From: an uncultured Methanosarcinales archaeon
Lineage (GTDB): Archaea; Nanobdellota; Nanobdellia; Woesearchaeales; UBA10216
Direction of reading: 5' to 3'
Assembly (NCBI GenBank): GCA_964504135.1
Contig: CAZDCW010000003.1
Location: 427 to 64,426 of the forward strand
DNA: 64,000 nt
The notes beneath the pieces are model-generated. The model was not told where the DNA came from, did not search any database, and worked only from the letters and a program-made list of their open reading frames with translations. This document shows, piece after piece, positions 1 through 64,000 of this stretch. A program made the translations under genes and the position numbers. Positions within the stretch are counted from its first letter, which is position 1. Each line of letters opens with the position of its first letter.

Positions 1-768
1 CTTGGGGGCATTGTTCAAAGGCTGTTCCATAATGGCGTTGCAGGACAGCCAGCTTCTGCTGATGGCGCGGCAGTGTTGGCTTATGGATTTCCAGATGGCC
101 CTTCCGGGCTTTTCATGGATGAAATAGGGTCTCGCGATTTGAGGTTTCATGCTGTCAGTCTTTCAACACTTGTGGATTCTTCGCGGATTGGCGCATATAA
201 TGCGTTTATGCGTGTCGGCTCCCGGTTCGGAAGGTATTTGGGCGGAACAGAATTTGCCGAGGCATATGTTTACAATCTTTTTTCGAGCCTTCCAGCCCCT
301 TCAGGGCTGCTCACAGCTGTTGAAGGCGTGTTGTTAGGCCAGAGTTGGCCTTCGGATGCCAGGCCAGTCTGGCCTGACTACAGGCTTGCTTTTAGCGTGG
401 CATCAGGTGAGCCTGTGCCTCCTGAAAGTCTGGCGATGTCCTGGTTTGAGGACGAATGTTCAGCCAGGTACGTCTCATCTGAGGAGCAGGATGCATTGTT
501 TGAAGGGGTGCTCAGGAAGGTTTCCTTTATGGCTGGCAACGGCCAGTTGCTGCTGGACGAGTTTGTCCATTATTGTAAGCTTTATGGCGAGGCTGCCAGG
601 ATGGCTGCCATTGCGGATACAGGTTCATTTAAGTTTCTCGCCAGCAGGATGGCCAAAGGTTCAGTTCAGGTTCCGGGATTTCCTTATCCGGAAGGCGGCA
701 ATCCAAAGGCAGGCTATCTTTATGGCAGGATTCGTGCTGCTCTGCCAAGGGAGTCCTCTTATGCCTGA
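1..768 (+). CDS. hypothetical protein, 5' end truncated by the window
   Basis: Frame 1 is open from base 1 through the track ORF 73..768, with no stop in 1-72. I recognise no domain. Confidence 0.35.
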   Translation, partial: LGGIVQRLFHNGVAGQPASADGAAVLAYGFPDGPSGLFMDEIGSRDLRFHAVSLSTLVDSSRIGAYNAFMRVGSRFGRYLGGTEFAEAYVYNLFSSLPAPSGLLTAVEGVLLGQSWPSDARPVWPDYRLAFSVASGEPVPPESLAMSWFEDECSARYVSSEEQDALFEGVLRKVSFMAGNGQLLLDEFVHYCKLYGEAARMAAIADTGSFKFLASRMAKGSVQVPGFPYPEGGNPKAGYLYGRIRAALPRESSYA

Positions 769-773
769 TTCGC

Positions 774-1673
774 CTATTTGCTTCTCCTTGATAGCAGAAA
801 CACCAGCGCAGCTCCAAGATAGTTGATAATCAGCAGCACTATCTGGACAGAAAGGGTTACCGGCGCTGCCACTCCTGCAAGGCCGTATAGGTAAACTGAG
901 GCAGCTTCCTTTACTCCAAGCCCTGACATTGTAATCGGTATTAGTGAGAGCAGCATGGCTGTGGCTGAGATAGTGAGGATTATCAGCGGATTGATTTGCT
1001 GGCCGAAGGAGAGGAAGGCGATGTATGTCACTATTGCTGTGAGCTGCCATTTGAGGAGGGTTATGCCGAGGTTTAATGCAGCCGCAGTTCTCTGCCTGAA
1101 AACAAGGTGATTAAGCGCGTTTGAGAACCCTTCGAATTTGTTCTGGTATTTTCCAAGGAGCTTCTTTATCAGGCCTCGGCCTGCATGGGTAAGCAGGAAT
1201 GCAGAGCCTGCCGCGGCTGCAACTGCAGTTATTAGCATTAGCCTTATTGCCTGCTGAGGCGGCAGGAATATGAAGAAGCCTATGTAGGAAAGTGCAAGAA
1301 GGGTTATCACTGTTATCATCTTGTCCAGTACGGAAACAGCCATTGCCTGCCCTGTTGTCATGTGCTTTCTTGCCAGGTATACAAAGGAGAATTCGCCTAT
1401 CTTGCCTGGGATTATGAGGCCGAATGCCCAGCTTTTAAGGTAGTACTCGGTCATCTGCCTGTATGTTATTTTTACTCCAAGCGCGTCGGTAAGTATTTTC
1501 AGGTTGTATGCTCCCATTGCAAGGCCTGCTGCGAACAGGAGTATTATTGCTGGCAGCAGCAGGGGATTCATGGCTGCTGCTGTTGCAATTATCTTGTCAG
1601 GCCCGACAAGGTACAGCAGCATTGCCAGGGCTGCTGCGCTCAGCCCGTACTTCAGCAAATTCAGAAGCTTCAT
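774..1673 (-). CDS. polytopic membrane protein, flippase-like (UPF0104 / lysyl-PG-synthase TM-region-like)
   Basis: 299 aa and hydrophobic throughout. The KIGEFSFVYL-type segment is typical of the UPF0104 family that sits in glycan clusters. It overlaps the upstream gene by 4 nt. Confidence 0.45.
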   Translation of the reverse strand: MKLLNLLKYGLSAAALAMLLYLVGPDKIIATAAAMNPLLLPAIILLFAAGLAMGAYNLKILTDALGVKITYRQMTEYYLKSWAFGLIIPGKIGEFSFVYLARKHMTTGQAMAVSVLDKMITVITLLALSYIGFFIFLPPQQAIRLMLITAVAAAAGSAFLLTHAGRGLIKKLLGKYQNKFEGFSNALNHLVFRQRTAAALNLGITLLKWQLTAIVTYIAFLSFGQQINPLIILTISATAMLLSLIPITMSGLGVKEAASVYLYGLAGVAAPVTLSVQIVLLIINYLGAALVFLLSRRSK

Positions 1674-2122
1674 TTCCTTATCCTCATGAACTCTCCTTTG
1701 CTCACCCGTTTCAGTTCATCAGGCATAATCTTCACAAGGCTGTTTGCAGTTCCGCCGCTTGTATAAACCTCTTTCTGTTCCATTACTCTGTCGTCAATAA
1801 AAACTCTCACATTTGTTCCGAATGATGGCACGCCTCCTGGCGGATACCCTGTTTTTGCCAGGACTTCAGCTGCTGTCGCAACCCTTATTTCGGTTCCGAG
1901 CAATTTGCCCAGTCTGCCTGTGCTTGCCCTGTCGGTTGCCCTGACTATTGCGATTATCGCGTTCCCGTTTCCGTCAATCAGGCAAACATTCTTCACAATA
2001 TGGTTTATGTCTGCCTTTGCAGCAGCCGCAGCTTCTTCAGCAGTGTGGCATGACTCCGGGAATTCCAGGAATTCTCCAGCTATTCCATGCTTCGCCATGT
2101 ATTCTCTGATTGCAGAAGGCAT
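1670..2122 (-). CDS. YbaK/ProX-type aminoacyl-tRNA deacylase domain protein
   Basis: 150 aa. The CLIDGNGN..IAIVRA ... TGYPPGGVPSFG pattern matches the YbaK/EbsC/ProX deacylase fold. Confidence 0.5.
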   Translation of the reverse strand: MPSAIREYMAKHGIAGEFLEFPESCHTAEEAAAAAKADINHIVKNVCLIDGNGNAIIAIVRATDRASTGRLGKLLGTEIRVATAAEVLAKTGYPPGGVPSFGTNVRVFIDDRVMEQKEVYTSGGTANSLVKIMPDELKRVSKGEFMRIRK

Positions 2123-2135
2123 TATTCCCAGCCAC

Positions 2136-3017
2136 CTATGCTCTTCCCTTAAGCATGTCAGCTAAAAATCCGAAGAGAATAATCTGTATGCCCATTGTGA
2201 TGAACACTCCTGCAAGCACAACTCTGGGTATTCCGCCTACAAAACCGGTTGTCAGGTAAGAATATGTGACCGATCCGCCGAGCAGCAGTCCCGTAAGTAA
2301 AATAAGCCCTCCGAACAGGCCAAAGAATTTAAGCGGCTCATAATCCCTGTAAATCCTGAAGATGGTCAGCCATGCCTTTATTGCGTAGTCAAGGGGGTTC
2401 CTCAATAACCTGCTTTTCCCATATGCCCTTTTCTTGAACATTATGGGCACTTCTGCTATTCTGAATTTTGCTTTTGCTGCCCTGAGGATCTGCTCCTGCG
2501 TATAGGTATAGTTGGATATAATCTGCAGCTGTGCCACTTCCCTTGTAAATGCCCTGAACCCTGTTTGCGCATCTGATATTTTTTGCCTTGATATGTTGGA
2601 TATTACTTTTGAGAATGCCCTGTTTCCTATCCTGTTTATCAGCGGCATGTGCTGTATCTTTCCTGAGAACCTTGAGCCGAGGACAAGGTCGTTTCCTTCG
2701 CTTAGCTTTTGGAGCAGCTTGGGTATGTCTTCGGCCGCATACTGTCCGTCTGCGTCTGTGTGCACAATCACGTCAGCCTTGTGCTCCAGCGCCCTGGCCA
2801 TTGCTGTCTTGAAGGCTTCCGCCAGCCCGTAGTTGCCCGGGTGTGTGTAAACAACAGCCCCTGCCTTTCCCGCGGCCTCGGCTGTCCTGTCCGTGGAGCC
2901 GTCGTCTATTACTATGATTTCAAAGCTGCGCTTCCCCAGCGCCTTTTTTGTCTCTTCAACGACTGTGGAAATTGTCTGCTCCTCATTATAGGCCGGGATT
3001 GCCACGACAACTTTCAT
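2136..3017 (-). CDS. family-2 glycosyltransferase, dolichyl-phosphate sugar synthase-like (DPM1/AglD-like)
   Basis: N-terminus VAIPAYNEE..I..VV...IIVIDDGSTDRT and a DAD-type motif (VHTDADGQ). The C-terminus carries TM helices. Confidence 0.8.
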   Translation of the reverse strand: MKVVVAIPAYNEEQTISTVVEETKKALGKRSFEIIVIDDGSTDRTAEAAGKAGAVVYTHPGNYGLAEAFKTAMARALEHKADVIVHTDADGQYAAEDIPKLLQKLSEGNDLVLGSRFSGKIQHMPLINRIGNRAFSKVISNISRQKISDAQTGFRAFTREVAQLQIISNYTYTQEQILRAAKAKFRIAEVPIMFKKRAYGKSRLLRNPLDYAIKAWLTIFRIYRDYEPLKFFGLFGGLILLTGLLLGGSVTYSYLTTGFVGGIPRVVLAGVFITMGIQIILFGFLADMLKGRA

Positions 3018-3097
3018 TTATCTTAAAAACCTGAGGCCGTTTAAATAGGTTGTGGAATTAGCTTTATAAGTTAGAAATAATTTATAAATTCAGCCGG

Positions 3098-4930
3098 TTG
3101 TCCAGGTTTATGGCTGTTTATTCGGTTGCCTTGTTTTTCGCAATTGTCTTTGGCTTGGGTTATTCATTGACCCGCTTTGTCAAGAACTCTGAGGACTTCT
3201 TTGAAAGGCAGTTTATGCGCCTTGGGTTCGGCCTTTCAGCATTCATTGTGCTGGCAATCCTGCTTAACGCTTTGCAGGTTCCTCTTGACTGGAGGATTTT
3301 CCTGGCAGCATCGGTTTTGCCAGCCGCAGCCTTCGCTGCTTATGATTTTCTTAAAAAACAAGAGGTAATTTCACTGCCAAAATCAATGAAAACAGGCGGC
3401 ATTGCCCTTCTGGTGGCTTTGGCAGTTTTCATTTTTGCAATGTTCATGTACGCCGCCGGCTCGTTCCGCTATCCTTACCTTGAGGATGAGGACCCTTGGG
3501 GGCATTCAGTTGGCGCTAAGTACGTTTCAATTGAGAAAAAGGCCTTTGACCCGGTAGGGTATAACTTCGCTTACATCGACCCTTATCCGCCTGGGTATGA
3601 TATCCTGATGGGCGTGCTTCTTCAGGCTGACAGTTCAGTCCGGTTCATCCTGAAGTTTTTCAACGCCCTGATTATCAGCCTGGGCTTGTTATGGTTTTTC
3701 TTCATGGCGAAGAATTTTGTGGGCCCTTCCAAGGCTGCATTTGCGGCTTTTGCCCTGGCTATGATTCCTTCCTATTTCACGCATTTCATCTGGGCTCACA
3801 CGCTGGTCATTGCGCTTTTTTTCCCTGCAATGTATGCTTTCTGGAGGATTAAGGATGATAAGCTTTGGTCAATTCCTGCTGCCTTGTGTGTGGCCGCGAT
3901 TCTTCTTGTGCAGCCTGACCAGCCGTTGAAGCTGGCGGTTATGGTTCTCGCTTTCATTGCTGTGAGGGCATGGTCTGCCCGCGCCCTGCCGAGGTGGGAG
4001 GTTGCCGCAGGCTTGGGAGGTGTTTTGATTTCCTTGGCATGGTGGGCTTCCAACGCTCAGGAAATGCTGGCATATGCGATGGGCATTGGCAAGCATGGCT
4101 CTGCCTTCAGCCCTGAGGGCGGCTCTGCGTCAAGGGCGTATTCGCTTGCGGATTACCTCTTTCCGAGTCAGACGCTTATTAACGTCCCGCCGGGTTTTGG
4201 CCTTGTGGTTTCAATACTGCTTGTCGCTGGCCTGGCTGCGGTTTTCCTTAACTACAGGAAGCTTTTGAGGGGTGAAAAGCCGTGGCTTGCTGTTGTTTTG
4301 CTGTGGTTCGGCTTCACATTCATAGGCACCAATTCAGTCACGTTCAATCTGCCTTTCGGCCTTAACCCTTTCAGGTTCTGGCTGCTCCTGGCAATTCCTG
4401 TTGCTATCCTGGCTGCTGAGGGCGCCTTTTTTTTGTCTTCTCCGCTCAGGGCTTTCGGGCCTGCAAGGCTGGCTTTCATTTTGCTTCTCGCTTTCGGCGT
4501 CTTCTATACTTCAGGGCTGTTCAAGCTGGGCATCAACATGGCTCCTGGCTGGTACACGGCCCTGGATCCTCAGAGGGAGCTTCCGGGGTACTTGGCGCTG
4601 GAGCGCCTTCCTGCAAATACAGGGGTTATCAGCAATATTGATGACTCGTTCATAATCGGCATGGATAAGTTTAGCTGTGCCTGGTGTCCTGAGGTTGTGG
4701 AGTTCAAGAAGGGGCTTCTGCATGCATCCCCGGTTGAAGTCAGGTCTTTTATGAAGGAAAACGGTTACGAATATCTGCTGATGAACGCGTGGCAGCCTGC
4801 TGATGTGCCCGGTGGGTTGATTAGGAATGAGTCTGTCATGTTGAAGGATGTTGAGCTGGTGAATTCCACTTTTTTCATTCCAGTTGCAGCGCATTTGGAT
4901 GGTGCGGTTACAGTTTTTAGGTTGAGGTAG
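3098..4930 (+). CDS. large polytopic membrane protein, candidate GT-C-type glycosyltransferase (PMT/ArnT-like)
   Basis: 610 aa with roughly 12-13 predicted TM helices, followed by a soluble C-terminal domain of about 130 aa. It sits inside a glycan cluster. It has no WWDYG motif, so it is not AglB. Confidence 0.45.
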   Translation: MSRFMAVYSVALFFAIVFGLGYSLTRFVKNSEDFFERQFMRLGFGLSAFIVLAILLNALQVPLDWRIFLAASVLPAAAFAAYDFLKKQEVISLPKSMKTGGIALLVALAVFIFAMFMYAAGSFRYPYLEDEDPWGHSVGAKYVSIEKKAFDPVGYNFAYIDPYPPGYDILMGVLLQADSSVRFILKFFNALIISLGLLWFFFMAKNFVGPSKAAFAAFALAMIPSYFTHFIWAHTLVIALFFPAMYAFWRIKDDKLWSIPAALCVAAILLVQPDQPLKLAVMVLAFIAVRAWSARALPRWEVAAGLGGVLISLAWWASNAQEMLAYAMGIGKHGSAFSPEGGSASRAYSLADYLFPSQTLINVPPGFGLVVSILLVAGLAAVFLNYRKLLRGEKPWLAVVLLWFGFTFIGTNSVTFNLPFGLNPFRFWLLLAIPVAILAAEGAFFLSSPLRAFGPARLAFILLLAFGVFYTSGLFKLGINMAPGWYTALDPQRELPGYLALERLPANTGVISNIDDSFIIGMDKFSCAWCPEVVEFKKGLLHASPVEVRSFMKENGYEYLLMNAWQPADVPGGLIRNESVMLKDVELVNSTFFIPVAAHLDGAVTVFRLR

Positions 4931-5027
4931 TTATCGTAAATTGCGGTATTCAGTGCAAAGTTTACACGCAATTTACGAGATTAGAATTGCGCATATACAT
5001 CAACTAATCAGCGCAATTCTCTATATT
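4931..5027. repeat. family-1 intergenic palindromic element, copy 1 (11-bp IR cgtaaattgcg/cgcaatttacg plus hairpin gagattagaattgcgca-N18-tgcgcaattctctata)
   Basis: Lies between two convergent genes. Related copies at 18569..18619 and 56256..56397. Confidence 0.7.
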
Positions 5028-6456
5028 TCCTGAATGCCTGGTCCTTCAGCGATAGAAGCAGCTTGATTTCTTCCTTTCCAATTCCTTTCAGGATGAAAAG
5101 TGTTGCAAAGTAGGCCCCGGCAGCAAGCGGGATTAGTATTAATATGTGCAGCCAGCTGAATATTGTCACAACAGCAGCCATTGCCCCTGCAGCCAGGATT
5201 GGCTTTAGGACAGATTTCACTGCATCCGCCGAATACCCTTCCCTGGCTGCCCAGTAATATAGCACAGCCAGCACTGCCAGTTCTGTTACAACTGTTGATA
5301 TTGCCGCTCCCATGTAGCTCAATCTGGGTATTAGGATTAGGTTTAGGCCTATTTTGAGCACAGCAGCCGCGGCTGTTGTGAAGGTAAACACCAGTTGCCT
5401 GTTCACGGCGTTGAGAAGGTAGCCTGTTAGCGAGCTTATGAATATTATCGCTTCCGCCCATATGAGTACTTGTAGTGCCTGTGCTGAGCCCTTGAATCCG
5501 CTTCCGTATATTAAGGGCATCAGCCTGTCTGAAAGCAGCATTACCCCGACCGCTATTGGTATTGCAAGGATGAGCAGGTAGTAGAATGCTTTTCTGAACA
5601 GGGTTCTTAGGAGTGGCTTGTTTGTTGTGTGGAGTCTTGACATTGCGGGAAAGACCGCTGTTATTATGGCGCTTGGTATGAAGTATAGGGCGTCCAGGGC
5701 GCGGTATGCTGCGTTGTAGATTCCAACTGCCTCGTAGTTTGTCAGCATCTGAAGCAGCACAGTGTCTATCCTGAAGTATATGGTTATGAATACAGTGGTG
5801 AACCAGAAGGGCATTGAGTTTTTTAGGCATTCCTTCCAGAATGCGAGGTCAAAGCTTATTGTGAAGCTGCACGTTTTCCTGTATGCCAGCACCCATGCAA
5901 TTGCCAGGACTGCGGCGTATGATATGAGGTATGCGGTGACCAGTCCTGTCAGGCCGTATCCTTTGTAGAGCAGGAACATTCCAAGGCCTGCTGTTATTAT
6001 CCTTTCCAGCAGGTTTGCGATGGCATAGTATTCCAGCTTCTCATAGGCCATGAACAGCGTTGCGAATACTGTGCTGAGGTTGAGCAGCCCTGTTGCAGCA
6101 GCAACAATGTACGCCGCAAATATGACTTCCTGCGATTTTTCCACCTGCCCGACCGCTATTATGGGTATGGCGATTGTGACAAGCGCAAGAATCAGCTTTA
6201 TGCCCAGCATGTTGCTGATGTACTGCCTTGCCTTTTCCCTGTTCCGGGATATCTCCCTTGTAAGGTAGGTGGTGAGGCCGAGGTCTGCGAATATGGCCGC
6301 CACGCCTGCAAGTGCAAATACGAATGAGTACTTTCCCAGGCCTGCCTCGCCAAGGTGCCTTGCGATGGCGACAACGAGGAAGAATGATATGAGCTTGCTT
6401 ACAATATCGGCCGCGAGCAGTATTGTCGCGTTCCTCGCCACTTTCTCAGCAGTCAT
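5008..6456 (-). CDS. Wzx-type oligosaccharide flippase (MOP superfamily polysaccharide biosynthesis protein)
   Basis: 482 aa with about 12-14 TM helices. The N-terminal NATILLAADIVSKLISF..ARHLG..G.Y pattern is typical of the Polysacc_synt family. Confidence 0.7.
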   Translation of the reverse strand: MTAEKVARNATILLAADIVSKLISFFLVVAIARHLGEAGLGKYSFVFALAGVAAIFADLGLTTYLTREISRNREKARQYISNMLGIKLILALVTIAIPIIAVGQVEKSQEVIFAAYIVAAATGLLNLSTVFATLFMAYEKLEYYAIANLLERIITAGLGMFLLYKGYGLTGLVTAYLISYAAVLAIAWVLAYRKTCSFTISFDLAFWKECLKNSMPFWFTTVFITIYFRIDTVLLQMLTNYEAVGIYNAAYRALDALYFIPSAIITAVFPAMSRLHTTNKPLLRTLFRKAFYYLLILAIPIAVGVMLLSDRLMPLIYGSGFKGSAQALQVLIWAEAIIFISSLTGYLLNAVNRQLVFTFTTAAAAVLKIGLNLILIPRLSYMGAAISTVVTELAVLAVLYYWAAREGYSADAVKSVLKPILAAGAMAAVVTIFSWLHILILIPLAAGAYFATLFILKGIGKEEIKLLLSLKDQAFRKYRELR

Positions 6457-6523
6457 AAGCGTTGCCCTGCCTGGTTTGCTTATTATAGTTTTGCGTTTTT
6501 GGTTCGGTGGTCATTCCCTAAGC

Positions 6524-6550
6524 CAGTGCACGAAGAGTTAGCCTGCTACT
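6524..6550. repeat. family-2 element, short form (cagtgcacgaagagttagcctgctac)
   Basis: Equals copy C with the central 60 nt or so deleted. Identical short forms at 51583..51608 and 56222..56247. Confidence 0.6.
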
Positions 6551-6582
6551 ATTAACCACAAACAACTGACCATGCTTGCATT

Positions 6583-7812
6583 TTACTGCTTGGCCAAAAA
6601 CTCCTTGAATTTGGAGACGACATACTTTATCATCTCCTCATCTATGCCAGGGTACAGGCCTATGAAGAATCCGTCGTGCATGACCTTTTCAGAGTTCTTG
6701 AGGTTTCCAATTACTTTCATGTCAGCTTTCCTGTAGGCTGGCTGGTCTACAATGTTTCCTGCCAGCAGGGGCCGGTTTTCTATGTTGGCCTTCCACAGGA
6801 AGTCTGATAGCTCATCCCGCTTGAAGCTGGCATCGTCTTTTATGGTTAGTGGGAATCCGAACCATGATGGCTCTGATTTCTGGGTGGCTTCGGGGAGTAT
6901 GAAGTATCTCTCCATCGCCTTAAACCCTTCGTGCAGTGTCTTGAAATTCTCCCTTCGCTTTTTGACAAACCAGCCAAGCCTTTTTAGTTGTATGAGGCCC
7001 ATTGCCGCCTGCAGGTCTATTGGCTTGAGGTTGTATCCTATGTGGTTGTACATGTATTGCCCGGCTCCGGTTCTTCCCCAGTCCCTGAACGACCTTACCA
7101 CTGGCTCCATTTCTTCGTCGTCGGTCGCCACCGCTCCCCCTTCTCCCATGCTCATGTGGTGGGAGGCGTAGAATGAGTAGGTTCCCAAATCCCCGAAGGT
7201 GCCTGTTTTCTTTCCCCTGTATTCGGCTCCGAGCGCGTCGCAGCTGTCCTCAATTAGCAGCAGGTTGTTCTCTTCGCAGAATTCTGTGATGAAGTCCATG
7301 TCGCATGGGTTGCCCATCATGTGGGGCAGCATTACCATTTTTGTCCTTTCAGATAGCGCCTTTTCCATCTCAGTCGTGCTTATTGCGTACTTGCCAATCT
7401 CAGAGTCCACAAGGACTGGCCTGATGCCGTTCTGTATAAGCGGGTTTATGACTGACGGAAAAGTCATTGCAGGGGTTATTGCCTCATCCCCTTTGCTTAT
7501 CTTAAGGCCGTTGCTGTTTGCCGCCGCGCTCACCGCAAGCAGGTTCGCGGAACTGCCGGAATTTGTGAGGACAAGCTTTGTCGTCCCTACATATTTGCAG
7601 AATTCCTCTTCAAACTTTGCTGCCGCCTTTCCCACTCCCAGCCATCCGTCCAGGAGCGATTCAACAGCCGCATTTACTTCCTGGTCGTCAAATATGGGGC
7701 TGCAGTACCTGATTAGCGTTTTCCCGGGCTCAAACCTCGCTTTCCCTCTCTTCTGGTACAGCTCGGCTATCTTTCCATATACCTCAGTGCGCAGCCTTTC
7801 CTCTTCGCTCAT
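6583..7812 (-). CDS. DegT/DnrJ/EryC1/StrS-family PLP-dependent sugar aminotransferase/dehydratase (RfbH-like)
   Basis: About 410-428 aa. Motifs: LVLTNSGSSANLLAVSA and GDEAITPAMTFPS. The track ORF starts at 7869. I prefer the internal Met at 7812 (MSEEERL) because it removes a 32-nt overlap with the gene upstream. Confidence 0.7.
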   Translation of the reverse strand: MSEEERLRTEVYGKIAELYQKRGKARFEPGKTLIRYCSPIFDDQEVNAAVESLLDGWLGVGKAAAKFEEEFCKYVGTTKLVLTNSGSSANLLAVSAAANSNGLKISKGDEAITPAMTFPSVINPLIQNGIRPVLVDSEIGKYAISTTEMEKALSERTKMVMLPHMMGNPCDMDFITEFCEENNLLLIEDSCDALGAEYRGKKTGTFGDLGTYSFYASHHMSMGEGGAVATDDEEMEPVVRSFRDWGRTGAGQYMYNHIGYNLKPIDLQAAMGLIQLKRLGWFVKKRRENFKTLHEGFKAMERYFILPEATQKSEPSWFGFPLTIKDDASFKRDELSDFLWKANIENRPLLAGNIVDQPAYRKADMKVIGNLKNSEKVMHDGFFIGLYPGIDEEMIKYVVSKFKEFLAKQ

Positions 7813-7837
7813 CCTTTCCCGCAACTCCCGCCCTTTT

Positions 7838-8485
7838 TTAAAGTTTTTCCAAGGTTGTTTTACTGCCAACCACTACAGTCACGGCCCAGAAGCATCTGCC
7901 ATACACTATCTCGGCATCCTCTCCAAAAAGCGGTTGCAGTTCTTCTTTTGTGAAGTAGTTTTTTAGCACTTCTGTTTCTGTGCCATCCTTTAGCTTTCTT
8001 TTCTTGTAGGTGTTCCTGTCACCCTCTTTTGTTATAAGCTCCCCGCCAATGCCTTCCATGAAGTTATTGTCTGCCATGAATACAGCCCCTTTTGGTTTTA
8101 GTGTGGCGTGCAGGCCTTTCAAAAAGTTGTCCAGCCTTTCCTTGGGCACGTGCGAAAGCCAGAAGTTTGCAATCGCAGCGTCAAATCCTTGGTAGCTTAA
8201 GGCATAGGCGTCCGCGATTTCAAAGCTTACAGGGCATGCGTATTTCTTGGCTTTTGCGATGTTTACGACTTCTTCAACGGCATCAGTGGCCAGGATTCTT
8301 CTGGCAGATTCTGACGCCTTTTCAGTCCAGTAACCGGTGCCACATGCGACTTCAATTACATCCAGTCCTTTTACAGCCGCCTTCATCTCCTCAGCCAGTT
8401 GCCTCTGTTCGAGCTGCCTTTCGGGGTCGTCCCTGTAGTAAACGCTCTCGTATTCCTGCGCCCTTTTCCTGTAGTATTCTTCCAT
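7838..8485 (-). CDS. class I SAM-dependent methyltransferase
   Basis: The LDVIEVACGTGYWT motif is Rossmann motif I. The track start at 8647 would overlap the divergent epimerase start. The internal Met (MEEYYRKRAQEY, near 8485) is the more plausible start. Confidence 0.55.
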   Translation of the reverse strand: MEEYYRKRAQEYESVYYRDDPERQLEQRQLAEEMKAAVKGLDVIEVACGTGYWTEKASESARRILATDAVEEVVNIAKAKKYACPVSFEIADAYALSYQGFDAAIANFWLSHVPKERLDNFLKGLHATLKPKGAVFMADNNFMEGIGGELITKEGDRNTYKKRKLKDGTETEVLKNYFTKEELQPLFGEDAEIVYGRCFWAVTVVVGSKTTLEKL

Positions 8486-8641
8486 TGGGATTGGCTTATG
8501 GGGTGGTGAAAAGCATTCCTTTGGCAATGCACGAATCTGATGCGTTGAATCCTCCGATTTCCCGAAGGGGCAGCCAAACCTGAGGTAGCCACAGCCTGCT
8601 GTTTTTAATTCTTTTTTTTTATCCGCTGTAAAAGGCAACTG

Positions 8642-9661
8642 ATGCAAACTCTTTTAAATAAATTTTGCGCATTCAAAAAAATGGGCATTTCAGGAAAAGC
8701 AGTTCTTATCACAGGCGGCCTTGGCTTCATTGGCAGCACCATTGCCCATGCGGCAGTCAGTTCAGGTGCTAAAGTTACTGTTTATGACGCCTGCCTTGAC
8801 CCTTATGGCTGGAACCCTGCCAATATTGCGGAAATAAGGTCAAAGGTCGAGGTCATTAAGGCTGATGTCCGCGACCGGAAGAGGCTGGACGCAGCAGTCA
8901 GGGGCAAGGACATCATATTTGACTGCGCTGCCCAGGTGTCCCATACCTTGTCAATGTCTGACCCTTTTCTTGACCTTGACATCAACTGCAGGGGAGCGCT
9001 TAACCTTCTGGAAACAGTGAGGAAGGTAAATGACAGGGCAAGGGTGGTCTATGCATCCACAAGGGGGGTGATAGGGACGGCTAGGAAAAGCCCTGTGGAC
9101 GAAAGCCATCCAACAGACCCTGCTGATGTCCAGGGCATTAACAAGCTGGCAGCCGAAAAATATTATCTTCTTTACCATAGGGCTTACGGCCTTGCCACAA
9201 CTTCAATGCGCATTTCCAACGCCTTTGGCCCGAGGGCTCAGGTGAGGACTGGCGATTATGCCATTGTCAACTGGTTTGTGAAGCGCGCTCTTTCAGGCGA
9301 GCCTCTTGCTGTTTTCGGTGATGGCAGCCAGACAAGGGATTACATTTATGTTGACGATATTGCTGAGGCCATGCTGCTCGCGGCAGCTTCGGATAAGGCC
9401 ATGGGTGAGGTTTTCATGCTTGGCTCTGGGGTTGAGACTAAGTTTATTGATGTTGTAAGGCTCATAGAAAAGCTTGTTCCGGGTGCTAAGGTTGAGATGA
9501 GGCCCTGGCCTCCTGAAAGGAAGGCTATTGAGATTGGGAGGTTTGTCGTGAGCACTGGTAAGGTCAGGCGGCTGCTGGGCTTCAGGCCAAGGGTGTCGCT
9601 TAATGAGGGTATGAGGCGCACAGTTGACTTCTACAGGCATAGGCTGAAGGAATACTTGTGA
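8642..9661 (+). CDS. NAD-dependent sugar epimerase/dehydratase (SDR family, UDP-glucose 4-epimerase-like)
   Basis: ITGGLGFIGS glycine motif and a YxxxK-region (YASTRGVIG ... KLAAEKYYLLY). 339 aa. Confidence 0.8.
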   Translation: MQTLLNKFCAFKKMGISGKAVLITGGLGFIGSTIAHAAVSSGAKVTVYDACLDPYGWNPANIAEIRSKVEVIKADVRDRKRLDAAVRGKDIIFDCAAQVSHTLSMSDPFLDLDINCRGALNLLETVRKVNDRARVVYASTRGVIGTARKSPVDESHPTDPADVQGINKLAAEKYYLLYHRAYGLATTSMRISNAFGPRAQVRTGDYAIVNWFVKRALSGEPLAVFGDGSQTRDYIYVDDIAEAMLLAAASDKAMGEVFMLGSGVETKFIDVVRLIEKLVPGAKVEMRPWPPERKAIEIGRFVVSTGKVRRLLGFRPRVSLNEGMRRTVDFYRHRLKEYL

Positions 9662-9664
9662 GCA

Positions 9665-10348
9665 TTATCGGCTCATGTACTTTTTCTTTGAGGCCGGGTC
9701 AAGCCTTTCTATTGAGTACCTGAGCATTGTTCTTGGCATTTGCCGGCTGTGCTCGTCGAGGAATTCCCTCAGCGTTTTTTCGCTTCTTTTTCCCACTTCG
9801 CGGAGCATCCAGCCGCTTGCCTTGTGTATGAGGTCGTTTTTGTCATTCATCAGCCCGCAGCAGAGGTCGAGGGTGGGCTTGTAGTTGCCTTTTCTTACAA
9901 AGGCCAGTGTTGAGACTATCGCGATTCTTCTTTCCCATATGCTGGAGGAGGAGGCCAGCCTTTTCAGCAGGCTTTTCTCTTTTTCCGCCAGGTAATCCCC
10001 GATGATGGCCGGAGCTGTCAGGTCAACAAGGTCCCAGTTGTTGACGCACTTCAGGTTTGAGCAGTAGAATTTTTTCACAGATTCCCTGTTCTTCGGGTAT
10101 TTGATGGTTAGAATCAGAAGCGCGGTCAGCCTGTGCTCGTGGACTTTGCTGTGGAGGAGTTTGCTTAGTTCTGGGAGGGGGATTTTCTGGTGTTTTTTGG
10201 CGAGCTGCCTCTGCGCTGGCACCGTAATCCCGAGGAAAACGTCGCCTTCCCCGTACTGGCCTTTCCCGCATCGGAAGAAGCGTGACAGCACTGCTGCCTT
10301 GGCAGGGTTCCTTTGGCGTTCCATCTCAGCCATCAGCTCCTTAATCAT
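9665..10348 (-). CDS. DNA alkylation repair protein (AlkD/AlkC-like HEAT-repeat glycosylase family)
   Basis: 227 aa and alpha-helical, with AlkD-family residue patterns (FFRCGKGQYGEGDVFLGITVP, WDLVD, GWMLREVG). Confidence 0.5.
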   Translation of the reverse strand: MIKELMAEMERQRNPAKAAVLSRFFRCGKGQYGEGDVFLGITVPAQRQLAKKHQKIPLPELSKLLHSKVHEHRLTALLILTIKYPKNRESVKKFYCSNLKCVNNWDLVDLTAPAIIGDYLAEKEKSLLKRLASSSSIWERRIAIVSTLAFVRKGNYKPTLDLCCGLMNDKNDLIHKASGWMLREVGKRSEKTLREFLDEHSRQMPRTMLRYSIERLDPASKKKYMSR

Positions 10349-10373
10349 GCGTGGATGCCGTGCCTCTCAGGTT

Positions 10374-10400
10374 ATAAAATTTTATATAAACGCATGTTTC
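10374..10400 (+). promoter_or_regulatory. putative TATA/BRE promoter for polB (leaderless-type spacing)
   Basis: AT-rich ttataaaattttatataaacg lies about 15-30 nt upstream of the polB ATG at 10408. Confidence 0.35.
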
Positions 10401-10407
10401 CTGTCAG

Positions 10408-12813
10408 TTGATGCTAATCAAGTTTTTCCCCATTGATGTAACATATAAGGTTGTGCGCGGCATGCCAGTCATTCACCTGTATGGCCGGACTTCTGATGGG
10501 AGGCGGGTGTGCGTGGCGGACAGCAGCTTCGAGCCTTATTTCTGGGTGGTGAACGGCCAGAGGGATGATGTTGAGCGGATTTCAGTCCAGCAGCCAGGCG
10601 GCGAGGTAAGGGTTAAGAGGGTTGAGCAGCATCAAAAAAAATACCTGGGCAGCAGCGTGAATGCGCTTAAGGTTTTCGCCGGCCTTCCTTCTGACGTGCC
10701 TTTGCTTCGGAGGGCTGCTTCAATGTATGGCGCTGCGCTTGAGGCAGACATCCCCTTTGCGAGGCGTTATCTTATTGATAAGGGCATTGTTCCCATGATG
10801 GCCTGTGAGGTGGAGGGCGAATTCGAGCATAACCCTTCCTATAGGGTTCCTGTTTTCAGGGCGGCTTCAGTATCTGAGTCTTCGGAGGAGGTTGCAGAGG
10901 CTCTTAGGATTGTGTCTTTTGACATTGAAACCCACAGCCCTCTGGGCAAGGAGATAAGTCCTGCGGAGCAGCCGGTTATAATGCTCGGCGTGGCGTCTGA
11001 CGGGTTTCGGAGGGTAATAACATGGAAGCGGTTTGATACGCGGCTTGATTATGTTGAGTTTGTTGATGATGAGCGGCAGCTGCTTGAAAGGTTCGTGCAG
11101 CTTGTTGAGGAATTGCAGCCTGATGTTCTGGCTGGCTATTATTCTGACGGGTTTGACTTCCCGTTTATGCTTGCCCGCGCGGCCAGGAATAATGTTCAGT
11201 TGCCCATTGGCCTGGATTTCTCCCAGCCAAGGGCTGCAAAGTCGCAGGTTGACGTTGCAGGGGTTGTTCACCTTGACGTTCTTAAGTTCATAAGGAAGAT
11301 TTTCGGCAGGTATATGGAAACTCCGGTGTTCGACCTCAATTCAGTGGCTGTGGAGATTCTTGGAGAGGGCAAGCATGGCATAGGTCTTGACGGCCTGTGG
11401 AATGCCTGGGAGAATAACGTCGGGCTTGAGGATTATTGCAGGTACAATGTCCAGGATGCTGTGCTTACTGGAAAGCTTGCCCAAAGGCTTTTTCCTAATA
11501 TGGTGGAGCTGGTCAGGGTGGTGGGCATGCCTTTGGCGGATGTTAGCAGGATGAGCTTTTCGCAGCTGGTTGAGTGGTATCTTCTTGGCCAGGCAAAGTC
11601 TTTCGGCGAGCTTGCCCCTAACAGGCCGGAGTATGTTGAGACAAGGCAGAGGCTGGAGCGCACTTTTGAGGGCGCTTATGTGCATGAGCCCACTCCCGGC
11701 CTTTACAGCGATGTGGCTGTTTTTGACTTCCGCAGCCTTTATCCCACTATAATTTCAGCGCACAACATCAGTCCTGATATGCTGAATTGCGGCTGCTGCG
11801 ACCAGGCTTTTGCGCCCGGGCTGAAATTTTGGTTCTGCTCCAAGAGGCGCGGCCTCATTTCCTCTGTTATTGAGGGTCTGATAACGAGGAGGATGCGCAT
11901 CAAGGAGCTTCTGAAAAGCGCTGAGGACAGGAAGCTTCTGAAGGCCAGGGAGGAGGCCCTTAAGACCATAGCCAACTCCATCTATGGGTATTTCGGCTTC
12001 TTTGGGGCAAGGTGGTACAGTATGGAATGCGCTCAGAGCATAACTGCCTTTGGGAGGGATTATATTATGGGCGTTATAGCCCGTGCCAGGGAGAGGTTTG
12101 GCGTGCTTTATTCTGATACTGATTCAATTTTTCTCACCTTGGAGGGGAAGGATAGGCGTGATGCCGAGAGGTTCGTGGCAGAAATCAACCGGGAGCTTCC
12201 TGGCCTTATGGAGCTGGAATTCCAGGGATTCTACCCTGCGGGCCTGTTTGTAGGGACCAGGGAGGGCGGCATTGGCGCCAAGAAGAAGTATGCGCTGATA
12301 ACAGAGGAGGGCAACATAAGGATTAAGGGTTTTGAGGCCGTCAGAAGAAACCTCTCTCCAATAGCCAAGGAAACCCAGGAGAGGGTGCTGGAGATAGTTT
12401 TGAAGGAACGTGCGCCTCAGAAAGCCCTTGAATACATTTCAGCAATAGTGTCAGCTGCCAGGAACAGGGAAATACCCGCTCAAAAGATGATTATAACCAC
12501 CCAGCTTCAGAAGGATTTGGCAAGCTATGATTCCATTGCTCCGCATGTTGCAGTGGCTCAGAGGATGAGGCAGCAGGGCAGGCAGGTTTTAGTGGGTTCA
12601 ATGATCAGGTACATAGTGACAGCCGGAAAGGACAGGATTAGGGACAGGGCTAAGTTGCCTGGGGAAGTGAAGGGCAACGACTACGATTTTGAGTACTACA
12701 TCAACAACCAGATTCTTCCTTCAGTGGAGAGGATAATGGCGGTGTTCGGCATAGATATAATCCGGGAAGTGGAGCCCTTGCATCAGAAAAGGCTGGACGC
12801 GTTCTTCGGCTGA
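10408..12813 (+). CDS. polB: family B DNA polymerase (archaeal PolB)
   Basis: Exo I FDIETHS, Exo II YYSDGFDFPFM, Pol A DFRSLYPTII, Pol C YSDTDSIF, and the KKKYA motif. 801 aa. Confidence 0.9.
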   Translation: MMLIKFFPIDVTYKVVRGMPVIHLYGRTSDGRRVCVADSSFEPYFWVVNGQRDDVERISVQQPGGEVRVKRVEQHQKKYLGSSVNALKVFAGLPSDVPLLRRAASMYGAALEADIPFARRYLIDKGIVPMMACEVEGEFEHNPSYRVPVFRAASVSESSEEVAEALRIVSFDIETHSPLGKEISPAEQPVIMLGVASDGFRRVITWKRFDTRLDYVEFVDDERQLLERFVQLVEELQPDVLAGYYSDGFDFPFMLARAARNNVQLPIGLDFSQPRAAKSQVDVAGVVHLDVLKFIRKIFGRYMETPVFDLNSVAVEILGEGKHGIGLDGLWNAWENNVGLEDYCRYNVQDAVLTGKLAQRLFPNMVELVRVVGMPLADVSRMSFSQLVEWYLLGQAKSFGELAPNRPEYVETRQRLERTFEGAYVHEPTPGLYSDVAVFDFRSLYPTIISAHNISPDMLNCGCCDQAFAPGLKFWFCSKRRGLISSVIEGLITRRMRIKELLKSAEDRKLLKAREEALKTIANSIYGYFGFFGARWYSMECAQSITAFGRDYIMGVIARARERFGVLYSDTDSIFLTLEGKDRRDAERFVAEINRELPGLMELEFQGFYPAGLFVGTREGGIGAKKKYALITEEGNIRIKGFEAVRRNLSPIAKETQERVLEIVLKERAPQKALEYISAIVSAARNREIPAQKMIITTQLQKDLASYDSIAPHVAVAQRMRQQGRQVLVGSMIRYIVTAGKDRIRDRAKLPGEVKGNDYDFEYYINNQILPSVERIMAVFGIDIIREVEPLHQKRLDAFFG

Positions 12814-12846
12814 AAAACATTATATAATCGCCTTTGGACTTCCAGA

Positions 12847-14109
12847 ATGATGAACCTCTACGCAGACCTTCACATCCACAGCCATTACGCCAGGGCCACG
12901 TCTAAGGATTTGAGCCTGGAAAACCTTGAGAAATATGCGAGGGTTAAGGGCCTCGGCCTGCTTGGAACCGGCGATTTTCAGCATCCTAAGTGGCAGCAGG
13001 AAGTGAAGGAAAAGCTTGTTGAGGACAGTAATGGCATTCTCTGGAGCAAATCCGGCTTTCCGTTCATCTGGCAGACTGAGATTGCAGTTGTTTACACCCA
13101 GGGCGGCAGGGGCCGGAGGATTCATCATATTATTTTGGCTCCGAATGCTGATGTCGTAACCCAGGTTACTGACTTCCTGAAAAGGAAGGGCAGGGTGGAT
13201 TATGATGGCAGGCCGATTTTCGGGTTCAGCAGCATTGAGCTGGTTGACAGCATGATGTCTGTCAGCGAGGATATTGAAATAATACCTGCGCATGCGTGGA
13301 CGCCGTGGTTCGGCGTTTTTGGAGGCATGTCAGGCTTTGACTCGCTGAAGGAATGTTTTGGCGACAGGGCTGATAAGATTCATGCAATTGAGACAGGACT
13401 CAGCTCTGACCCTCCGATGAACTGGAGGATTAGGGAGCTGGACAGGATAACGCTGGTTTCAAATTCCGATTGCCACAGCTTTTGGCCGTGGAGGATAGGC
13501 CGCGAGGCAAATATCTTTGAGCTGCCTGAGCTGGGCTATAAGGGGATTATCCGGGCAATAAGGAGCAGGAGCGTAAAGGGCACGATTGAGGTTGACCCTG
13601 CGTATGGCAAATATCACTTTGACGGCCATCGTGCATGTGGAGTCTGCCTGTCGCCTGCAGAGTCCTTGAAAAACAGGGATATCTGCCCGAAGTGCAGGCG
13701 TAAGCTTACCATTGGCGTGCTTCACAGGGTGGAGCAGCTTGCTGACAGGCCCGCAGGGGAAAAGCCTGATGGCGCTGCTGGCTTTTTCTCAGTGATTCCG
13801 CTGTCAGAAATCATAGGCATGGTTCAGCGCTGCCCAGTGGCTTCGGTGAAGACCTGGAAGGTCTACAATCAGCTTATAGAAGCCTTTGGGAACGAGTATG
13901 CGGTCCTGCTGGAAGTGCCTCAGGAAGAGTTGGCAAAATCATGCGGCAGCAAGCTTGCTGATGCAATAATGATGAACCGGGATGGCAGGCTCAAAGTTGA
14001 GCCAGGGTATGATGGGGAGTATGGCCAGCCAGTCTTGGGTGGCGGCAGAAGTCATGAGGCTGTGGCACAGAAGATGCCTAGGCAGACAGGTCTGGGCGCA
14101 TTTTTCTAG
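12847..14109 (+). CDS. PHP-domain endonuclease, EndoQ-like (deaminated-base-specific endonuclease)
   Basis: The protein opens with the PHP motif DLHIHSHYARATS. Downstream are His/Asp metal ligands, then a CxxC...CxxC zinc finger (CGVCLS ... CPKCRRK). The 420-aa size matches EndoQ. Confidence 0.55.
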   Translation: MMNLYADLHIHSHYARATSKDLSLENLEKYARVKGLGLLGTGDFQHPKWQQEVKEKLVEDSNGILWSKSGFPFIWQTEIAVVYTQGGRGRRIHHIILAPNADVVTQVTDFLKRKGRVDYDGRPIFGFSSIELVDSMMSVSEDIEIIPAHAWTPWFGVFGGMSGFDSLKECFGDRADKIHAIETGLSSDPPMNWRIRELDRITLVSNSDCHSFWPWRIGREANIFELPELGYKGIIRAIRSRSVKGTIEVDPAYGKYHFDGHRACGVCLSPAESLKNRDICPKCRRKLTIGVLHRVEQLADRPAGEKPDGAAGFFSVIPLSEIIGMVQRCPVASVKTWKVYNQLIEAFGNEYAVLLEVPQEELAKSCGSKLADAIMMNRDGRLKVEPGYDGEYGQPVLGGGRSHEAVAQKMPRQTGLGAFF

Positions 14110-14549
14110 TCAGACCAAGCGACGATTCCAATCATCACGAGATTTACAAGGGGTATTAGTCCGATAATAATTCCCCACCATGCTGGCTTGTTTCTTGCCT
14201 CGCAGATTTTCCACCATAGCCAGCATGGCCATGCCAGCAATGCCACCAGGCCGAGCAGGCCTAGAAGCGGCAGGAACTGGAGAACAATAGAGGCAAGTGG
14301 CACAAACAGCCAGGCCCAGTGCACTTTGGCTATCTGGGTCATGAGGTAGATATTGCCAATAGGAACCCACGCCAGCCAGGCATTGGCTGTGTTGGTCTTC
14401 CTTGCAATCGTCATCAGTACCAGCGCAATATAGATGTAAAATACAATAAATACAGCCAGAATGAGAAGAAGGAATGCTGCAAACAAGGCCAGCATCCCGC
14501 CTAAGGCTTCAGAACTCCCGGCAAGGTCAGCAGGCAAATGCGAGGGCAT
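14106..14549 (-). CDS. small integral membrane protein, unknown function
   Basis: 147 aa with 4 predicted TM helices and Trp-rich loops. Confidence 0.4.
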   Translation of the reverse strand: MPSHLPADLAGSSEALGGMLALFAAFLLLILAVFIVFYIYIALVLMTIARKTNTANAWLAWVPIGNIYLMTQIAKVHWAWLFVPLASIVLQFLPLLGLLGLVALLAWPCWLWWKICEARNKPAWWGIIIGLIPLVNLVMIGIVAWSD

Positions 14550-14625
14550 TTTTACTTTTCTCTATTGCCGCGTATATAAATCTTTGCAGGAATATTTATA
14601 AACATATATCCCGAAGGATAGTCCA

Positions 14626-15645
14626 GTGGTCAAGTACATGGAGGCTGTCAGGAGGGTTTTCTCTAACCCTAACGCGCTGCTGGTAGGCGTTCTTCTCACA
14701 TTTATTCCTTACTTGGTTTACTTCCTGCTCATTGTTACACTGGCCCCTGAGGCTGTTGCAAGGGTGTTGGTTGATGAGGATACATCGCGTGTTGGGCTTA
14801 AGGTTGCCCTTATCATGATTGCCTATGGGCTGCTCCAGGTAATTGCAGGCCTGGCAATTATTGGCTATCTGCTGAGGTGCGCAAGGACAGAAGGCAGGGC
14901 TCCTGATTGGCGTGGCGTGGGCAAGCTCCTTTGGGATGGCTTCAGGGCAGGGGTCATCTCATTGATTTACTATCTGCCGCTGATAATAATGTTTTTCGCA
15001 TTTCTGGCCATGCTTGGCCTATTAGTCTTGAGTTCCCTGGGAGCAGAGGACTGGGCCAGCATGATAGGTTCTGGCACGCCGATTACTGGAACGTCGATTG
15101 TAGCAGAAAGTGCAGGCGGCTGGCTTGGCTTTGTGCTGGGGCTTGGCCTGCTGCTGCTTCTTATGCTTCCCCTTGCCTTGTTCATTATTGTATGGGTTCC
15201 GATGGCTGTTGTCCATTTTGGATTTATGGATAGGTTCGCCGCAGGCTTTGATTTCAGGGAAATCAGGAGAAAGGTGTTTACAGGCAACTATGTTATGTCG
15301 CTTCTGGCCATACTTGCGATAGGAATAGTTGCCGTCCTTGTTGTGCTGCTGCCTCTTATCCTGCTGGAGCTTCTTGCGTTGATTCCGGTCATTGGCCCGG
15401 TCTTTAAGCTGGTCGGCGAGTTTATAGCAGCTATAGTGTCAGTTGCAATGGGCATTGTAGCCTACACTATAATCGGTGAAGTTTACAGGGAGCTTTCAGG
15501 GAAGCCGTCTCATGCCGAGGCAGAGCCAGAATCAGCACAGCCTCCAGAGACATCTGCAGGGGTTAAGGCGTCACTGAAAAAAAGGTCTGTTAGAAAAAAG
15601 GGAAAAAGCCCTAGCAGCAGCCGCAGCCGGACTTTTCGCTCTTAG
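14626..15645 (+). CDS. polytopic membrane protein (DUF4013-like) with Lys/Ser-rich C-terminal tail
   Basis: 339 aa with 6 or more TM helices. The C-terminal tail is KKRSVRKKGKSPSSSRSR. Confidence 0.4.
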   Translation: MVKYMEAVRRVFSNPNALLVGVLLTFIPYLVYFLLIVTLAPEAVARVLVDEDTSRVGLKVALIMIAYGLLQVIAGLAIIGYLLRCARTEGRAPDWRGVGKLLWDGFRAGVISLIYYLPLIIMFFAFLAMLGLLVLSSLGAEDWASMIGSGTPITGTSIVAESAGGWLGFVLGLGLLLLLMLPLALFIIVWVPMAVVHFGFMDRFAAGFDFREIRRKVFTGNYVMSLLAILAIGIVAVLVVLLPLILLELLALIPVIGPVFKLVGEFIAAIVSVAMGIVAYTIIGEVYRELSGKPSHAEAEPESAQPPETSAGVKASLKKRSVRKKGKSPSSSRSRTFRS

Positions 15646-15695
15646 TTTCTTGTTTCGCCTTCTTTACCTTTTGTTTTGCAGCCATGGTAACCACC

Positions 15696-16328
15696 TCAGC
15701 GAAATGCAGGTCGCATCTTCTTTAAATAAGTTTTCCTGAGCAGGACAGCCACGGCCAGGATAACCCCTGAAAGCACAGCAGTCCTGAGGGCTATAATCAT
15801 CGCAAGGTCCTGGAAGAATTGGGCTGGGTAAAGCTTTATCAGCAGGTCAGATTCCTCAAAGAGGTAAGTGCCTGGCCGGAATAGTGAGAGGTGGAAATTG
15901 TCAAAAACCCATCCGAATGGCAGTATCCATAGCAGTCCAATGGCCAGCAGGATGAAAAGCGAGCCGAGGATGGCTGCCGCTGTGAGGCCCGCCAGCAGCC
16001 GCCTCAGCAGGGCTAGGGTTACCGAGGCCGCAATCGCCACCGCTGCTGCCCCCAGCGCCAAAACGAAAAAGGCTCTTATAATCTGCTTCACATCTGCGAG
16101 GTGGCTTTTCTCCCTCTCTGAGAAGTCCATTGGAATATTTCCATTTCCTTTCAGGTAGTCAAGCACTCCTGAATTCAGCGAGTCCGCGTCAGGAGCCCTT
16201 TCATAGGCTCCTGTTTTTGCAAACTCGGCCCTGTAAATCCCCTGGTCAAGAAACACCGAGGAGAAGCTGGCCGCAACTATCAGGAAGGCCAGGCTCACAG
16301 CCAGGACGGTTACAGGCGCATTATTCAT
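15696..16328 (-). CDS. integral membrane protein, DUF1461/TIGR01906-like
   Basis: 210 aa with an N-terminal TM helix, an extracytoplasmic segment, and then 3 more TM helices. Confidence 0.35.
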
Positions 16329-16408
16329 TTTGGAATAAATCCCTCAGTAAACCTTTAATATGCCTCACAAGCCGCTGTCTGCCTATAAATCTTTTGAGAG
16401 GTGCAATC

Positions 16409-17593
16409 ATGGCTAAAATAAACTACATTACTTCTGAATCAGTTACTGAAGGGCACCCCGACAAAATCTGCGACCAGATTAGCGATGCAATCCTCGACGA
16501 CCTTTACGCCCAGGACCCCATGTCAAGGGTCGCTGTGGAATGCCTCACGACCACAGGCCTTGTTGTTGTCGCAGGCGAAGTCACCACAAAGGGATTCGCC
16601 GACGTGCAGGCGATTGTGAGGCGTACGCTTAAGGAGATTGGCTATACAAACCCTGCTTTTGGGATAGACCATGAGGATGCTGGCGTTCTGGTGTCAATTC
16701 ATGGCCAGAGCCCTGATATTGCCCAGGGCGTTGATGATAGGCAGGGAAAGGAGCAGGGCGCAGGCGACCAGGGCATGATGTACGGCTATGCTTGCACAGA
16801 GACAAAGGAGTTTATGCCTCTTCCTATCATGCTTGCCCACGGCCTTGCCAGGAGGCTCGCCGAGGTTAGGAAGGAGGGGGTAATAAGGCACATCGGGCCT
16901 GATGGCAAGTCGCAGGTAAGTGTTGAGTATCATGACGGAATTCCAAAAAGGGTTTCTGCAGTGGTGATAGCCAGTCAGCACACTGAGGAGCACACTACGG
17001 CTGATGGCCAGACTTCAGGCAGTTTCAAGCAGGAGATTCTGGAAAAGGTGATTAAGCCGGTGCTCGGGAAATATTTTGACACCAATACAAAGGTGCACAT
17101 TAACGCCACCGGGAAGTTCGTCATAGGCGGCCCTGAGGGCGACACAGGGGTTACAGGAAGGAAAATTATCGTTGACACTTATGGAGGCGTTGGAAGGCAT
17201 GGCGGAGGCTGCTTCAGCGGCAAGGACCCCACCAAGGTTGACCGCTCAGGCGCGTACGCTGCGCGCTATGTCGCAAAGAATATTGTCGCTGCTGGGCTGG
17301 CTGGGAAGTGCGAGGTTTCGCTGTCGTACGCTATTGGTGTTGCCGAGCCGACCTCTATTAACATTGAGACCTTCGGCACTGCTAAAATCCCTGAGGAGAA
17401 AATTTCTGAGCTGGTCAGGAAGCATTTCAGGCTCACGCCGCGGGGCATTATTGAGAGCCTTCAGCTGAGGCGGCCTATTTTCAGGAAGACTGCTGCGTAC
17501 GGCCACTTCGGGAGGAATGAGCCTGAGTTTGCGTGGGAGCTGACTGACAGGGCAGATGCCCTGAGGAAAGATGCCGGAATAGTCAATTCCTGA
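16409..17593 (+). CDS. metK: S-adenosylmethionine synthetase, bacterial/eukaryotic MetK type
   Basis: [30 protein letters not shown] plus [23 protein letters not shown]-type motifs. The track ORF starts at 16130, but the upstream extension is non-homologous. TATA-like cctataaatc lies about 20 nt upstream of this ATG. By my own base count the ATG sits at 16408; 16409 is the frame-consistent value from the track. Confidence 0.9.
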
Positions 17594-18494
17594 ACTCCTG
17601 AAGCGTATCCAGCCGCATTGTGACATAATGGTAAATCAGCCGCAGCAGGTAGTCGAGTGCTGCTATCAGCCTTCCCTCGTTTGCGCTGGGGCTTCTTGAT
17701 ATTGATATCAGGAACTGCTTTGTCTCCTCAAACCTTGCATAGGTGTCCACCGCTTTCTTCTTGTCAGGCTTGTAGAAGAATTCATAGCTGAGCTTGAAAA
17801 TCTGGTTTATCTTTTGAAGCCCGCGCAGGACCTTTTCGCTGGGAGTTACCTTCAGGCAGGCGTCTGCAATCTCCTTGTAGGTGTCGCCGACATCCTCAAG
17901 GGTCTCTACCAGGTAATACAGTATCCTGTTGTCCATTTCCCTGTATTGGCCCTTGTTTATGGCCCTGAGGCAGAAATAGCAGAACTTGTTCAGGTCAACA
18001 TCCCTGTATTTTACGTGGGAGAGGCCCTTTTTGTCTCCCTTGGCAAGGGCTTCAGCTACGGTGTCGGCCATTGAGATGGCGATGAGGAATGCCTTCCTGA
18101 GCGCGGAGTCAAAGTCTATTTCGAGCTTTTGGGAAAGGCTCTTTATCACGAGCTGGTTCCTTGACTGGTCAAAGATCTCAAATCCAAGAAGCTCAGGGAC
18201 CTTCTCCTGCAGGGCGCGTCCAATCTCAAGCTCGTCGAACGAGATTACGAGCTCGTCATAGCCTGCCTGGTATGCCCTTCCGACAAACCTGTCTGCGAGC
18301 CTGGGAGTTAGGCCGGACAGGTCGATTTCTATTGTGTTCAGCCTTGGCGCGGTGTTCGCGTATATTACAACTTTATTGCCGTCCTCGACAACATCAAGCT
18401 CCTGGCCCTTCAGGATGTTGTTTTTCTTCGCCCATGCCCTCGGCAGGGAAACCAGCTGCGTTGAATCTGCTATCTGTATTACCTTTCTTTTCAA
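17583..18494 (-). CDS. PhoU-like regulator with N-terminal AbrB/SpoVT-type swapped-hairpin domain
   Basis: The N-terminus [30 protein letters not shown] is an AbrB/MazE-type fold. The remaining roughly 230 aa are helical, as in archaeal phosphate-uptake-regulator PhoU homologs. Confidence 0.55.
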
Positions 18495-18568
18495 AGTTAT
18501 CAGCCCCCTTCTTCTTAAAAGTTATGGTAAACTGCGTGGCTTATGTCACGCTTTGACCCGCAGTTTAC

Positions 18569-18619
18569 CAGATTAGAACTGCGCACATAAGTTACATATC
18601 CTGCGCAGTTCTCTATATT
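18569..18619. repeat. family-1 element, copy 2 (diverged; hairpin arms agaaCtgcgc / gcgcaGttct)
   Basis: The same hairpin as copy 1, with a compensatory T-to-C / A-to-G change in the two arms. Confidence 0.7.
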
Positions 18620-18812
18620 AAGTTTATGGCCGTGTTATTTAGTTTATTTAAACATTTCTGTTTTATTAAATGAATAAGGCCGCATTATAAATTATAAGCC
18701 ATAGCTTTATAACACTCCATGCTATGCCCATCTTTAATCTTCAAGCCATACCCAAAAAGGGGGTGCAGCTCTGAGTAAAGAGCCTAAAAAGGCATTTTGG
18801 GGGTGATAAAAG

Positions 18813-18974
18813 ATGTGGCAGGAAGACATTGAGGAAGATGACTTGGGGCTGCTTTCGGGTGAGTTGGAAGACTTGGAAGATGACGAGGTTTCTCTCAGGG
18901 AAGCGGCGTTCATAGAGGGCTATGCGGCTGCGCTGAAGGAGGAGGTATACGAGCCGGATTTGGAAGAGCTTTAG
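18813..18974 (+). CDS. small highly acidic protein (53 aa), hypothetical
   Basis: Unlisted ORF MWQEDIEEDDLGLLSGELEDLEDDEVSLREAAFIEGYAAALKEEVYEPDLEEL. A GGTGA SD-like motif lies 6 nt upstream. The ORF is below the 60-aa track cutoff. Confidence 0.25.
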   Translation: MWQEDIEEDDLGLLSGELEDLEDDEVSLREAAFIEGYAAALKEEVYEPDLEEL

Positions 18975-19825
18975 GGAAGAAGGCAGGCTCCGGATTCGCC
19001 CGGGTAATCCAGCTTTCTTTTTTTAATTCTTATTCTTGTCCCGTGCTTTTCTGCTTCCTTCTTCAGCTGTGCATATATGTGCAGGTTTGATAGGCCGCCG
19101 CCAAGGACTATCAGCCCAGGGTCATAGGCCCTTTGCACGTTAGCCAGGCCAATCCCAAACTTTTCGATGGTTTCCCTGGAAATTTCCCTGGCAATTTTCT
19201 CGGCCGAGCTGAAGATTTTCTTTGGGTCAGGCTCTGGAATCTTTCCTCCGGCTTCAATGTACCTTCGGGTTATATTCCTGCCTGAGCACCAGCTTTCAAA
19301 ATCTCCCTTGTTGCCGCATGCGCATCGTGGGCCTGATGGGTCTATTATCATGTGCCCTATTTCCCCTGCAGCTCCCATGCCCTTGTAGGGCCTGCCTGAG
19401 ATAATCAGCCCTCCCCCTATTCCGGTTCCCACCACTATCCCAACCATGTCTTCGCAGCCCCTGCCAGCTCCCAGCCTGTATTCGCCGTATGCAAAGCAAA
19501 GCCCGTCGTTTTCTATTTTGACAGGAAGCTTCAGGAGCTTGCTGAGGGTTTGCTTTAGGTTTAGCCCTTCAAGGCTTTTTATGTTGGGGTTGAAGGTCAC
19601 CCTGCCATTCCTGTCCACCCTGCCTGCAATGCTTATGCCAACCCCGGAAACTCGCCTTCCTTTTGAAAGCTTTTCAACTGCGGCCTTTACATTTGTCAGC
19701 GTGCTTGCAGCATTGCTGCTGGCCATGGTCGGCAGGATTAAAGCATCCAGAGGCTCCATTGAGCTGCTGAACAGCGCTCCGCTGATTTTTGTGCCGCCAA
19801 TGTCAAGGCCTATCCGGTAGGGCAT
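18971..19825 (-). CDS. ROK-family sugar kinase (glucokinase-like)
   Basis: MPYRIGLDIGGTKI is the N-terminal ATPase motif. The zinc motif is CACGNKGDFESWCSG. The track start at 19873 adds 16 non-conserved residues. Confidence 0.75.
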   Translation of the reverse strand: MPYRIGLDIGGTKISGALFSSSMEPLDALILPTMASSNAASTLTNVKAAVEKLSKGRRVSGVGISIAGRVDRNGRVTFNPNIKSLEGLNLKQTLSKLLKLPVKIENDGLCFAYGEYRLGAGRGCEDMVGIVVGTGIGGGLIISGRPYKGMGAAGEIGHMIIDPSGPRCACGNKGDFESWCSGRNITRRYIEAGGKIPEPDPKKIFSSAEKIAREISRETIEKFGIGLANVQRAYDPGLIVLGGGLSNLHIYAQLKKEAEKHGTRIRIKKRKLDYPGESGACLLP

Positions 19826-19912
19826 CAGGGAATTCTTACCCTGGAACATATATAAAACTAGCGGCAGATGCAAAAGACAGAAATGGAAGTAAAATTGGGG
19901 ATAAGCTTTTTA

Positions 19913-20308
19913 TCACAAGCCTTGGTAAGGCTTGGCAGCGTACTCTTTTAGAACACGCAGAACATCTTCAGGTTTGCCTGAAAATTCCATGTCAATACGC
20001 ATTGGCTTGGGCCTGATTCCTTTTTGCTCCAACCTTTCAACAAGGTCTCTTACATGGGGGAATATCCTGCATGCATCAGCAATTGAGGTAAATGATGTAT
20101 GAACGGGGTTTTCGTTGACTGTTGAAAAGCCTGCAACTCCCAGTTGCAGCCCTTGAATTTCTGATAGTTTTACAGACCCGTAATGCATATACCCTAACCT
20201 GTCCATTTCCCGCTGGTATTCTGCTGGAACCCTGGAACTGACTTTGATGAGCACAGCATCTCTGTCTGGCCTTAAGAACCCCAGCAGGTGAGCATAAAAA
20301 TCAACCAT
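19913..20308 (-). CDS. hypothetical protein
   Basis: 131-aa ORF with a plausible amino-acid composition. I recognise no motif. Confidence 0.35.
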   Translation of the reverse strand: MVDFYAHLLGFLRPDRDAVLIKVSSRVPAEYQREMDRLGYMHYGSVKLSEIQGLQLGVAGFSTVNENPVHTSFTSIADACRIFPHVRDLVERLEQKGIRPKPMRIDMEFSGKPEDVLRVLKEYAAKPYQGL

Positions 20309-20575
20309 TTAAAATGTAACTATAAAGTAGTATATAAACTTTTTGAATTCGTCCTGCTTCCCGGAGGACGTTTAATCATTCACATTGAGCGAATTGCTCT
20401 TTTCAAAAAAAATCCTGAGGCCGGGCGCCGGGAAAAAGAGGGTGCCAAAACCCGGCAGCCAGCCCAGATCGTTAGGTAAACTAACTATTACATAGAATGT
20501 AAAGGTTGTATTTAAATCTTCCGTTTTCGGAACTTCCCAGTACTCAAATTTAGCAGGATTTGCAGGAAAAAGATG

Positions 20576-20818
20576 TTAGGCCATGCCCAGCGCCCGCTTG
20601 AGGGCTGGCTTGTTAAACCCTATAATGATCTGGCCGTTTACGTCCACAACCGGAACTCCCATCTGGCCTGACTTTTCAATCATTTCCTGGGCAGCCTTGC
20701 GGTCGGCTGCCACGTTGATTTCCTCATAGGGTATCTTGCTTTCCTTGAGGAATTCCTTTGTCTTGACACACCACGGGCAGACAGGCGTGGTGTAGATTTT
20801 GACCTTGACATTCGGCAT
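20576..20818 (-). CDS. glutaredoxin-like small thiol-disulfide oxidoreductase (NrdH/Grx-like)
   Basis: 80 aa. The CPWC active site sits in VKIYTTPVCPWCVKTKEFL, and the ...GVPVV... cis-Pro region is present. Confidence 0.75.
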   Translation of the reverse strand: MPNVKVKIYTTPVCPWCVKTKEFLKESKIPYEEINVAADRKAAQEMIEKSGQMGVPVVDVNGQIIIGFNKPALKRALGMA

Positions 20819-20923
20819 GCCTCCTGGCTAACCGTGCATTTATTTAAAGCTATGGTTTTAGCGCGGAATCTTATATAATACTTAAAATAACCATTATAAG
20901 CCTGTGGAAGTTGCGCCTTCTGG

Positions 20924-21859
20924 ATGTCTCATACATTTGCTCTTACTGATACAAGGATTCCGCTTGAGGAAAAGGTTCATCTTGTTTCCGTAGATCTTAA
21001 TGGAACTCTTATTAATGCCAGCGCTCCGGAAGCATTGGCTAGGATAGCAGGCGGCGATGCTATAGAGGTTGCCCGGGCAGTTCGGGAACATCATAATGGG
21101 TCTGCAGGCATTGTTAGCGCCATCAATTACGGTGCTTCCCAGATAAGGGGGTTGAGCCTGTATGATTTTGTTAGGTACTGGGCCGAGGGCAGTGATGCAA
21201 TGCCCGGGCTTGCAGGGTTTCTTGAGGGCATGCATGAAAGGGGCACTCCGGTTGTTGTAAACACAACTGCTTTTCGTGAGGTCGCCAGCGTTTACAAGCA
21301 TCAGCTCGGCCCTCATTTGGTGAGGGGGGTTATAGGCAATTCCCTTCAGTTCGCAAATGGTAATGAGGTTCTGACGCCTTATGCGGTTGATATGCTTATT
21401 GCCGCTTATTTTGGGGACTCTGTTAAGTTCGGAAACGGCGAGGTTTTGACGGATTATTCCGATATCGCCCATTGCTTTCCGGTAAACGGCACAGATGGCC
21501 GCAGCGATTTGATTGATTGCCTGAAGGGTATAAAGGCGACGGGCTCTGTGGATTATGAAATCACTACAGAGGTTGAAAAGTTCGATGCTTTGGGTAAATA
21601 CCTAAAATCGAATTTTCCATGGATTGACCTGAGCAGGGTTGCCCATGTTGGGGATGCCCTGAGCGAGTACCCTGCCATGTCCTACATGCTGGAGGAGTGG
21701 GGAGGGGTTGTTGTCGGCTTTAATGCTACAGAAGGCCTTTACCGCAGTTTGGCTGGAACTGCCGCAAAGCCAGGAGTTAAGGGCCACATTCTGGTGTCCT
21801 CACCGAACTTCGGGCCTCACAGGCCTGACCTTAGGGACTTGCTGGAGGTTTTCGCATGA
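20924..21859 (+). CDS. hypothetical protein with degenerate HAD-like motifs
   Basis: VDLNGTL (motif I-like, with the second Asp replaced by Asn), VVNTTA, and HVGDALSEYP. 311 aa. Confidence 0.4.
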   Translation: MSHTFALTDTRIPLEEKVHLVSVDLNGTLINASAPEALARIAGGDAIEVARAVREHHNGSAGIVSAINYGASQIRGLSLYDFVRYWAEGSDAMPGLAGFLEGMHERGTPVVVNTTAFREVASVYKHQLGPHLVRGVIGNSLQFANGNEVLTPYAVDMLIAAYFGDSVKFGNGEVLTDYSDIAHCFPVNGTDGRSDLIDCLKGIKATGSVDYEITTEVEKFDALGKYLKSNFPWIDLSRVAHVGDALSEYPAMSYMLEEWGGVVVGFNATEGLYRSLAGTAAKPGVKGHILVSSPNFGPHRPDLRDLLEVFA

Positions 21860-21989
21860 ATCCGCAGGTTTTTTCTATTCTCCAGTGAAAGAATTTGTCC
21901 TCGGAAAAGTGGAAAATTTTATAAACCTCAACTCACTATCTGGTAACTGATCTGCTTATTTGTTTGGCAAGTCAATAACATTCTGTTGA

Positions 21990-22859
21990 TTGCTGTTGGC
22001 TGATGGAAAATGCGAGGGAAGGTTTATGCAGGATTTTGGACTTGAGGCCATAGGTGAGGCTGCGCGGTACGCGGTTTTGTGGAATACTGGCGCGTATGCC
22101 GGCGCCAGCATGGGTACTCCTGGTGAGTTTTCAACCCCCCTGATGGATAAGCTTACAAGGCATATCGTGAATTCCGTTAAGCGAGGTTATCTGGGAACTG
22201 ATGGAAGGCCCCTTCGCATTTTAGAGGTTGGTGCCGGGTCTGGAGGGCACGCGGTTATGCTGGTAAGGCGCGGCGAAAGGTTGCGGAGGGATGGGAAGCT
22301 GCCTGAAGGGCTGGAAGTTATAGCGAACGATTATGCAGACCCTCCAATCCAAATGATAGTGGCTAAAAAGGCCGGGTTGAAACCTTATTTGCAGGAACGG
22401 CTGCAAGTGTTTCCCGGCGACATATCTGTCTGCCTTCGCGCGCAGCCTCCTGGTTCAATCGCAGCAACCCATGCCCAGTCTGTGTATCATGGCTGGAGGG
22501 AGGGTGAGAGGCGGCGGGTGTATTCAGAGACTGTTAATGTTCTGGCTGAGTACGGCATTGTTGCAGGCTCCTTTAAGGCTGCTGGCGATCATCGGTATGG
22601 GAGAGGGGAGCTTCTGGAGCAGACAGCCGCAGGTCCTGTTTGCAGGGACACTGATACCATAAGTAGGCTTTTTGTTGAACACCGCGAGCCTTTGATTGGC
22701 GAACTTAGGGATGCGGGTCTTTTTGTGTTTGACGATTTTTTCTGGCCAGTTCAGGCGGCTTACGAAGGTGACGGCTCCCGTGTTCATAAGGTCTACTGGG
22801 GTTTTCTGGCCGCAAAGCGGGATGCCAGCGAGCGTTATGCTGTGAATGGTCAGGCATAG
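21990..22859 (+). CDS. Rossmann-fold methyltransferase-like protein
   Basis: LEVGAGSGGHAVML glycine-rich motif followed by an acidic residue after beta-2 (IANDYADP). Confidence 0.4.
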   Translation: MLLADGKCEGRFMQDFGLEAIGEAARYAVLWNTGAYAGASMGTPGEFSTPLMDKLTRHIVNSVKRGYLGTDGRPLRILEVGAGSGGHAVMLVRRGERLRRDGKLPEGLEVIANDYADPPIQMIVAKKAGLKPYLQERLQVFPGDISVCLRAQPPGSIAATHAQSVYHGWREGERRRVYSETVNVLAEYGIVAGSFKAAGDHRYGRGELLEQTAAGPVCRDTDTISRLFVEHREPLIGELRDAGLFVFDDFFWPVQAAYEGDGSRVHKVYWGFLAAKRDASERYAVNGQA

Positions 22860-23695
22860 TAATAGATTCCTTCGCAGACAGTCTCTGCAGGCCCTGTCAT
22901 GTATACATGGTTGTCAGCAGCCCATTCTATGTCCAGCCTGCCGCCCAGCACGTCAACCGCGACTTTTCTTCCTGTTTTCTGGTTAAGGACGCAGGCCACA
23001 GCGGTTGCTGATGCCCCTGTGCCGCATGCAAGTGTCTCGCCTGAGCCCCGTTCCCATACGCGCATCTTCACGTTCCTGTCGTCAATTGCCTGCACGAATT
23101 CCACGTTTGCCTTCTTTGGGAACATAGGGTGATTCTGGATTTTCGGCCCGAGGCCCTTCACAAGCTCATCTGTAAGCTCATCTGCAAAGATTACACAGTG
23201 TGGGTTGCCCATTGACACCGCCGTGAAGCGTAGCACTGAGCCATTAACTTTCAATTCCTCATCAACAACTGCCGGCTTGTCGATGTTGACCGGTATGCTC
23301 TTTCCGTTAAGGATTGGCTCTCCCATGTCCACCCGTGCCCCGACGGCTTCGCTGCCGCGGAAAATCGTGTCCACGGTTTTTATGCCAGCGCCTGTCTCTA
23401 CGGTTATGGACTTTTTTGAGGTCAGCCTGTGCTCGTGGCAGAATTTTGCGAATGCCCGTATTCCGTTGCCGCACATCTCTGCCTCGCTTCCGTCAGCGTT
23501 GAATATGCGCATCTTGAAGTCCGCCAACTTTGAGTCGTGCACCAGAATCAGCCCGTCGCTTCCCACGCCGAGGTGCCTGTCAGATACCTTTCTGGCAAGG
23601 TCGGCAGGGTCAAACTTGTAGTAATTTATGGTCATGTCCACGTAGATGTAGTCGTTTCCGCAGCCGTGCATTTTTGTGAACTTTATCTTTTCCAT
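22850..23695 (-). CDS. dapF: diaminopimelate epimerase
   Basis: MHGCGNDYIYVD, and a second catalytic Cys in the GETLACGTGA region. 281 aa. Confidence 0.85.
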   Translation of the reverse strand: MEKIKFTKMHGCGNDYIYVDMTINYYKFDPADLARKVSDRHLGVGSDGLILVHDSKLADFKMRIFNADGSEAEMCGNGIRAFAKFCHEHRLTSKKSITVETGAGIKTVDTIFRGSEAVGARVDMGEPILNGKSIPVNIDKPAVVDEELKVNGSVLRFTAVSMGNPHCVIFADELTDELVKGLGPKIQNHPMFPKKANVEFVQAIDDRNVKMRVWERGSGETLACGTGASATAVACVLNQKTGRKVAVDVLGGRLDIEWAADNHVYMTGPAETVCEGIYYYA

Positions 23696-23697
23696 TT

Positions 23698-24933
23698 TCA
23701 GTATCCGTAGAGCAGGTATTCCTCGTCCTCCTTTTTCCTTATTATCCTTGATTCGCTGCCCTTGACCAGGACTTCAACTGGCCTTGGCCTTGTGTTGTAG
23801 TTGGATGACATTGAGAAGCCGTATGCTCCTGCGTTGAGGATCGCCAGTACGTCTCCTTCCTTTATTTCAGGAAGCTCCCTGTCAACCAGCCCGTGCTCGT
23901 CCCTTGTGAACGCATCCCCTGATTCGCAGATGTTGCCCACGACAACAATCTTTGATTTCTCCCCGTCAACCCTGTCGGTAACGACAATCTGATGGTAGCT
24001 TCCGTACATTGCTGGCCTTATCAGGTGGTTAAAGCCGGTGTCAACTCCAGCAAACTTGTGCGTGGGCGTTTCCTTAAGGGTGTTTACAGTGCACAGAAGG
24101 TATCCTGCTTCGGCAACTGGAAAGCGTCCTGGCTCTATGTGCATGTATAGCTCCTTCCCGTATTCCTTGCAGAAGTTTGAGAAGGTTTCAGTCATCATCC
24201 TGCCCAGTGACCGCAAGTTAAGTTCATTCTGGTCAGGCCTGTATGGGACTCCGAGTCCGCCGCCGAAGTCAACAAACTCCAGATCAGAAAATTCTCTGGC
24301 TGTTTTCAGGAGCACGTTCATGGCCAGCCTGAATTTCTCAGGCTCGAGTATTCCTGAGCCTATGTGCTGGTGCACGCCAACGATATTTAGGCGATGCTTC
24401 CCGGCAATTTCCTTTATCTCAGGAACTTTGTCGTGGTATATCCCGAACTTGCTCTCCGGGCCTCCTGTGATGACGTGGCCGTGGTGGCCTCCGCCAACGT
24501 CAGGGTTAATCCTTACGCATACCCTGCTGCCAGGATTCAGCTTTCCGTACCTTTCAAGCTGTGATAGCGAGTCGCAGTTAACCAGCACTCCATGATCCAT
24601 GGCAAATCTCATTTCGTCGTTTGTCACTGATGCGCTTGTAAGCATTATCTGCTCAGGCTTCCATCCAGACTTCTCAGCAGCCATTATTTCGCCCGGTGAA
24701 TGGACGTCAGCGTACGCACCTTCCTCCATCAGTATCCTTAGGATGTGCAGGTTGGTGTTTGCCTTTAGGGCATAATAAATCCTGAGCTTGGCGTAGGTTA
24801 TTGCCTGCCTGAGGTCGCGCATCTTTTGCCTGATTATGGCCTCGTCATAGGCATAGATGGGTGAGCCGTACTTCCTTACAAGCTCTGATGCGGGTATGTC
24901 TCCGATGAGCAGCCTGTTATTGATAGCTTTCAT
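23698..24933 (-). CDS. lysA: diaminopimelate decarboxylase
   Basis: Fold-III PLP decarboxylase motifs (YALKAN, GGGLGVPY, the EPGR region, CESGD). 411 aa. Confidence 0.9.
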   Translation of the reverse strand: MKAINNRLLIGDIPASELVRKYGSPIYAYDEAIIRQKMRDLRQAITYAKLRIYYALKANTNLHILRILMEEGAYADVHSPGEIMAAEKSGWKPEQIMLTSASVTNDEMRFAMDHGVLVNCDSLSQLERYGKLNPGSRVCVRINPDVGGGHHGHVITGGPESKFGIYHDKVPEIKEIAGKHRLNIVGVHQHIGSGILEPEKFRLAMNVLLKTAREFSDLEFVDFGGGLGVPYRPDQNELNLRSLGRMMTETFSNFCKEYGKELYMHIEPGRFPVAEAGYLLCTVNTLKETPTHKFAGVDTGFNHLIRPAMYGSYHQIVVTDRVDGEKSKIVVVGNICESGDAFTRDEHGLVDRELPEIKEGDVLAILNAGAYGFSMSSNYNTRPRPVEVLVKGSESRIIRKKEDEEYLLYGY

Positions 24934-24979
24934 GCTGCCTCTGCCCGCTGAAAATCAGCGTCAATCACAACGTCCAGGC

Positions 24980-26143
24980 TCATCTCATCACCCTCCTCAT
25001 CCTCTCCATTGCCTCGGTGAGCCTTGGGTCAGGAACAGTGAGGGAAATCCTGAAGTACCCTTCGCCCTCCTTCCCGTAGCCTGCCCCTGGAGTGATTACT
25101 ACTCCTGCTTTCTCAAGCACCATTGCTGCGAATGTGCCTGAGCTGTAGCCTTCAGGGACTTTCACCCACATGTACAGGCTTCCTTTTGGCTTGTTGCACT
25201 TGAGTCCGATTGAGGACAAAGTATTATAGACTAGGTCTCGTCTCTTCTGGTAGATTGCAAGCGTCCTTTCAAGGACAGCATCTGGAAGGCTTAATGCCTT
25301 TATTGCAGCATACTGGACTGCGTTGAACACTCCGCTGTCAGTGTTGTTCTTGATTATCCCCATGGCCTTTATCACTTCCTCATTGCCGACTGCCATGCCT
25401 ATTCTCCAGCCTGTCATGTTGAATGGCTTGGAGAGCGAGTTGAGTTCAATTCCAACATCCTTTGCGCCGCTGACTTCAAGGAAGCTTAGTGGCCTGTATC
25501 CGTCGTATCCTATTTCGCTGTACGGGTTGTCGCTGCATGCTATGAGGTCATTGTCCGTGGCAAAATCAATTAGTTCCCTGTAGAATTCCTTGCCAGCCAC
25601 CGCGCCAGTTGGGTTGTTGGGATAATTTACGAATATTATTTTGGAGTCCTTGGCCGCGCCGCGAGGGATTGATGAAAGGTCTGGGAGGAAATTGTTCTTC
25701 TCAAGGAGGGGCATGTCTATTGGGTATCCGCTGCAGAATATTGTGCTTGTCCGGTAGGGCGTGTATCCAGGCACTGGCACAAGCGTTGAGTCTCCGGGGT
25801 TTATGATGGATAGGCAGAGGTGGAGGTTGCCTTCCTTTCCGCCTATTAGTGTCAGGACTTCCTTGTCAGGGTCGAGTGTTACCTCGTGCCTTCTTTTGTA
25901 CCATTTTGCAACTGCTTCCCTGAATTCAAAAAGCCCTTCATAATCCGGATACTGGTGGTTCCTTGGCTCATGCGCCGCCCGGCATAGCTCTTCAACTACC
26001 GGGTCAGGCGTTGGCATGTCCGGGTCGCCTATTCCAAGGCTTATCACGTCAGTTCCTTTTTTCCTGGCCTCGGCTATCTTCTTGCTTATTTCCGCAAAGA
26101 GGTATGGCGGCACTGCCTTTACGCGGTCAGATGGCTGCATGTG
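24980..26143 (-). CDS. dapL: LL-diaminopimelate aminotransferase (DapL)
   Basis: PPYLFAEI and ISLGIGDPD N-terminal signature, plus the aminotransferase class I PLP lysine region (SLSKPFNMTGWRIG). I prefer the start at MQPSDRV. Confidence 0.75.
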   Translation of the reverse strand, partial: HMQPSDRVKAVPPYLFAEISKKIAEARKKGTDVISLGIGDPDMPTPDPVVEELCRAAHEPRNHQYPDYEGLFEFREAVAKWYKRRHEVTLDPDKEVLTLIGGKEGNLHLCLSIINPGDSTLVPVPGYTPYRTSTIFCSGYPIDMPLLEKNNFLPDLSSIPRGAAKDSKIIFVNYPNNPTGAVAGKEFYRELIDFATDNDLIACSDNPYSEIGYDGYRPLSFLEVSGAKDVGIELNSLSKPFNMTGWRIGMAVGNEEVIKAMGIIKNNTDSGVFNAVQYAAIKALSLPDAVLERTLAIYQKRRDLVYNTLSSIGLKCNKPKGSLYMWVKVPEGYSSGTFAAMVLEKAGVVITPGAGYGKEGEGYFRISLTVPDPRLTEAMERMRRVMR

Positions 26144-26564
26144 AATTCCTCGTATAGACCCAGGCTGCTGCCACCCGTCGGCTGCTGTAAAAGGGCGACC
26201 TGGGAATGTCAAATTCCAGGTAAGCCTGCCTAAGATGGCTCCTGACAGTGTCTCTCGCTATTCCCAGCCTGTCGGCAATATCAGGATTTGAAAGGCCTTT
26301 CCCAACCAGACGTAAAACCTCAATCTTTCTCGGCGAAAGTTCCCTCCAGTAACCTGCTGCGGGTTCAAAATCCGGGCAGCCAAGAGTCTGTGCGATTTCA
26401 TCAATGGTTCTTGACCCAAGTGACGCAAAAGCGTGGTCCAGATGAACGCCGGCAGTACAGGGAGCTATTGTCAGTGCCTCAGCAATCCCCCGCTCATTGA
26501 GTCCTCTTATGTAGAGCGATAAGGCTTCCTTCTCCCTGGGGGTTAGTTTGCCGTTCATTTTCAT
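26127..26564 (-). CDS. small protein with two tandem LuxR/GerE-type HTH domains
   Basis: LTPREKEALSLYIRGLNERGIAEAL and LSPRKIEVLRLVGKGLSNPDIADRLGIARDTVRSHLRQAY. 145 aa. It is translationally coupled inside the lysine operon. Confidence 0.5.
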   Translation of the reverse strand: MKMNGKLTPREKEALSLYIRGLNERGIAEALTIAPCTAGVHLDHAFASLGSRTIDEIAQTLGCPDFEPAAGYWRELSPRKIEVLRLVGKGLSNPDIADRLGIARDTVRSHLRQAYLEFDIPRSPFYSSRRVAAAWVYTRNSHAAI

Positions 26565-26845
26565 CCGCTGGAATCAGCCAGCTTGGCCGGCAGGTCCATG
26601 TTCTTCCCGTACCACTGGTAGCCGATGGGGCACCATAGGCTGCTGGCTTTGCCGCTTTGGATTATTGCATTAATTGCAGGCTCTACAGTTTGATGTGTTT
26701 GGGCCATGGCCAGGATTGCTCTGTTGCCTTCCTGATAGTAATTTTGAATTACGGTCAGTCCGGCCGCGCTTACCACTGTAAGCGCTTCTTGTTCTGTCAC
26801 GCCAGGCCTGAAGTCAATGCTTATGGATAATTCCAGTTCGCTCAT
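26561..26845 (-). CDS. hypothetical small protein within the lysine operon
   Basis: 94 aa. It has a 4-nt overlap with asd upstream and with the LuxR-like gene downstream. Confidence 0.35.
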   Translation of the reverse strand: MSELELSISIDFRPGVTEQEALTVVSAAGLTVIQNYYQEGNRAILAMAQTHQTVEPAINAIIQSGKASSLWCPIGYQWYGKNMDLPAKLADSSG

Positions 26846-27888
26846 TTCAGGTACCCTTTTGCAGCCAGGAGCTCGGCATTCAGGATAGCAGCTCCGGCTG
26901 CCCCCCTTATTGTGTTGTGCCCTAGGACTGTGAATTTCCAGTCGAGCACGTTGCAGGGCCTTATCCTTCCGATGGTGCTGGCCATTCCTTTTTCAATGTT
27001 TCTGTCAAGTTTTGGCTGTGGCCTGTCCGGTTCGTCCCTCACGATAATCGGCATCGTTGGGCTGCTTGGCAGCTTTAGGCTTTTCAGCGGGTTGAAGGTT
27101 GAAAATGCCTGCTTTAATTCATCTGCGCTCGTTTTTTTTGCCAGCTTTACAGATACTGATTCAAGGTGGCCGTCGTTCATGTTCACGCGGTTGCAGCTTG
27201 CGCTTACCTGGATTTGGGCGGGTTGTATTGTCTGGCCTGAAAGCCAGCCCAGCAGCTTAAGTGTCTCGGTCTCTATCTTCTCCTCCTCTCCGCCGATGTA
27301 GGGAATCACATTATCAAGTATGTCCAGGCTTGCAACCCCCGGGTATCCGGCTCCGCTCAGGGCCTGCATTGTGGTAACAGTTATCTGTCTGATGCCGAAT
27401 GCGTCATGCAGCGGCTTCAAGGCTAAAACCATGTGGATTGTGGAGCAGTTGGGGTTTGTTACTATAAACCCGCTTCTTCTCTTTTTTTGCACGTCTATTA
27501 GCCTTAGATGGTCTGCGTTTACCTCGGGTATTACCAGGGGAACGTCCGCATCCATCCTGTGGTTTCTTGAGTTGCTTGAGACTGCGTAGCCTGCGTGGGC
27601 GAATGCATCCTCAATATCCCCTGCAACCGCTGCATCCAGCGCTGAAAAGACAAGCGTGCAGTCAAGGTCAGGCGTGCATTCCTCCACTGTCATGCCTGCT
27701 GCGTATGCCGGGATGTCGCTGCTGAGCTTCCATCTTCCTGCCATGGCCTCTGCGTAGGTCTTTCCGGCGGAATTTTCAGATGCTGCCAGTGCAGTTACCT
27801 CGAACCATGGATGGCCTTCCAGCAGCTGCACGAGTCTCTGCCCGACCATTCCGGTTGCTCCAAGAACCCCTACCTGGATTTTTTTCAC
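26842..27888 (-). CDS. asd: aspartate-semialdehyde dehydrogenase
   Basis: [15 protein letters not shown] motif and the catalytic Cys region (NPNCSTI). 348 aa. Confidence 0.9.
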
Positions 27889-27894
27889 AGTGTA

Positions 27895-28641
27895 TCACTT
27901 CCTGAAGTAGTCCTGCATGAAATCAGCCATTGTGAAAAATCCTTTCCTGCCCTGTATCCATTCAGCAGCCATTAGGGCGCCTGCGGCAAAGCCGCTCCTG
28001 TTTCTTGCAGTGTGCTTGATTTCAATGGTGTCTGCTTCTGAGTCAAAGCCAACAACATGGGTTCCGGGTATTGAGCCTGCCCTGATGCTGGCTACGTGTA
28101 GTTCAGGGGCTTCAATTTGCCTGTCCAGCCGGTCATAGACTGCTTTTTTCTTCCGGCTTATGTTGTCTGTCAGTATCTGCGCAATCGTCTTGGCAGTTCC
28201 TGATGGGCTGTCTTTTTTCTGGTTGTGGTGAAGCTCGTAGGCGTATGCGTCATATTCCTCCAGCCTGTTGAAGACCTTGGCAGCCTCCTCAACAATCCTG
28301 AAGTAGGCATTTACCCCGATTGAGAAGTTTGAGCTGTATATCATGCCTGTTCCTGACTTCTTAACGATGGACTTTGCCTCGTCCATCTTGTCATGCCATC
28401 CGGTCGTCGCCATTACAAGGTTTTTCTTTGCTGCCGCAACTGCCTTGATGTTGTCCAGCGCGGACGCTGGCTGCGTGAAGTCTATGGCGACCTCTGCATT
28501 TTTCAGGGATTCCTGGTTTATCAGTTGGAAGGCAGTCTTTTCAGATGGGTCTATTATGGATGTGACTTCAATTCCTCTGGCTTTTGCCAGCCTTTCCACT
28601 TCCCTGCCCATCTTCCCGTAGCCTATGATGGCTATTTTCAT
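27895..28641 (-). CDS. dapB: 4-hydroxy-tetrahydrodipicolinate reductase
   Basis: [15 protein letters not shown]. 248 aa. Confidence 0.85.
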
Positions 28642-29519
28642 ATAGTCACCTTATAGTTTTCAACAACCCTTCTGAGCTTGTCCTCGTTTTGGGGCGAGAG
28701 CTTGACAAGCGGCAGTCTGCATGGCCCGGCTGGCAGCCCTTTCATGTTCATGGCAGCCTTTATTGGGATTGGATTTGTCTCTATGAATGCTGCCTTGAAG
28801 AAGGGCAGCAGCTCGAAATGTATTTGCCTCGCTGCCTCAAAGTCGCCTTCCAGCCCGTATTTGACCATTGAGCTGACCTTGTCTGGCAGCAGGTTGCTTA
28901 CCACGGATATCACGCCCATGCCTCCCAATGATAGCAGTGGCAGCGTAAGGTTGTCATCCCCGCTTATGACTGTGAACTCCGCAGGGAGCTCATTCAGCAC
29001 GTCCATCATCTGGGAAAGGTTTCCTGATGCTTCCTTCACTGCCACGATATTCCTGTGTTCAGCCATCCTTTTGAGTGTGGCGGTTTCTATGTTAACTCCA
29101 GTCCTTCCCTGGATGTTGTACACTATAATTGGGATGTCCACGGCAGTTGCAACTGCCGAGAAATGCTGGTAGAGGCCTTCCTGCGTTGGCTTGTTGTAGT
29201 ATGGGCTTACAATGAGAACTGCGTCAGCGCCCAGGGATTTCGCCTGCCTCGTATATTTTATCGTCTTCTCAGTGCTGTTTGTCCCTGTTCCAACTATTAC
29301 CGGAACCCGTCCATTTGCCTGCTCAGCAACAGTCCTGATTATCTTGTCCCTTTCGTCGTCGTGTATCGTTGGGCTTTCTCCTGTTGTTCCAAGCGGAACC
29401 AGGCCTGAGACTCCATGCCTGGTCTGGAAGTCAACATTCCTTCTCAAGCCCTCATAATCAACCTCGCCGGTCTCCTTAAGCGGGGTGACCATGGCTGTGA
29501 TGCATCCCTGAAATTTCAT
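28638..29519 (-). CDS. dapA: 4-hydroxy-tetrahydrodipicolinate synthase
   Basis: TAMVTPL...GTTGE and the active-site Lys region. 293 aa. Confidence 0.9.
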   Translation of the reverse strand: MKFQGCITAMVTPLKETGEVDYEGLRRNVDFQTRHGVSGLVPLGTTGESPTIHDDERDKIIRTVAEQANGRVPVIVGTGTNSTEKTIKYTRQAKSLGADAVLIVSPYYNKPTQEGLYQHFSAVATAVDIPIIVYNIQGRTGVNIETATLKRMAEHRNIVAVKEASGNLSQMMDVLNELPAEFTVISGDDNLTLPLLSLGGMGVISVVSNLLPDKVSSMVKYGLEGDFEAARQIHFELLPFFKAAFIETNPIPIKAAMNMKGLPAGPCRLPLVKLSPQNEDKLRRVVENYKVTI

Positions 29520-30841
29520 TTTGCACCTCCGAAAAATTCAGCGTGCAGGACCCTGACTGCCTTGTCGGCGTCTGACGCCTCAACAACCAGCCCTATGTTG
29601 ATTTCCGAGGCTCCCTGCGATATCATCTCGGGATTGATTCCTGTTGCGCTCAGGGTGGCGAAGATTCTGGCTGTTGTATCAGGATTTCTTTTAATCCCGT
29701 GGCCGACGACTGAAATTGACGCCTTTCCATCTTCGAGGGACACTCGTGAAAATTCTCCGAGCTTCCTTACAGCCTCGCCCATTCCGCTGTCGAACCGTGA
29801 ATCTACTGTGACAGAAACGTTTACTTCAGAGGTGGAGACCATGTCTACGGATATCCTGTGTTCATCAAATACATTAAAAATTTTGTGCAGGAAACCGTGC
29901 ATCAGGAACATCCTTTCAGAGTTTACGTTTACAATTGAGAGGCCCTTCTTGCTTACAATGGCTGTTATTCCGTCCTTTCTCTCAGCATCCCTGACAATTT
30001 GCGTGCCTGCAGCAGCTGGCTCATAGGTGTTGAGGACGATTACAGGTATTCCTTTTCGGATTACCGGAAGTATGGTCTTTGGATGCAGTACCTTTGCGCC
30101 CAGGTATGCCAGTTCGGACGCCTCTTCAAAGGTCACCTTGGGTATTGTCCTGGCCTCTGGCGCAATCCTTGGGTCTGCGCTCATTATCCCGTTTACGTCA
30201 GTCCAGATTTCAACAGCCTCCGAGTCCATTGCTGCGCCGATAAGGGATGCAGAATAGTCGCTTCCTCCTCTTCCCAAGGTAGTTATCCTGCCATCAGTTG
30301 TTCTTCCGAGGAATCCGGTTACTACCGGAATGGTTCCCTGGGGTATGGATGTAAAGGCAATCTTCAGCCTTCCATATGCCTCAGGCAGCACCTCTGCGCT
30401 GCCAAAGTTATCGTCTGTTGCAAGGCCAAGGTCATATGCGTTATAAGCCCTCATCCCAATTGCTGAGCCTGAGGCCGCAACAATTATTACAGAAAGCCGC
30501 TCACCAAAAGAGCAGACTTCATCAAGCTGCATGCTGGTAAGCCTGCCTGAATCTGCAATGTTGTCCAGCAGACGCTCAAGAAGCCCCATTTGCTCGGCCA
30601 GGAGTGACTGGGGAAGGCCAAGCTCTTTGAGTATTGAAGCGTGTATCTCTGATATTTCGTTAAGGCAGCTGGCATGTTTGCCCTTCTCTGCCGCCCTGGC
30701 GGCCTGAATCAGCAGGTCTGTAACCTTGCTCACGGCAGACACCACAACAATGGGCTCCTGCCTGCTTGTAACTATTTCTATCACCCTGCGGATCATTGCA
30801 GCGCTGCCTACCGATGTGCCTCCAAACTTCATTACAATCAT
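29516..30841 (-). CDS. lysC: aspartate kinase
   Basis: MIVMKFGGTSVGS and C-terminal ACT repeats. The track ORF adds 5 residues upstream. Confidence 0.9.
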   Translation of the reverse strand: MIVMKFGGTSVGSAAMIRRVIEIVTSRQEPIVVVSAVSKVTDLLIQAARAAEKGKHASCLNEISEIHASILKELGLPQSLLAEQMGLLERLLDNIADSGRLTSMQLDEVCSFGERLSVIIVAASGSAIGMRAYNAYDLGLATDDNFGSAEVLPEAYGRLKIAFTSIPQGTIPVVTGFLGRTTDGRITTLGRGGSDYSASLIGAAMDSEAVEIWTDVNGIMSADPRIAPEARTIPKVTFEEASELAYLGAKVLHPKTILPVIRKGIPVIVLNTYEPAAAGTQIVRDAERKDGITAIVSKKGLSIVNVNSERMFLMHGFLHKIFNVFDEHRISVDMVSTSEVNVSVTVDSRFDSGMGEAVRKLGEFSRVSLEDGKASISVVGHGIKRNPDTTARIFATLSATGINPEMISQGASEINIGLVVEASDADKAVRVLHAEFFGGAK

Positions 30842-30911
30842 CGGCAGCAGGCACAAGGGAAAACTATAAATACTTTATGTTATTTCAATAACAAAAAATC
30901 AGGTAATTGTT

Positions 30912-31577
30912 ATGGTAACCGCAGCCAATCTTGTGCAAAAGTGGGTTAGGGAAAGGCCAATGATAGAAGAGTCCCTAAGACAGGGCCTTGTCAATTATGC
31001 GGCCCTGGCTGAAAGGATGCACAAGCATGTGGAAGCAGGGCTGGGGAAAAAGGCAACCATGCCCGCCATTGTGATGGCTCTCCGAAGATACCAGGAGCAG
31101 CTCCAAGGCAACGAGCCGAAGAAAGCAACGGCATTGTTTGGCAGGGAGATAATCATGAAAACAGGCATAGCAGACATAGGCGTAATGAAAAGCGCAAGCC
31201 TTGCTGCAAAGCTTGAGAAGCTCTATAAGATTGTTGACCTGAGCAAAGGCGACACGCTGAACCTGGTGCATGGGAACCACGAGGCAAGCATAATAACCAG
31301 CGAGAAGTACATGGAGAAAGTCCTTGCTGTCCTGATCCCTGAAAAGGTAATACTGCGGGAAAAAGGGCTTGTGGCGCTTTCGCTTTCCATTTCCGAGCAG
31401 CATATTTACACTCCAGGCACCATTTTCATCGCTGCCCGCCAGCTTGCATGGGATAATGTGAATATTTTCGAGATTATTTCCACAGCGACTGAACTGACTT
31501 TCATAGTGAGCAGGAAAGATGCCATCCGCGCATATAATTCGCTTTCTGAGCTTGCTTCAGGCCAGCATCAGGCCTAA
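30912..31577 (+). CDS. ACT-domain-like protein, possible amino-acid-binding regulatory protein
   Basis: The C-terminal LVALSLSISEQHIYTPGTIFIAARQLAWDNVNIFEIISTATELTFIVSRKDA resembles aspartokinase ACT repeats. It is divergent from lysC. Confidence 0.35.
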   Translation: MVTAANLVQKWVRERPMIEESLRQGLVNYAALAERMHKHVEAGLGKKATMPAIVMALRRYQEQLQGNEPKKATALFGREIIMKTGIADIGVMKSASLAAKLEKLYKIVDLSKGDTLNLVHGNHEASIITSEKYMEKVLAVLIPEKVILREKGLVALSLSISEQHIYTPGTIFIAARQLAWDNVNIFEIISTATELTFIVSRKDAIRAYNSLSELASGQHQA

Positions 31578-31627
31578 ACAGCAGGCAGCCTGTAAAAATT
31601 ATAAACAGCAGCGCTTCCCCACAGTAA

Positions 31628-32503
31628 ATGACAACAGTTTTAATGCTGAATGAAGGGCCAACAGGAGTAAGCGCGTACATGGCAGAAAAAAGCCATGGCA
31701 TAGAGACACTCGTAAGGCAGCATGGTGCGGATGCCTTGTTCGCATACTATGGTGACGACAGAAACGACCTTCCAGCCTTGCTCCACGAAAATACGGCCCT
31801 GCCCGCATGCCCTCCGGACGCCACTTATTGCGTTATTCAAACCGTCAAATCAATCGGGGGAATTGTGACGGAAAACCCCCTGCTCGCAGGTTTCTACGAG
31901 GTATACGCGCGTGCATGGGCAAGAGGGCTGACAGCAGTAATAACAGACAGGGATGGGTCAATAGTAAGGCAGGGCGACTATTCATCAGGAGCAGACTTCC
32001 ATAAGTTAGCGCGTGGCATGGGCCGGGGAGGAAAACCATGGATATACTTCCTCACTGGAGCAGGTGCAGAGCAAAACCTTGCCTTGATAAAAGGCTTAAA
32101 CCTGCACCGAATAGGCGGAAAAACCAGAAAGAATCCTTACCTGGTAATGGCCGAAAACGGGCTTACCAGGGTAAACATATATGACCCTTCTGATGTTATT
32201 GACAACATTGGCGGGATAGACCCGGACACCTTTAATAAAATGCCTGGCTTCAGGCAAACAGTCCTGGAACTTTTGCAGCCTGTTCTGCAAAAATACGGGT
32301 TTTCGCTGGCCACCGATGAAAAGAAACAGGACAGCCAGGTCGGGTATCCAAACAAAAAAGGGGGAGCCTCAATAGACCTGCCCAGAAATGTAGGCGGGCA
32401 GGATTATAGGGGTACAGAGGCTGCATGGCAATTCAAAGCTGAATTGCTGGAAGTTATGATATGTGCAGCAGAGATGAACAATTTACCCTGGGCAATGGCA
32501 TGA
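31628..32503 (+). CDS. hypothetical protein with partial HAD-like motif
   Basis: YYGDDRNDLPAL resembles HAD motif IV. There is no motif I, and a stop lies immediately upstream of the ATG. Confidence 0.3.
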   Translation: MTTVLMLNEGPTGVSAYMAEKSHGIETLVRQHGADALFAYYGDDRNDLPALLHENTALPACPPDATYCVIQTVKSIGGIVTENPLLAGFYEVYARAWARGLTAVITDRDGSIVRQGDYSSGADFHKLARGMGRGGKPWIYFLTGAGAEQNLALIKGLNLHRIGGKTRKNPYLVMAENGLTRVNIYDPSDVIDNIGGIDPDTFNKMPGFRQTVLELLQPVLQKYGFSLATDEKKQDSQVGYPNKKGGASIDLPRNVGGQDYRGTEAAWQFKAELLEVMICAAEMNNLPWAMA

Positions 32504-32558
32504 AGGGGAAATCTGGCCATAGAAACCTTTATAATATTCTGCCAACGAACTCAAGCCA

Positions 32559-32801
32559 ATGCCAAAATTCAAGGTCATATATGACAAGCCGACGTGCATT
32601 GGCGCGGCGAGCTGCGTTGCTGTGGCCCCGAAATTCTGGGAGCTTGTAGGCGACAAGGCTGAGCTTGTAGGCGCGACTTTCAACGAGGCCACAAAGAAAT
32701 TCGAGCTTATAGTGGAGACTCCTGAGGATATCCAGCTGAACCAGGACGCTGAGGCTGTATGCCCTGTTGCGGCGATTAAGGTGGAGAAGATTTCTGATTA
32801 A
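32559..32801 (+). CDS. small ferredoxin-like iron-sulfur protein (divergent single-cluster Fer4 type)
   Basis: 80 aa. Cys ligands in KPTCIGAASCVAVAP and a C-terminal CP motif. Confidence 0.55.
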   Translation: MPKFKVIYDKPTCIGAASCVAVAPKFWELVGDKAELVGATFNEATKKFELIVETPEDIQLNQDAEAVCPVAAIKVEKISD

Positions 32802-33077
32802 GCGTGTGGTTGAGGAGTCACAATGGCAACAATATTCCCCTTACAAATGAAAGATACCCTGAGTTCCGTGCGGTCAAAGGCTTTGGTACCAAAACCATAT
32901 TCCATGGAAAACGCAATAAAAAGTTTGCCCGGAAAAACCACCGGACATTTCCGGAAGGTTTGCGCACAAGGCTTTCAGGCCCTGCGCACTGGGAATTTCG
33001 CCGTTCCAGACATTTGAGGCATTAGCACTGGACAGCTGGCAGGTTGATTCTTATAAAGAAGGGCCAGATTGCTTATA

Positions 33078-33151
33078 GAAATGAAATGGCCGCGTCGTCT
33101 AAAGAATAGGACGATTCAATCACAGGGATCTAATCCGAGTTCAATTCTCGG
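33078..33151 (+). pseudogene. degenerate tRNA-like element (Val-CAC-like anticodon loop, no stable anticodon stem)
   Basis: 74 nt. It has an acceptor-like stem GGCCGCG/CACGGCC with one mismatch, a D-arm GTCT/GGAC, and a perfect T-arm CCGAG-TTCAATT-CTCGG. The 17 nt where the anticodon arm should be pair only 2 of 5 times. Its loop ATCACAG has U33 and a purine at position 37. Confidence 0.3.
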
Positions 33152-33509
33152 CACGGCCGCATTTTTGTCGTCTAATGGACGGACAATTCCTCTTCGCAGT
33201 GTATATTCAGCATCATCAGATATAAAAAACTTTTGAAAATCCTCTTCGGGTCAGGAGGGCTGGCGCGGCAAATGCTGCGCCGGCATTTATCATCATGGGG
33301 TTCATCACAGTTAACGGCCGGATGCTGGATTATGCTGAGTGCAGGAGGCAGGCCAAGGCAGTTGAGGCTGAGGCTTTGCGTGAAATTGGGGAAGTTTTGT
33401 CCAAGTACGGGTTTAGGGTTGAGGGTGATGGGAAAACATTTGTGCTCGATAGATTGAATTTGGCTGTTTCTTTGGAAATCAGGCACATGAATTATGAATG
33501 GCAGGCTGG

Positions 33510-33597
33510 CAGTACGCCTCCGGACCGTACACGTTACCAATTCCCGAAAGGGGCTGCTGAATCCAGGGCAGCCACAGCCCGCTACTGTCAGTCAGGT
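33510..33597. repeat. family-2 element, long form, copy A
   Basis: ccgtacacgttaccaattcccgaaagggg...cagggcagccacagcccgctac. About 75% identical to copies B and C. Confidence 0.6.
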
Positions 33598-33708
33598 TAG
33601 TTCAGGTTAAGTTAATCCATCTCCTCTATGTTTTAACTGGTATCTAATGTGTGTGTCCTATAAGGATTGCACAATGTTTAAATTGCTGGCACAAACACAA
33701 CTGTATCA

Positions 33709-33981
33709 ATGAGGCAAATCACCGATTCAAAGCTGGACAAGTATTTCTCCATTACAGCGCTTGCCATAGAAAAGGCAAAGGCGAATCATGACGGTGGGAA
33801 AGTCGCCCTGGATTTCCTTGACATGGCCGAAAGATACCTTTCTGATGCCAGGCATTTCAGGCAGAAGGGAGACTACGTCTCTGCATTTGGCGCTGTTAAC
33901 TATGCCCATGCGTGGCTTGATGCTGGCGCCCGGATTGGCGCTTTCAGGGTTAATGACTCCAGTTTGTTTGCCAGCGATTAG
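33709..33981 (+). CDS. small alpha-helical protein (HEPN/DUF357-like), hypothetical
   Basis: 90 aa. Contains ...GDYVSAFGAVNYAHAWLDAG... Confidence 0.35.
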   Translation: MRQITDSKLDKYFSITALAIEKAKANHDGGKVALDFLDMAERYLSDARHFRQKGDYVSAFGAVNYAHAWLDAGARIGAFRVNDSSLFASD

Positions 33982-34673
33982 TGGTAGGCTGGGCTTTGGG
34001 CAGGGATTGCCACTTCAAAGGCTGTTCCCTCCCCTGGGGCTGATTTTACCCTGATTATTCCGCCAAGCTCATCAACTGCCCGCTTTACAGAGTATAGGCC
34101 AAGTCCTGTGCTTCCCTTTGTGCTGTAGTGCGGCTCAAAGGCGTGGCTTAGGTCTGTCATTCCTGGCCCTGTGTCTGCAACGCCGAGGACAACATAAGGC
34201 AGGGAGTCGTGAGTGGATATAAGCACCCTTCCGCCCTTTGGCATCGCGTCGCTTGCGTTCTGGACCAGGTTCTGCATTATTGTGTAGACATCAAGCGGTC
34301 TGCCTCTTATAACGCCTGATGACTGTAGGTCGTATTCGAATGCGACGTTATGTGCGTTTGCCTCAAAGAGGCATGACATGTCCCTTACCACCCGGCTGAG
34401 GTCCCAGTAGTCCTCTTTTGCCCCGGTGATGTTCATGAGCTGTGTGGCCAGGCTTGCTGTGTAGCGGCAGACGTCTGAGGCCTTGTCTATGATTTGAGCT
34501 GCCTCTGCGTTTTCTACCCTGCCTTTTGCGTACCGCAGGTATAGGACCGCTGCTCCAAGGGCGTTCTTTATGTCATGGCCTGCGCATTCGGCCAGCAGGG
34601 ATAATTTGTCAAGCTGGCCATTGTAATCGCTGACTGCAACAGCGTCACCTGTCATAGTGTTCATTGTGATCAC
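33978..34673 (-). CDS. sensor histidine kinase core (HisKA + HATPase_c), no sensory domain
   Basis: H-box HDIKNAL. N, G1 and G2 boxes (QNLVQNASDA; DTGPGM; GSTGLGL). 231 aa. Confidence 0.75.
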   Translation of the reverse strand: MITMNTMTGDAVAVSDYNGQLDKLSLLAECAGHDIKNALGAAVLYLRYAKGRVENAEAAQIIDKASDVCRYTASLATQLMNITGAKEDYWDLSRVVRDMSCLFEANAHNVAFEYDLQSSGVIRGRPLDVYTIMQNLVQNASDAMPKGGRVLISTHDSLPYVVLGVADTGPGMTDLSHAFEPHYSTKGSTGLGLYSVKRAVDELGGIIRVKSAPGEGTAFEVAIPAQSPAYH

Positions 34674-34783
34674 CCTGTTATCGTGCTGTACAGTTATATC
34701 ATTTCAGCCATATTATATTGTCCTGAAACAGAAATGAAACAAATGTCAAAAAATTTTTAAACCATGCGGGCTGATGGAAAAAA

Positions 34784-35317
34784 ATGGATGAGATTGATGA
34801 TGAGCCTTGCCCTGTCTGCAGGGAGAAAAAGCTGATTCTTACTGAGCGGGAGGAGGATATCCCGTATTTCGGTCGGGTCTACCTTTTCTCAATGACCTGC
34901 GCGGCATGCAAGTTCCACAAGGCGGATGTTGAGTGCATTGATGAGAAGGACCCGGTAAAGTATACGATAGACGTAAGCGGCGAGGAGGACATGAAGATAA
35001 GGGTTGTGAGGTCCAGCCAGGCGACAATCAGGATTCCTCATATTACTACAGTTGAGCCTGGGATAGCCTCGCAGGGGTTCATAACAAATGTCGAGGGCAT
35101 TATTAACCGGGTAAAGGGCCAGCTTGAGGGCATTAAGCAGGATGACGATGACCCGGATGCCTACTCAAAGGCCAGGAATCTTTTAAAGAAGCTCAACAGG
35201 GTGGTTTGGGGTCAGGAGAGGATGAGGCTGATTATTGAGGATCCGAGCGGGAACAGCGCAATAATCAGCGACAGGGCGAAGGTGGAACGGTTCAGGAAGC
35301 AGTCACCTTCTGCGTGA
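34784..35317 (+). CDS. ZPR1-type zinc-finger protein
   Basis: CPVCREKK...CAACKF four-Cys finger followed by a beta-rich domain. The size, 177 aa, is typical of archaeal ZPR1. Confidence 0.65.
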   Translation: MDEIDDEPCPVCREKKLILTEREEDIPYFGRVYLFSMTCAACKFHKADVECIDEKDPVKYTIDVSGEEDMKIRVVRSSQATIRIPHITTVEPGIASQGFITNVEGIINRVKGQLEGIKQDDDDPDAYSKARNLLKKLNRVVWGQERMRLIIEDPSGNSAIISDRAKVERFRKQSPSA

Positions 35318-36490
35318 GTATCCTGCCACAATCCTTCTGGGAAAATTTCTTGAAAAATCCCTTTTCGGCATTATGAATTGGACCCGCCTGAAGGAGGGGA
35401 CAGGTTGCCTTTGGATGCCAAGCGACCTGTCCTCCATGACATGCCTGAAATTCTCATGGTCCGCTTCAGCCAAAATCGAAATTGCCTTGCCAGACTTGCC
35501 AGCCCTTGCAGTCCTCCCAATCCTGTGGACGTATTCTACGCTGGTTTTCGGGATGTCGTAGTTGAATACGTGGGATACGTTCCTTATGTCCAGGCCCCTG
35601 GCTGCGACGTCAGTCGCTACAAGGATATGGACCTTGCCTGTTCTAACGTCCCGCATCACCGCATTCCTCTTTGCCTGCGTGTGGCCCCCGTGTATGGCCA
35701 CCGCATTTATTCCGTTGGCTGTGAGGTTCCTTGTTACAGTGTCCACTCTTGACCGCGTGGCGCAGAAGACGATTGAAAGCCCGGGTTTCTCCTCTGAAAT
35801 CAGGTGGAGAAGGATGGAAAACTTGTCCTGGGGCCTTACGTCGTAGTAAAGCTGCTTGAGCGCTCCTTTGTCAACATAGGGGTTTGCCCGCAGCATATGC
35901 GGCGCCTTCATGTATTCAGACGAGATTGACCTTACCTCCGGCCCTATGGTGGCTGAGAACAGCATTGTCTGCCGTTCCCTGGGCAGGGTTTTGATTATTC
36001 TCCTTACGTCGTCTATAAACCCCATCTCGAACATTTTGTCAGCCTCGTCAAGGACAAGGAATTGCAGCCGTCTGAAGTCAGCCGTGCGCCTTGAAAGGTG
36101 GTCGAGCATCCTGCCTGGAGTCGCGACTATTATCTCGCTCCTTCGCAATGCGCTGATTTGCGGCTCGATGTCTACGCCTCCGTAGACTGCGGCTATTGCC
36201 AGTTTTTTGTTTCTGGAGAGCCTTCTGAATTCAAATGCGACCTGCTCGGCCAGCTCGCGCGTTGGCGCCAGCACAAGGCACTGCACGCCCTGTCCTGGGG
36301 TTGCCTTTGATATTATTGGCAGCGCAAACGCGGCTGTCTTTCCAGAGCCTGTCTCGCTCTGCGCTATTACATCCTTTCCGGACAGGAGTGCTGGAATGGC
36401 TTTCTCCTGTATGAATGTGGGCTTCTCATAGCCAAGGCCAGCCACGGTGCTTACCAGATAGTCTGGCAAATTTAATTCACTGAATTCCAT
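35303..36490 (-). CDS. DEAD-box ATP-dependent RNA helicase
   Basis: Q-motif/PTFIQ, AQSETGSGKT, TPGR, LDEADKM, SAT, ARGLD, HRIGRTAR. Confidence 0.9.
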   Translation of the reverse strand: MEFSELNLPDYLVSTVAGLGYEKPTFIQEKAIPALLSGKDVIAQSETGSGKTAAFALPIISKATPGQGVQCLVLAPTRELAEQVAFEFRRLSRNKKLAIAAVYGGVDIEPQISALRRSEIIVATPGRMLDHLSRRTADFRRLQFLVLDEADKMFEMGFIDDVRRIIKTLPRERQTMLFSATIGPEVRSISSEYMKAPHMLRANPYVDKGALKQLYYDVRPQDKFSILLHLISEEKPGLSIVFCATRSRVDTVTRNLTANGINAVAIHGGHTQAKRNAVMRDVRTGKVHILVATDVAARGLDIRNVSHVFNYDIPKTSVEYVHRIGRTARAGKSGKAISILAEADHENFRHVMEDRSLGIQRQPVPSFRRVQFIMPKRDFSRNFPRRIVAGYSRRR

Positions 36491-36691
36491 TTTATTACCT
36501 CACTTGTTTTATTTAGAATTAGCACTCCTCAATGACTGCGATTCGCACTAATCTATGGACAGGCAATTTTAGTTGGCTTATAAACCTTTTGGTTTTCGGT
36601 TTTTTGTGCAGGCTAGTGGCATGACACTGCTTAATTTTAGGTAGCAGGCTGACTCAGCGAAGGTTTGTAGTTTGACAGTTAAATCAGTGAA

Positions 36692-36775
36692 CATTGCAAA
36701 CCAGTGAACTCCAAGCCGTACACGTACCGATTCCCGAAAGGGCGGCTGAAGCAGGGCAGGAACAGGCGGCTACCA
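36692..36775. repeat. family-2 element, long form, copy B
   Basis: cattgcaaaccagtgaactccaagccgtacacgtaccgattcccgaaagggcggctgaagcagggcaggaacaggcggctacc. Confidence 0.6.
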
Positions 36776-36815
36776 GTAATAGCTACCAGTAATAAAATAG
36801 CTACCAGTAATAATG
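36769..36815. repeat. three tandem copies of a 13-mer (gctaccagtaata)
   Basis: The tandem array abuts the 3' end of family-2 repeat copy B. Confidence 0.6.
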
Positions 36816-36862
36816 TGGTTATTCAACCAATTGTTCAACTAAATCATGTTCAGTGCCATGGA

Positions 36863-37270
36863 TTACCCTTCTCCGCCTGAGTCCGTATTGAAGTGCAGCC
36901 TGCCGAGGTTGTCTGTCTGGAGCCTGCCTTTCAGAAGGTAAACTTTGCCTGGTGTGAGCGGGCATTCAGCCTGGCAGTTGGTTCCTGCGCATTGCAGGTT
37001 TGTGGGCAGGCGTATGCTTCCTTTGGCTTCTTCTGCGAGGAATAGCTGTGCCGTGCAGGTCTGGCAGCAGGGGTTGGAGGCAGGGCAGGGCTCATTGCTG
37101 CATGAAGTTGTGTTGATTACCATTGCTGACACGCGCATTTCCTGGCCAAGCAGCCTGTCGGAGTTTTCTATCAGGTCAGGGAGGGAGTATGCTGAATCAG
37201 CCTTGCCGCAGCCTGTGATTAGGGCTGCCATGAAAAGCCCCAAAATCAGGTAGTATCTGTTTCCTTTCAC
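36863..37270 (-). CDS. Cys-rich secreted/lipoprotein-like protein
   Basis: N-terminal hydrophobic signal ending in ITGC (lipobox-like), and 12 Cys in a 135-aa product. Confidence 0.4.
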   Translation of the reverse strand: MKGNRYYLILGLFMAALITGCGKADSAYSLPDLIENSDRLLGQEMRVSAMVINTTSCSNEPCPASNPCCQTCTAQLFLAEEAKGSIRLPTNLQCAGTNCQAECPLTPGKVYLLKGRLQTDNLGRLHFNTDSGGEG

Positions 37271-37343
37271 CTGCCTGAATGCTGGAGGCAGGTATTTAAA
37301 CCATTCGGCAAGATTTAAAAAGATTCAGCCCTACCTTTCTCAT

Positions 37344-38069
37344 ATGAGGAGAGTTGCTTTTATCTTTCTGCTTCTGCTGTTGCCTGTTGCCCGCGCAGAG
37401 CAGTTTTTTGCTGACGTTACAATTTCAGTTGATGGGACAGGCTCTGCCAGGATTAGGGGCATTTCCAATCATCCGCTTCTTGCAGAGCGTACAACTCAGG
37501 AGTTCACTTCAAAGAGGGGCAGCCACTGGCTGCTGAACATAAGTGTCAATGACTCATTCTCCGAGTATGTCTATTCTGTTGAGTTGCCAGCAGGAGCTGA
37601 GATTAATTACATTAAGAGTTCAGGGCAGATTAGGATTGGGAATTCAGGCGACCATTCCTTTGTGAAGGGCACTGGTAAGGGACAGGTGCTGGCTATTGCG
37701 GTGGAGTATAGCATAGCAGAGGGTATCCGGAGTGTTCCTGTGGCGGCTGGAATTGCTGTCCTCCTCGCGGCTGCTGGAATTGGCTGGCTGGCTTTCCGCA
37801 TCGCCAGCTCCAGGAGGCGCCCTGTTTCTTGGTACAGGAAGCAGCTTCTGCCCCCCCGCCAGCTGCAGATTGTTGAGCTGCTGGAGAGGGCTGGCAAGCC
37901 GCTTACCCAGAAGCAGGTAGAGGCCGCTGTTAAAATTCCTAAGTCATCAATATCCAGGAATCTGGAGAGCATGGCCAGGAGCGGCATCATTTCAAAGGAA
38001 ACCCATGGTATGACTAATGTGGTTTACCTTAACCAAAGTCCGCCTGACAAGGCGTTTAGAAACCTTTAA
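37344..38069 (+). CDS. membrane-anchored winged-helix transcription regulator with extracytoplasmic N-terminal domain
   Basis: Signal peptide MRRVAFIFLLLLLPVARA, an ectodomain of about 130 aa, one TM helix (GIAVLLAAAGIGWLAF), and a C-terminal wHTH (LQIVELLERAGKPLTQKQVEAAVKIPKSSISRNL). Confidence 0.5.
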   Translation: MRRVAFIFLLLLLPVARAEQFFADVTISVDGTGSARIRGISNHPLLAERTTQEFTSKRGSHWLLNISVNDSFSEYVYSVELPAGAEINYIKSSGQIRIGNSGDHSFVKGTGKGQVLAIAVEYSIAEGIRSVPVAAGIAVLLAAAGIGWLAFRIASSRRRPVSWYRKQLLPPRQLQIVELLERAGKPLTQKQVEAAVKIPKSSISRNLESMARSGIISKETHGMTNVVYLNQSPPDKAFRNL

Positions 38070-38189
38070 ATATTACTGCCCAATCCTCCCCTGTATATGG
38101 CTTTGCAGTCTTTCTACATTGCTGGTGCAAATTAATTCCCGCCAAGGCTATGTTGTAGGAGGTGGCAGGGCCATTTGCCGCGTTGAGAT

Positions 38190-38293
38190 GCCCTGGTAGT
38201 GTAGTCCGGCCTATCATGCAGCCCTGTCAGCCGCAGTAGGCAGAACGGCTGCGACCCGGGTTCAAAACAAGTGTGAAAGTCCCGGCCAGGGCG
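38190..38293 (+). tRNA. tRNA-Asp (GUC) with two introns (canonical 37/38 and T-loop 59/60)
   Basis: Perfect 7-bp acceptor GCCCTGG/CCAGGGC. The D-arm follows the archaeal tRNA-Asp pattern. Anticodon stem CAGCC/GGCTG with loop CUGUCA, then about 16 nt of insert, then C. T-stem CCGGG/CCCGG encloses a 20-nt loop TTCAAA[ACAAGTGTGAAAG]T. No CCA is encoded. Confidence 0.6.
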
Positions 38294-38307
38294 CTTATGC
38301 TTAGGGT

Positions 38308-38411
38308 GGGCCGGTAGCGCAGCCTGGAGGCATGCTGGGCTATAGCGCGTCTGCCTTTTAAGCAGACGGTCACGGGTTCGAAACCAAGGCACGAAAGTCC
38401 CGTCCGGCCCT
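38308..38411 (+). tRNA. tRNA-Lys (UUU) with two introns (D-loop and T-loop 59/60)
   Basis: Acceptor GGGCCGG/CCGGCCC. D-stem GCGC/GCGC encloses a 24-nt loop, which includes an insert of about 15 nt. Anticodon arm TCTGC-CTTTTAA-GCAGA. T-stem ACGGG/CCCGT with loop TTCGAA[ACCAAGGCACGAAAG]T. Confidence 0.6.
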
Positions 38412-38433
38412 TTTATGGTATTGCAGGTAACAA

Positions 38434-38676
38434 ATGACCAAGAAGGTTGACGTAAAGAAACACGTGCTTGTGCCCAGGGGGCAGAAACTGGGTGAGAAGG
38501 AGAAGGAGGAGCTGCTTCAAAGGTACAGTATAGGTATTGCAGAGCTTCCCAGGATTAAGAAGAGCGACCCCATGCTGGGTGGAATGGGTGCAAGGCCAGG
38601 CGACGTGTTTAGGATTCAGAGGAACAGCCCTACTGCTGGAAAGACTGTGTTTTACAGGGTGGTTGTAAGTGGGTAG
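38434..38676 (+). CDS. rpoH: DNA-directed RNA polymerase subunit H (Rpb5 homolog)
   Basis: 80 aa. Ends in ...ARPGDVFRIQRNSPTAGKTVFYRVVV. Sits immediately upstream of rpoB. TATA-like ttttatgg lies about 20 nt upstream. Confidence 0.85.
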   Translation: MTKKVDVKKHVLVPRGQKLGEKEKEELLQRYSIGIAELPRIKKSDPMLGGMGARPGDVFRIQRNSPTAGKTVFYRVVVSG

Positions 38677-40165
38677 CCAGGAGATTCTTTTGAGGAAGTA
38701 TTTTGATGAGCAGTCGTTCATCAAGTCAGACATAGAGTCCTTCAATAACTTTATTGATGTTGAGCTTCCAAGGATTATTGCGGAGAACAGCGAGATTGAG
38801 CCGACGATAATTCCTCCAAATGTTGACGAGTTTAAGATAAAGTTTGACAAGGTCAGGGTTACCAAGCCGCAGATTATTGAGTCTGACGGAAGCGGTGAGA
38901 ATGAGGCCAAGTTTCCGATTGAGTCGAGGCTCAGGAAGATGACCTATGCTGCTCCTATGTACATTACTGTTAGCGCCCATATTAACGGCGCGCAGCGGGA
39001 ATCCTTTGAGACCCAGATTGGGAATCTGCCTATTATGCTGAAGTCCAAGCAATGCCACCTGTACAGGCTGTCGAGGGAGGAGTTGATTGCGAGGGGCGAG
39101 GACCCTGATGACCCTGGCGGGTACTTCATTATCAACGGCACTGAGAAGGTGCTGGTTAAGGTTGAGGACCTGGCCGCAAACAGGTTTATTACAGACACGG
39201 ATAGTTCAAGCACGAGCAGGTTTGTTGGCAAGATTTTCTCTGAGTACAGCTCTTATAAGATCCCTCATTTGATTGAGAGGCTGAGGGACGGCATCTTCTA
39301 TCTTACTTTCACCAGGGTTAGGAGGATGCCTGTGATTGTTATCATTAAGGCGCTCGGCCTTATTAAGGACGAGGAGATTAGCAGGTTTATCTCGGCTGAG
39401 AGGCATTTTGATGAGATAATCGTTAATCTGCTTGAGGCGGCTGACATAAAGACAGAGGAGGACGCAGTGGATTATCTTGCAAAGAGGTCTGGCATTACCC
39501 AGTCCAAGGAGATAAGGATTGAGAGGATGCGTGAGCTGCTTGACAAGTACCTTCTGCCCCATCTCGGCACGTCGCCGAGGGACAGGCCGGTTAAGGCGTA
39601 TAATCTTTGCAAGATGCTGAAGAAGCTCATCCTCACTTTCAGGGGCGAGCTGGAGCTGGATGACAAGGATAACTATGCGAACAAGCGGCTCAAGCTGAGC
39701 GGCGACTTGCTTGCAGACCTTATCAGGGTTAACATGAAGGTACTTATTGGCGACCTTCTTTACAACTTTCAGCGGATAGTCAAGCGTGGGAAGTTTCCTA
39801 CCATTAAGGTTATTATACGCGAAAAGCTTCTTACGTCAAGGATTTACAGTTCTATGGCTACAGGGACGTGGACAGGCGGCCGCAAGGGCATCAGCCAGAG
39901 GATTCAGAGGCTTAATTATCTGGAGACCATGTCCCATCTTCAGAGGGTTGTCAGTCCCCTGTCGGCGACGCAGGAGAATTTTGAGGCGAGGGAGTTGCAC
40001 AGCACGCATCTTGGGAGGCTCTGCCCGATTGAGACTCCTGAGGGTACTAATATCGGGCTCAAGAAGAACCTTGCCCTGCTCGCGACTGTCAGCCAGGATA
40101 CTCCTGAGGATGAGCTTTTGAAGGCGTTGAGGTCGTTTGGCATGAAGCCGGTTGCTTTGAGGTAG
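38669..40165 (+). CDS. rpoB2: DNA-directed RNA polymerase subunit B'' (N-terminal half of split RpoB)
   Basis: 498 aa with Rpb2 N-terminal lobe/protrusion/fork domains. Followed immediately by B'. Confidence 0.95.
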   Translation: MGSQEILLRKYFDEQSFIKSDIESFNNFIDVELPRIIAENSEIEPTIIPPNVDEFKIKFDKVRVTKPQIIESDGSGENEAKFPIESRLRKMTYAAPMYITVSAHINGAQRESFETQIGNLPIMLKSKQCHLYRLSREELIARGEDPDDPGGYFIINGTEKVLVKVEDLAANRFITDTDSSSTSRFVGKIFSEYSSYKIPHLIERLRDGIFYLTFTRVRRMPVIVIIKALGLIKDEEISRFISAERHFDEIIVNLLEAADIKTEEDAVDYLAKRSGITQSKEIRIERMRELLDKYLLPHLGTSPRDRPVKAYNLCKMLKKLILTFRGELELDDKDNYANKRLKLSGDLLADLIRVNMKVLIGDLLYNFQRIVKRGKFPTIKVIIREKLLTSRIYSSMATGTWTGGRKGISQRIQRLNYLETMSHLQRVVSPLSATQENFEARELHSTHLGRLCPIETPEGTNIGLKKNLALLATVSQDTPEDELLKALRSFGMKPVALR

Positions 40166-40166
40166 G

Positions 40167-41969
40167 ATGGCTGAGGTCTATTTAAGCGGAAAGTTTGTGG
40201 GCGTAGTTGATAATCCTGCCGAGTTTGCGGAGAGGCTGAGGGAGGAGCGGAGAAAGGCAGCCCTTCCTGATGGCGTTAACGTTTGCTATGACCAGGAGGC
40301 CAATGTTGTTCAGGTGGAGGCTGGCAGGGGCAGGCTCAGGCGTCCGCTGATTATCGTCAGGGATGGGAAGCCTCTTTTGGCTGAGAGCCATTTAAGGCAG
40401 CTGGAGAGGAAGGAGATCAGCTGGTCAGACTTGGTCAGGCAGGGCATAATTGAGTATCTTGATGCGGCAGAGGAGGATAATGCGCTTGTCGCCTTCTTTG
40501 AGGCCGATTTGACTCCAAAGCACACCCATCTGGAAATTACTCCCCTTGCCATTTTCGGGCTGATTACTTCGCTTGTCCCTTATGCTAATTTCAACTCGGC
40601 GCAGAAGGTGAATACTGGCTCAAAGAACCAGAAGCAGGCTCTTGGTTTTTATTCCGCAAATTATCCGATTAGGATGGATATGGACGTAAACCTCCTGCAT
40701 TATCCTCAGGCGCCGATAGTGAGGTCGGTGATGCATGGAATTGGCGATTATGACCAGCACCCTTCTGGCCAGAATATTATTGTTGCGGTCATGAGTTATA
40801 AGGGCTATAATATGGAGGACGCGGTCATAATAAACAAGGCGAGCATTGACAGGGGTTTTGGCCGCGGGAGCTATTACAGGCCGATGATTGCTGAGGAGCT
40901 CAGGTACAGCGGCGGGCTGGTTGATGAGATTCAGATTCCGAACAAGGATATCAAGGGTTACAAGAGTGAGAAAGATTATCGTTATCTTGAGGAGGACGGC
41001 ATTATTTATCCTGAGGCCCAGGTGAGGGAGGGTGATGTGGTGATTGGCAAGACCTCTCCTCCAAGGTTCCTGAGCGGCGTTGACCAGTATAGGCTGGCGA
41101 CAGACACCCGTCGGGAAAGCTCGCTTACGATGAAGCATGGGGAGGAAGGGATTGTTGACATGATTCTTATTACTGAGAATGCAGAGGGAAACAAGCTGAT
41201 TCAGGTTAAGCTGAGGGACCAAAGGATTCCTGAGGTTGGTGACAAGCTGACTTCCAGGCACGGCCAGAAGGGCGTGGTTGGCTTGATAGTTCCGGCTGCG
41301 GATATGCCTTTTACAGCCTCAGGAATAACGCCTGACCTGCTTTTCAGCCCGCATGGGATTCCGAGCAGGATGACGATGGCGCATCTTATAGAGCTTCTTG
41401 CAGGAAAGGTCGGCGCGCTGTCAGGAAGGTATGTTGATGGCACGATTTTCAATTCAGAGCCTGAGGAGGCTGTCAGGAAGGAGCTTCAGGGCCTGGGCTT
41501 CAGGGACGATGGGCTTGAGGCCATGTATAATGGCGAGACAGGCGAGAGGTTCATGGTCAGGATTTTTGTTGGAAATATGTATTACCTCAGGCTTAAGCAC
41601 ATGGTGGCTAATAAGCTTCATTCAAGGGCGCGGGGCCCGATTCAGCTTCTTACAAGGCAGCCGACAGAGGGACGGGCGAAGGAGGGCGGGCTTAGGCTTG
41701 GTGAGATGGAGAAGGATACCTTTGTGGCTCATGGCGCGTCGCTCCTGCTGAAGGAGAGGTTTGACTCGGACAGGACTATTGTGCCTGTTTGTGAGGGATG
41801 CGGCCTTGTCGCCATTCATGATGACTATAGGAAGCGCAACTATTGCCAGAACTGCGAGGAGTCTACGGAGATTAACTTCATAGAGATCAGCTATGCTTTC
41901 AAGCTGATGCTGGACGAGTTTAAGAGCATGTGCATTTATCCTAAGATGCAGCTGAAGAACAAGTACTGA
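40167..41969 (+). CDS. rpoB1: DNA-directed RNA polymerase subunit B' (C-terminal half of split RpoB)
   Basis: 600 aa. Contains the hybrid-binding motif GDK...HGQKG and a C-terminal Zn ribbon (CEGCG...CQNC). Confidence 0.95.
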   Translation: MAEVYLSGKFVGVVDNPAEFAERLREERRKAALPDGVNVCYDQEANVVQVEAGRGRLRRPLIIVRDGKPLLAESHLRQLERKEISWSDLVRQGIIEYLDAAEEDNALVAFFEADLTPKHTHLEITPLAIFGLITSLVPYANFNSAQKVNTGSKNQKQALGFYSANYPIRMDMDVNLLHYPQAPIVRSVMHGIGDYDQHPSGQNIIVAVMSYKGYNMEDAVIINKASIDRGFGRGSYYRPMIAEELRYSGGLVDEIQIPNKDIKGYKSEKDYRYLEEDGIIYPEAQVREGDVVIGKTSPPRFLSGVDQYRLATDTRRESSLTMKHGEEGIVDMILITENAEGNKLIQVKLRDQRIPEVGDKLTSRHGQKGVVGLIVPAADMPFTASGITPDLLFSPHGIPSRMTMAHLIELLAGKVGALSGRYVDGTIFNSEPEEAVRKELQGLGFRDDGLEAMYNGETGERFMVRIFVGNMYYLRLKHMVANKLHSRARGPIQLLTRQPTEGRAKEGGLRLGEMEKDTFVAHGASLLLKERFDSDRTIVPVCEGCGLVAIHDDYRKRNYCQNCEESTEINFIEISYAFKLMLDEFKSMCIYPKMQLKNKY

Positions 41970-41971
41970 AA

Positions 41972-44638
41972 ATGGAAGACGAAAAGCCAGAGGCGGTAGC
42001 TGAGGAAATGGAGCTTGAGGAGGTAAAGGCGCCGGAGGCAGCTCCTGTGGAGAGGAAGCCTATTGAGGAGGAGCAGGTTGTTTACAAGCAGGTGAGCCAG
42101 GTTCAGTTTGGCCTTCTGAGCCCGAAGATGATAAAGAAGATGGCCTCTGCCAAGATTGTAACTCCTGAGCTTTATGACAAGGAAGGCTATCCTGTTGACG
42201 GCGGCCTGATGGACATAAGGCTTGGGGTGATTGACCCTGGCCTCAGGTGCAAGACCTGCGGCAGCAAGCTCAAGGAGTGCGTTGGCCACTTTGGCTATAT
42301 TTCGCTCGCCAGGCCAATAATACATTTGAACTTTTCAGGGGTTATACTGACGCTTCTGAGGTGTACCTGCCGCGAGTGCGGCCGCATTTTGATTCCCCAG
42401 GACAAGCTGGACAAGTACTCGGAGAAGCTGAGGCAGTATGGGAAGGAGAAGGGTGAGGAGCTGCTGCGCAAGAAGATTAGGGAGGTAATCCAGCGGCTTG
42501 GGAACAAGTGCCCTCATTGCAAGGCCAAGCAGGGCAAGGTTGCCATAGAGAAGCCGACGACATTCCTTGAGGATGACAAGCGGATTTCGCCAATAGAGAT
42601 CAGGACAAGGCTGGAGAAGATAAGCGATTCTGATGCAGAGCTTTTCGGCCTTAACACAAAGATTGCCAGGCCTGAATGGACAGTCCTTACCGTCCTTCCG
42701 ATTCCGCCGGTCACTATGCGGCCTTCGATTACCCTGGAGACAGGCGAGCGGAGTGAGGACGATTTGACTCATAAGCTGGGCGACATTGTCCGGATAAACC
42801 AGAGGCTGTTTGAGAATATTAACGCAGGCGCTCCTGAGATAATTGTTGAGGACCTTTGGGATTTGCTTCAGTATCACATTACTACATTTTTTGACAATGA
42901 GGTGGCGCAGCTTCCTCCGGCAAGGCACAGGTCAGGCCAGCCTCTGAAGACGCTGACAGAGCGGATAAAGAGCAAGGAGGGAAGGATTAGGCATAACCTT
43001 GCGGGCAAGAGGACTAACTTCTCTGCAAGGACTGTTATCAGCCCTGACCCTATGCTGGACATTACTGAGGTTGGCGTTCCTGAGGTGATGGCTCTTAAGT
43101 TGACTGTGCCTGAAAGGGTCACCCAGTGGAACATGGGCTACCTGAAAAAATTTGTGGAGAAGGGCCCAAAGAAGTATCCTGGCGCCAATTACATTGTGAG
43201 GCCTGATGGGAAGAAGAAGAAGCTTACTGAGGAGACTATTGAGCAGGCCCTTGAGGAGCTGCAGCCTGGTTATGTTGTTGAAAGGCATCTGATGGACGGC
43301 GACATAGCGATATTCAACAGGCAGCCGTCCCTGCACAGGATGAGCATGATGGTCCATCATATTAGGGTTTTGCCTTTCAAGACCTTGAGGCTTAATCCCG
43401 CGGTGTGCTTCCCGTATAACGCAGACTTTGATGGCGATGAGATGAACCTTCATATCCCGCAGACTGAGGAGGCGATGGCCGAGGCCGAGATTCTGATGCT
43501 TGTCCAGACTCAGCTTATCAGCCCAAGGTATGGGCTTGCGGTCATTGGCTGCGTTCAGGATGCCATTTCAGGGAATTATCTTCTTACCCAGAAAAGCTTT
43601 TCTATGGGCAGGGAGGCTGCTATAGACCTTCTTGCAAGGGCTGAGGTACCCGAGCTCGGGAGGCTTCCCAGGAAGGAAACCGTTACAGGAAAGGAGATTT
43701 TCAGCGTCATTTTGCCTGAGGACTTCGGCTTTGTTGGGCGTTCAAAGTCGCCTGAGGAGCCTGAGGTTGTAATCGAGGGCGGGAAGCTGGTGTCAGGCGT
43801 GATGGACAAGAACAACCTGGGCGAGGGTTCAGGGCTGCTTCTCAGGAACATACATCATAAGTATGGCGAGAAGAAGGCTGTGGAGTTCATCGGGAAGGTT
43901 TTCAGGCTGGGCATTCAGGTTCTGATGAAAAGGGGCTTTACTACAACTGTGTCAGACACAGACCTTCCTGAAAAAATAAGCAGGGAGGTCAGGCAGTTGC
44001 TTGATTCAAGCAGAAATGGTGTAAATGAGCTGATAAGGCAGTACAGGGAGGGGCAGCTTGAGGCTTTCCCGGGAAGGACGCTGAGGGAGACACTTGAGCT
44101 TAAGATTATGGAAGTGCTGAACAGGGCAAGGAATGAGGCTGGCCTTATAGTTTCCAGGAATGCTGACAGGAGCAGCCATACGATGATTATGGCGCTTTCA
44201 GGCGCAAGGGGCACTACCATCAACCTGGCCCAGATGGCCGCTACGGTTGGCCAGCAGGCCCTCAGGGCAAAGAGGATTGAAAAGGGGTATAAGCACCGCA
44301 CCTTAAGCTGCTTTGAGAGGAATGACATCGGGCCAGAGGCGCATGGGTTTATCAAGAATTGTTTCAAGAAGGGCCTTTCCCCGCCTGAGTTCTTCTTCCA
44401 GGCAATGGTTGGCAGGGATAGCCTTATGGATACTGCGCTTAGGACGCCGAAATCAGGCTACCTGTACAGGAGGCTGGCCAACGCCATGCAGGACCTTAAG
44501 GTTGAGTACGATCATACGGTCAGGGATGCAAGCAGGAGGATTATCCAGTTTAGTTATGGCGAGGACGGGATTGACGTTTCAAAGTCAGAGGCTGGAAAGA
44601 TAAATGTGAAGCGCATAATTGCCGAGGTCATGGAATAA
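41972..44638 (+). CDS. rpoA1: DNA-directed RNA polymerase subunit A'
   Basis: 888 aa. Zn-binding CKTCG..C.GHFG, catalytic [10 protein letters not shown], and the clamp/dock domains. Confidence 0.95.
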
Positions 44639-44639
44639 G

Positions 44640-45779
44640 ATGGAGACTGAAGAGCTGCTGAAAAAATATGAGGACAGGCTCCCGTCAACTGTTATGGAGG
44701 AGGTTGTTGCCAATTTGCCGAAGAAGATTTCCGAGGCAAAGGCTAAGGAGATAATGGAAAGGGTTGAAAGCCAGTACAGGCAGATGCTCGCCGAGCCAGG
44801 CGAGAGCGTGGGCCTTATTTCTGCAGAGTCGATAGGAGAGCCCGGGACGCAAATGACGCTTAATACTTTTCACTTCGCAGGAGTAGCAGAAATGAACATC
44901 ACGACAGGCCTGCCAAGGATAATTGAGATTTTGGACGGGAGGAAGAACATTGCCACTCCCATGATGGAGATTTTCCTCAGGAAGCCTTATTCGCAGGGCA
45001 AGGACATAAAGAAGATAGCGCTTTATGTGAAGGAGACCAGGCTGGCCGACATATCGTCTGAAATCGTCTTGAACCTCGCCGAGTCCCGGATTGAGGTATC
45101 CCTTGATGATGAGAAGGCAAGGGAGCTCAACATTACAGAGGCGAATCTCCTTAAGGCGCTGAAGAACACCAACAAGAACCTGTCAGTTGAGGTTAAGAAG
45201 GGCGCTTTTATATTCAGGCTCAAGAGCAAGGAGGAAAACCCTAACGAGATATACAAGTACAAGGAAAAAATCAAGGACAGCTATATCAGGGGGGTTCGCG
45301 GAATCACACAGGTCCTTCCGGTGAAGAAGGATGGCGAGTTCATGATTATAACCTCAGGCAGCAACCTGAAGAAGATGCTTTCGCTTCCGTTCGTGGACGC
45401 TACAAGGACGACTACAAATGACATTTTTGAGATTGAGGAAGTGCTTGGCATTGAGGCGGCAAGGCAGGCGCTGATAAGCGAGGTGTTCAAGGTCATTGAG
45501 AACCAGGGGCTGAACGTTGACATCAGACATTTGATGCTGGTCGCTGACACAATGTGCTTCAACGGAAGCCTGAAGGGCATTACAAGGTATGGGGTTGTGA
45601 GGGAGAAGGCGAGCGTGCTTGCCAGGGCTTCTTTTGAGACGCCGATAAAGCACATAATAAGCGCCTCGCTTACAGGAGAGATTGACAGGCTCAACTCTGT
45701 GGTTGAAAACGTGATGCTTAACCAGCCTGTGCCGATAGGGACCGGCCTGCCAAAGCTGGTTATGAAGGGGCAGGGATGA
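44640..45779 (+). CDS. rpoA2: DNA-directed RNA polymerase subunit A''
   Basis: About 379 aa, the Rpb1 C-terminal trigger-loop region. I prefer the ATG at 44640 (METEELL), just past the rpoA1 stop. The track start is 44619. Confidence 0.9.
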
Positions 45780-46048
45780 GTGGAATGGACATTACATCCG
45801 AGTTAAAGAAGGCGATTAAGGAGAACAACGCGGTAATAGGCACTGAGAGGACCATAAAGGAGCTGAAGACAGGAAAGTTAGTGAAAGTGTATCTGTCAAG
45901 CAACTGCCCGGCGAGGGTAAAAGCGGATGTAGAAACTTACAGCAGGATGGCAAATGCGGCTGTGGAAATGCTTTCAGTTCCCAATGATGAGCTTGGCGTA
46001 ATCTGCAAGAAGCCATACTCAATCTCAGTTCTCGGGCTCAAAGCATGA
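45776..46048 (+). CDS. rpl30e: ribosomal protein L30e
   Basis: 90 aa in the L30e/L7Ae fold family. It sits after rpoA2, which is the conserved archaeal order. Confidence 0.85.
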
Positions 46049-46467
46049 GCAGGCCAAAAATCCTTTACGACAGCAACACTCTGCAGACAATAAGCCTCTT
46101 CGAAAGGATAACAGGGACTGAGGCCAAGGACTGCTTCACAAGCAACGAGACGCTCTATTTTGTGTTGGCAACAGAAAACATGGGCAAGGCAATAGGAAAG
46201 GATGGGGCCAGGATAAAGAGGCTGCAGGCAATGATGAACCGCAGGATCAGGCTGCTGGAGTTCAGCCCTGATTTGGCAACATTTATAAAGAATCTGATTT
46301 ATCCTACGAAGGCAAAGCAGGTAGTTGCCGACGGGGGAATCGTCACAATAACAGGGGAGGACGTAAAAGGCAGGGCAATGCTCATAGGCAGGAACTCGTC
46401 AAACCTGCAAAGGCTGAAGGATATTGTGGGCCGGTATTTTGAGGTTACGGAGATAAGGGTTTCATAG
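46045..46467 (+). CDS. nusA: transcription termination/antitermination factor NusA (archaeal, KH domains)
   Basis: 140 aa with two KH-like repeats (GKAIGKDGARIKRL; GRNSSNLQRL). Conserved position between L30e and S12. Confidence 0.85.
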   Translation: MSRPKILYDSNTLQTISLFERITGTEAKDCFTSNETLYFVLATENMGKAIGKDGARIKRLQAMMNRRIRLLEFSPDLATFIKNLIYPTKAKQVVADGGIVTITGEDVKGRAMLIGRNSSNLQRLKDIVGRYFEVTEIRVS

Positions 46468-46470
46468 CAT

Positions 46471-46908
46471 ATGTCAAAGAAAACACGCGGCCTGAACGCC
46501 GGGAAGAAGCTGAGGGAGAAGCGCGCCCGCTTTAGGTGGTCCCAGGAGAAGTACATCAAAAGGGTTCTTCAGCTGAAGGCGAGGTCAGATCCGCTTGAGG
46601 GCGCTTCACAGGCAAAGGGCTTGGTTCTGGAGAAGGTTGAGATTGAGGCCAAGCAGCCTAACTCAGCAATGAGGAAGGCTGTGAGGGTGCAGCTTATCAA
46701 AAATGGAAGGCAGGTCACTGCCTTCGCACCTGGTGACGGCGCCATTAAGATGATGGACGAGCACGATGAGGTGGTCATTGAGTGCATTGGCGGTAACAAG
46801 GGCCGTGCAAAGGGCGACATTCCTGGCGTCAGGTGGCAGGTGATTAAGGTAAATGACCAGTCGCTGAGGGCGCTCCTGTCAGGAAAGCTGGAGAAGGCTA
46901 GGAAGTAG
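46471..46908 (+). CDS. rps12: ribosomal protein S12 (uS12)
   Basis: 145 aa. Contains [30 protein letters not shown] and [11 protein letters not shown]. Confidence 0.9.
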
Positions 46909-46977
46909 GGCTTGTTTTGATTAGTTAGTGGTTGGTTGTAGGTAGTCTGTTTAATCCTATAGTACAAAGGTATTGAA

Positions 46978-47066
46978 CATTCCAAAACAGTGCACGAAGC
47001 CAAACCGTATGCTTACCAATTCCCGAAAGGGGGATGCTAAAACAAGGCAGGAACAGCCTGCTACAG
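46978..47066. repeat. family-2 element, long form, copy C
   Basis: cattccaaaacagtgcacgaagccaaaccgtatgcttaccaattcccgaaagggggatgctaaaacaaggcaggaacagcctgctacag. Sits just downstream of rps12. Confidence 0.6.
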
Positions 47067-47136
47067 TGAGTTAGGATAGGCGGCTATTGAAGATAAGCAT
47101 AATCTTTATAACCCCGGATTCCTGCAAATTCCCTTT

Positions 47137-47406
47137 ATGTTGCTTGTCCGGGCTGTTAAGTTCGTCCTCTTCTCCGTTATCATGATTGGTCTGGTGAAGC
47201 TGCAGACAGTCCCTGCCTATTTCATGGTCATCATAGGCGCTTGTTTTCTGATTTACGGGCTTTCCGGGATAGTCACGCGGGATTTTTACAGGTTTCCACT
47301 TTATTCGGCGGCAGCCCTGTGCATCCTGATTGTTTTGGTCGGTTACGCCAGCGTTTACATTCTTGCTGCGATGTTATTTGCCCTTATGCTTGACGTCTTT
47401 GTATAG
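47137..47406 (+). CDS. small membrane protein, hypothetical
   Basis: 89 aa with 3 hydrophobic helices. Confidence 0.3.
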   Translation: MLLVRAVKFVLFSVIMIGLVKLQTVPAYFMVIIGACFLIYGLSGIVTRDFYRFPLYSAAALCILIVLVGYASVYILAAMLFALMLDVFV

Positions 47407-47877
47407 CTCGGCTTCCAGCTTCAGTACAAGGGGCTCTGCCCTTGTGATTTTTTCCTGGTATTGCGGATACCTTTTCCTCAGGTCTGCAAGCCTCTCCTTT
47501 ACAGGAACTACCTTGTGGTGCATTACCCGCTTGTCCGCGTAGTATAGTACTTTCTGCTCTATCGTCTTTGGGCGGTTTTTCCTGTCAAGGATGTAGTGCA
47601 GGGGATGGCTCAGGATTACTTCCGCAACTTCCCTGTAGCCATGCTTCACAAGCAGGTTAAAGCCTGCCTTTTCATGCTCTGGCTGCAGCTTGCCAATGTC
47701 ATGGAGGATTGCTGATGAGTCCAGCAGCCTGAGGTTCACTTTTTTCCCCTTTTTGTCCAGTTCTGCCGCAACTTCAGCAGCAACCCGTGACACGACTATG
47801 CTGTGCCTTATTACATTGTCAGGCACGTTGTGCTGCCAGAGCAGCTGGAAGGACTCCTGCCTTGAGGGGATTGCCAC
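47374..47877 (-). CDS. HD-domain metal-dependent phosphohydrolase
   Basis: HD motif in SSAILHDIGK, followed by ...HPLHY...YYADKR. The track ORF starts at the ATG at 48120, which would overlap the + strand gene by 226 nt. I prefer the GTG start at 47877 (VAIPSRQESF), where the HD-domain homology begins. Confidence 0.5.
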   Translation of the reverse strand: MAIPSRQESFQLLWQHNVPDNVIRHSIVVSRVAAEVAAELDKKGKKVNLRLLDSSAILHDIGKLQPEHEKAGFNLLVKHGYREVAEVILSHPLHYILDRKNRPKTIEQKVLYYADKRVMHHKVVPVKERLADLRKRYPQYQEKITRAEPLVLKLEAELYKDVKHKGK

Positions 47878-47893
47878 GCGGTAACAAGGCGGG

Positions 47894-48808
47894 ATGGGCT
47901 TTAATAAAAGTTTGCACTCCGAAAAGTATTTAATGCAGGCCCGCGCTGGGTGGATTATGGTTCTTGAGCTCCTGATAAACCCGAAGGCGGCTGAGAGGAG
48001 TCCTTGGGAGCTTTTCTTCTTCGGGCTCGTGTATGCAAGCATAGCGATTGTCCTGGCGATGTGGATTTTCGCGGAGAAGGTGGGCCTGGTAATGGTGTTC
48101 CTTACCACCCTGTCATGCACTTATCTTATTCAGAGGACCCTCCGGATGGAGGAGAGGAAGGACCAGAAGTTCGCCAGCGAGATTAGGCTGCTCAGGGAGC
48201 ATGGGAAGGCCCTTACTTTTTTCATGTTCCTTTTCCTTGGCTTTACGGTTGCGTTCTCTTTGTGGTACATCCTGGCTCCGGCTGAGACTGCCCAGCGGAT
48301 ATTCGGGATTCAGATTGAGACGATTGAGTCCATAAACTCGGCTGTGACAGGCAACGCCATGTCAGGGGCTGCAGCGTTCACCAAGATATTCGCAAACAAC
48401 ATGCGTGTGCTTCTTTTCAGCTTTATCTTTGCAATCTTCTATGGGGCAGGTGCTGTTTTCATCCTTGCCTGGAACGCGGCTGTTGTCGGGACAGCTATTG
48501 GCAGCTTTGCCAGGTCTGGGCTGGCAGCGCTGGCAAATAAGGTTGGCCTGCTCGGAGTTGGCCATTATCTTGCAACCTATTCCCTGGGCCTGCTGAAATA
48601 CATGACTCACGGCTGGCTTGAGATACTTGCTTATTTCACCGCAGCCCTTGCTGGCGGGATTCTTTCTATGGCGCTGGTGAAGCACAGCCTTGGGAGTGAA
48701 GCTTTTAGGAGGACCCTGCGGGACTCGGTGGACCTTGCTCTTCTTAGTGTTTTGATGATTGTTGCCGCGGCAGGAATAGAGGTCTTTATCACTCCTGTTC
48801 TTTTTTAG
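47894..48808 (+). CDS. SpoIIM/DUF95-family integral membrane protein
   Basis: 304 aa with about 6 TM helices. The start may instead be an internal Met at 47933 or 47957. Confidence 0.4.
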   Translation: MGFNKSLHSEKYLMQARAGWIMVLELLINPKAAERSPWELFFFGLVYASIAIVLAMWIFAEKVGLVMVFLTTLSCTYLIQRTLRMEERKDQKFASEIRLLREHGKALTFFMFLFLGFTVAFSLWYILAPAETAQRIFGIQIETIESINSAVTGNAMSGAAAFTKIFANNMRVLLFSFIFAIFYGAGAVFILAWNAAVVGTAIGSFARSGLAALANKVGLLGVGHYLATYSLGLLKYMTHGWLEILAYFTAALAGGILSMALVKHSLGSEAFRRTLRDSVDLALLSVLMIVAAAGIEVFITPVLF

Positions 48809-49944
48809 GCTCTTAGCAGTTCTTGGTAGAGTTCCAGGTGCCGTTTTATGTTCTCTTCTATGCTGAATTTCCTGGGCCTTGATTTGGCGTACTTTCCTTT
48901 GTGCACCTTTTCCACCGCGGCAGCGATTGATTCAGGGTTTCTGGGCTCTGCCAGCAGGTATTTTCCTGACACTATCTCTGGAAGGGAGTTGATGCTGCTC
49001 GCCACAACAGGCTTTCCCATTGCGCAGGCCTCGGCAGCGACGTATCCAAAGCCTTCTGCAAGGCTTGGCACGACGATGCAGTCAGCGGCTGCTATGTAGT
49101 CTGGAAGCCTTTCATGGCTGACTGGCGGTATCAATATGGCCCTGCTGCTTGCCTCAAGTATTTTCCTTACCCTTGAATACCTGTCACTGTAGTCTGGAGT
49201 TATGATAAAGACCCATTTTAGGTTTGCAATTTTTGCCTTTTCCACAGCCATGGCCGCATACTCTATTCCTTTGCTGGGCGCGGCCCGGCCATATGTCAGG
49301 CATACGAAGCTGTTTCCGAGGCCAAGCTGCTTTCTTAATTTCTCGCCTTTGTGCTTTCTCGGGTTGAAGTGCGAATAGTCAACTCCGTTGTATATTACTG
49401 TTGAGTTTGGCTTTTTCAGCTGCCTTTTTGTTGATTCTGAAACGCATATATACCGGTCAAAGGGAATTCTGTATATGCACCATTCCATGAAATTAAGGAT
49501 GGCTGCCTTTACCTCCCCGACATCAGTGTACTCTTTCCATTTGCCTGTCCACACCTCATGGACTGTTATCACCGCAGGCCTTCCGGAAAAAAGCGAGGCG
49601 ATGAAGGCGGGTGCTGCTGATGCGAATGTGGTGGCGTGTATTATGTCAGCGTTCCTTGCGAGTGCAACAGCTTTTGGGATGCAGAGTATGGCGTACAGGT
49701 ACCTGTTGGGCGCATCTATCCTGTGTATCTTTACGCCGTTAAGTACCTCATGGCTTTTGCTTCCTGGAACCTTCCTTGTCAGTACAGTTACCTGCTGTCC
49801 TTTTGCCACAAGCCCTTCTGCAAGGTTTTTGAACAGCGTTTCAGCTCCTCCCTTGAATGGCCAGTAGTTGTCGAGTATGAAGAGTATTTTCATCGCGTAT
49901 GTGTCATAGAAGTAAGTCCTAGTCCCATAGCCTTCTTGCTTCAT
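48805..49944 (-). CDS. family-4 glycosyltransferase (GT-B, retaining)
   Basis: EX7E-type motif (SLAEGFGYVAAEACAMGKPVVAS). 379 aa. Confidence 0.8.
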   Translation of the reverse strand: MKQEGYGTRTYFYDTYAMKILFILDNYWPFKGGAETLFKNLAEGLVAKGQQVTVLTRKVPGSKSHEVLNGVKIHRIDAPNRYLYAILCIPKAVALARNADIIHATTFASAAPAFIASLFSGRPAVITVHEVWTGKWKEYTDVGEVKAAILNFMEWCIYRIPFDRYICVSESTKRQLKKPNSTVIYNGVDYSHFNPRKHKGEKLRKQLGLGNSFVCLTYGRAAPSKGIEYAAMAVEKAKIANLKWVFIITPDYSDRYSRVRKILEASSRAILIPPVSHERLPDYIAAADCIVVPSLAEGFGYVAAEACAMGKPVVASSINSLPEIVSGKYLLAEPRNPESIAAAVEKVHKGKYAKSRPRKFSIEENIKRHLELYQELLRA

Positions 49945-50108
49945 CCTTTAGCTCCTGGGCTGTCTTGTCTGTTTCCCAAAAAATCTGCTCAGGTCGGCTT
50001 TCATCCGGTTTTATTTTTGCTTCATATTTAACGTAACGTGCAGATAAATGTGGCCAATATTTAAGCTTTCGCAAAAATTTATAGCTTGTGCAATAAAACA
50101 GGCCTCGT

Positions 50109-50921
50109 ATGAATATACGCTCATCTGTAACGCTTAACGACAGCAACAGGATGCCCTGGCTTGGCCTTGGCACTTGGAGAAGCCCGCCCGGAAAAGCCAC
50201 AGAGCAGGCTGTTTTATGGGCTTTGGAGGCAGGTTACAGGCATGTAGATACCGCTGCAGTCTATGGCAATGAGCAGAGTGTTGGCGCAGCTGTGCAAAAA
50301 AGCGGCATTTCAAGGGACGAAATCTTCATAACGACCAAGCTGTGGAACGCCGGCCATTCCAATCCCCGAAAGGCGCTGCAGCAAAGCCTGAGTAGGCTCG
50401 GTATGGGTTATGTGGACCTTTACCTGATTCATTTCCCTGTAAGGCAGCGCCTCTCATCCTGGCGTGTCCTTGAGCAGCTCCAGAAAGACGGCCTGTGCAG
50501 GTCAATTGGCGTCAGCAACTTCACTGTCAGGCATCTAAAGGAGCTTCTGCCTTCTGCTAAGGTGATTCCTGCTGTGAACCAGGTTGAGTTCAACCCTTAC
50601 CTCTATCAGAGTGGGCTTCATGGGTTCTGCACAAAAAATAAGGTCCAGCTTGAGGCCTACAGCCCCCTTGCCCAGGGCGAGAAGCTGACGGACCCTAAGC
50701 TCGTATCCCTTGCCGCCAAATACAGCCGTTCACCTGCCCAGATTCTTATCAGGTGGTGCCTCCAGAAGAGGCTTGTTGTTATTCCCAAATCAGTCCATAG
50801 GGAATTCATATTCCAGAATGCTGATGTCTTCGGCTTTAGCATAAAAAAGGAAGACCTGGTTTTGCTGGACAGCTTTGATGAGAACCTCCGCCTCTGCTGG
50901 GACCCGACTGATGCGCCGTGA
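50109..50921 (+). CDS. aldo/keto reductase
   Basis: LGLGTWR, the active-site tetrad residues (D, Y, K, H), IPKSVH. 270 aa. Confidence 0.85.
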   Translation: MNIRSSVTLNDSNRMPWLGLGTWRSPPGKATEQAVLWALEAGYRHVDTAAVYGNEQSVGAAVQKSGISRDEIFITTKLWNAGHSNPRKALQQSLSRLGMGYVDLYLIHFPVRQRLSSWRVLEQLQKDGLCRSIGVSNFTVRHLKELLPSAKVIPAVNQVEFNPYLYQSGLHGFCTKNKVQLEAYSPLAQGEKLTDPKLVSLAAKYSRSPAQILIRWCLQKRLVVIPKSVHREFIFQNADVFGFSIKKEDLVLLDSFDENLRLCWDPTDAP

Positions 50922-50923
50922 GT

Positions 50924-51187
50924 TTATTCTTCAGGGTTGTAGACTTTGAGGCCTTCCTTGGCAGCGGCGATGTTAAGGTTTTTGTCCGCCGAAATAAATT
51001 CCATTTGTTCTGTGGCATTTGTCAAAGCAGAGTAAAGGTGAATTGCATCATTGACGGTTAAATGGTGCTTTATAATGTAATCAACGGCAAAGGTCATTGC
51101 CAATGAGGTTATTTCCGCCAGAATTATCAAATCGTTGTCAGTCAGGTCTCTTATGTCAGACGTGAACTCGCTTATCGCCTCAGACAC
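50924..51187 (-). CDS. PIN-domain (VapC-like) protein, C-terminal motifs intact, start codon non-canonical or N-terminus degenerate
   Basis: VNDAIHLYSAL and FISADKNLNIAAAKEGLKV match PIN motifs 3 and 4. The track start is a GTG. By my hand translation the frame stays open at least 70 codons upstream without an ATG. Confidence 0.35.
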   Translation of the reverse strand: MSEAISEFTSDIRDLTDNDLIILAEITSLAMTFAVDYIIKHHLTVNDAIHLYSALTNATEQMEFISADKNLNIAAAKEGLKVYNPEE

Positions 51188-51267
51188 TTCTTTCGAAGTG
51201 AGGCTTTTGATTCTTCCCAGCTTATCGAATGCAGATATTACCTCTCCTATGAGCAGTATTGAGGAGG

Positions 51268-51498
51268 CTAGTTTATTTGCATAAGCGTCCCGGATAATGT
51301 CGTTCCTGCCTTTTTGCTCGCCCTGGCAAGATTTCTCCTGACGTTTGCCTTTTCGCTCCCTGTTATATGGTACTTTAGGGCGAGCTGCCTGATTGCGTCC
51401 CTGACTACTTCAGACTGGGACTTGTACAGTCCTGTCCTTAGTATTTCGCGGGCCAGGCCCTGGAGTTCCTTTGTGACTTCAGCAGTAAGGGTTGCCAT
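51268..51498 (-). CDS. ribbon-helix-helix antitoxin (CopG/ParD-like)
   Basis: 76 aa. LYKSQSEVVRDAIRQL is the RHH beta-strand/helix signature. It sits directly upstream of the PIN-like ORF. Confidence 0.55.
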   Translation of the reverse strand: MATLTAEVTKELQGLAREILRTGLYKSQSEVVRDAIRQLALKYHITGSEKANVRRNLARASKKAGTTLSGTLMQIN

Positions 51499-51582
51499 TT
51501 TTTTTTCTAACAGCCTGCTGTTAGTTGCAAAATATAAACTTTGCGGTTTTATCTGGGCTAACTCAGAGTTTCAGTTCTCTTG

Positions 51583-51660
51583 CAGTACACGAAGAGTTAG
51601 CCTGCTACAAAGAGTTGACTACAAACCACCAACCATTAACTACACACAATTAACTGCCAC
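51583..51660. repeat. family-2 short form plus shared 3' extension (acaaagagtt...actacaaaccaccaaccattaacta)
   Basis: Matches 56222..56255 plus 56398..56425. Confidence 0.6.
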
Positions 51661-51670
51661 AAACCACTGC

Positions 51671-52012
51671 CTACTTCTCCCTCTTCCTCGCCTCTTCTAT
51701 GGCCAGCTTCCTGACCAGTTCCTCTACCTTGCGCTGGGTTTTCACGGTTATTATGTTTGAGTGGAACACCGCTCCTGTGAGGAGCATGAAGCCAGCTATT
51801 ATGAGGAGGTCCATCTTTCTGCTTATGTTGAGGGTTCTTATAAGGGGGTTTAGTATTTCAGGCGCAAGGCTTATTACCGAGAATCCCAGCGCAAGCACTG
51901 TCCAGAATGCCCACTCGTTTATGGTCAGTTCCTTTCTCTTGTAGTTCATGAAGGCGAGGTACATCAGGAACAGCCCGAACAGCGCTCCGAGTATTTGTAT
52001 TATGAGTACCAT
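51671..52012 (-). CDS. DUF2304-family small membrane protein
   Basis: 113 aa with 3-4 TM helices and a basic C-terminus. It is the usual companion of Dol-P glycosyltransferase GT2 genes. Confidence 0.5.
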   Translation of the reverse strand: MVLIIQILGALFGLFLMYLAFMNYKRKELTINEWAFWTVLALGFSVISLAPEILNPLIRTLNISRKMDLLIIAGFMLLTGAVFHSNIITVKTQRKVEELVRKLAIEEARKREK

Positions 52013-52013
52013 T

Positions 52014-52673
52014 TTAGCGTGTGAATTTCCACCATATCATCTGCGCCACTATTGATATTCCGTCCATTACTGTGGTGCCCTTGTATTTGTCCACGTATAT
52101 CGTTTTTACAGGCACCTGCTGGAATTTTATCCTGTGCTTTCCTGTGAGGGCTATCATTTCTGACTCTACGCTGTAGTCTGTGGCCTTCCATCGTATCTTC
52201 TGGTAGGCTTCCTTTTTAAAGGCTCTGTATCCGCATTGCGTGTCGTTTATTCTCATGTGGAACAGCATCCTGACTGCTGTGCCTATGAACCAGTTCCCGA
52301 ATCTGAATACAAGGGGCATTTCTCCTCCAAGCCTTCTGTATCCGAATACCATGTCCGCACCTTCAAGTGCCTTGATGAAGTGCGGGATTTCCTCTGGGTC
52401 GTGCTGGGTGTCCGAGTCCAGCAATATGATTGCGTCAGCGCCTTGCATGACTGCGTAGTCGCAGCCTGTCTTGAGGGCTGCTCCCTTGCCGAGGTTTATT
52501 AGGTGCCTTAGCACCGCAACCCCTGCTTTTTGCGCCTCTTCTGCTGTTGCGTCCCTGCTTCCATCGTCAACTACTATTATCCGCCGCGGGTCTATCTGTT
52601 TTTTTGTCTTTATGATTACTTCTGTGATGTGCTTCTGCTCGTTGTAGGCCGGGATTACAGCGAATGCGTTCAT
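52014..52673 (-). CDS. family-2 glycosyltransferase (dolichyl-phosphate hexose synthase-like)
   Basis: VIPAYNE...IIVVDDGS.D.T, DxD (LDSDTQHD). 219 aa. 4-nt overlap with aglB. Confidence 0.8.
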   Translation of the reverse strand: MNAFAVIPAYNEQKHITEVIIKTKKQIDPRRIIVVDDGSRDATAEEAQKAGVAVLRHLINLGKGAALKTGCDYAVMQGADAIILLDSDTQHDPEEIPHFIKALEGADMVFGYRRLGGEMPLVFRFGNWFIGTAVRMLFHMRINDTQCGYRAFKKEAYQKIRWKATDYSVESEMIALTGKHRIKFQQVPVKTIYVDKYKGTTVMDGISIVAQMIWWKFTR

Positions 52674-55600
52674 CTTATCTTTTCTATCCTGAACCTGAAG
52701 AATAGCGTCTTGTTGCCCAGCGGGTGCTTGTCCGGCTCTGTCCCGTATGCCTTTTCCGGGCTTATCCTGGCGGTCTTTTCCTCGCCGGCCTTCATTCCAG
52801 TCATCTGCTCTTCAAGGCCAGGTATTATTTCTGATTTGCCCATTGTGAAGGTGAAGGGCGCTGAGTCTTCACCGAATGGCTGGTCTTTTGTTATGTTGCG
52901 GCTGTCCCAGTTGTATATTGAGCTGTCAAACACAGTCCCGTCCTCCAGGTATCCTATGTAGTTGAATGTCACGCTGTCCTGCGGCCCTACACTTTCCTTT
53001 GTTGTCAGCTCTGATTTTGTGTGCATCTCCCCGCCTTTCCAGTCCACTCTGTATACGTATATTTCCGCTCCTGTTATGCTTCTCTGGTATGTGAGGAGCT
53101 TGAAGTGCCTTAGGCTGTGGCCTTTCATGAAGAACATCCTTGTGAACATGCTTGCGTTCAGCTCTGGCGCTGCCATTACCATCCTGTAATTGTCGCCTTC
53201 GGGTATTATTGTCGCGGCCCAGTCTATGCCTACGTTTTCAGAGTGGGATTTCTGCTCAACCCCTTTTTCCGTAGCTATTGCCACCGCCCTCAGGTTCTTT
53301 GGCTCCTGGCCCTCAAGCAGGAGCACTGCGTCGTTTGCTGAGAAATTTATTGCAGGGACTATGTTCAGTCTCCTTCCACCGCCTGCGTCCAGGCCTATGG
53401 TGTCGCATATTCCTGTTTTTCCGTCGCAGTTCAGTATTTGTCCGTAGCTTGGCCAGGGGCTTATCCATGTGTTTCCCTGTGCGTCATTCATGGCCTGGAT
53501 GTCGTAGTAGGTTTGCTCTGCCTGTTCACTTGTGTAGTTGAGCTTGCTCTGCATTTCTGCTATTGCCTCTTCTGCGGGCTTTTCCCGCAGCCTGTTCCAT
53601 ATGTATGCCTTTTCAAAGTCCCATGAGCCGAAGTGCGCCCATACTCCTGATTTTCCTATCATGTCTTCTGATGCTATGAAGAAGGCTTCCGGAGGCTCGC
53701 AGTGTGTGTATTTTAGCACTGCCTCTGCCTGCCCGGCAGTCATCCCGTATTTCTGCCTGAGCTTTTTGCCTGCCGCCTCCCTGTCGTCCTTGAATACGCT
53801 GTAAAGTATGCCTATTGACATGAGGGTGTCGTTTCCGTTTGCCTTCTGGACTTCCTCGAATGCGTTGTTGCCCCCGCAGTCAAGCATCCTTAGTATGCCT
53901 ACAGCCATTTCCTCATCGTCAGTTTTTAGTATCTGCCCTACCCAGTGTGCCTGCGGGCTTCCCTGGGTTGTGCCGTCAAATGTCACAGGCCTTTCGGCGA
54001 GCGCCTTGAAGTGGTGCCCGAAGTCCCACCAGCTGGTTATTATCGCTGTCCTGTTTGAGTTGTCCCTTATTGCAGCCAGTGAGTTGTACCATGCGTCGTT
54101 TATTATTGGCACGTCCTGTTTTGCTATGCTTATAGAGACCGCCCATGCGTTGGATGGCACCATTACAAGGACAAGCAGCAGCGCGAATACGGTTACGGAT
54201 GCTATTGTCCGTTGGATTTTCAGGTCAGTTGTCAGCGAGTGCTCCAGCCTCTTGTGTATGAACCCTATGGCGACTCCGAAGGCTATTGCGAATGCAGGCA
54301 CGAGCAGCATTACAAACCTTATTCCCTTGGTGCTGGCATACATTGTCACTATGAACCATATTATCAGCAGCGCGGCCACTCTCATGTCTATTGGCTCGTG
54401 CATTATTCCGGCATAGAGTGTCCGGGCCAGTATTGGCAGGCTGAGGAGTATGAGGAACCATTCCTGCACAAGTTCGCCTCTCATCAGCAGGAGGATAAGC
54501 CAGTATGCTGCTGAGCCCAGTATGAACATCCATTCCTGCCAGTCCACCCTCTTCTTGGTCATGCTTATCATTATTCCCAGGAGGGCTGTGAAGAAGAATA
54601 CAGGGCCGCCCACGTTGTTCATTATGTCGTTGATGCCGCCCTCGTTTAGTTCTGCCACGGTTGTAAGCACGTTTGGGAAAAGGCTTTCCATGACAGGCGC
54701 CTTTATCCTGGTGAATGCCAGCGAGCCTATCGGGCTGAGTATGAAGGTGTCAAGGCCTGAAAGCAGGCTTACGAATATCCCGGAGAACAGTATGAACATT
54801 AAGGTTACTGTTAGCGCTGTTTTTACCTCATGGGTGAACAAATTCCCGATTCCTTTTGCAATCTGCTTTCTGTTTGCAAGGATTATGTAGCCGAAGTATA
54901 CTGCTGATGCTGCAAGCAGGAAGTTGTATATGAACCACCATCCTCCCCATATTCTTGAGAATAGGCCCATGCTCAGGCCTGCAAGGAAGGTCAGGGCAGT
55001 TTGCCATTTCAGGCTTTTGGACTCGATGGCCATGAGGAAGAGGAATGCGGTGAGCACAGAGAAGAACAGTACCCATGTGTCAGAGTCCCCATGTCCGAAG
55101 AGGCTTCTTGAAAGCGCGGATGGGTTGAGCGCCATCAGCAGGCCTGCAAAAAGCCCTCCTACATCTCCTGCTATTCTTCTGCAGATGAAGAACACTATTA
55201 CAGCCGCGAGGGCTGCTATTATTACAGGGTAAAGCATCTCCGCGTACATTAGTGTCATTCCCGGGTTGAATATCCTGAGAATCCTGTAGAATAGGGCTAT
55301 GGAGTATGGGTGGAAAGTATCTTCCGGCTCTACATATCTTCCTTCTGGCGCCAGCTGGAATGTGTCGTAGCTTCTCCCGTTTTTTATAGTGTCGCCGGGG
55401 TAGCCGTGGTCAACTATGTTTCTTGCGTACCTGAACCAGTAGTAGGGGTCTATGTCAGGCATGTATGCATTTCCCTGGTCGTCCAGGTAGAATGTTTTGA
55501 AGTATTCTGCTGTCTGCTGGACTTGCTGTTTGATGTTTGCTGACTGGCCTGCGTATTGCCCTGTCCTGAATGCGTATTCTCCTTTTTTCAGGGCCTCGTT

Positions 55601-56143
55601 GAAGTCCTTGTCTATGAGCTCGTTCTTCTGCCTGTCCGGAAGGTTCGGGTACTGTGCCAGGATTGACTGCTCGATGTCAGCCCTTAGGAATCCGTATGTG
55701 CTTTGCTTTGCCCAGTCTTCGGCGTACAGCATTTGGCCGGGAAGCATCCTTACATATGCGGCTGCCGCGGCTATTATTATGATGGCCGCCACAATGAGCA
55801 GCTGCCTGCTGTTTTTATGGAAGAATCCTGATATGGCTTGGGTGTCAAGGCTTAGCTCGTCCTCATCCTGCGGGGCTTTTTCACGGTGTGCCTTTGGGCC
55901 TTGCTTGAAGAGGCCTTTTAATTTTCCAAATGTTTCGCCTATGCTGACCTCATCTTCAGCATCTTCATGTGCTGCTTCATGCTTTTTGTGGTGTTCGTGC
56001 TCTGGCCGCTGTTCGTGCTGCTCTGCTTTCTCTTCCTTGTGATGTTCTTCCTTGCCTGGCTGCCCTTCCTTCTTTTTTCCGAATGGCCACATCTTGCCAA
56101 GGTCTATGTCGAGGTCGTCTTCCTTTTCATCCATTTTTCCCAA
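52670..56143 (-). CDS. aglB: archaeal oligosaccharyltransferase AglB (STT3) with N-terminal His/Glu-rich extension and C-terminal FKBP-type peptidyl-prolyl isomerase domain
   Basis: 1157 aa. About 13 TM helices and the WWDFGHHF (WWDYG) motif. The extracytoplasmic C-terminal domain ends in a clear FKBP module (VTFNYIGYLEDGTVFDSS ... PFTFTMGKSEIIPGLEEQMTGMKAGE...ISPEKAYG). Confidence 0.85.
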   Translation of the reverse strand: MGKMDEKEDDLDIDLGKMWPFGKKKEGQPGKEEHHKEEKAEQHEQRPEHEHHKKHEAAHEDAEDEVSIGETFGKLKGLFKQGPKAHREKAPQDEDELSLDTQAISGFFHKNSRQLLIVAAIIIIAAAAAYVRMLPGQMLYAEDWAKQSTYGFLRADIEQSILAQYPNLPDRQKNELIDKDFNEALKKGEYAFRTGQYAGQSANIKQQVQQTAEYFKTFYLDDQGNAYMPDIDPYYWFRYARNIVDHGYPGDTIKNGRSYDTFQLAPEGRYVEPEDTFHPYSIALFYRILRIFNPGMTLMYAEMLYPVIIAALAAVIVFFICRRIAGDVGGLFAGLLMALNPSALSRSLFGHGDSDTWVLFFSVLTAFLFLMAIESKSLKWQTALTFLAGLSMGLFSRIWGGWWFIYNFLLAASAVYFGYIILANRKQIAKGIGNLFTHEVKTALTVTLMFILFSGIFVSLLSGLDTFILSPIGSLAFTRIKAPVMESLFPNVLTTVAELNEGGINDIMNNVGGPVFFFTALLGIMISMTKKRVDWQEWMFILGSAAYWLILLLMRGELVQEWFLILLSLPILARTLYAGIMHEPIDMRVAALLIIWFIVTMYASTKGIRFVMLLVPAFAIAFGVAIGFIHKRLEHSLTTDLKIQRTIASVTVFALLLVLVMVPSNAWAVSISIAKQDVPIINDAWYNSLAAIRDNSNRTAIITSWWDFGHHFKALAERPVTFDGTTQGSPQAHWVGQILKTDDEEMAVGILRMLDCGGNNAFEEVQKANGNDTLMSIGILYSVFKDDREAAGKKLRQKYGMTAGQAEAVLKYTHCEPPEAFFIASEDMIGKSGVWAHFGSWDFEKAYIWNRLREKPAEEAIAEMQSKLNYTSEQAEQTYYDIQAMNDAQGNTWISPWPSYGQILNCDGKTGICDTIGLDAGGGRRLNIVPAINFSANDAVLLLEGQEPKNLRAVAIATEKGVEQKSHSENVGIDWAATIIPEGDNYRMVMAAPELNASMFTRMFFMKGHSLRHFKLLTYQRSITGAEIYVYRVDWKGGEMHTKSELTTKESVGPQDSVTFNYIGYLEDGTVFDSSIYNWDSRNITKDQPFGEDSAPFTFTMGKSEIIPGLEEQMTGMKAGEEKTARISPEKAYGTEPDKHPLGNKTLFFRFRIEKIR

Positions 56144-56221
56144 CTTCCGGGCAGAACCCGGGTCTATATATAAAGATTGTTGTGGCTGTTTTTCCCCCCT
56201 TTGTATTGTAAACGAAGAGGC

Positions 56222-56247
56222 CAGTACACGAAGAGTTAGCCTGCTAC
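56222..56247. repeat. family-2 short form, third copy; immediately followed by the family-1 long element
   Basis: cagtacacgaagagttagcctgctac, then acaaagagtt, then the family-1 element, then actacaaaccaccaaccactaacta. Confidence 0.6.
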
Positions 56248-56255
56248 AAAGAGTT

Positions 56256-56397
56256 ATCGTAAATTGCGTTAATTAGTGCAAAATTTGCGTGCAATTCCCA
56301 AATTAAGCATTGCTTAATTGGGCCCAATCACCGCAGTGATTTGGGTACGAGATTAGAATTGCGCATATCCATCAACTAATCAGCGCAATTCTCTATA
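56256..56397. repeat. family-1 element, copy 3 (long form with additional internal palindromes)
   Basis: The 5' end ttatcgtaaattgcg and the 3' end gagattagaattgcgcatatccatcaactaatcagcgcaattctctata both match copy 1. Internal palindromes aattaagcattgcttaatt and cccaatcac..gtgatttggg. Confidence 0.7.
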
Positions 56398-56419
56398 ACT
56401 ACAAACCACCAACCACTAA

Positions 56420-57523
56420 CTAAATAATAAGCCTCGCGAATCCCAGCAGTTCTGGAGAACCGGCCAGCAGTTTCGCCATGAATCTGGCTGGGAAGTCCCT
56501 GTCGTGTTCTTCCAGTATTTTCCTGTTGCGCTCCTTCTGGAATATCCCGACCAGCTTGTTGTAATCGTAATCTGTGAACTTGTCCATGGCTTTCCTCATC
56601 ATCAGGTGCAGCCAAAGGTCTCTTGCAAGCCTGCTTCTCCACAGCCTGCTGTAGTTCTTCCTGTGCGTGATTGATTCGGCGAGCGCTTTTGCCGCGATGT
56701 GGCTCTGCATTATCCCGCCGAGTGTTGTCGCCTTCACCATCGTGGCTGCATCGCCAACCGTGTAAACATTCCCGTTCTGTGTTTTTACATTCGGGTCGTA
56801 TAGCGGTATGGGCCCTGCCTGTCTTGCAAGTATCAGTCCCGCATAGTCCTCGCCAAGCACTTTCCTGCAGAAGCCTTCAAAGTATTTCTGCGGCTCGTTC
56901 AGCGTGGCAACTCCAATCCTCACCCTGTCCTTGGATTCAGGCACAGTCCATGCTATGCCCTGCGTGCCGGGGTAAAAGTCAATCATGTTGTCATTTTCCC
57001 TTTTTGCGGTTGCCTGCAGCCCGAGGTATAGCTTTCTTTTTCCGTAAAGGCCGTTGTTCTTTGCAACCCTGCTTGCCGGCCCGTCAGCTCCGATTAGCAT
57101 TTTTGTTTCAGTCTCGTATTCTTCGCCGCTTTTCAGGTCTTTAACCATCACCTTTTCCATGTCGCCGGAGGGCCGGTTTCCCATGTATACGTGGTTTAGC
57201 TTGTATTCAGCCCCGCTCCGCTGGGCCATTTCCGCAACGTGCTGGTCAAGGAGGTGCCTGTTGAATATCTTGTTGGGATGCCTGAAGTTTATTTTTACAT
57301 TCTCCCCGTTTGGCGAGTATATCCTTGCGCTCTCAACAGTGTTGGCGATTAGCTCTTTTTTGGGCTTAATCAGCGTGTCGAAGTGCGAGGTTATTATGCC
57401 TGTGCATGCCACCGGCAGGCCTACCGTGGAATTTGCCTCGTACACCTCCACGTCAAACCCTTCGCCCGCCAGAAGGTAGGCTGCGTAATTCCCCGCAGCC
57501 CCTGCGCCGATTATGGTTATCAT
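56420..57523 (-). CDS. geranylgeranyl reductase (digeranylgeranylglycerophospholipid reductase, FAD-dependent)
   Basis: MITIIGAGAAGNYAAYLLA, a GxGxxG FAD motif, with a Cys in VACTG. I prefer the start at the internal Met. Confidence 0.85.
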   Translation of the reverse strand: MITIIGAGAAGNYAAYLLAGEGFDVEVYEANSTVGLPVACTGIITSHFDTLIKPKKELIANTVESARIYSPNGENVKINFRHPNKIFNRHLLDQHVAEMAQRSGAEYKLNHVYMGNRPSGDMEKVMVKDLKSGEEYETETKMLIGADGPASRVAKNNGLYGKRKLYLGLQATAKRENDNMIDFYPGTQGIAWTVPESKDRVRIGVATLNEPQKYFEGFCRKVLGEDYAGLILARQAGPIPLYDPNVKTQNGNVYTVGDAATMVKATTLGGIMQSHIAAKALAESITHRKNYSRLWRSRLARDLWLHLMMRKAMDKFTDYDYNKLVGIFQKERNRKILEEHDRDFPARFMAKLLAGSPELLGFARLII

Positions 57524-57626
57524 CTTTCCCTGTATCTGGCATCTGCTTTTATTTTTTTCCCGGCAAATCGGGAAATCCGCAAAATCCGGTCGAAACCTTT
57601 TTAGCATCCTGAAGCTTCCCAGCCTG

Positions 57627-58595
57627 ATGCTAAGGGATGAGGTTCTTAAGCTGGATCCCGGCAGGGTAGCCCTCTGGGATTTTCTCAGGTCAGGGAGCCT
57701 TGAGCGGGGCGATACTATTAGGATTGGCGGCGCATCTTACTCGATGTTAACTGGAGGGTCTGCCAGTTGTGGGCTTGGCACTGCTAACCTTTTCCTCTAT
57801 CATTCGCCTGACATCAACCGTAATTACAGCACTTTGGATGAGGTGGTTAGGGACCCTGCGCTTCTTGACGCGTTGGACCCTGACCCTGATAAGCCTAGCA
57901 TCCGCAATCGGGTTGCCATTACCTACAATTACTGGCATGCCTTCTTTGATGCGGTTAAAGGGCTTCCTGGGGGGTTTTCAGCAGTGGAGCTGGACAGGCT
58001 TCAGTCAGCCGGTTACATGGTGCCTTTTTTGCAGCAGCTGGCCCTTTCAGGCCGCATGGGCACGCCTGAGCTTGAGGCCAGGCAGGGCGTGTGGCCGCTG
58101 GCGTATCATTCGCACAGCTCTGATTCAATAATTTTTTCCCCTCGCTACTCCTCGCTTGTTCAATTATACGCTGGCCAGAGGACTGTCTCTGACATCCATG
58201 GCCTCAGCAGGATTATTTTTGGCAGCAGTGATGCCGAGCAGTGGAGGAGGCTTTATGTCAGGAATCACCAGGAGTTTATGGCTTACCTTGGCGTTGGCTG
58301 CCTGGATGCTGCGCCTGGGCCGCGGCTTTTTAGTGGGGGCTGCCTTCCGGGCATGGCCTTTTTTGCAGCCATCACAGCCATAGGCATAGCGGCCAGCAGC
58401 GGTTTTCTGCTTGGCAGGGGTCCGGCTGCGCCAGCAGCAACGCCTGTTCCGGTTGCCGAGGAGCCTGCTGCCACACCGGCCGCAGTAATCCCCCCGACTA
58501 CTCTAACCCCCACTCTCTATATTCCAAGTGTGCTTAATGGCACATCGTCAGGCACGGCTTATGTTCCGGTGATAGTCAGCGGAAGGCCTGACTGA
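57627..58595 (+). CDS. paralog 1 of an unrecognised single-TM membrane protein family (MLRDEV...ALWDFL N-domain, Pro/Thr-rich C-tail)
   Basis: The N-terminal block MLRDEVLKLDPGRVALWDFLRS is shared with the ORFs at 58623 and 60667. It is followed by a soluble domain of about 250 aa, one TM helix, and a PT-rich tail with an NGT sequon. The track ORF begins 38 codons upstream, at 57513. Confidence 0.5.
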   Translation: MLRDEVLKLDPGRVALWDFLRSGSLERGDTIRIGGASYSMLTGGSASCGLGTANLFLYHSPDINRNYSTLDEVVRDPALLDALDPDPDKPSIRNRVAITYNYWHAFFDAVKGLPGGFSAVELDRLQSAGYMVPFLQQLALSGRMGTPELEARQGVWPLAYHSHSSDSIIFSPRYSSLVQLYAGQRTVSDIHGLSRIIFGSSDAEQWRRLYVRNHQEFMAYLGVGCLDAAPGPRLFSGGCLPGMAFFAAITAIGIAASSGFLLGRGPAAPAATPVPVAEEPAATPAAVIPPTTLTPTLYIPSVLNGTSSGTAYVPVIVSGRPD

Positions 58596-58622
58596 AAAAT
58601 CAGCATTAGTAGCCATTATCTA

Positions 58623-59831
58623 ATGGTTACAAACACAAGTTTTTTAAAAGCTCATGACTTCCCTGGGCTGATGCTAAGGAATGAAGTAAGTGCAAAGCTG
58701 GATGATGCCAGGCTCGGACTCTGGGATTTTCTCACGTCGGCTGGCCCTGACAGACCTCTGGCTGGACTTACCATTTCTGTAGGCGGCATCAACTATAAAA
58801 TTGACCCTGCAGCAGCTGGAGGTATGGACCCTTTACATGCTTCTCTGTTCCTTACTAGCCCTAAAGGAGACCACAGGTATGAGGGCTTGGATGATCTGAT
58901 TTTTGATATGGGTGGTTTTGAAGTTGGGGATAAGCCTGATGAACAGGCGCCCCTTCTCCGCCGCCTTGAGGCAACTAGGTGGTTCTGGGGCAGCTTTAGT
59001 GTCGCAGTGGCAAACCTGCCAAATGAATTTCCTCCGGGTACGGTAGACAGCCTTCACTCAGGGCATTACCTTAAGCCTTTCCTGCAGCAGTTGACTGCGG
59101 AGAATCACATCAGGAGGGCGCTTGACTCTAATCGCGGCAGAACTCCATTGGAGTACGCATGGCACAGCATTGGTTCATTTGATTCGCCTTCTTCGATAAC
59201 TTTTACACAGTCAAACAGGGATCAGCTTGTTATAGAAAGCATCCATGGCCTTACAGGGATAAGGTTTAAGGATGCCGGCGCTGAGGCGCTGAGGCGCCAT
59301 TACCTCAGAATCCATACGGATTTCATGAACTACCTTGGGGTTCCATGCGTTGCTGCTCCGAGGGATATTGGCGGAATTCTGGAATCTGGTTTGGCTGCCG
59401 CTCTCCGAATGCAACATAAGCCCCGCCCAGTGGAGCCTTTTCTTGCTGCCTTTCTTATAGGGGTGGTTGGCTATGCGTCATATGCCTGTCTCCCCCAGCC
59501 TCCTTCAGGCTCTTCGCTTGCCGCAGCCACGCCTACTCCGGCAGTCTCAGCCACGCCTATGGCTGCAACACAGGTAGCCGCTTCAACCCCGGTGCCTGTT
59601 TCAACGCCTCAGGCTGTTGCTCCTCTGGTTCCCGGGGTTCTTGGAAGGGATTATCATCTCGGCCTTCCGGTGGTTCCTTATGGAGAGCAAACCAGCCGCA
59701 GGTATTCAGTGAATGCGCCAATAGTCCCGAGTGGAAATCTGCCTGGGCTCCCGACGCCTGCTGCTTCGCCGGCTCCGAGGGCTGGGCAAGGCTTTCTGCC
59801 TGTTGTGCCGGCAAGCTACACTTCAAAGTGA
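58623..59831 (+). CDS. paralog 2 of the same family
   Basis: MLRNEVSAKLDDARLGLWDFLTS, conserved internal blocks (YLKPFLQQL; HGLTGIRF...RRHYL..H.DFMNYLGV.C), a TM helix, and a P/T/A-rich tail. The start may be the internal Met at 58671. Confidence 0.5.
   Translation: MVTNTSFLKAHDFPGLMLRNEVSAKLDDARLGLWDFLTSAGPDRPLAGLTISVGGINYKIDPAAAGGMDPLHASLFLTSPKGDHRYEGLDDLIFDMGGFEVGDKPDEQAPLLRRLEATRWFWGSFSVAVANLPNEFPPGTVDSLHSGHYLKPFLQQLTAENHIRRALDSNRGRTPLEYAWHSIGSFDSPSSITFTQSNRDQLVIESIHGLTGIRFKDAGAEALRRHYLRIHTDFMNYLGVPCVAAPRDIGGILESGLAAALRMQHKPRPVEPFLAAFLIGVVGYASYACLPQPPSGSSLAAATPTPAVSATPMAATQVAASTPVPVSTPQAVAPLVPGVLGRDYHLGLPVVPYGEQTSRRYSVNAPIVPSGNLPGLPTPAASPAPRAGQGFLPVVPASYTSK
59494..59831 (+). repeat. about 338-bp segment duplicated nearly identically at 61466..61803 (3' ends of paralogs 2 and 3)
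   Basis: Nucleotide identity runs from the cccagcctccttcaggctc block to the stop codon, with 3 substitutions near the 5' edge. The flanks diverge immediately after the stop. Confidence 0.85.
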
Positions 59832-60054
59832 GCTTAGAACCGGCTTCGCGTGGTTATAGCAAATCACGTTAATAATCGGAACTTTGTTCCGCTCAAATAA
59901 GTGATTTGCTTATTAGTAAATAACCTTGCAATACTTTTTTAATATACGAAAATTAAGGTTATTTACTATAGTTGGCGGAATCCAACTTGGTGAAGTTTGA
60001 TTTCCACGCAACGCGTCGCAAAAGTTTTTTAAATCCTGCGACATTCGCCTTTGG

Positions 60055-60573
60055 GTGAATAATGCAGGAAAATTTTTTCTCGGCACAGTTGCCGTTGCTT
60101 ATGCCGTGCTTAACATCATGTGCGGGATTGAGGTGGTTAGTCTTAGGCGTGAGGTTGATGCGCAGAGGGCGTCTTCAGCCACAAATGCACAGGTTAAAAA
60201 TTTGTCCGATTACGTATCAGGCTTGCCCGGCAGGCTATCAGATTCCGAGAGGGCAGCAGTTGAAAGAGAAACAAGAATCCGGGATTATCTTTCAGGCCGC
60301 ATTGAAGGCCTGAGCACTAGGGTTGACGGACTCGAAAGATGGAAGAGTGCCACTGAATATGGCGCGAACAAGGTTGAAACACTGTGGAATCTCAGGGATG
60401 TACAGCGCGGGCAGATTGAAGATTTGAGGCGCGATCTTGCTGCAGTGAGGAGTTTATACAATGCGCAGGGAAGTAAGAATGAGTCGTTTTACAACAGTAT
60501 AACTAATTTGGAGAGGAAGCTTGCAGAACTCTCAGGAATTCCCAATCCCGACCCTGAAGTGCAGGGCAGGTAG
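60055..60573 (+). CDS. N-terminally membrane-anchored coiled-coil protein
   Basis: 172 aa with a TM helix at residues about 8-28 and then heptad-like charged repeats. Confidence 0.4.
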   Translation: MNNAGKFFLGTVAVAYAVLNIMCGIEVVSLRREVDAQRASSATNAQVKNLSDYVSGLPGRLSDSERAAVERETRIRDYLSGRIEGLSTRVDGLERWKSATEYGANKVETLWNLRDVQRGQIEDLRRDLAAVRSLYNAQGSKNESFYNSITNLERKLAELSGIPNPDPEVQGR

Positions 60574-60666
60574 TCCTGCTTTAACATGCATTTTCACTGA
60601 TTTTTTCCTGGAAAACCGCAAAGCAAAAGCAAAACCTTTTTACAACGAATCAGATTCCTCATTTTA

Positions 60667-61803
60667 ATGCTAAGGGATGAAGTTGTTGGAAAGCTGGATC
60701 CCTCCAAGGTTGCCCTGTGGGGTTTTCTTCGCTCTATTGGACCTGGCGAGCCATTGTCAGGCGAGGCTGTTAACAGGAGTATTAATGTCAGGGGCGTAGA
60801 TTACATGATAGAATCCGCCAGTGGAAGGTCCTTGGACATCGGCTCGGCTGGCATCTCTTTGCATAATTCTGCGGGGCATGCCCTCAACTATGATACGCTG
60901 GATGCGGTTATGGAGGATTATGAGCTCACTGCTTCATTTGGGAATCAGGACGCGCAGCAGACGGCAGCCCTTCTCAGCCGCATGGAGCAGACTTTGCTAT
61001 TCTGGAAGGCTTTTGCTTCTGAACTGAGGGAGATGCCCGCAAAGTTTTCTGCGGCTGAATTGGACGGCCTTCATTCCAGGCGTTATATGGCTGCGTTCAG
61101 GCAGCAGCTTATACCTTCAGGAAGAGTTATCAGGAAGGGTTCGCTTGATGCCAAGCAGGATAGACAGCCGCTGGAATACTGTTGGGATACGTATGATTCT
61201 ATAACCTTTGTAAGGCCAGGCTCTCCGGGTGATCATAATGCGCAGATTGTGGTGGAAGGTGTCCACGCTCTGCGCGGGATTATTTTTAACGATCCGCAGG
61301 CAGAGGATTTAAGGCGTCTTTATGTGGCAAATCATATTGACCTGATGGCCTATCTTGGCGTGAAATGTGCAGTCGGTGCCAGGCAGCCTGGCAGCCTCTT
61401 TCGGTATGCCTTGGCTGCCGGGGGGCTCGTTGTCCTGCTGGGTTACAGTTCCCTGACCTTCCTCACCCAGCCTCCTTCAGGCTCCTCGTTTGCCGCAGCC
61501 ACGCCTACTCCGGCAGTCTCAGCCACGCCTATGGCTGCAACACAGGTAGCCGCTTCAACCCCGGTGCCTGTTTCAACGCCTCAGGCTGTTGCTCCTCTGG
61601 TTCCCGGGGTTCTTGGAAGGGATTATCATCTCGGCCTTCCGGTGGTTCCTTATGGAGAGCAAACCAGCCGCAGGTATTCAGTGAATGCGCCAATAGTCCC
61701 GAGTGGAAATCTGCCTGGGCTCCCGACGCCTGCTGCTTCGCCGGCTCCGAGGGCTGGGCAAGGCTTTCTGCCTGTTGTGCCGGCAAGCTACACTTCAAAG
61801 TGA
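60667..61803 (+). CDS. paralog 3 of the same family
   Basis: MLRDEVVGKLDPSKVALWGFLRS. The C-terminal roughly 112 aa are identical to those of paralog 2. Confidence 0.5.
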   Translation: MLRDEVVGKLDPSKVALWGFLRSIGPGEPLSGEAVNRSINVRGVDYMIESASGRSLDIGSAGISLHNSAGHALNYDTLDAVMEDYELTASFGNQDAQQTAALLSRMEQTLLFWKAFASELREMPAKFSAAELDGLHSRRYMAAFRQQLIPSGRVIRKGSLDAKQDRQPLEYCWDTYDSITFVRPGSPGDHNAQIVVEGVHALRGIIFNDPQAEDLRRLYVANHIDLMAYLGVKCAVGARQPGSLFRYALAAGGLVVLLGYSSLTFLTQPPSGSSFAAATPTPAVSATPMAATQVAASTPVPVSTPQAVAPLVPGVLGRDYHLGLPVVPYGEQTSRRYSVNAPIVPSGNLPGLPTPAASPAPRAGQGFLPVVPASYTSK

Positions 61804-61860
61804 AATGGCGCATTATATAATCCTTAAAGTCAGTTTTTTATGCTGTGGCCGCTTACATGA

Positions 61861-62727
61861 TTGTTGATGGGCAGGTTTTTTTCAGCAGTGCTTGGGCTTT
61901 CGGCTGCACTGGCCGTTGGCGCTGTTCTGTATAATTCAGATGTTGACAGGAGGAATTATCGCAGGGAGTTCATGGATGCAGCGGCAGGCCATGCCTCTGT
62001 CCTGTCCTCAAACGATTCTGCCTTGCAGAGTGATATTTCCGCAATTGCAAAGGAGGTCAGGCAGCTTAGGTCTTCCACAGAGCTTCAGTTAAGTTCGATT
62101 CAGGGGGTTTACACCAGCATTTCAAGGCGGCTTGAGAATGTTGAGTCAGGCGTTGTGTCTGTCGGGAAGGATACCTCTGCGATGAGGACCTCAGTCTCCG
62201 GCTCTTCAGAGGAGGTTGTGCTCAGGAATAACCAGATTCTTGCCGAGTTCAGGGACTTGCGCAAGGACTATGCCCTCATTATTGAGCTGCTGAATTCCAG
62301 CCCGCAGGGTCCTTTGTTTCATCCGCAGTACGGCTGGCTGGGAAGTAAGGAAAATTTTGGCAGCGCGGTTCCGGATTACTGGACAACCGACAGGTCTGTT
62401 CTGCTGCGCTTTGCACCTCAGATTAGGGCTTCCATTTCGGCGCCCCTTTCAGAGGTTTACCAGGACAGACCCCAGTACTCCTTTCTTGTGGCCAGGAATG
62501 CGGTTGGAAGCCTTGATGAGGCCATTGACGGCCTGGACAGTAATGGCGAGTTCATGGACCGCGCCTCTACGCTGCTTGTTTATTCAGTCCAGCCTGCCGG
62601 AGCCAGCCGTCAGTTGTATCAGTTGTCTTTGGTTCTTGCAAACACAGAAAGCCATCCTCTTGGCGCCCTGAGAAGCATCCCGATTTCAGGCCAGTTGGCC
62701 GGGGAATTGGCAAAGCCTTCGTCTTAG
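61861..62727 (+). CDS. N-terminally membrane-anchored coiled-coil protein with C-terminal globular domain
   Basis: 288 aa with a TM helix at residues 6-24, a coiled-coil region, and a C-terminal domain of about 130 aa. Confidence 0.4.
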   Translation: MLMGRFFSAVLGLSAALAVGAVLYNSDVDRRNYRREFMDAAAGHASVLSSNDSALQSDISAIAKEVRQLRSSTELQLSSIQGVYTSISRRLENVESGVVSVGKDTSAMRTSVSGSSEEVVLRNNQILAEFRDLRKDYALIIELLNSSPQGPLFHPQYGWLGSKENFGSAVPDYWTTDRSVLLRFAPQIRASISAPLSEVYQDRPQYSFLVARNAVGSLDEAIDGLDSNGEFMDRASTLLVYSVQPAGASRQLYQLSLVLANTESHPLGALRSIPISGQLAGELAKPSS

Positions 62728-62870
62728 CATGATGACGAATTCCAAACAGTAAGTTTATATAAATCCTTATAATTGTAATTATTTCATAATGGTGACATTG
62801 CAATAAACTTTTTATATTAGCCCGGTTTCAGGCAGCAGACTGATGTTTAACAACCTTAGGGGGTGTAGCT

Positions 62871-63650
62871 ATGACAAATAGTCCAAATGCTTCTAGACGG
62901 GATTTTGTGAGGGGAGGAGGCCTTGCAGGGCTTGCTGCTGCACTTCACCCGGGTGTATTGGCTTCTGCATTAACAGGCCCTTCAGCAGGTTCGTCAGCCC
63001 TGTCAGCTTCCTCTGGGACTGTGGGCCCATTAGAGCGTTTTCTGGCCTATAGGTCTTTGTCTTATCCTCAGCCAGATACCAAGCGTCCGGATTATGTTGT
63101 TCCGAAGGGTGCTTCAGCAGCCCCTGGTCTGTACATAGTTCAGGCTCCTCTGTTTGAAGGTTCTAAACATTCTGCTCAGGAAAGTCAAAGGAGGCCCTGG
63201 AGCACTCAGAATGGTTGGCTTGATACGAGGACGATAAAGCAAGTTCTGCAGCAGTACGGTGCGGTTTTGGACCTAGAACAACTAAAGGCTGAAATTGGAG
63301 CTTTATTGACTGTAGAACTTGCCGACAGGCTGTATGTGTCTGAAATACGTGCCTTAACCGAGTTTGCCAGCAATTCTCATCGCGATTTGGGAGTAGCGAC
63401 CAATGCTGCTGAAAAGCACTGGGAATTTAATGGCGCGGCGTTTGACGGCGTGCTTGGCCCTGGTAATTATGAGGCTGTTGTGTTGCAGGGTTACGTTGAC
63501 GGACCGTATTGTTTTGTCAAGATTAAGGCCGAGGCTCCTGGCTCTTCATTGGGCGGAGTTGCATATGCCTTTGCAATGACCCGTCCAGTGGCTCTTGAGT
63601 TGCAGGATAGGGTTAACCAGGTTAGAAGGCAGTATGATCTGCCTCGCTGA
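62871..63650 (+). CDS. Tat-signal secreted protein, unknown function
   Basis: Twin-arginine motif SRRDFVRGGGLAGLAAAL in the first 30 residues. A strong SD (agggggtg) lies 6 nt upstream. Confidence 0.5.
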   Translation: MTNSPNASRRDFVRGGGLAGLAAALHPGVLASALTGPSAGSSALSASSGTVGPLERFLAYRSLSYPQPDTKRPDYVVPKGASAAPGLYIVQAPLFEGSKHSAQESQRRPWSTQNGWLDTRTIKQVLQQYGAVLDLEQLKAEIGALLTVELADRLYVSEIRALTEFASNSHRDLGVATNAAEKHWEFNGAAFDGVLGPGNYEAVVLQGYVDGPYCFVKIKAEAPGSSLGGVAYAFAMTRPVALELQDRVNQVRRQYDLPR

Positions 63651-63654
63651 AAAA

Positions 63655-64000
63655 TGGATTTTTCCAGGGCTTCAAGAATCTTGTTTGTTATTCTTGTAAA
63701 TTTCATGCTGCTTGCAACTCCTTTGGCTGTTGCTGATGACGAAGGCGGAGAGGACAGCGGTGGCGATGATGGCGGTGACTGGGGGGATGGTGGTGATGAA
63801 GATTCAGGTGATGTAGGCGATTACCCTGACCCTGATTATCCTGAGCCTGATACTCCTGTTCCTGATTATCCTGAGCCTGATACTCCTGTTCCTGATTATC
63901 CTGAGCCTGACACTCCTACTCCAGACGTCCCTGCCCCTGATACTCCTGTCCCGCCTCCAACCCCAACTCCAGTAACCCCCACTCCTCCAGGCCCTGAGCC
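63655..64000 (+). CDS. secreted acidic protein with Pro-rich tandem repeats (3' end truncated by the window)
   Basis: ATG at 63655. The signal peptide is FVILVNFMLLATPLAVA. Downstream are a D/E/G-rich block and PDYPEPDTPV repeats. It is not in the track because no stop falls before the window end. Confidence 0.45.
63831..63920 (+). repeat. 3 tandem copies of a 30-nt unit (cctgattatcctgagcctgatactcctgtt) inside the last CDS
   Basis: Two of the three copies are exact and one has three substitutions. They encode PDYPEPDTPV. Confidence 0.8.

Follow-up and report, generated by a model that had tools for sequence, protein, structure and literature searches.

Archaeal tRNA genes with multiple introns, in Thermoproteales and elsewhere, were reportedly described by Sugahara et al. 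in 2006-2009. Archaeal tRNAs with up to three introns are known from Crenarchaeota, especially Thermoproteales, and from N. equitans, M. kandleri, K. cryptofilum and ARMAN-1/2; their introns occupy the non-canonical sites 20/21, 53/54, 56/57 and 59/60, sometimes in addition to the canonical site 37/38, and relaxed splice motifs are common (PMC4033280, PMC4090602). In the DPANN archaeon ARMAN-2 (Ca. Micrarchaeum), the pre-tRNA-Cys(GCA) has an intron of 13 nt at position 59/60 whose splice motif is of the hBH/BHL type, and the organism's own epsilon2 three-unit EndA cuts the precursor in vitro (Fujishima et al. 2011, PMC3239211); a crenarchaeal EndA also cleaves this precursor. A survey that includes one Woesearchaeota genome reports that disrupted tRNA genes are markedly commoner in DPANN lineages, associates this rise with EndAs of the alpha4 type that bear an 'L3' insertion, and notes that tRNA sets could not be completed with tRNAscan-SE 2.0 (Kaneta et al. 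2018, PMC5829648). This survey, the sole one on Woesearchaeota tRNA introns found in the literature, is pitched at summary level and at that level covers neither the Asp-Lys locus considered here nor order-wide positional conservation (PMC5829648). A literature search found no paper on the Asp-Lys locus or on order-wide conservation of a 59/60 intron in Woesearchaeota.

Here we describe two adjacent genes, tRNA-Asp(GUC) and tRNA-Lys(UUU), which, judged from comparative sequence analysis, are very probably functional archaeal tRNA genes that each contain two short endonuclease-type (BHB-class) introns. They resemble the ARMAN-2 pre-tRNA-Cys in the 59/60 position, in the relaxed hBH/bulge-helix-loop geometry and in having a DPANN host, and the 13-nt length recurs in the Asp gene; they differ from it in tRNA identity and in DPANN phylum, and cleavage is here predicted from the genes. 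With the multi-intron tRNAs of Thermoproteales they share the presence of several BHB-type introns per gene, the combination of canonical and non-canonical sites, and relaxed motifs. The hosts of the Thermoproteales type, however, are TACK archaea with an (alpha-beta)2 EndA bearing the crenarchaeal loop, whereas the host here belongs to DPANN, and the evidence for transposition that marks Thermoproteales-type intron families was not seen convincingly at the Asp and Lys T-loop introns of Woesearchaeota. The phenomenon is already documented in other archaea, and no new mechanism is revealed by this locus.

Two tRNA genes upstream of the rpo operon

The locus was analysed within a window of 64 kb, the whole stretch of DNA under study. 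Its features, all on the forward strand, are as follows.

38145-38151, + strand: GGCTATG box, a candidate promoter element about 43 nt upstream of tRNA-Asp
38190-38293, + strand: tRNA-Asp(GUC) gene, 104 nt including discriminator G; CCA not encoded
38230-38245, + strand: predicted Asp intron 1, GCCGCAGTAGGCAGAA, 16 nt, at canonical position 37/38
38267-38279, + strand: predicted Asp intron 2, ACAAGTGTGAAAG, 13 nt, at T-loop position 59/60
38308-38411, + strand: tRNA-Lys(UUU) gene, 104 nt including discriminator T; CCA not encoded
38328-38342, + strand: predicted Lys intron 1, AGGCATGCTGGGCTA, 15 nt, in the D-loop after G19
38383-38397, + strand: predicted Lys intron 2, ACCAAGGCACGAAAG, 15 nt, at T-loop position 59/60
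38434-38676, + strand: rpoH (Rpb5-like; Pfam PF01191, 1.3e-25), first gene of the rpo operon

The earlier note had read this interval, from the letters alone, as an Asp-GUC and a Lys-UUU gene of 104 nt with two inserts each, perfect acceptor stems, canonical anticodon arms and an excess of about 30 nt, and all of this is borne out. With a custom scanner, both genes show an acceptor stem in which seven of seven pairs are Watson-Crick and a T stem of 5 bp, and the anticodon arms read CUGUCA..C in Asp and CUUUUAA in Lys. The excess over a tRNA amounts to 29 nt in the Asp gene and 30 nt in the Lys gene. The insert that had been placed after position 37 of Asp corresponds to the 16 nt at 38230-38245; the D-loop insert of Lys, given as about 15 nt, is exactly that long; and the T-loop inserts fall at 59/60 with lengths at the two ends of the range of 13-15 nt that had been proposed.

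When both inserts are removed from the Asp gene, ARAGORN recognizes a tRNA-Asp(gtc) of 75 nt with a perfect cloverleaf. The Lys gene, treated in the same way, gives a tRNA-Lys(ttt) of 74-76 nt according to the D-loop junction that is chosen, and with the junction after G19 the spliced product is 74 nt. An ARAGORN run, suggested in the note as a check, gave correct calls once all four inserts had been taken out; removal of one insert per gene led to no correct call.

The two genes are separated by a 14-nt spacer, a T-run follows Lys on its 3' side, and a GCTAT box lies upstream, from which we infer that Asp and Lys are probably co-transcribed. Of 44 related loci, 25 have a GCTAT core in the 70 nt that precede tRNA-Asp, compared with 5% of random 70-nt windows. 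The tRNA pair stands directly upstream of genes in the order rpoH-rpoB''-rpoB'-rpoA'-rpoA''-L30e-NusA, and Pfam detects Rpb2 and Rpb1 domains in the ORFs that follow rpoH. The best match of RpoB'' is a groundwater metagenome-assembled genome (MAG) of Candidatus Woesearchaeota (JACPTG010000001.1, 99% identity); other matches, at 67-84% identity, are labelled Woesearchaeota, Nanoarchaeia or, in mislabelled MAGs, 'Methanosarcinales'. On the strength of these protein matches the host is a DPANN archaeon of Candidatus Woesearchaeota, and the hint that introns at such sites point to one of a few lineages, DPANN/ARMAN among them, was correct. Elsewhere in the window, the intron-tolerant scanner described below found no credible tRNA besides Asp and Lys, a fixed-spacing 12-nt T-loop-intron pattern had no further matches, and a tRNA-Tyr that is syntenic in relatives was not found.

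Orthologous loci and the behaviour of tRNA finders

A search with RpoB'', using one genome per species, yielded 80 related loci. These were parsed with an intron-tolerant scanner that requires a 7-bp acceptor stem, a 5-bp T stem, the motif TTCRA and a T-loop of at most 49 nt. A syntenic Asp-Lys pair upstream of rpoH, the conserved neighbour that served as a landmark for orthologous loci, was present in most of the 80 loci, and the parsed set comprised 45 Asp and 33 Lys genes, including those of the window and of a near-duplicate locus (L001). The sites of the inserts are common to the relatives, at frequencies that hold for well-formed genes only, since the scanner demands perfect acceptor and T stems: 59/60 inserts occur in 66 of the 78 genes (43 of 45 Asp and 23 of 33 Lys), with lengths of 13-40 nt and a median of 28; 37/38 inserts in 36 of 78; and D-loop inserts in 25 of 78 (21 Lys, 4 Asp). 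Five Lys genes have inserts at all three sites. Genomes that share the 59/60 Asp intron are 67-99% identical in RpoB''. The same architecture is thus found in dozens of independently assembled genomes, and chance is not a viable explanation for it.

Orthologues that lack an insert show what a spliced product would look like. Intron-less T-loops read TTCRAAT (L071, L048, L051 and L075), which is the predicted spliced junction, and in the Asp gene of L071 the sequence is TTCAAAT. The 37/38 intron is missing in 22 Asp orthologues, which read CTGTC[AG][CA], and the intron-less anticodon loops CTGTCRC equal the predicted junction. Intron-less D-loops (AGCCTGGTA/CA/TTA in L075, L051, L068, L016 and L014) likewise equal predicted junctions, and the D-loop that the window's Lys gene would have after splicing, AGCCUGGUA (AGCCUGG+UA), is identical to that of the intron-less L075, L051 and L068. 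Each kind of insert is therefore polymorphic for presence and absence, with intron-less orthologues that match the junction.

Conservation is divided sharply between the two parts of these genes. Mean identity is 85-87% for spliced exons and 36-40% for the interiors of T-loop introns, which are essentially unrelated, and across relatives compensatory changes are seen in the exons' anticodon, D and T stems. The window and L001 contain the same four inserts and have identical exons; a single base, within the T-loop intron of Asp, tells them apart. Within a genome, the Asp and Lys T-loop introns are marginally more alike than expected (permutation p ~0.02), a difference that genome composition could explain.

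Standard tools see little of this. ARAGORN, in default and intron modes, found no tRNA in the unspliced 64-kb window, and with lowered thresholds it returned obvious false positives and a truncated 'tRNA-Lys' at 38330-38395. Rfam gave no match in the window at the gathering threshold and none between 38100 and 38500 at E<=10, so that neither unspliced locus is recognized by the tRNA covariance model (RF00005). Orthologues served as a control for this model: intron-less genes scored 63-72 bits (72 bits for Lys of L075 and L051), genes with a canonical intron only scored 47-60 bits, and all T-loop-insert orthologues tested, including those of L001, were missed. Because intron-less orthologues score well, we attribute the failure of Rfam at both loci to the T-loop and D-loop inserts. 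The earlier note had held that rejection of both loci by prediction tools would speak against the genes. In a formal sense ARAGORN and Rfam do reject both when unspliced, but the control on orthologues indicates a limit of the tools rather than evidence against the genes. When the splice rule set out below was applied to the 78 genes, products of 72-76 nt resulted and ARAGORN called Asp(gtc) or Lys(ttt) in 78 of 78, versus 4 of 78 before splicing.

The splice helix and alternative readings

One rule is common to the three sites: four exon nucleotides pair with four intron nucleotides, the exon segment ending 2 nt before the 5' splice site and the intron segment 2 nt before the 3' one. The window contains four such helices (exon:intron), CUGU:GCAG, UUCA:UGAA, UUCG:CGAA and GCCU:GGGC. 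In Asp intron 1, C32-U35 (CUGU) pairs with GCAG of the intron, leaving the bulges CA|g on the 5' side and AA|C38 on the 3' side (the bar marks the splice site). In Asp intron 2, T54-A57 (TTCA, 38261-38264) pairs with TGAA (38274-38277), and in Lys intron 2, TTCG (38377-38380) pairs with CGAA (38392-38395); both have the 3' bulge AG|T60. In Lys intron 1, GCCU (nt 15-17a, 38322-38325) pairs with GGGC (38337-38340), with the bulges GG|a (5') and UA|U (3'); most D-loop inserts of the 21 Lys orthologues end in GGGCAA|UA.

The helix holds across relatives only in this register. Mean pairing across orthologues is 3.91 of 4 in register versus at most 2.42 when shifted for the T-loop, 3.69 versus at most 2.19 for the 36 introns at 37/38, and 3.28 versus at most 2.36 for the D-loop. 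Covariation was counted in 64 orthologous T-arm sequences, 50 of them distinct. In the T-loop exon:intron helix 97% of cells are paired in register; for T stem and T-loop helix together the value is 98.7%, against at most 65% when the register is slid, and the covariation score was reached by none of 500 shuffles. Nucleotide 57 is the single position of the T-loop helix that is able to vary, and the 50 distinct sequences comprise 28 with an A:U pair there, 14 with G:C, 3 with G:U and 5 that leave it unpaired. The compensation between TTCA..TGAA and TTCG..CGAA to which the earlier note had drawn attention is accordingly present in the window and replicated in the T-loop inserts of orthologues.

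A bulge-helix-bulge-like splice substrate had been proposed on that basis. The conserved, covarying helix stands, whereas the full bulge-helix-bulge does not. At the centre of each motif is a 4-bp helix, and on either strand the predicted cleavage site is 2 nt to the 3' side of it. In the T-loop, a 3-nt bulge beside the T stem contains the 3' splice site (AG|U in 46 genes, AA|U in 12), and a loop, not a closed bulge, contains the 5' splice site (AA|N). The inner helix h' has 0-1 bp in 46 of 66 T-loop inserts; among the window's introns it has 0-1 bp in three and 2 bp in the D-loop intron. The strict hBHBh' form, with two 3-nt bulges and flanking helices of at least 2 bp, is absent, and the predicted motifs are relaxed hBH/bulge-helix-loop motifs, a recognised variant. 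Folding of the inserts, another check that had been suggested, gave a divided answer. The RNAfold minimum free energy (MFE) structure of the whole Lys gene shows the T-arm motif as a T stem, a 4-bp helix, a 3-nt bulge and an 11-nt loop, but in the MFE structure of the Asp precursor the weak UUCA:UGAA helix is not formed, and the global MFE structures of the precursors contain no cloverleaf. The argument therefore rests on comparative evidence and not on energies.

Several other explanations of the inserts deserve consideration. They might be retained in unusually long mature tRNAs, with the T-loop, D-loop and anticodon loop enlarged accordingly, a point on which ARAGORN and Rfam, as the standard tools, give no guidance either way. 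This is very unlikely: insert length ranges from 13 to 40+ nt between close relatives, the interiors are unconstrained, and some orthologues lack the inserts exactly at the predicted junction. Moreover, the helix would tie up T54-R57 and G15-U17a and hold G18/G19 in the 5' bulge, blocking the elbow contacts, and a 16-nt insert after nt 37 would wreck the anticodon loop. It is similarly improbable that the loci are decaying pseudogenes with accumulated insertions while the working tRNAs for Asp and Lys come from genes elsewhere. The window shows just 64 kb of the genome, and copies may exist outside it, and the rejection of both loci by ARAGORN and Rfam would fit such decay. However, every stem is perfect, the exons are conserved with compensatory stem changes in about 45 genomes whose RpoB'' is 67-99% identical, the inserts are confined to sites at which a splice helix forms, and the synteny beside the rpo operon is maintained. 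The preference for introns over a pseudogene expressed in the earlier note has gained in weight, given that insert removal restores tRNAs and that intron-less orthologues show the exact predicted junctions.

The identity of the first gene can also be questioned. With the T-loop insert alone removed, ARAGORN offers an alternative call of tRNA-Tyr(GUA) with a shifted canonical intron, CAGCCGCAGTAGGCAG. We rejected this candidate on identity elements and intron-less orthologues and consider it extremely improbable: in the 22 orthologues that lack the 37/38 intron the sequence is C(U)UGUC(A/G), with the anticodon GUC, which makes the gene Asp and not Tyr; its G1:C72 and G73 contrast with the separate Tyr genes of relatives, which begin CCCCGC.. 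(C1:G72); and the register of the helix CUGU:GCAG plus 2 nt sets the cut at 37/38. That the inserts are assembly artefacts or remnants of mobile elements might be entertained because the window comes from a metagenome-assembled genome, but the chance of this is close to negligible. Dozens of independent assemblies, produced by different studies, show this architecture, all four inserts are shared by the near-identical L001 with one base changed, and IS elements, MITEs and group I/II introns are all far larger than 13-16 nt.

Predicted processing and significance

If the inserts are endonuclease-type introns, as we favour, excision can be envisaged as follows. In the precursor, a 4-bp exon:intron helix (exon nt 32-35, 54-57 or 15-17a) would stack on the anticodon, T or D stem. 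A 3-nt bulge would then hold the 3' splice site, and the 5' site would fall in a loop, two nucleotides beyond the helix. A single transcript would be trimmed by RNase P and RNase Z, EndA would cleave both sites of each motif, and an RtcB-type ligase would join the exons. CCA would be added after exon ligation, as none is encoded, and the mature products would be a tRNA-Asp of 75 nt and a tRNA-Lys of 74 nt. In both genes the T-loop helix ties up U54-R57, and the D-loop helix of Lys ties up G15-U17a with G18/G19 in a bulge. Because these nucleotides are sequestered, the D/T elbow would be unable to form before the introns are removed.

Relaxed motifs at non-canonical sites need an EndA of broad specificity. 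To our knowledge, such motifs are not expected substrates of the classical alpha4 or alpha'2 endonucleases. A Pfam scan for EndA (PF01974 / PF02778) found none among the 68 ORFs of the 64-kb window. The presence of the 59/60 intron in 43 of 45 Asp orthologues, across genomes with RpoB'' identities down to 67%, may point to an ancient feature. Tentatively, and with more doubt than confidence, we raise the possibility that the Asp 59/60 intron is ancient and essentially fixed in Woesearchaeota and that all of these introns are cut by an L3-bearing alpha4-type EndA.

The main value of the locus lies in annotation, as its genes are missed by common tools, and in the large natural set of DPANN splice motifs to which it gives access. 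Default ARAGORN misses 74 of the 78 orthologues, and the noncanonical-intron models of tRNAscan-SE 2.0 were trained on introns of Crenarchaeota, Euryarchaeota and Thaumarchaeota. With ARAGORN and Rfam blind to such genes and the tRNAscan-SE 2.0 models trained elsewhere, reports of 'missing tRNAs' in DPANN, and estimates of genome completeness based on tRNAs, are likely to be affected. The 66 T-loop, 36 canonical and 25 D-loop introns provide a lineage-specific splice-site consensus, for example YGAAAG|U at 59/60 and GGGCAA|UA in the D-loop, which could become a detection model.

The same set offers a well-sampled case for the co-evolution of tRNA introns and EndA specificity, and it makes the EndA of Woesearchaeota an enzyme worth assaying on relaxed substrates. 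The strong retention of the Asp 59/60 intron could also reflect a function, such as ordering maturation or shielding the gene from integrating elements, and not just the difficulty of precise loss. If the tentative reading given above is true, an L3-bearing alpha4 EndA would mean that broad-specificity tRNA splicing has evolved independently by a third route.

Insert sites in related tRNA genes

Among the related loci (L handles, each with its own coordinates), four Asp orthologues bear a long D-loop insert of ~27–47 nt that contains a hairpin (for example, CAGCGC...GCGCTG), and the same four carry a 59/60 insert as well. The Asp gene in the window has no D-loop insert. Some Lys orthologues have an additional insert at ~31/32, the 5′ anticodon-stem/loop junction, which co-occurs with a D-loop insert in L057 and L080; the L057 gene has a T-loop insert too, giving three introns at a set of sites that differs from that in the window. 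In many relatives a third syntenic gene, tRNA-Tyr(GUA) (CCCCGC..., C1:G72), lies 0.2–2 kb upstream and contains a long 37/38 intron, with a further 59/60 insert in L010, L016 and L017 (3′ end UGAAAG|U or UGGAAG|U). The window lacks this gene.

Orthologues with these features
Asp, D-loop insert: L023 2430–2559; L029 2410–2559; L030 1606–1756; L068 2483–2608
Lys, ~31/32 insert: L037 2597–2703; L057 759–885; L070 2551–2645; L080 2610–2732
tRNA-Tyr(GUA), among others: L002 192–317; L004 486–613; L010 211–346; L016 1618–1773; L017 959–1115; L018 1356–1488; L071 1257–1383

The Asp T-loop intron of the window (38267–38279) differs at one base from that of the closest relative, L001 (2594–2606; ACAAGTG vs ACGAGTG), and the exons are identical. 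Thus, the window represents a near-identical strain or assembly, distinct from L001 itself, the GTDB representative record JACPTG010000001.1.

A conserved box upstream of tRNA-Asp

A box with a GCTAT core lies upstream of tRNA-Asp at 38145–38151 of the window. The core recurs 7–67 nt upstream of tRNA-Asp in 25 of 44 related loci (including L023, L029, L031, L032, L042, L053, L057 and L072), frequently embedded in GAGGGATTGCTATGCC, and is found in only 5% of random 70-nt windows. The box may be a lineage-specific, TATA-like promoter element.

Neighboring genes

Features of the window
38132–38392, minus strand: 86-aa ORF
38413–38910, minus strand: 165-aa ORF
38669–41969: split rpoB and split rpoA
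52673–56143, minus strand: 1157-aa protein, STT3 oligosaccharyltransferase domain plus C-terminal FKBP-type peptidyl-prolyl isomerase domain
57769–64000: uncharacterised genes

The 86-aa and 165-aa ORFs, which run antisense to the tRNA genes and rpoH, are most likely spurious and could end up mis-annotated as hypothetical proteins; a Pfam scan gave no match for the 86-aa ORF. The STT3–FKBP fusion is unusual, and glycosyltransferase genes lie near it. The 3′ end of the window is a block of eight consecutive ORFs (76–402 aa) without a Pfam match at E ≤ 1e-4.

Both large RNA polymerase subunits are encoded in two parts, rpoB as a B″ of 498 aa plus a B′ of 600 aa, and rpoA as A′ and A″, an organisation that agrees with a non-TACK (DPANN) placement of the organism.

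What the first reader, a model, noticed from the sequence alone, without database searches (positions are those of the whole stretch)
52670..56143. Oligosaccharyltransferase AglB fused to an extracytoplasmic FKBP-type prolyl isomerase (and a His/Glu-rich N-terminal extension)
I read a WWDFG-containing STT3/AglB core. The roughly 110 residues before the stop align motif-for-motif with FKBP12. The blocks are YIGYLEDGTVFDSS, PFTFTMGK.EIIPGLEE...M..GE, ISPEKAYG and the terminal LFFRFRIEKI strand.

The AglB C-terminal domain lies outside the cell. This FKBP would therefore sit at the exit site where nascent secreted or S-layer proteins are N-glycosylated, which would physically couple glycosylation to proline isomerisation. 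I am not aware of this fusion as a described AglB architecture.

The first roughly 130 residues (EEHHKEEKAEQHEQRPEHEHHKKHEAAHEDAEDE) form a second unusual add-on. It is cytoplasmic and looks like a possible metal-binding segment.

Downstream, translationally coupled, are a Dol-P sugar synthase (GT2) and a DUF2304 protein. Together these make a compact N-glycosylation module.
Basis: partly seen in the sequence, partly recalled or inferred. Interest (0 to 1): 0.7.

Follow-up and report, generated by a model that had tools for sequence, protein, structure and literature searches.

The report
Archaeal oligosaccharyltransferase with built-in prolyl isomerase
A Woesearchaeota (DPANN archaeon) gene encodes the N-glycosylating enzyme AglB with an FKBP-type protein-folding catalyst fused to its outward-facing end. 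The design recurs in dozens of related species, sometimes with an unrelated parvulin isomerase in the same place, and I found no paper describing it.

Summary
Window 52670-56134 (-) encodes a 1154-aa protein with four parts:
- a disordered cytoplasmic N-terminal extension;
- a 13-TM STT3/AglB core (Pfam E 7.6e-41) with every catalytic motif invariant;
- an external WWDFG domain;
- a C-terminal FKBP domain (Pfam E 1e-18; Foldseek TM 0.75-0.80 to FKBP12/13).

No hydrophobic segment follows TM13, so the FKBP lies outside the cell.

It is not an assembly artefact. 39 of 118 aligned homologs (36-64% identical), 37 GTDB species representatives and about 31 clusters at 50% identity share the architecture. 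The FKBP pocket residues are near-invariant, and the domain is as conserved as the membrane core.

At least six relatives instead carry a parvulin PPIase at the same C-terminal position. This convergence argues that isomerase or foldase function is what selection couples to the OST.

The operon (GGR-like reductase, AglB-FKBP, GT2, DUF2304, GT4) is syntenic across the clade.

The proposed His/Glu "metal-binding" N-terminus is not supported. His-richness is not conserved. A repeated acidic-amphipathic motif is, and it occurs clade-wide.

No literature description was found. The closest parallels are human FKBP11 at OST-A and the Ost3/6 thioredoxin subunits. Verdict: a real, undescribed variant of a known enzyme, of moderately high interest.

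The parts
52670..56134 (-). aglB-FKBP gene (1154 aa plus stop). The mechanical ORF extends to the TTG at 56143.
   Evidence: P0001 is 100% identical, 1154 aa. Homolog N-termini begin at the equivalent Met.
56165..56174 (-). TATA-like box TTTATATATA about 35 nt upstream of the ATG. Putative archaeal promoter (inference).
   Evidence: direct reading of the sequence. Not tested statistically.
55802..56134 (-). Cytoplasmic N-terminal extension. Disordered and K/E/H-rich.
   Evidence: pLDDT below 50 for residues 1-92. Lies before TM1. Composition.
56075..56122 (-). N-terminal repeat motif copy 1 (EDDLDIDLGKMWPFGK)
   Evidence: nearly invariant D11, F18.
55901..55957 (-). N-terminal repeat motif copy 2 (EDEVSIGETFGKLKGLFKQ)
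   Evidence: nearly invariant K73, F76. Helix 66-77 in the model.
55814..55867 (-). N-terminal repeat motif copy 3 (DEDELSLDTQAISGFFHK), directly before TM1
   Evidence: F104 nearly invariant. Helix 98-107 in the model.
54152..55810 (-). STT3/AglB membrane domain, TM1 to TM13, with long external loop EL1. Catalytic D229, D350/D352 and E495 (protein numbering).
   Evidence: Pfam STT3 E 7.6e-41. KD scan. Model helices. Invariant columns. Mapping to STT3A D49 and D167/E169.
53045..54151 (-). External C-terminal catalytic, helical and beta domain of AglB. Has 4 invariant Cys and conserved sequons.
54017..54031 (-). WWDFG motif
   Evidence: Invariant S-W-W-D-F-G-H. Aligned to STT3A WWDYG 525-529.
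52979..53044 (-). Linker of about 22 residues between the AglB beta domain and the FKBP. Variable in length and sequence among homologs.
   Evidence: 0.38 mean identity. pLDDT 93-95 in the model.
52673..52978 (-). FKBP-type PPIase domain (protein residues 1053-1154). Pocket Y1059, F1069, D1070, F1094, I1103, I1104, L1107, Y1130, H1137, F1146. Sequons N1080-I-T and N1141-K-T.
   Evidence: Pfam FKBP_C E 1e-18. Alignment to FKBP12. Foldseek TM 0.75-0.80. Sequons.
52014..52673 (-). GT2 polyprenyl/dolichyl-phosphate sugar synthase-like gene. Its start overlaps the aglB stop (ATGA).
   Evidence: PF00535 E 1.9e-24. Best NCBIfam hits are PpgS and AglJ, both below the equivalog cut-offs. Junction. Synteny.
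51671..52012 (-). DUF2304 small membrane protein, starting 1 nt after the GT2 stop
   Evidence: PF10066 E 1.5e-17. Junction. Synteny.
56420..57607 (-). Geranylgeranyl-reductase-family flavoprotein upstream. Conserved neighbour and candidate polyprenol/dolichol reductase (inference).
   Evidence: TIGR02032 E 2.6e-45, 155.4 bits against a cut-off of 158.8. PF01494. Synteny.
48805..49944 (-). GT4 glycosyltransferase. It follows DUF2304 directly in related loci but is separated by about 1.7 kb here.

Best explanation
This is the oligosaccharyltransferase AglB of a Woesearchaeota (DPANN) archaeon. It carries a covalently attached FKBP-type peptidyl-prolyl isomerase on the outer face of the membrane.

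**Shown**
- The N-terminus (about 110 residues, disordered) precedes a 13-helix STT3 membrane domain.
- All OST catalytic elements (D229, D350-x-D352, T-V-A-E495, WWDFG, and a DK-like D824/K828 motif) are invariant in the clade.
- The external domain runs without any further membrane span, through a linker of about 22 residues, into a short-type FKBP domain.
- The FKBP substrate pocket is conserved.

**Inferred**
- AglB transfers a dolichol-phosphate-linked glycan onto N-x-S/T sequons of secreted and surface proteins as they emerge unfolded from the membrane.
- The tethered FKBP binds the same unfolded chains and catalyses Xaa-Pro cis/trans isomerisation, or acts as a holdase.
- The FKBP could act before transfer, keeping sequon segments flexible. 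It could also act immediately after transfer, speeding folding of the newly glycosylated protein.
- The downstream GT2 and DUF2304 supply a Dol-P-sugar donor. The upstream GGR-family flavoprotein may saturate the lipid carrier. Together with a GT4 these form a compact N-glycosylation operon.
- In this reduced-genome lineage the OST would double as the membrane anchor and positioning device for an extracytoplasmic folding catalyst. This is functionally analogous to the folding-catalyst subunits of eukaryotic OST.
For: **Architecture**
- Pfam STT3 E 7.6e-41 and FKBP_C E 1e-18.
- AF2 model with mean pLDDT 89.8, pTM 0.84 and FKBP region about 95.
- Foldseek matches PglB, STT3A and AglB (E down to 1e-16) and FKBP12/13 (TM normalised to the target 0.75-0.80, 31-33% identity).

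**Active OST**
- Catalytic motifs map to STT3A D49, D167/E169 and WWDYG, and are invariant in 118 sequences.

**Outside location**
- No hydrophobic window after residue 720; the maximum KD19 is 1.10.
- 7 of 7 sequons and 4 of 4 invariant Cys lie in the C-terminal part.
- Sequons inside the FKBP are conserved in 35/39 and 24/39 proteins.

**Selection on the FKBP**
- Y26 38/39; F36, D37, Y82 and F99 39/39; I56 38/39; H87 32/39.
- Domain identity is 0.49, against 0.45 for the TM core.

**Vertical inheritance, not artefact**
- 39 of 118 homologs carry it, always at the C-terminus.
- These cluster on the core tree with about 3 state changes.
- 37 GTDB species loci have it.
- About 31 long C-terminal-FKBP clusters appear among the top 150 representatives, and the 3 full-length plus 2 truncated ones tested are STT3+FKBP_C.

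**Convergence**
- A parvulin PPIase sits at the same position in P0034 (E 4.5e-30), P0124-P0126, L045 and L087.

**Operon synteny**
-.

**Precedent for FKBP beside STT3**
- Human FKBP11 at OST-A (PMC12804085).
- OST-bound oxidoreductase MagT1 (PMC4137057).
Against: - No activity data exist for any member.
- W59 of FKBP12 is replaced by L here (F or L across the family). R42 and E54 are not conserved, and the 80s-loop residues I90/I91 are deleted. Catalytic efficiency could therefore be low.
- Two thirds of the aligned clade members have no PPIase tail. No stand-alone PPIase gene lies within 6 kb of those. The function is thus dispensable or supplied elsewhere.
- The AglB C-terminus also accepts other appendages: DUF4352 and sequon-rich tails.
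- In the human OST-A complex the authors argue that FKBP11 is an adaptor whose catalytic site is buried.
- Domain geometry (FKBP pocket versus peptide groove) could not be measured, because model coordinates and PAE are not exposed.
Confidence: 0.6

Rival explanations
1. Anchor only. The FKBP (or parvulin) is a general extracytoplasmic foldase for all secreted proteins. AglB merely provides a convenient membrane anchor in a minimal genome, and there is no mechanistic link to glycosylation.
For: - Most clade members lack the tail.
- The AglB C-terminus tolerates several unrelated appendages.
- Bacterial extracytoplasmic PPIases such as PrsA and PpiD are simply membrane-tethered (my own knowledge).
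- No PPIase neighbour compensates in tail-less loci.
Against: - Two unrelated PPIase folds were recruited to exactly the same position of the same enzyme.
- The closest non-AglB relatives of the FKBP domain tested are tandem FKBP proteins, not other membrane-protein fusions.
- The linker is short and predicted with pLDDT above 90, which suggests a defined position.
- Substrates of AglB and of a secretory foldase are largely the same unfolded chains, so physical proximity implies functional overlap anyway.
Confidence: 0.25
2. Non-catalytic adaptor. The FKBP domain is a protein-protein interaction module, as proposed for human FKBP11 at OST-A. It would recruit a partner or a specific client to AglB rather than isomerise prolines.
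For: - PMC12804085 argues that FKBP11 acts as an adaptor with its catalytic site buried.
- W59, R42, E54 and the 80s loop differ from FKBP12.
Against: - The core pocket residues are almost invariant over 39 diverged sequences.
- Replacement by a parvulin, a different fold that shares only the PPIase activity, is hard to explain for a fold-specific adaptor.
- No conserved candidate partner gene appears in the operon beyond glycosylation enzymes.
Confidence: 0.1
3. Cis-acting maturation or regulation. The FKBP acts on a proline of AglB itself (for example in EL5 or the external domain), either to assist its own folding or to switch its activity.
For: - Nearly invariant prolines exist in the external loops and domains (P480, P487, P814, P815, P893, P895).
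- Tethering gives a high local concentration.
Against: - The same prolines are conserved in the two thirds of relatives that lack any PPIase tail, so AglB folds without one.
- There is no direct evidence.
Confidence: 0.04
4. Artefact. The fusion arises from a misassembly or a frameshift that joins AglB to a separate FKBP gene.
For: None found. The window is a metagenome-derived sequence, so this had to be considered.
Against: - The reading frame is continuous and conserved through the junction.
- The same architecture occurs in dozens of independent assemblies at 36-94% identity, from different studies and environments.
- It sits in conserved synteny.
- The FKBP tail tracks the phylogeny of the core.
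Confidence: 0.01

Closest known systems
STT3/AglB/PglB oligosaccharyltransferases (A. fulgidus AglB-L 3WAJ/7E9S, C. lari PglB 3RCE/6GXC, human STT3A 6S7O)
   Same: GT-C fold with 13 TM helices and an external C-terminal domain. Shares the EL1 Asp, DxD, EL5 T-x-x-E, WWDxG and a DK-like motif.
   Different: - Has a C-terminal PPIase domain.
- Has a long disordered N-terminal extension with repeated motifs.
- Has an enlarged EL1 and extra helical and beta insertions, so it is 1154 aa against about 700-870.
- By sequence the clade profile hits eukaryotic STT3A (1e-25) but no archaeal or bacterial chain at E<1e-8.
Human FKBP11 at the OST-A secretory translocon (PDB 9N9J; PMC12804085)
   Same: An FKBP domain positioned on the extracytoplasmic (lumenal) side next to the STT3 catalytic subunit, engaging nascent secretory chains. 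STT3A of that entry is among the structural matches (rank 4).
   Different: FKBP11 is a separate single-pass membrane protein recruited via the ribosome. It binds CCDC134 with its catalytic site buried, and the authors interpret it as an adaptor. Here the FKBP is covalently fused to the OST, has a conserved pocket, and can be replaced by a parvulin.
Thioredoxin-fold OST subunits Ost3p/Ost6p, TUSC3 and MagT1 (PMC4137057)
   Same: A protein-folding catalyst built into the OST. It modulates substrate folding so that sequons remain accessible (abstract, and my own knowledge of the Ost3/6 literature).
   Different: Oxidoreductase rather than prolyl isomerase chemistry. Separate subunits of a hetero-oligomer rather than a domain of the single-subunit archaeal enzyme.
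Membrane-tethered extracytoplasmic PPIases of bacteria (PrsA lipoprotein, PpiD at SecYEG; my own knowledge)
   Same: A parvulin or FKBP-type foldase held at the outer face of the cytoplasmic membrane, where secreted proteins emerge unfolded.
   Different: These are anchored by a lipid or a single TM helix, not by another enzyme. They have no link to glycosylation.
Short-type FKBPs (FKBP12, ER-lumenal FKBP13/FKBP2)
   Same: The fold (TM 0.75-0.80, 31-33% identity). Pocket residues Y26, F36, D37, F46, V55/I56, Y82, H87 and F99.
   Different: - A 17-residue insertion after the FDSS strand that carries a conserved Trp and a sequon.
- W59 replaced by L or F.
- A shortened 80s/90s loop.
- A conserved N-K-T sequon at the H94 position.
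- No insert-in-flap chaperone domain of the kind found in archaeal FKBP17 and SlyD.
GT2 + DUF2304 polyprenyl-phosphate sugar synthase pair (mycobacterial PpgS with its small membrane partner; archaeal AglJ)
   Same: The best NCBIfam hits of the GT2 are PpgS (E 6.4e-34) and AglJ (E 1.4e-27). A DUF2304 gene lies immediately downstream.
   Different: Scores are far below the equivalog cut-offs (117 against 370; 97 against 325), so sugar specificity is unknown. The role of the DUF2304 partner is recalled from the mycobacterial literature and was not tested here.

Membership tests
STT3/AglB oligosaccharyltransferase (PF02516, GT-C) | Significant match to the STT3 profile above the gathering score | tested here: met
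   141.4 bits against a cut-off of 24.5, E 7.6e-41.
STT3/AglB oligosaccharyltransferase (PF02516, GT-C) | 13-TM GT-C fold with an external C-terminal domain | tested here: met
   AF2 model with pLDDT 89.8. Foldseek to PglB, STT3 and AglB with E 1e-16 to 1e-10.
STT3/AglB oligosaccharyltransferase (PF02516, GT-C) | Catalytic acidic residues: EL1 Asp, DxD/DxE, and EL5 TIxE/SVSE Glu | tested here: met
   D229, D350/D352 and E495 (T-V-A-E) are invariant in 118 sequences. D229 and D350/D352 align with STT3A D49 and D167/E169.
STT3/AglB oligosaccharyltransferase (PF02516, GT-C) | WWDxG motif | tested here: met
   WWDFG is invariant and aligns to WWDYG of STT3A.
STT3/AglB oligosaccharyltransferase (PF02516, GT-C) | DK or MI motif forming the +2 Ser/Thr pocket | tested here: inconclusive
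   An invariant D824-M-I-G-K828-x-x-V-W resembles the eukaryotic D-x-x-x-K-x-x-W-M by inspection. It was not verified by structural superposition.
STT3/AglB oligosaccharyltransferase (PF02516, GT-C) | Transfer of a lipid-linked glycan to Asn of N-x-S/T | not testable with these tools
   Requires a biochemical assay.
TIGR04154 archaeo_STT3 (archaeosortase A-associated AglB subfamily) | Score above the curated cut-off | tested here: not met
   91 bits against a cut-off of 450. It is not a member of this subfamily.
FKBP-type PPIase (PF00254) | Significant match to the FKBP_C profile above the gathering score | tested here: met
   67.9 bits against 21.1, E 1e-18.
FKBP-type PPIase (PF00254) | FKBP fold (five-stranded sheet wrapped around a short helix) | tested here: met
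   Foldseek to FKBP12 and FKBP13 with TM 0.75-0.80 normalised to the target. Model pLDDT is about 95.
FKBP-type PPIase (PF00254) | Hydrophobic pocket and catalytic residues (FKBP12 Y26, F36, D37, F46, V55, I56, W59, Y82, H87, F99) | tested here: met
   9 of 10 are the same or conservative in the query, with W59 replaced by L. Y26, F36, D37, I56, Y82 and F99 are conserved in 38-39 of 39 homologs. R42, E54 and I90/I91 are not conserved.
FKBP-type PPIase (PF00254) | Measured PPIase activity or FK506/rapamycin binding | not testable with these tools
   Requires a biochemical assay.
Archaeal/SlyD-type FKBP with insert-in-flap chaperone domain | IF domain inserted in the 80s flap | tested here: not met
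   The flap region is shorter than in FKBP12. The only insertion (about 17 aa) is in the 40s loop.
Dolichyl/polyprenyl-phosphate sugar synthase (GT2; AglJ/PpgS-like) for the downstream gene | GT2 domain, and an equivalog-level match to a characterised Dol-P or polyprenyl-P sugar synthase | tested here: inconclusive
   PF00535 is met (86.9 against 23.3). PpgS at 117 against 370 and AglJ at 96.8 against 325 are below the cut-offs. The family-level assignment holds, but specificity is unknown.
DUF2304 (PF10066) for the second downstream gene | Profile match above the gathering score | tested here: met
   64.2 bits against 25.5.

The most novel reading that the evidence does not exclude
Prolyl isomerisation or holdase activity is mechanistically integrated into archaeal N-glycosylation. 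Two unrelated PPIase folds (FKBP and parvulin) were independently recruited to the AglB C-terminus, because holding or isomerising the emerging chain at the OST active site controls sequon occupancy and downstream folding. If so, single-polypeptide DPANN OSTs would be a prokaryotic counterpart, possibly an evolutionary forerunner in concept, of the folding-catalyst accessory subunits of eukaryotic OST (Ost3/6, TUSC3, MagT1 and FKBP11). They would also imply that archaeal AglB works on chains at the translocon exit.
Probability: 0.35. Interest if true: 0.8.

Novelty: new variant of a known kind. Interest (0 to 1): 0.62.

Why it matters
**The open questions.** How OSTs get access to sequons before the substrate folds is a central question in N-glycosylation. 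In eukaryotes it is addressed by accessory subunits: thioredoxin-like Ost3/6 and MagT1, and the recently visualised FKBP11/CCDC134 at OST-A. In archaea the OST is thought to be a lone subunit. Whether it acts co-translocationally, or with folding helpers, is unknown.

**What this family offers.**
- A natural, widespread, single-polypeptide OST-PPIase, with a parvulin-swapped sister form, is a ready-made minimal system. Wild type, tail-deleted and pocket mutants can be compared in vitro to test whether prolyl isomerisation or holdase activity tunes glycosylation.
- It gives a first hint of how genome-reduced DPANN archaea organise extracytoplasmic protein folding.
- It corrects the annotation: several database entries name these 1100-1200-aa OSTs simply "FKBP-type peptidyl-prolyl cis-trans isomerase".

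Tried and rejected
1. **Assembly chimera or frameshift at the junction.** Rejected. The frame is continuous, and the same architecture appears in dozens of independent assemblies and tracks the core phylogeny.
2. **Cytoplasmic FKBP.** Rejected. No TM segment follows TM13, and the sequons and cysteines are confined to the C-terminal part.
3. **His/Glu-rich N-terminus as a conserved metal-binding segment.** Rejected. His content is not conserved, the region is predicted disordered, and the conserved element is a repeated acidic-amphipathic motif.
4. **Membership in the archaeosortase-associated AglB subfamily TIGR04154.** Rejected: 91 against 450 bits.
5. **Word-index search with the FKBP domain alone**. 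Only 3 hits, so uninformative. Replaced by the exhaustive representative search.
6. **AFDB (afdb50) fold search.** The library was not available.
7. **Inter-domain geometry** (distance and orientation of the FKBP pocket relative to the WWDFG groove). Model coordinates and PAE are not exposed to the scripting environment.
8. **Stand-alone FKBP or parvulin genes next to tail-less AglBs.** None within 6 kb in 42 loci, nor in the P0081 locus. Gene-neighbourhood evidence therefore adds nothing beyond the fusions.
9. **A second AglB or any other FKBP or parvulin in the 64-kb window.** None found.
10. **Literature searches.** AglB+FKBP; OST+peptidyl-prolyl+Woesearchaeota; AglB+DPANN; STT3+FKBP+domain architecture+archaea; OST+parvulin+archaea; and the 2024 archaeal N-glycosylation review. 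No description of the fusion was found. The library lacks most subscription-journal papers, so absence is not proof.

Full report
**1. What is in the sequence**

On the minus strand, 52670..56143 is an uninterrupted ORF of 1157 codons counted from a TTG. The database holds an identical 1154-aa protein (P0001) that starts at the ATG three codons downstream, at 56134. Homologs begin at the equivalent Met. A TTTATATATA box lies about 35 nt upstream of that ATG, inside a 280-nt intergenic region. I therefore take 52670-56134 as the gene. Residue numbers below refer to the 1154-aa protein unless "ORF numbering" is stated; ORF numbering is protein numbering plus 3.

Pfam gives STT3 (ORF 212-661, E 7.6e-41) and FKBP_C (ORF 1050-1150, E 1e-18), both far above their gathering scores. 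WWDFG is at ORF residue 705.

The two downstream genes are a GT2 (PF00535, E 1.9e-24) and a DUF2304 protein (PF10066, E 1.5e-17). The best NCBIfam hits of the GT2 are the polyprenyl-phosphate GalNAc synthase PpgS and AglJ, both below the equivalog cut-offs. The AglB TGA overlaps the GT2 ATG as ATGA, and the DUF2304 ATG follows the GT2 TAA after one nucleotide.

**2. The OST part is intact**

A 118-sequence alignment of homologs (A1) shows these residues and motifs as invariant:
- P-D-I-D229-P-Y-Y
- G-H-x-D350-S-D352
- N-V-L-T-T-V-A-E495-L-N
- S-W-W-D-F-G-H (701-707)
- D720-G-T-T-Q...H730-W-V-G
- D824-M-I-G-K828-x-x-V-W

A profile of A1 matches human STT3A at E 1e-25. In the printed alignment D229 pairs with D49, D350/D352 with D167/E169, and WWDFG with WWDYG 525-529.

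An AlphaFold2 model built on A1 is confident, with mean pLDDT 89.8 and pTM 0.84. Foldseek matches it to PglB (E 1e-16), STT3A, yeast Stt3 and A. fulgidus AglB. It does not reach the cut-off of the archaeosortase-associated AglB subfamily TIGR04154 (91 against 450 bits).

**3. The FKBP part is a bona fide, conserved FKBP domain**

Foldseek matches the last ~110 residues of the same model to FKBP12 and the ER-lumenal FKBP13. TM-scores normalised to the target are 0.75-0.80, at 31-33% identity.

I aligned the query and 38 homologous tails with human FKBP12 (sequence from my own knowledge). The pocket residues behave as follows:

| FKBP12 residue | Query | Conservation among 39 |
|---|---|---|
| Y26 | Y1059 | 38/39 |
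| F36 | F1069 | 39/39 |
| D37 | D1070 | 39/39 |
| F46 | F1094 | F or L in 36/39 |
| V55 / I56 | I1103 / I1104 | I56 38/39 |
| W59 | L1107 | F in 23, L in 13 |
| Y82 | Y1130 | 39/39 |
| H87 | H1137 | 32/39 |
| F99 | F1146 | 39/39 |

The PDB holds engineered W59L and W59F FKBP12 bound to rapamycin (rows 24 and 26), so the pocket tolerates these residues. R42 and E54 are not conserved and I90/I91 are deleted.

There is a 17-residue insertion after the FDSS strand. There is no insert-in-flap domain.

Among the 39 fusion proteins, mean pairwise identity is 0.49 for the FKBP domain. This compares with 0.45 for the TM core, 0.41 for the external beta domain and 0.38 for the linker. The tail is therefore under purifying selection at least as strong as the enzyme it is attached to.

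**4. Topology**

A Kyte-Doolittle scan finds TM1 at ORF 115-133, a long loop, then TM segments up to ORF 664. Nothing hydrophobic follows residue 720; the maximum 19-residue mean is 1.10.

In all solved STT3, AglB and PglB structures the N-terminus is cytoplasmic. The active site is built on the extracytoplasmic face from EL1, EL5 and the WWD domain (established knowledge). The model reproduces that fold. The FKBP is contiguous with the WWDFG domain, so it is outside.

Independent indications agree:
- All 7 N-x-S/T sequons of the protein lie after residue 694.
- All 4 invariant cysteines (753, 812, 903, 910) lie in the external domain.
- Two sequons inside the FKBP are conserved: N1141-K-T in 35/39 and N1080-I-T in 24/39.

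DeepTMHMM was not available. This conclusion rests on hydropathy, homology and these indirect marks.

**5. Not an artefact, and how widespread**

- Of 118 aligned homologs (36-64% identical), 39 have an FKBP, always as the last ~100 residues.
- On a neighbour-joining tree of 849 core columns they fall almost entirely on one side. Parsimony needs about three gains or losses.
- A scan of one genome per GTDB species, using the junction plus FKBP as query, found 321 relatives. Among the 80 loci kept, 37 match through the FKBP. Essentially all are Woesearchaeota or Nanoarchaeia MAGs from groundwater, sediment and marine samples. One is 94% identical, on a 623-kb contig.
- An exhaustive HMMER search of 1.84 billion cluster representatives with the FKBP domain listed about 31 proteins of 1,000 aa or more with a single C-terminal FKBP among the top 150.
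- The three full-length ones tested are STT3+FKBP_C. Two of the four 545-763-aa proteins tested also carry STT3 plus FKBP_C and look like truncated fragments of the same; the other two showed only FKBP_C.
- NCBI names several of these 1100-1200-aa proteins simply "FKBP-type peptidyl-prolyl cis-trans isomerase".

**6. A second PPIase family at the same place**

P0034 (41% identical core) ends in a PpiC/parvulin domain instead (Rotamase_3, residues 999-1104, E 4.5e-30).

Searching with its junction plus tail recovered P0124-P0126, which are 50-56% identical to the query. Each contains the AglB beta-domain end (MFTRLFFFDGHGL...VWKVSW) followed by a parvulin. One of them sits in the same GT2-DUF2304-GT4 synteny (L088).

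Two GTDB species representatives encode ORFs of 1141 and 1151 aa with the same layout: L045 on a 116-kb contig, and L087. The parvulin hallmarks (H-I-L, G-D-L/I-G-W and Y-H-I-I) are visible in all of them by inspection.

On the core tree P0034 sits next to the FKBP-bearing clades, which suggests domain replacement. FKBP and parvulin share no fold, only the activity. This convergence is therefore the strongest argument that PPIase or foldase function is what is being coupled to AglB.

**7. Genomic context**

The order GGR-family flavoprotein, AglB, GT2 (~219 aa), DUF2304, then usually GT4, is conserved in relatives 37-60% identical. It is also conserved in an FKBP-less relative.

In the window:
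- The flavoprotein is 56420-57607 (-). TIGR02032 scores 155 bits against a cut-off of 158.8.
- The GT4 is 48805-49944 (-).
- An aldo/keto reductase and a small ORF are inserted between DUF2304 and the GT4.

No other AglB, FKBP or parvulin is encoded in the window. No stand-alone PPIase lies within 6 kb of tail-less AglBs.

**8. The N-terminal extension**

The extension is cytoplasmic by topology and predicted disordered (pLDDT below 50 for residues 1-92). It is present in the whole clade irrespective of the FKBP: median length is 129 aa with the tail and 109 aa without.

The query is 9.3% His, but the medians are 3.2% and 1.4%, and only 8 of 118 proteins reach 8%. What is conserved is a short motif, roughly [DE][DE]-x-S-x-D-F-x-K-I-K-x-F-F-K-K-K. 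It is present 1-4 times (253 instances in 105 of 118 proteins) and accounts for the nearly invariant D11, F18, K73, F76, K81 and F104.

A metal-binding role is therefore not supported. A repeated linear motif for membrane-surface or partner binding is more likely, but this is untested.

**9. Mechanism**

Shown:
- An intact OST and an intact FKBP pocket on one polypeptide.
- Both on the external face.
- Inherited together over a deep clade, and interchangeable with a parvulin.

Inferred:
- The tethered PPIase engages the same unfolded secretory chains that AglB glycosylates.
- It either keeps sequon-bearing segments pliable, or accelerates proline-limited folding right after glycan transfer.

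I put 0.6 on this coupled bifunctional reading. I put 0.25 on the weaker anchor-only reading, 0.1 on a non-catalytic adaptor role as proposed for FKBP11, and small probabilities on a cis-acting role or an artefact.

**10. Comparison with what is known**

The closest mechanistic parallels are eukaryotic.
- Human FKBP11, a membrane-anchored lumenal FKBP, was visualised beside OST-A/STT3A at the translocon. There it helps recruit CCDC134, and the authors argue against isomerase function because its site is buried (PMC12804085).
- The thioredoxin-like subunits Ost3/6, TUSC3 and MagT1 are folding catalysts within OST that keep cysteine-proximal sequons available (PMC4137057).
- Bacterial PrsA and PpiD are tethered foldases at the Sec exit (my own knowledge).

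None of these is a covalent OST-PPIase fusion. Seven literature searches, and the 2024 review of archaeal N-glycosylation, returned no description of one. The library omits most subscription journals.

**11. Verdict**

This is a real, conserved, apparently undescribed variant of a known enzyme. Its function is plausible but untested. It is of interest mainly because the FKBP/parvulin convergence and the recent eukaryotic FKBP11-OST findings make it a tractable minimal model for coupling between glycosylation and folding.

Noticed in passing
Relatives P0032-P0120 (FKBP-less AglBs); GTDB loci L046-L087: AglBs without a PPIase tail end in Asn/Ser-rich, sequon-dense tails. 46 of 79 terminate exactly in an N-x-S/T sequon such as ...NSS or ...NNS (15 of 40 in the GTDB loci). 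Parvulin-tailed P0125 and P0126 also end this way. This could be a tethered pseudo-substrate or a self-glycosylated tail.
   Followed up: partly
window 55814-56122 (-): three motif copies at 56075-56122, 55901-55957 and 55814-55867: The cytoplasmic N-terminal extension of the whole AglB clade carries 1-4 copies of a conserved acidic-amphipathic motif, [DE][DE]xSxDFxKIKxFFKKK, in otherwise disordered and variable sequence. There are 253 instances in 105 of 118 proteins. Function unknown; membrane, ribosome or partner docking are possibilities.
   Followed up: partly
P0034, P0124-P0126, L007, L045 (ORF 1141 aa), L087 (ORF 1151 aa), L088: A sister set of AglBs carries a PpiC/parvulin PPIase at the C-terminus instead of FKBP. 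In L088 the gene is called as two pieces (STT3 459 aa, then 297 aa), possibly from a frameshift in that assembly.
   Followed up: yes
P0116 (1214 aa): One AglB relative has a DUF4352 (PF11611) domain as its C-terminal appendage. The AglB C-terminus appears to be a hot spot for domain accretion.
   Followed up: no
window 57513-58595 (+) and 58623-59831 (+): Two tandem, visibly paralogous ORFs (360 and 402 aa) have no Pfam or NCBIfam match and have Pro/Ala/Thr-rich C-terminal parts. They are divergently oriented from the GGR-like gene, and the first mechanically overlaps its 5' end.
   Followed up: partly
P0244 (758 aa), P0245, P0246, P0274 (1780 aa): The closest non-AglB relatives of this FKBP domain are proteins with 3-6 tandem FKBP_C domains. 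P0244 scores 635 bits over six copies. Their origin and function were not examined.
   Followed up: partly
L010, L016-L019, L022, L037 and others: Many TPA-assembled MAGs titled 'uncultured Methanosarcinales archaeon' carry this Woesearchaeota-type AglB and its synteny. The titles are probably placeholder or erroneous taxonomy.
   Followed up: no
Alignment A1 against PDB: By sequence, the profile of this DPANN AglB clade matches eukaryotic STT3A/B and yeast Stt3 (E 1e-25 to 1e-11). It matches no archaeal AglB or bacterial PglB chain at E<1e-8, although Foldseek ranks PglB first by structure.
   Followed up: no
window 56420-57607 (-): A geranylgeranyl-reductase-family flavoprotein lies immediately upstream of aglB and is syntenic across the clade. 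It is a candidate for saturating the dolichol carrier. It scores just under the TIGR02032 cut-off (155.4 against 158.8 bits).
   Followed up: partly
window 50109-51187: An aldo/keto reductase (+ strand, PF00248, E 1e-47) and an 87-aa ORF with no Pfam hit interrupt the otherwise conserved DUF2304-GT4 adjacency. This looks like a local insertion relative to related loci.
   Followed up: no

Follow-up and report, generated by a model that had tools for sequence, protein, structure and literature searches.

Attachment to host cells is presumed to be essential for DPANN archaea, and to our knowledge the proteins that build and anchor their adhesive surface are almost entirely unknown. The closest described systems are of several kinds. 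Archaeal S-layer glycoproteins (Halobacterium, Haloferax) possess a signal peptide, a huge ectodomain, a Thr/Pro-rich O-glycosylated membrane-proximal stalk and a C-terminal anchor. The RsgI-type membrane anti-sigma factors of Clostridia consist of a cytoplasmic N-terminal domain of ~50 aa, a single transmembrane (TM) helix, an extracellular Pro/Thr-rich linker and an external C-terminal globular domain; archaea have no sigma factors. Giant He_PIG/Big_9/cadherin-like adhesins occur in DPANN/CPR-type organisms. In Nanoarchaeota, hypothetical cell-surface proteins diversify rapidly, far faster than the rest of the genome, as judged from SNP densities (PMC6142677).

The window analyzed here, the whole stretch of 64,000 nt, had been attributed in a preliminary description to a small-genome archaeon, in agreement with its origin from Woesearchaeota (DPANN). 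It contains three paralogous genes, P1, P2 and P3, which form a block with two genes encoding coiled-coil proteins, cc172 and cc288 (Table 1). Judged from their sequences, P1-P3 belong to a very narrowly distributed, previously undescribed membrane-protein family of groundwater Woesearchaeota.

Table 1. Features of the P1-P3 locus and its neighbours in the window.
Feature	Position	Strand	Description
AglB (STT3) with C-terminal FKBP domain	52670..56143	-	conserved neighbour; 94% aa identity to L002
Geranylgeranyl-reductase-like flavoprotein	56420..57526	-	divergent neighbour; left edge of variable slot
Five-gene block (P1, P2, cc172, P3, cc288)	57529..62694	+	absent from L002
TATA-like box AAACCTTTTTAGC	57593..57605	+	about 27 nt upstream of P1 ATG; read from sequence
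Paralog 1 (P1)	57627..58595	+	322 aa; N-domain aa 1-233; own profile member P0003
P1 TM helix	aa 234-252, nt 58326-58382	+	followed by 70-aa Pro/Thr/Ala-rich tail with one NGT sequon at residue 304
Paralog 2 (P2)	58671..59831	+	386 aa; N-domain, TM, 112-aa tail; P0001
P2 TM helix	aa 256-274, nt 59436-59492	+	
P2 tail-coding segment	59490..59831	+	339/342 nt identical to P3 61462..61803
Hairpin	59858..59910	+	-20.9 kcal/mol, z -5.7; in AT-rich 223-nt spacer after P2
cc172	60055..60573	+	172 aa; N-terminal TM anchor aa 7-25, heptad-periodic helical region
Paralog 3 (P3)	60667..61803	+	378 aa; N-domain, TM, 112-aa tail; P0002
P3 TM helix	aa 248-266, nt 61408-61464	+	
P3 tail-coding segment	61462..61803	+	partner of P2 segment 59490..59831
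cc288	61861..62727	+	288 aa; N-terminal TM anchor aa 6-24, heptad-periodic region, ~140-aa C-terminal part
174-nt leader	62695..62867	+	91% identical to L002
Tat-like protein	62871..63650	+	259 aa; SRRDFVR at aa 8-14, then mildly hydrophobic stretch
Acidic Pro-repeat ORF, N-terminus	63654..64000	+	signal or anchor, acidic block, PDYPEPDTPV repeats; 115 aa within the window, runs off it

The N-domain of ~235 aa is common to all three paralogs at 37-41% identity with 60 invariant columns, and the paralogs scored an E value of about 1e-114 against their common profile, a likeness far above chance. The preliminary description had reported three paralogs with a common N-terminal block, and these were recovered together with all of its ORFs on the + strand; of the two starts that it offered for P2, 58623 or 58671, the latter is the public gene call. 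The shared blocks MLR[DN]EV..KLD, ELD.L[QH]S..YM.PF[LR]QQL and HGL..I.F...LRR.Y...H..M.YLGV.C were essentially right, but its (Y/W)xxWxxF block reduces to an invariant W..F. One TM segment was detected in each paralog, followed by the long Pro/Thr/Ala-rich tail that had been noted (P+T+S+A 54% in each case). The sequon in the P1 tail is present as well, but a single sequon is no evidence of glycosylation.

Profile searches among 5.8 billion clustered proteins returned the paralogs as the sole matches. An HMMER scan of 1.84 billion representatives added only P0009 (E 8e-6, one full-length stretch), which aligned to the family profile with a probability of 97.3% (hhalign), and a third genome contributed the member L003:8194-9861. 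P0009 and the L003 member come from related Woesearchaeota MAGs with one family gene apiece, and their stalks end in an external C-terminal globular domain of ~130-150 aa. The family is thus known from three MAGs and five members. GTDB genomes, JGI metagenomes (scanned twice) and IMG/VR gave no relatives. Word-indexed searches yielded nothing new with the five-sequence profile or with the P0009 N-domain alone, the latter not recovering the query itself, and the five members diverge too much for their alignment to serve in pattern scanning. These genes are not mentioned in the source paper of the MAGs (PMC7906910).

The N-domain had been placed outside known families, and this held: it displayed no match in Pfam-A, NCBIfam, PHROGs, PADLOC or PDB, and none to an enzyme. 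Pfam scanning of the paralogs gave only ThrE_2 at E 0.15 over the TM region of P2 and no family for P1 or P3. WD40 matches in the representative search were spurious, since they covered only profile positions ~7-56 and drew their significance from 6-10 summed target repeats; the N-domain segment concerned was modelled as helices with pLDDT ~90 (AF2). AF2 models of the N-domain reached pLDDT 45 with three sequences and 73 when P0009 was added. The fold search that had been suggested as a check was run on the latter, medium-confidence model and gave no fold match, which is weak evidence for a new fold because the model was built from only four sequences. The residues that stay invariant in all five members are largely hydrophobic; the others are Q, E, R and two Y. 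The lack of conserved catalytic-type residues favours a structural or binding role over an enzymatic one.

Two topologies had been considered for these proteins. As had been stated, P1-P3 have no signal peptide or N-terminal hydrophobic segment. In four of the five members (P2, P3, P0009 and the L003 protein) two to three K/R precede the TM helix and none or one follows it, and P1 is ambiguous with one on each side. By the positive-inside rule only, this distribution favours a cytoplasmic N-domain and an external tail, which was one of the two options. P1-P3 resemble the stalks of S-layer glycoproteins in the Pro/Thr/Ala-rich segment directly outside the membrane anchor. They differ in that the large domain is N-terminal and predicted to be cytoplasmic, and in that the external part is short. 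The proximity of the family genes to AglB and glycosyltransferase genes was counted as a further likeness.

The P2 and P3 N-domains share only 38% protein identity, yet the last 342 nt of the two genes are 99% identical at the DNA level. This identity, which the preliminary description does not mention, begins where the TM helix ends and extends precisely to the stop codon, pointing to a recent event of gene conversion or segmental duplication.

Comparison with related genomes placed the paralogs in a variable slot. In the closest relative, L002, whose flanks match at 89-96% protein and ~91% DNA identity, only ~125 nt separate the reductase start from the conserved leader. The true start of the reductase is probably MITIIGAG at 57526, not 57607. 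L002 has a Tat-like gene and an adhesin but no family member, so the adhesin as such does not require the family. In L002 the 3' end of cc288 survives as a weak remnant, suggesting deletion there and not insertion here. The P0009 and L003 genes lie between the divergent reductase/AglB side and a He_PIG adhesin, 20-34 nt upstream of the latter. The conserved order, seen in three genomes from one environment, is family member, giant He_PIG/cadherin-like adhesin, ~440-aa CARDB/NEW3 protein and membrane protein. In L005 the slot contains a protein that is not homologous but similarly built, with a coiled coil, TM, collagen repeat, PT-rich region and C-domain. On the sequence evidence, this slot at the head of the adhesin locus is fast-changing and dispensable, and its genes are accessory.

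The cell-surface link drawn in the preliminary description is supported by conserved synteny with the giant He_PIG/Big_9/cadherin-like adhesin and the CARDB/NEW3 protein in related genomes. The locus adjoins AglB, GT2 and the lipid reductase, as had been stated, but it is divergent from them on the other strand. A multi-gene system found no such support. No relatives of cc172, cc288 or the Tat-like protein were detectable by BLAST in any related locus, the two other family members are single genes, and L002 has no five-gene block. Isolated homologs without coiled-coil or Tat neighbours, which had been named in advance as evidence against such a system, are largely what the P0009 and L003 loci display. 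A conserved system is thus not supported.

We propose, with a probability of roughly 0.45, that P1-P3 are lineage-restricted accessory bitopic envelope proteins, predicted to act as a membrane tether or relay for a glycosylated adhesin layer. The alpha/beta N-domain would reside in the cytoplasm, a single TM helix (N-in, C-out) would cross the membrane, and an extended stalk rich in Pro/Thr/Ala would lie outside. The family takes the leading, variable position in a conserved surface-protein locus, divergent from the reductase, AglB and GT2. This slot was probably expanded here by tandem duplication of a unit of family member and N-anchored coiled-coil protein, the external tails of P2 and P3 appear to have been homogenised recently, and the sister genome appears to have lost the five-gene block; such changes suggest that the genes are accessory and fast-evolving. 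The stalk, probably glycosylated, may extend into the surface layer that would hold an adhesin without a C-terminal anchor; the adhesins of L002, L003 and L007 have a C-terminus without a TM segment. The cytoplasmic domain may provide attachment or oligomerisation inside. P1-P3 lack the C-terminal globular domain of their single-copy relatives and therefore may not do the same job.

The bitopic layout is also that of RsgI, and the family could instead comprise transmembrane signalling or regulatory proteins in which the external stalk (the C-domain in the relatives) would sense contact or a ligand and the cytoplasmic N-domain would hold back or set free a regulator that controls the adhesin genes downstream. 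The order of cytoplasmic N-domain, TM helix, PT-rich linker and, in the relatives, external C-domain is the same, a family member lies directly upstream of an adhesin gene, and each gene has a promoter-like box. The likeness stops at the layout, since there is no sequence or profile similarity to RsgI or to any anti-sigma or regulator family (Pfam, NCBIfam), the family N-domain has ~235 aa against ~50, and an external globular domain is found only in P0009 and the L003 protein, leaving the window paralogs with tails of 70-112 aa and no external sensor domain. No regulator gene is adjacent, and sigma factors are absent from archaea. Signalling of this kind is thus unlikely. A more far-reaching form of the tether reading would make the family a DPANN-specific 'inside-out' coupling device, in which a new-fold cytoplasmic domain is joined through a glycosylated stalk to the giant adhesin layer; the device would anchor or gate the apparatus by which an episymbiotic archaeon attaches to its host. 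We regard this as distinctly unlikely; if it were true, the copy-number expansion and tail homogenisation would be adaptations to particular hosts.

An origin as cargo of a mobile or virus-derived island, or as a defence/exclusion module beside the reductase gene and unrelated to the adhesin, is improbable. Two more distant genomes carry homologs in this very slot of the chromosome, and the L002 remnant points to deletion. Neither an integrase or transposase nor direct repeats on the flanks were seen, PHROG and PADLOC gave no match other than ZorA at chance level (E 0.004), and no relatives turned up in IMG/VR. In favour of such an origin are the presence or absence of the block between genomes ~91% identical in the flanks, the orphan status of all five block proteins, and a GC3 below that of housekeeping genes (0.41-0.585 versus 0.54-0.66). 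Low GC3 would likewise be expected if P1-P3 were duplicates that are decaying or have no function, ORFs specific to the lineage and subject to relaxed selection within a Pro-rich region prone to recombination, and the dispensability of the genes in the sister genome and the extremely narrow distribution agree with this. It is nevertheless the least probable explanation, because all three ORFs are intact, the 60 invariant positions persist at about 40% identity, the domain is kept full length in genomes whose reductase is only 66-69% identical, and promoter-like boxes are conserved upstream of each copy.

The locus is a concrete candidate for adhesive surface architecture, with a family that, wherever it occurs, heads the giant-adhesin operon beside N-glycosylation genes and with natural presence/absence variants between sister genomes. 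It displays fast turnover by the gain or loss of an entire block, by exchange of coding sequence within flanks that stay conserved, and by tail gene conversion. P1-P3 and the nanoarchaeal surface proteins (PMC6142677) are both DPANN surface-associated and fast-varying; they belong to different phyla without homology, and the variation described here was seen by genome comparison. The significance is limited, since the family comes from only three MAGs and any function is putative. Orphan, lineage-specific envelope genes are moreover common in DPANN genomes.

TATA-like boxes similar to that of P1 were found upstream of P2, P3 and cc172 (60024-60036 for the last), suggesting that each of these genes may be transcribed from a separate archaeal promoter with little or no leader. 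The two TM-anchored coiled-coil proteins described earlier were borne out by an N-terminal TM segment and heptad periodicity in cc172 and cc288; the 3.5-residue hydrophobic periodicity exceeded that of shuffles at p about 0.04 and 0.015, respectively, in a crude test. Neither matched a family, and only sub-threshold matches to coiled-coil families were obtained (Pfam). They aligned colinearly at 25% identity (E 5.7), too weak a match to establish paralogy, and have similar N-termini (GKFF in cc172, xxGRFF in cc288). Archaeal class III signal peptides carry a [KR]-[GA] cleavage motif directly before the hydrophobic stretch. A type IV pilin-like nature was rejected, since MNNAGKFF and MLMGRFF read G-[KR]-FF with the charge after Gly and the [KR]-[GA] motif is absent.

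The leader downstream of the block holds a hairpin (TTCGTC..GACGAA), two TATA-like boxes and a GGGGGTG ribosome-binding-like site, and its homology to L002 ends at the ATG of the Tat-like gene. The product of this gene had been called a Tat substrate. Its SRRDFVR motif is followed by an h-region (GGLAGLAAALHPGVLASAL, mean KD 1.41), but it scored 17.9 bits against Pfam TAT_signal (cut-off 22.7) and had no NCBIfam Tat-signal match at E <=0.1, so the Tat assignment is only weakly supported. It is the positional counterpart of a 220-aa L002 protein (SRRHF), to which it has no significant similarity despite the same position, the SRRxF start and the 91%-identical leader. A single domain common to the external C-domains of P0009 and the L003 protein, the Tat-like proteins, the cc288 C-terminal part and a 385-aa L007 protein was rejected at the sequence level (Smith-Waterman versus shuffles, z <=3.3).

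The stop codon of the Tat-like gene lies 3 nt before the adhesin start. The secreted acidic Pro-repeat protein reported from 63655 is present as an ORF with its repeats and starts at 63654. By position and N-terminal architecture (signal, acidic block, Pro-rich repeats) it matches the 1828-aa He_PIG/Big_9/cadherin-like adhesin of L002, which has 14 He_PIG repeats; P1-P3, in contrast to such adhesins, contain no Ig-like or cadherin-like domain. The PDYPEPDTPV repeats correspond to a 30-nt tandem repeat with a 15-nt sub-period at 63795-63959.

All seven open reading frames of the preliminary description were found on the plus strand of the window. Three of them encode the paralogs P1, P2 and P3, whose N-terminal domains (N-domains, about 235 aa) displayed 37-41% identity and 60 invariant columns in an alignment of the three. 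Judged from the sequences, this resemblance is far beyond chance, and their own profile matched each of them with an E-value of about 1e-114. Each paralog carries a single hydrophobic segment followed by a tail of 70-112 aa, of which Pro, Thr, Ser and Ala make up 54%.

Features of the paralog locus and their positions in the window
Feature	Position	Strand	Characteristics
P1	57627-58595	+	paralog; hydrophobic segment aa 234-252
P2	58671-59831	+	paralog; hydrophobic segment aa 256-274
cc172	60055-60573	+	N-terminal TM helix
P3	60667-61803	+	paralog; hydrophobic segment aa 248-266
cc288	61861-62727	+	N-terminal TM helix
Tat259 (Tat-like protein)	62871-63650	+	SRRDFVR motif
Acidic Pro-repeat ORF	63654 to beyond window end	+	signal or anchor, acidic block, PDYPEPDTPV repeats

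The searches showed that the paralogs form a genuine protein family, not described before and of extremely narrow distribution, with a bitopic architecture. The N-domain matched nothing in Pfam, NCBIfam, PHROGs or PADLOC and no sequence in PDB, and when 5.8 billion clusters were searched with a word index, P1-P3 alone came back. Each paralog is on record once, on one NCBI contig of 82,405 bp, with exact copies in two SRA assemblies. When 1.84 billion representatives were scanned exhaustively with HMMER, one credible addition emerged (E 8e-6), the single-copy protein P0009 (611 aa) from a related Woesearchaeota MAG, which matched in one stretch over profile positions 15-226 with an hhalign probability of 97.3%. 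The other HMMER matches were WD40-repeat proteins, covering only profile positions ~7-56 and with E-values derived from summing 6-10 repeats; they were judged spurious because these positions were modelled as helices. A single-copy member from a third genome, L003:8194-9861 (549 aa), was tied in via P0009 (pairwise BLASTP 3e-8), with which it has the motif YF[RK]R.LMQMN.LG in common; its direct matches to P2 and to the profile were both weak. No further members emerged when GTDB genomes, JGI metagenomes and IMG/VR were scanned. The combined searches therefore gave five known members, and the family is distributed over three related MAGs.

The N-domain represents a new family and perhaps a new fold as well. 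AlphaFold reached a pLDDT of 45 from the three sequences, and an alpha/beta model of medium confidence with P0009 added (pLDDT 73, pTM 0.75). Foldseek searches with the N-domain model found no convincing neighbour in PDB (best E 0.11, TM <=0.21) or in BFVD (best E 0.038). With so shallow an underlying alignment, this lack of a neighbour is suggestive of a new fold and not proof of one.

The window has genes for a split RpoB, RpoA', RpoA'', GT2, DUF2304, an aldo-keto reductase (AKR), a geranylgeranyl-reductase-like flavoprotein (hereafter the reductase) and an AglB/STT3-FKBP fusion, and is therefore archaeal. In the RNA polymerase operon (38669-45779, plus strand) the split rpoB (498 aa + 600 aa) is followed by rpoA' and rpoA'', which fits an archaeal, DPANN-type assignment. 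A search of GTDB genomes with the reductase returned five loci, all from Candidatus Woesearchaeota and three of them from 'NC_groundwater' MAGs; in the closest, L002 (JACPTG010000001.1), the reductase was 91% identical. In the AglB/STT3 oligosaccharyltransferase (52670-56143, minus strand) the FKBP peptidyl-prolyl isomerase domain is C-terminal (aa 1050-1150), and this fusion recurs at L002, L003, L005 and L007, all related Woesearchaeota loci. The reductase ORF as mechanically listed (56420-57607, minus strand, 395 aa) has a 27-aa N-terminal extension. Its homologs begin at MITIIGAG (57526), where DNA homology to L002 also stops, and the true reductase-P1 intergenic region is therefore ~100 nt.

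Genomic context is the most informative evidence on the family. P0009 lies on JACPTE010000021.1, the contig of the reductase match L004, in a neighbourhood like that of the window: AglB-FKBP, GT2, DUF2304, AKR, reductase, a 385-aa orphan, P0009 and, after a gap of 34 nt, a He_PIG/Big_9 adhesin, followed by a 430-aa CARDB/NEW3/FixG_C protein and a 482-aa membrane protein. L003:8194-9861 is divergent from the reductase, and a large adhesin-like gene begins 20 nt downstream of it, followed by the same genes of ~440 and ~390 aa. In the more distant genome L005 (reductase 50% identical), the slot is occupied by a non-homologous bitopic protein of analogous design (4442-6121, minus strand; 560 aa), arranged as coiled-coil N-part, TM helix, collagen triple-helix repeat, PT-rich segment and C-domain; adhesin-like genes and a CARDB protein of ~437 aa again lie downstream. 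The synteny of L003, L004 and L005 thus indicates that a slot for a bitopic stalk protein heading an adhesin locus is conserved and that its occupant changes. The position of the family before a giant adhesin and beside N-glycosylation genes is conserved. By position and design, the acidic Pro-repeat ORF of the window corresponds to the N-terminus of the 1828-aa adhesin of L002 (14 He_PIG repeats). The collagen repeat of the L005 protein (Pfam Collagen, E 6e-9) lies directly outside the TM helix and makes a collagen-like stalk of a kind unusual in archaea.

All five members lack a hydrophobic segment at the N-terminus. In four of them, 2-3 Lys/Arg fall within the 15 residues that precede the TM helix and 0-1 follow it; P1 is ambiguous by the positive-inside rule. 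From this charge asymmetry and the rule we infer an N-in/C-out topology for the family, with a cytoplasmic N-domain and an external PT-rich tail. In P0009 and L003:8194-9861 the stalk is longer, and a globular domain lies at the C-terminus on the outer side of the membrane. The adhesins of L002, L003 and L007 have no C-terminal anchor. The favoured reading is that the family may act as a structural tether or relay between the cytoplasm and the glycosylated surface or adhesin layer. Alternatively, these proteins could be receptors or anti-sigma-like regulators, decaying duplicates, or the cargo of a mobile island. The residues invariant across all five members are mainly hydrophobic, with one Q, one E, one R and two Y, and no catalytic-looking constellation is found among them. 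As an object, the protein is of a familiar type: a bitopic envelope protein that is restricted to one lineage, evolves fast and is encoded at a variable surface locus of a DPANN archaeon. Similar rapid diversification is reported for surface proteins of Nanoarchaeota (PMC6142677).

The N-domains of P2 and P3 are just 38% identical at the protein level, unlike their tails: 339 of the terminal 342 nt are identical, from the end of the TM helix exactly to the stop codon, a feature missed in the preliminary description. This indicates a recent gene conversion or segmental duplication limited to the external tail. The last ~50 aa of the P2 and P3 tails include the conserved motif L.P.V..G...Y..P..SG. 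TATA-like boxes (AAACCTTTTTA) located ~25-30 nt upstream of P1, P2, P3 and cc172 suggest that these are transcribed gene by gene. The mobile-island alternative concerns the whole block from P1 to cc288. No integrase, transposase or flanking repeats were found around it in the window, and searches including IMG/VR found no viral relatives of its genes. The GC3 of the cluster genes (57627-63650) was 0.41-0.585, against 0.54-0.66 for housekeeping genes of the window (RNA polymerase, AglB and others), with similar overall GC.

The family is accessory, as comparison with L002 showed, and it is expanded and tail-homogenised in the window genome. The flanks of the two loci are 89-96% identical in protein and ~91% in DNA. 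Homology halts at window 57528, the true reductase start, and restarts at 62695; the intervening 5.17 kb (P1, P2, cc172, P3 and cc288) is matched by about 125 nt in L002. L002 also retains ~35 nt with weak similarity to the cc288 3' end, stop codon position included. This remnant, taken with the occurrence of family members in L003 and L004, which are more distant, favours loss of the block in L002 rather than insertion in the window genome. A 174-nt leader then follows (62695-62867; L002 9733-9906), 91% identical right up to the ATG and containing a hairpin, two TATA-like boxes and a GGGGGTG site. Beyond it the two reading frames show no relationship (259 aa in the window, 220 aa in L002), both opening with SRRxF and ending 1-3 nt before the adhesin start. 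The pattern is one of cassette-like replacement, in which a coding sequence has been exchanged while its flanks stayed conserved.

Among the neighbours, cc172 and cc288, TM-anchored proteins with heptad periodicity, both start with G[KR]FF. In a crude test their 3.5-residue hydrophobic periodicity exceeded that of shuffles (p about 0.04 and 0.015, respectively), and matches to coiled-coil families were sub-threshold. Similarity between the two was not significant (E 5.7), and nothing significantly similar to either was detected in the related loci. The proposal that paralogs, coiled-coil proteins and Tat protein form one cell-surface system did not hold, as the parts were not found to co-occur, a check that the preliminary description itself had proposed. 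The gene order P2-cc172, P3-cc288 suggests that a two-gene unit of paralog and coiled-coil protein may have been duplicated. Tat259, claimed as a Tat substrate, combines a good SRRDFVR motif with an h-region of mild hydrophobicity, but its Pfam score of 17.9 lies below the 22.7-bit cut-off.

The AT-rich 223-nt spacer between P2 and cc172 contains a strong hairpin (59858-59910; 10-bp outer and 6-bp inner stem, -20.9 kcal/mol, z -5.7 vs shuffles), a candidate terminator-like or regulatory element. An exact 34-nt repeat, CAGTACACGAAGAGTTAGCCTGCTACAAAGAGTT, occurs at 51583-51616 and 56222-56255 (chance expectation none), each copy just 3' of a minus-strand gene (DUF2304 and the reductase). It had no significant RNA fold and no Rfam match, and a ~95-nt version lies between reductase and AglB in L002. 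Two small minus-strand ORFs (50924-51566; 87 and 76 aa) had no Pfam match; on visual inspection they look like the C-terminal part of a VapC and like an RHH antitoxin. As the stretch has no counterpart in L002, the interval from AKR to DUF2304 is a second variable slot.
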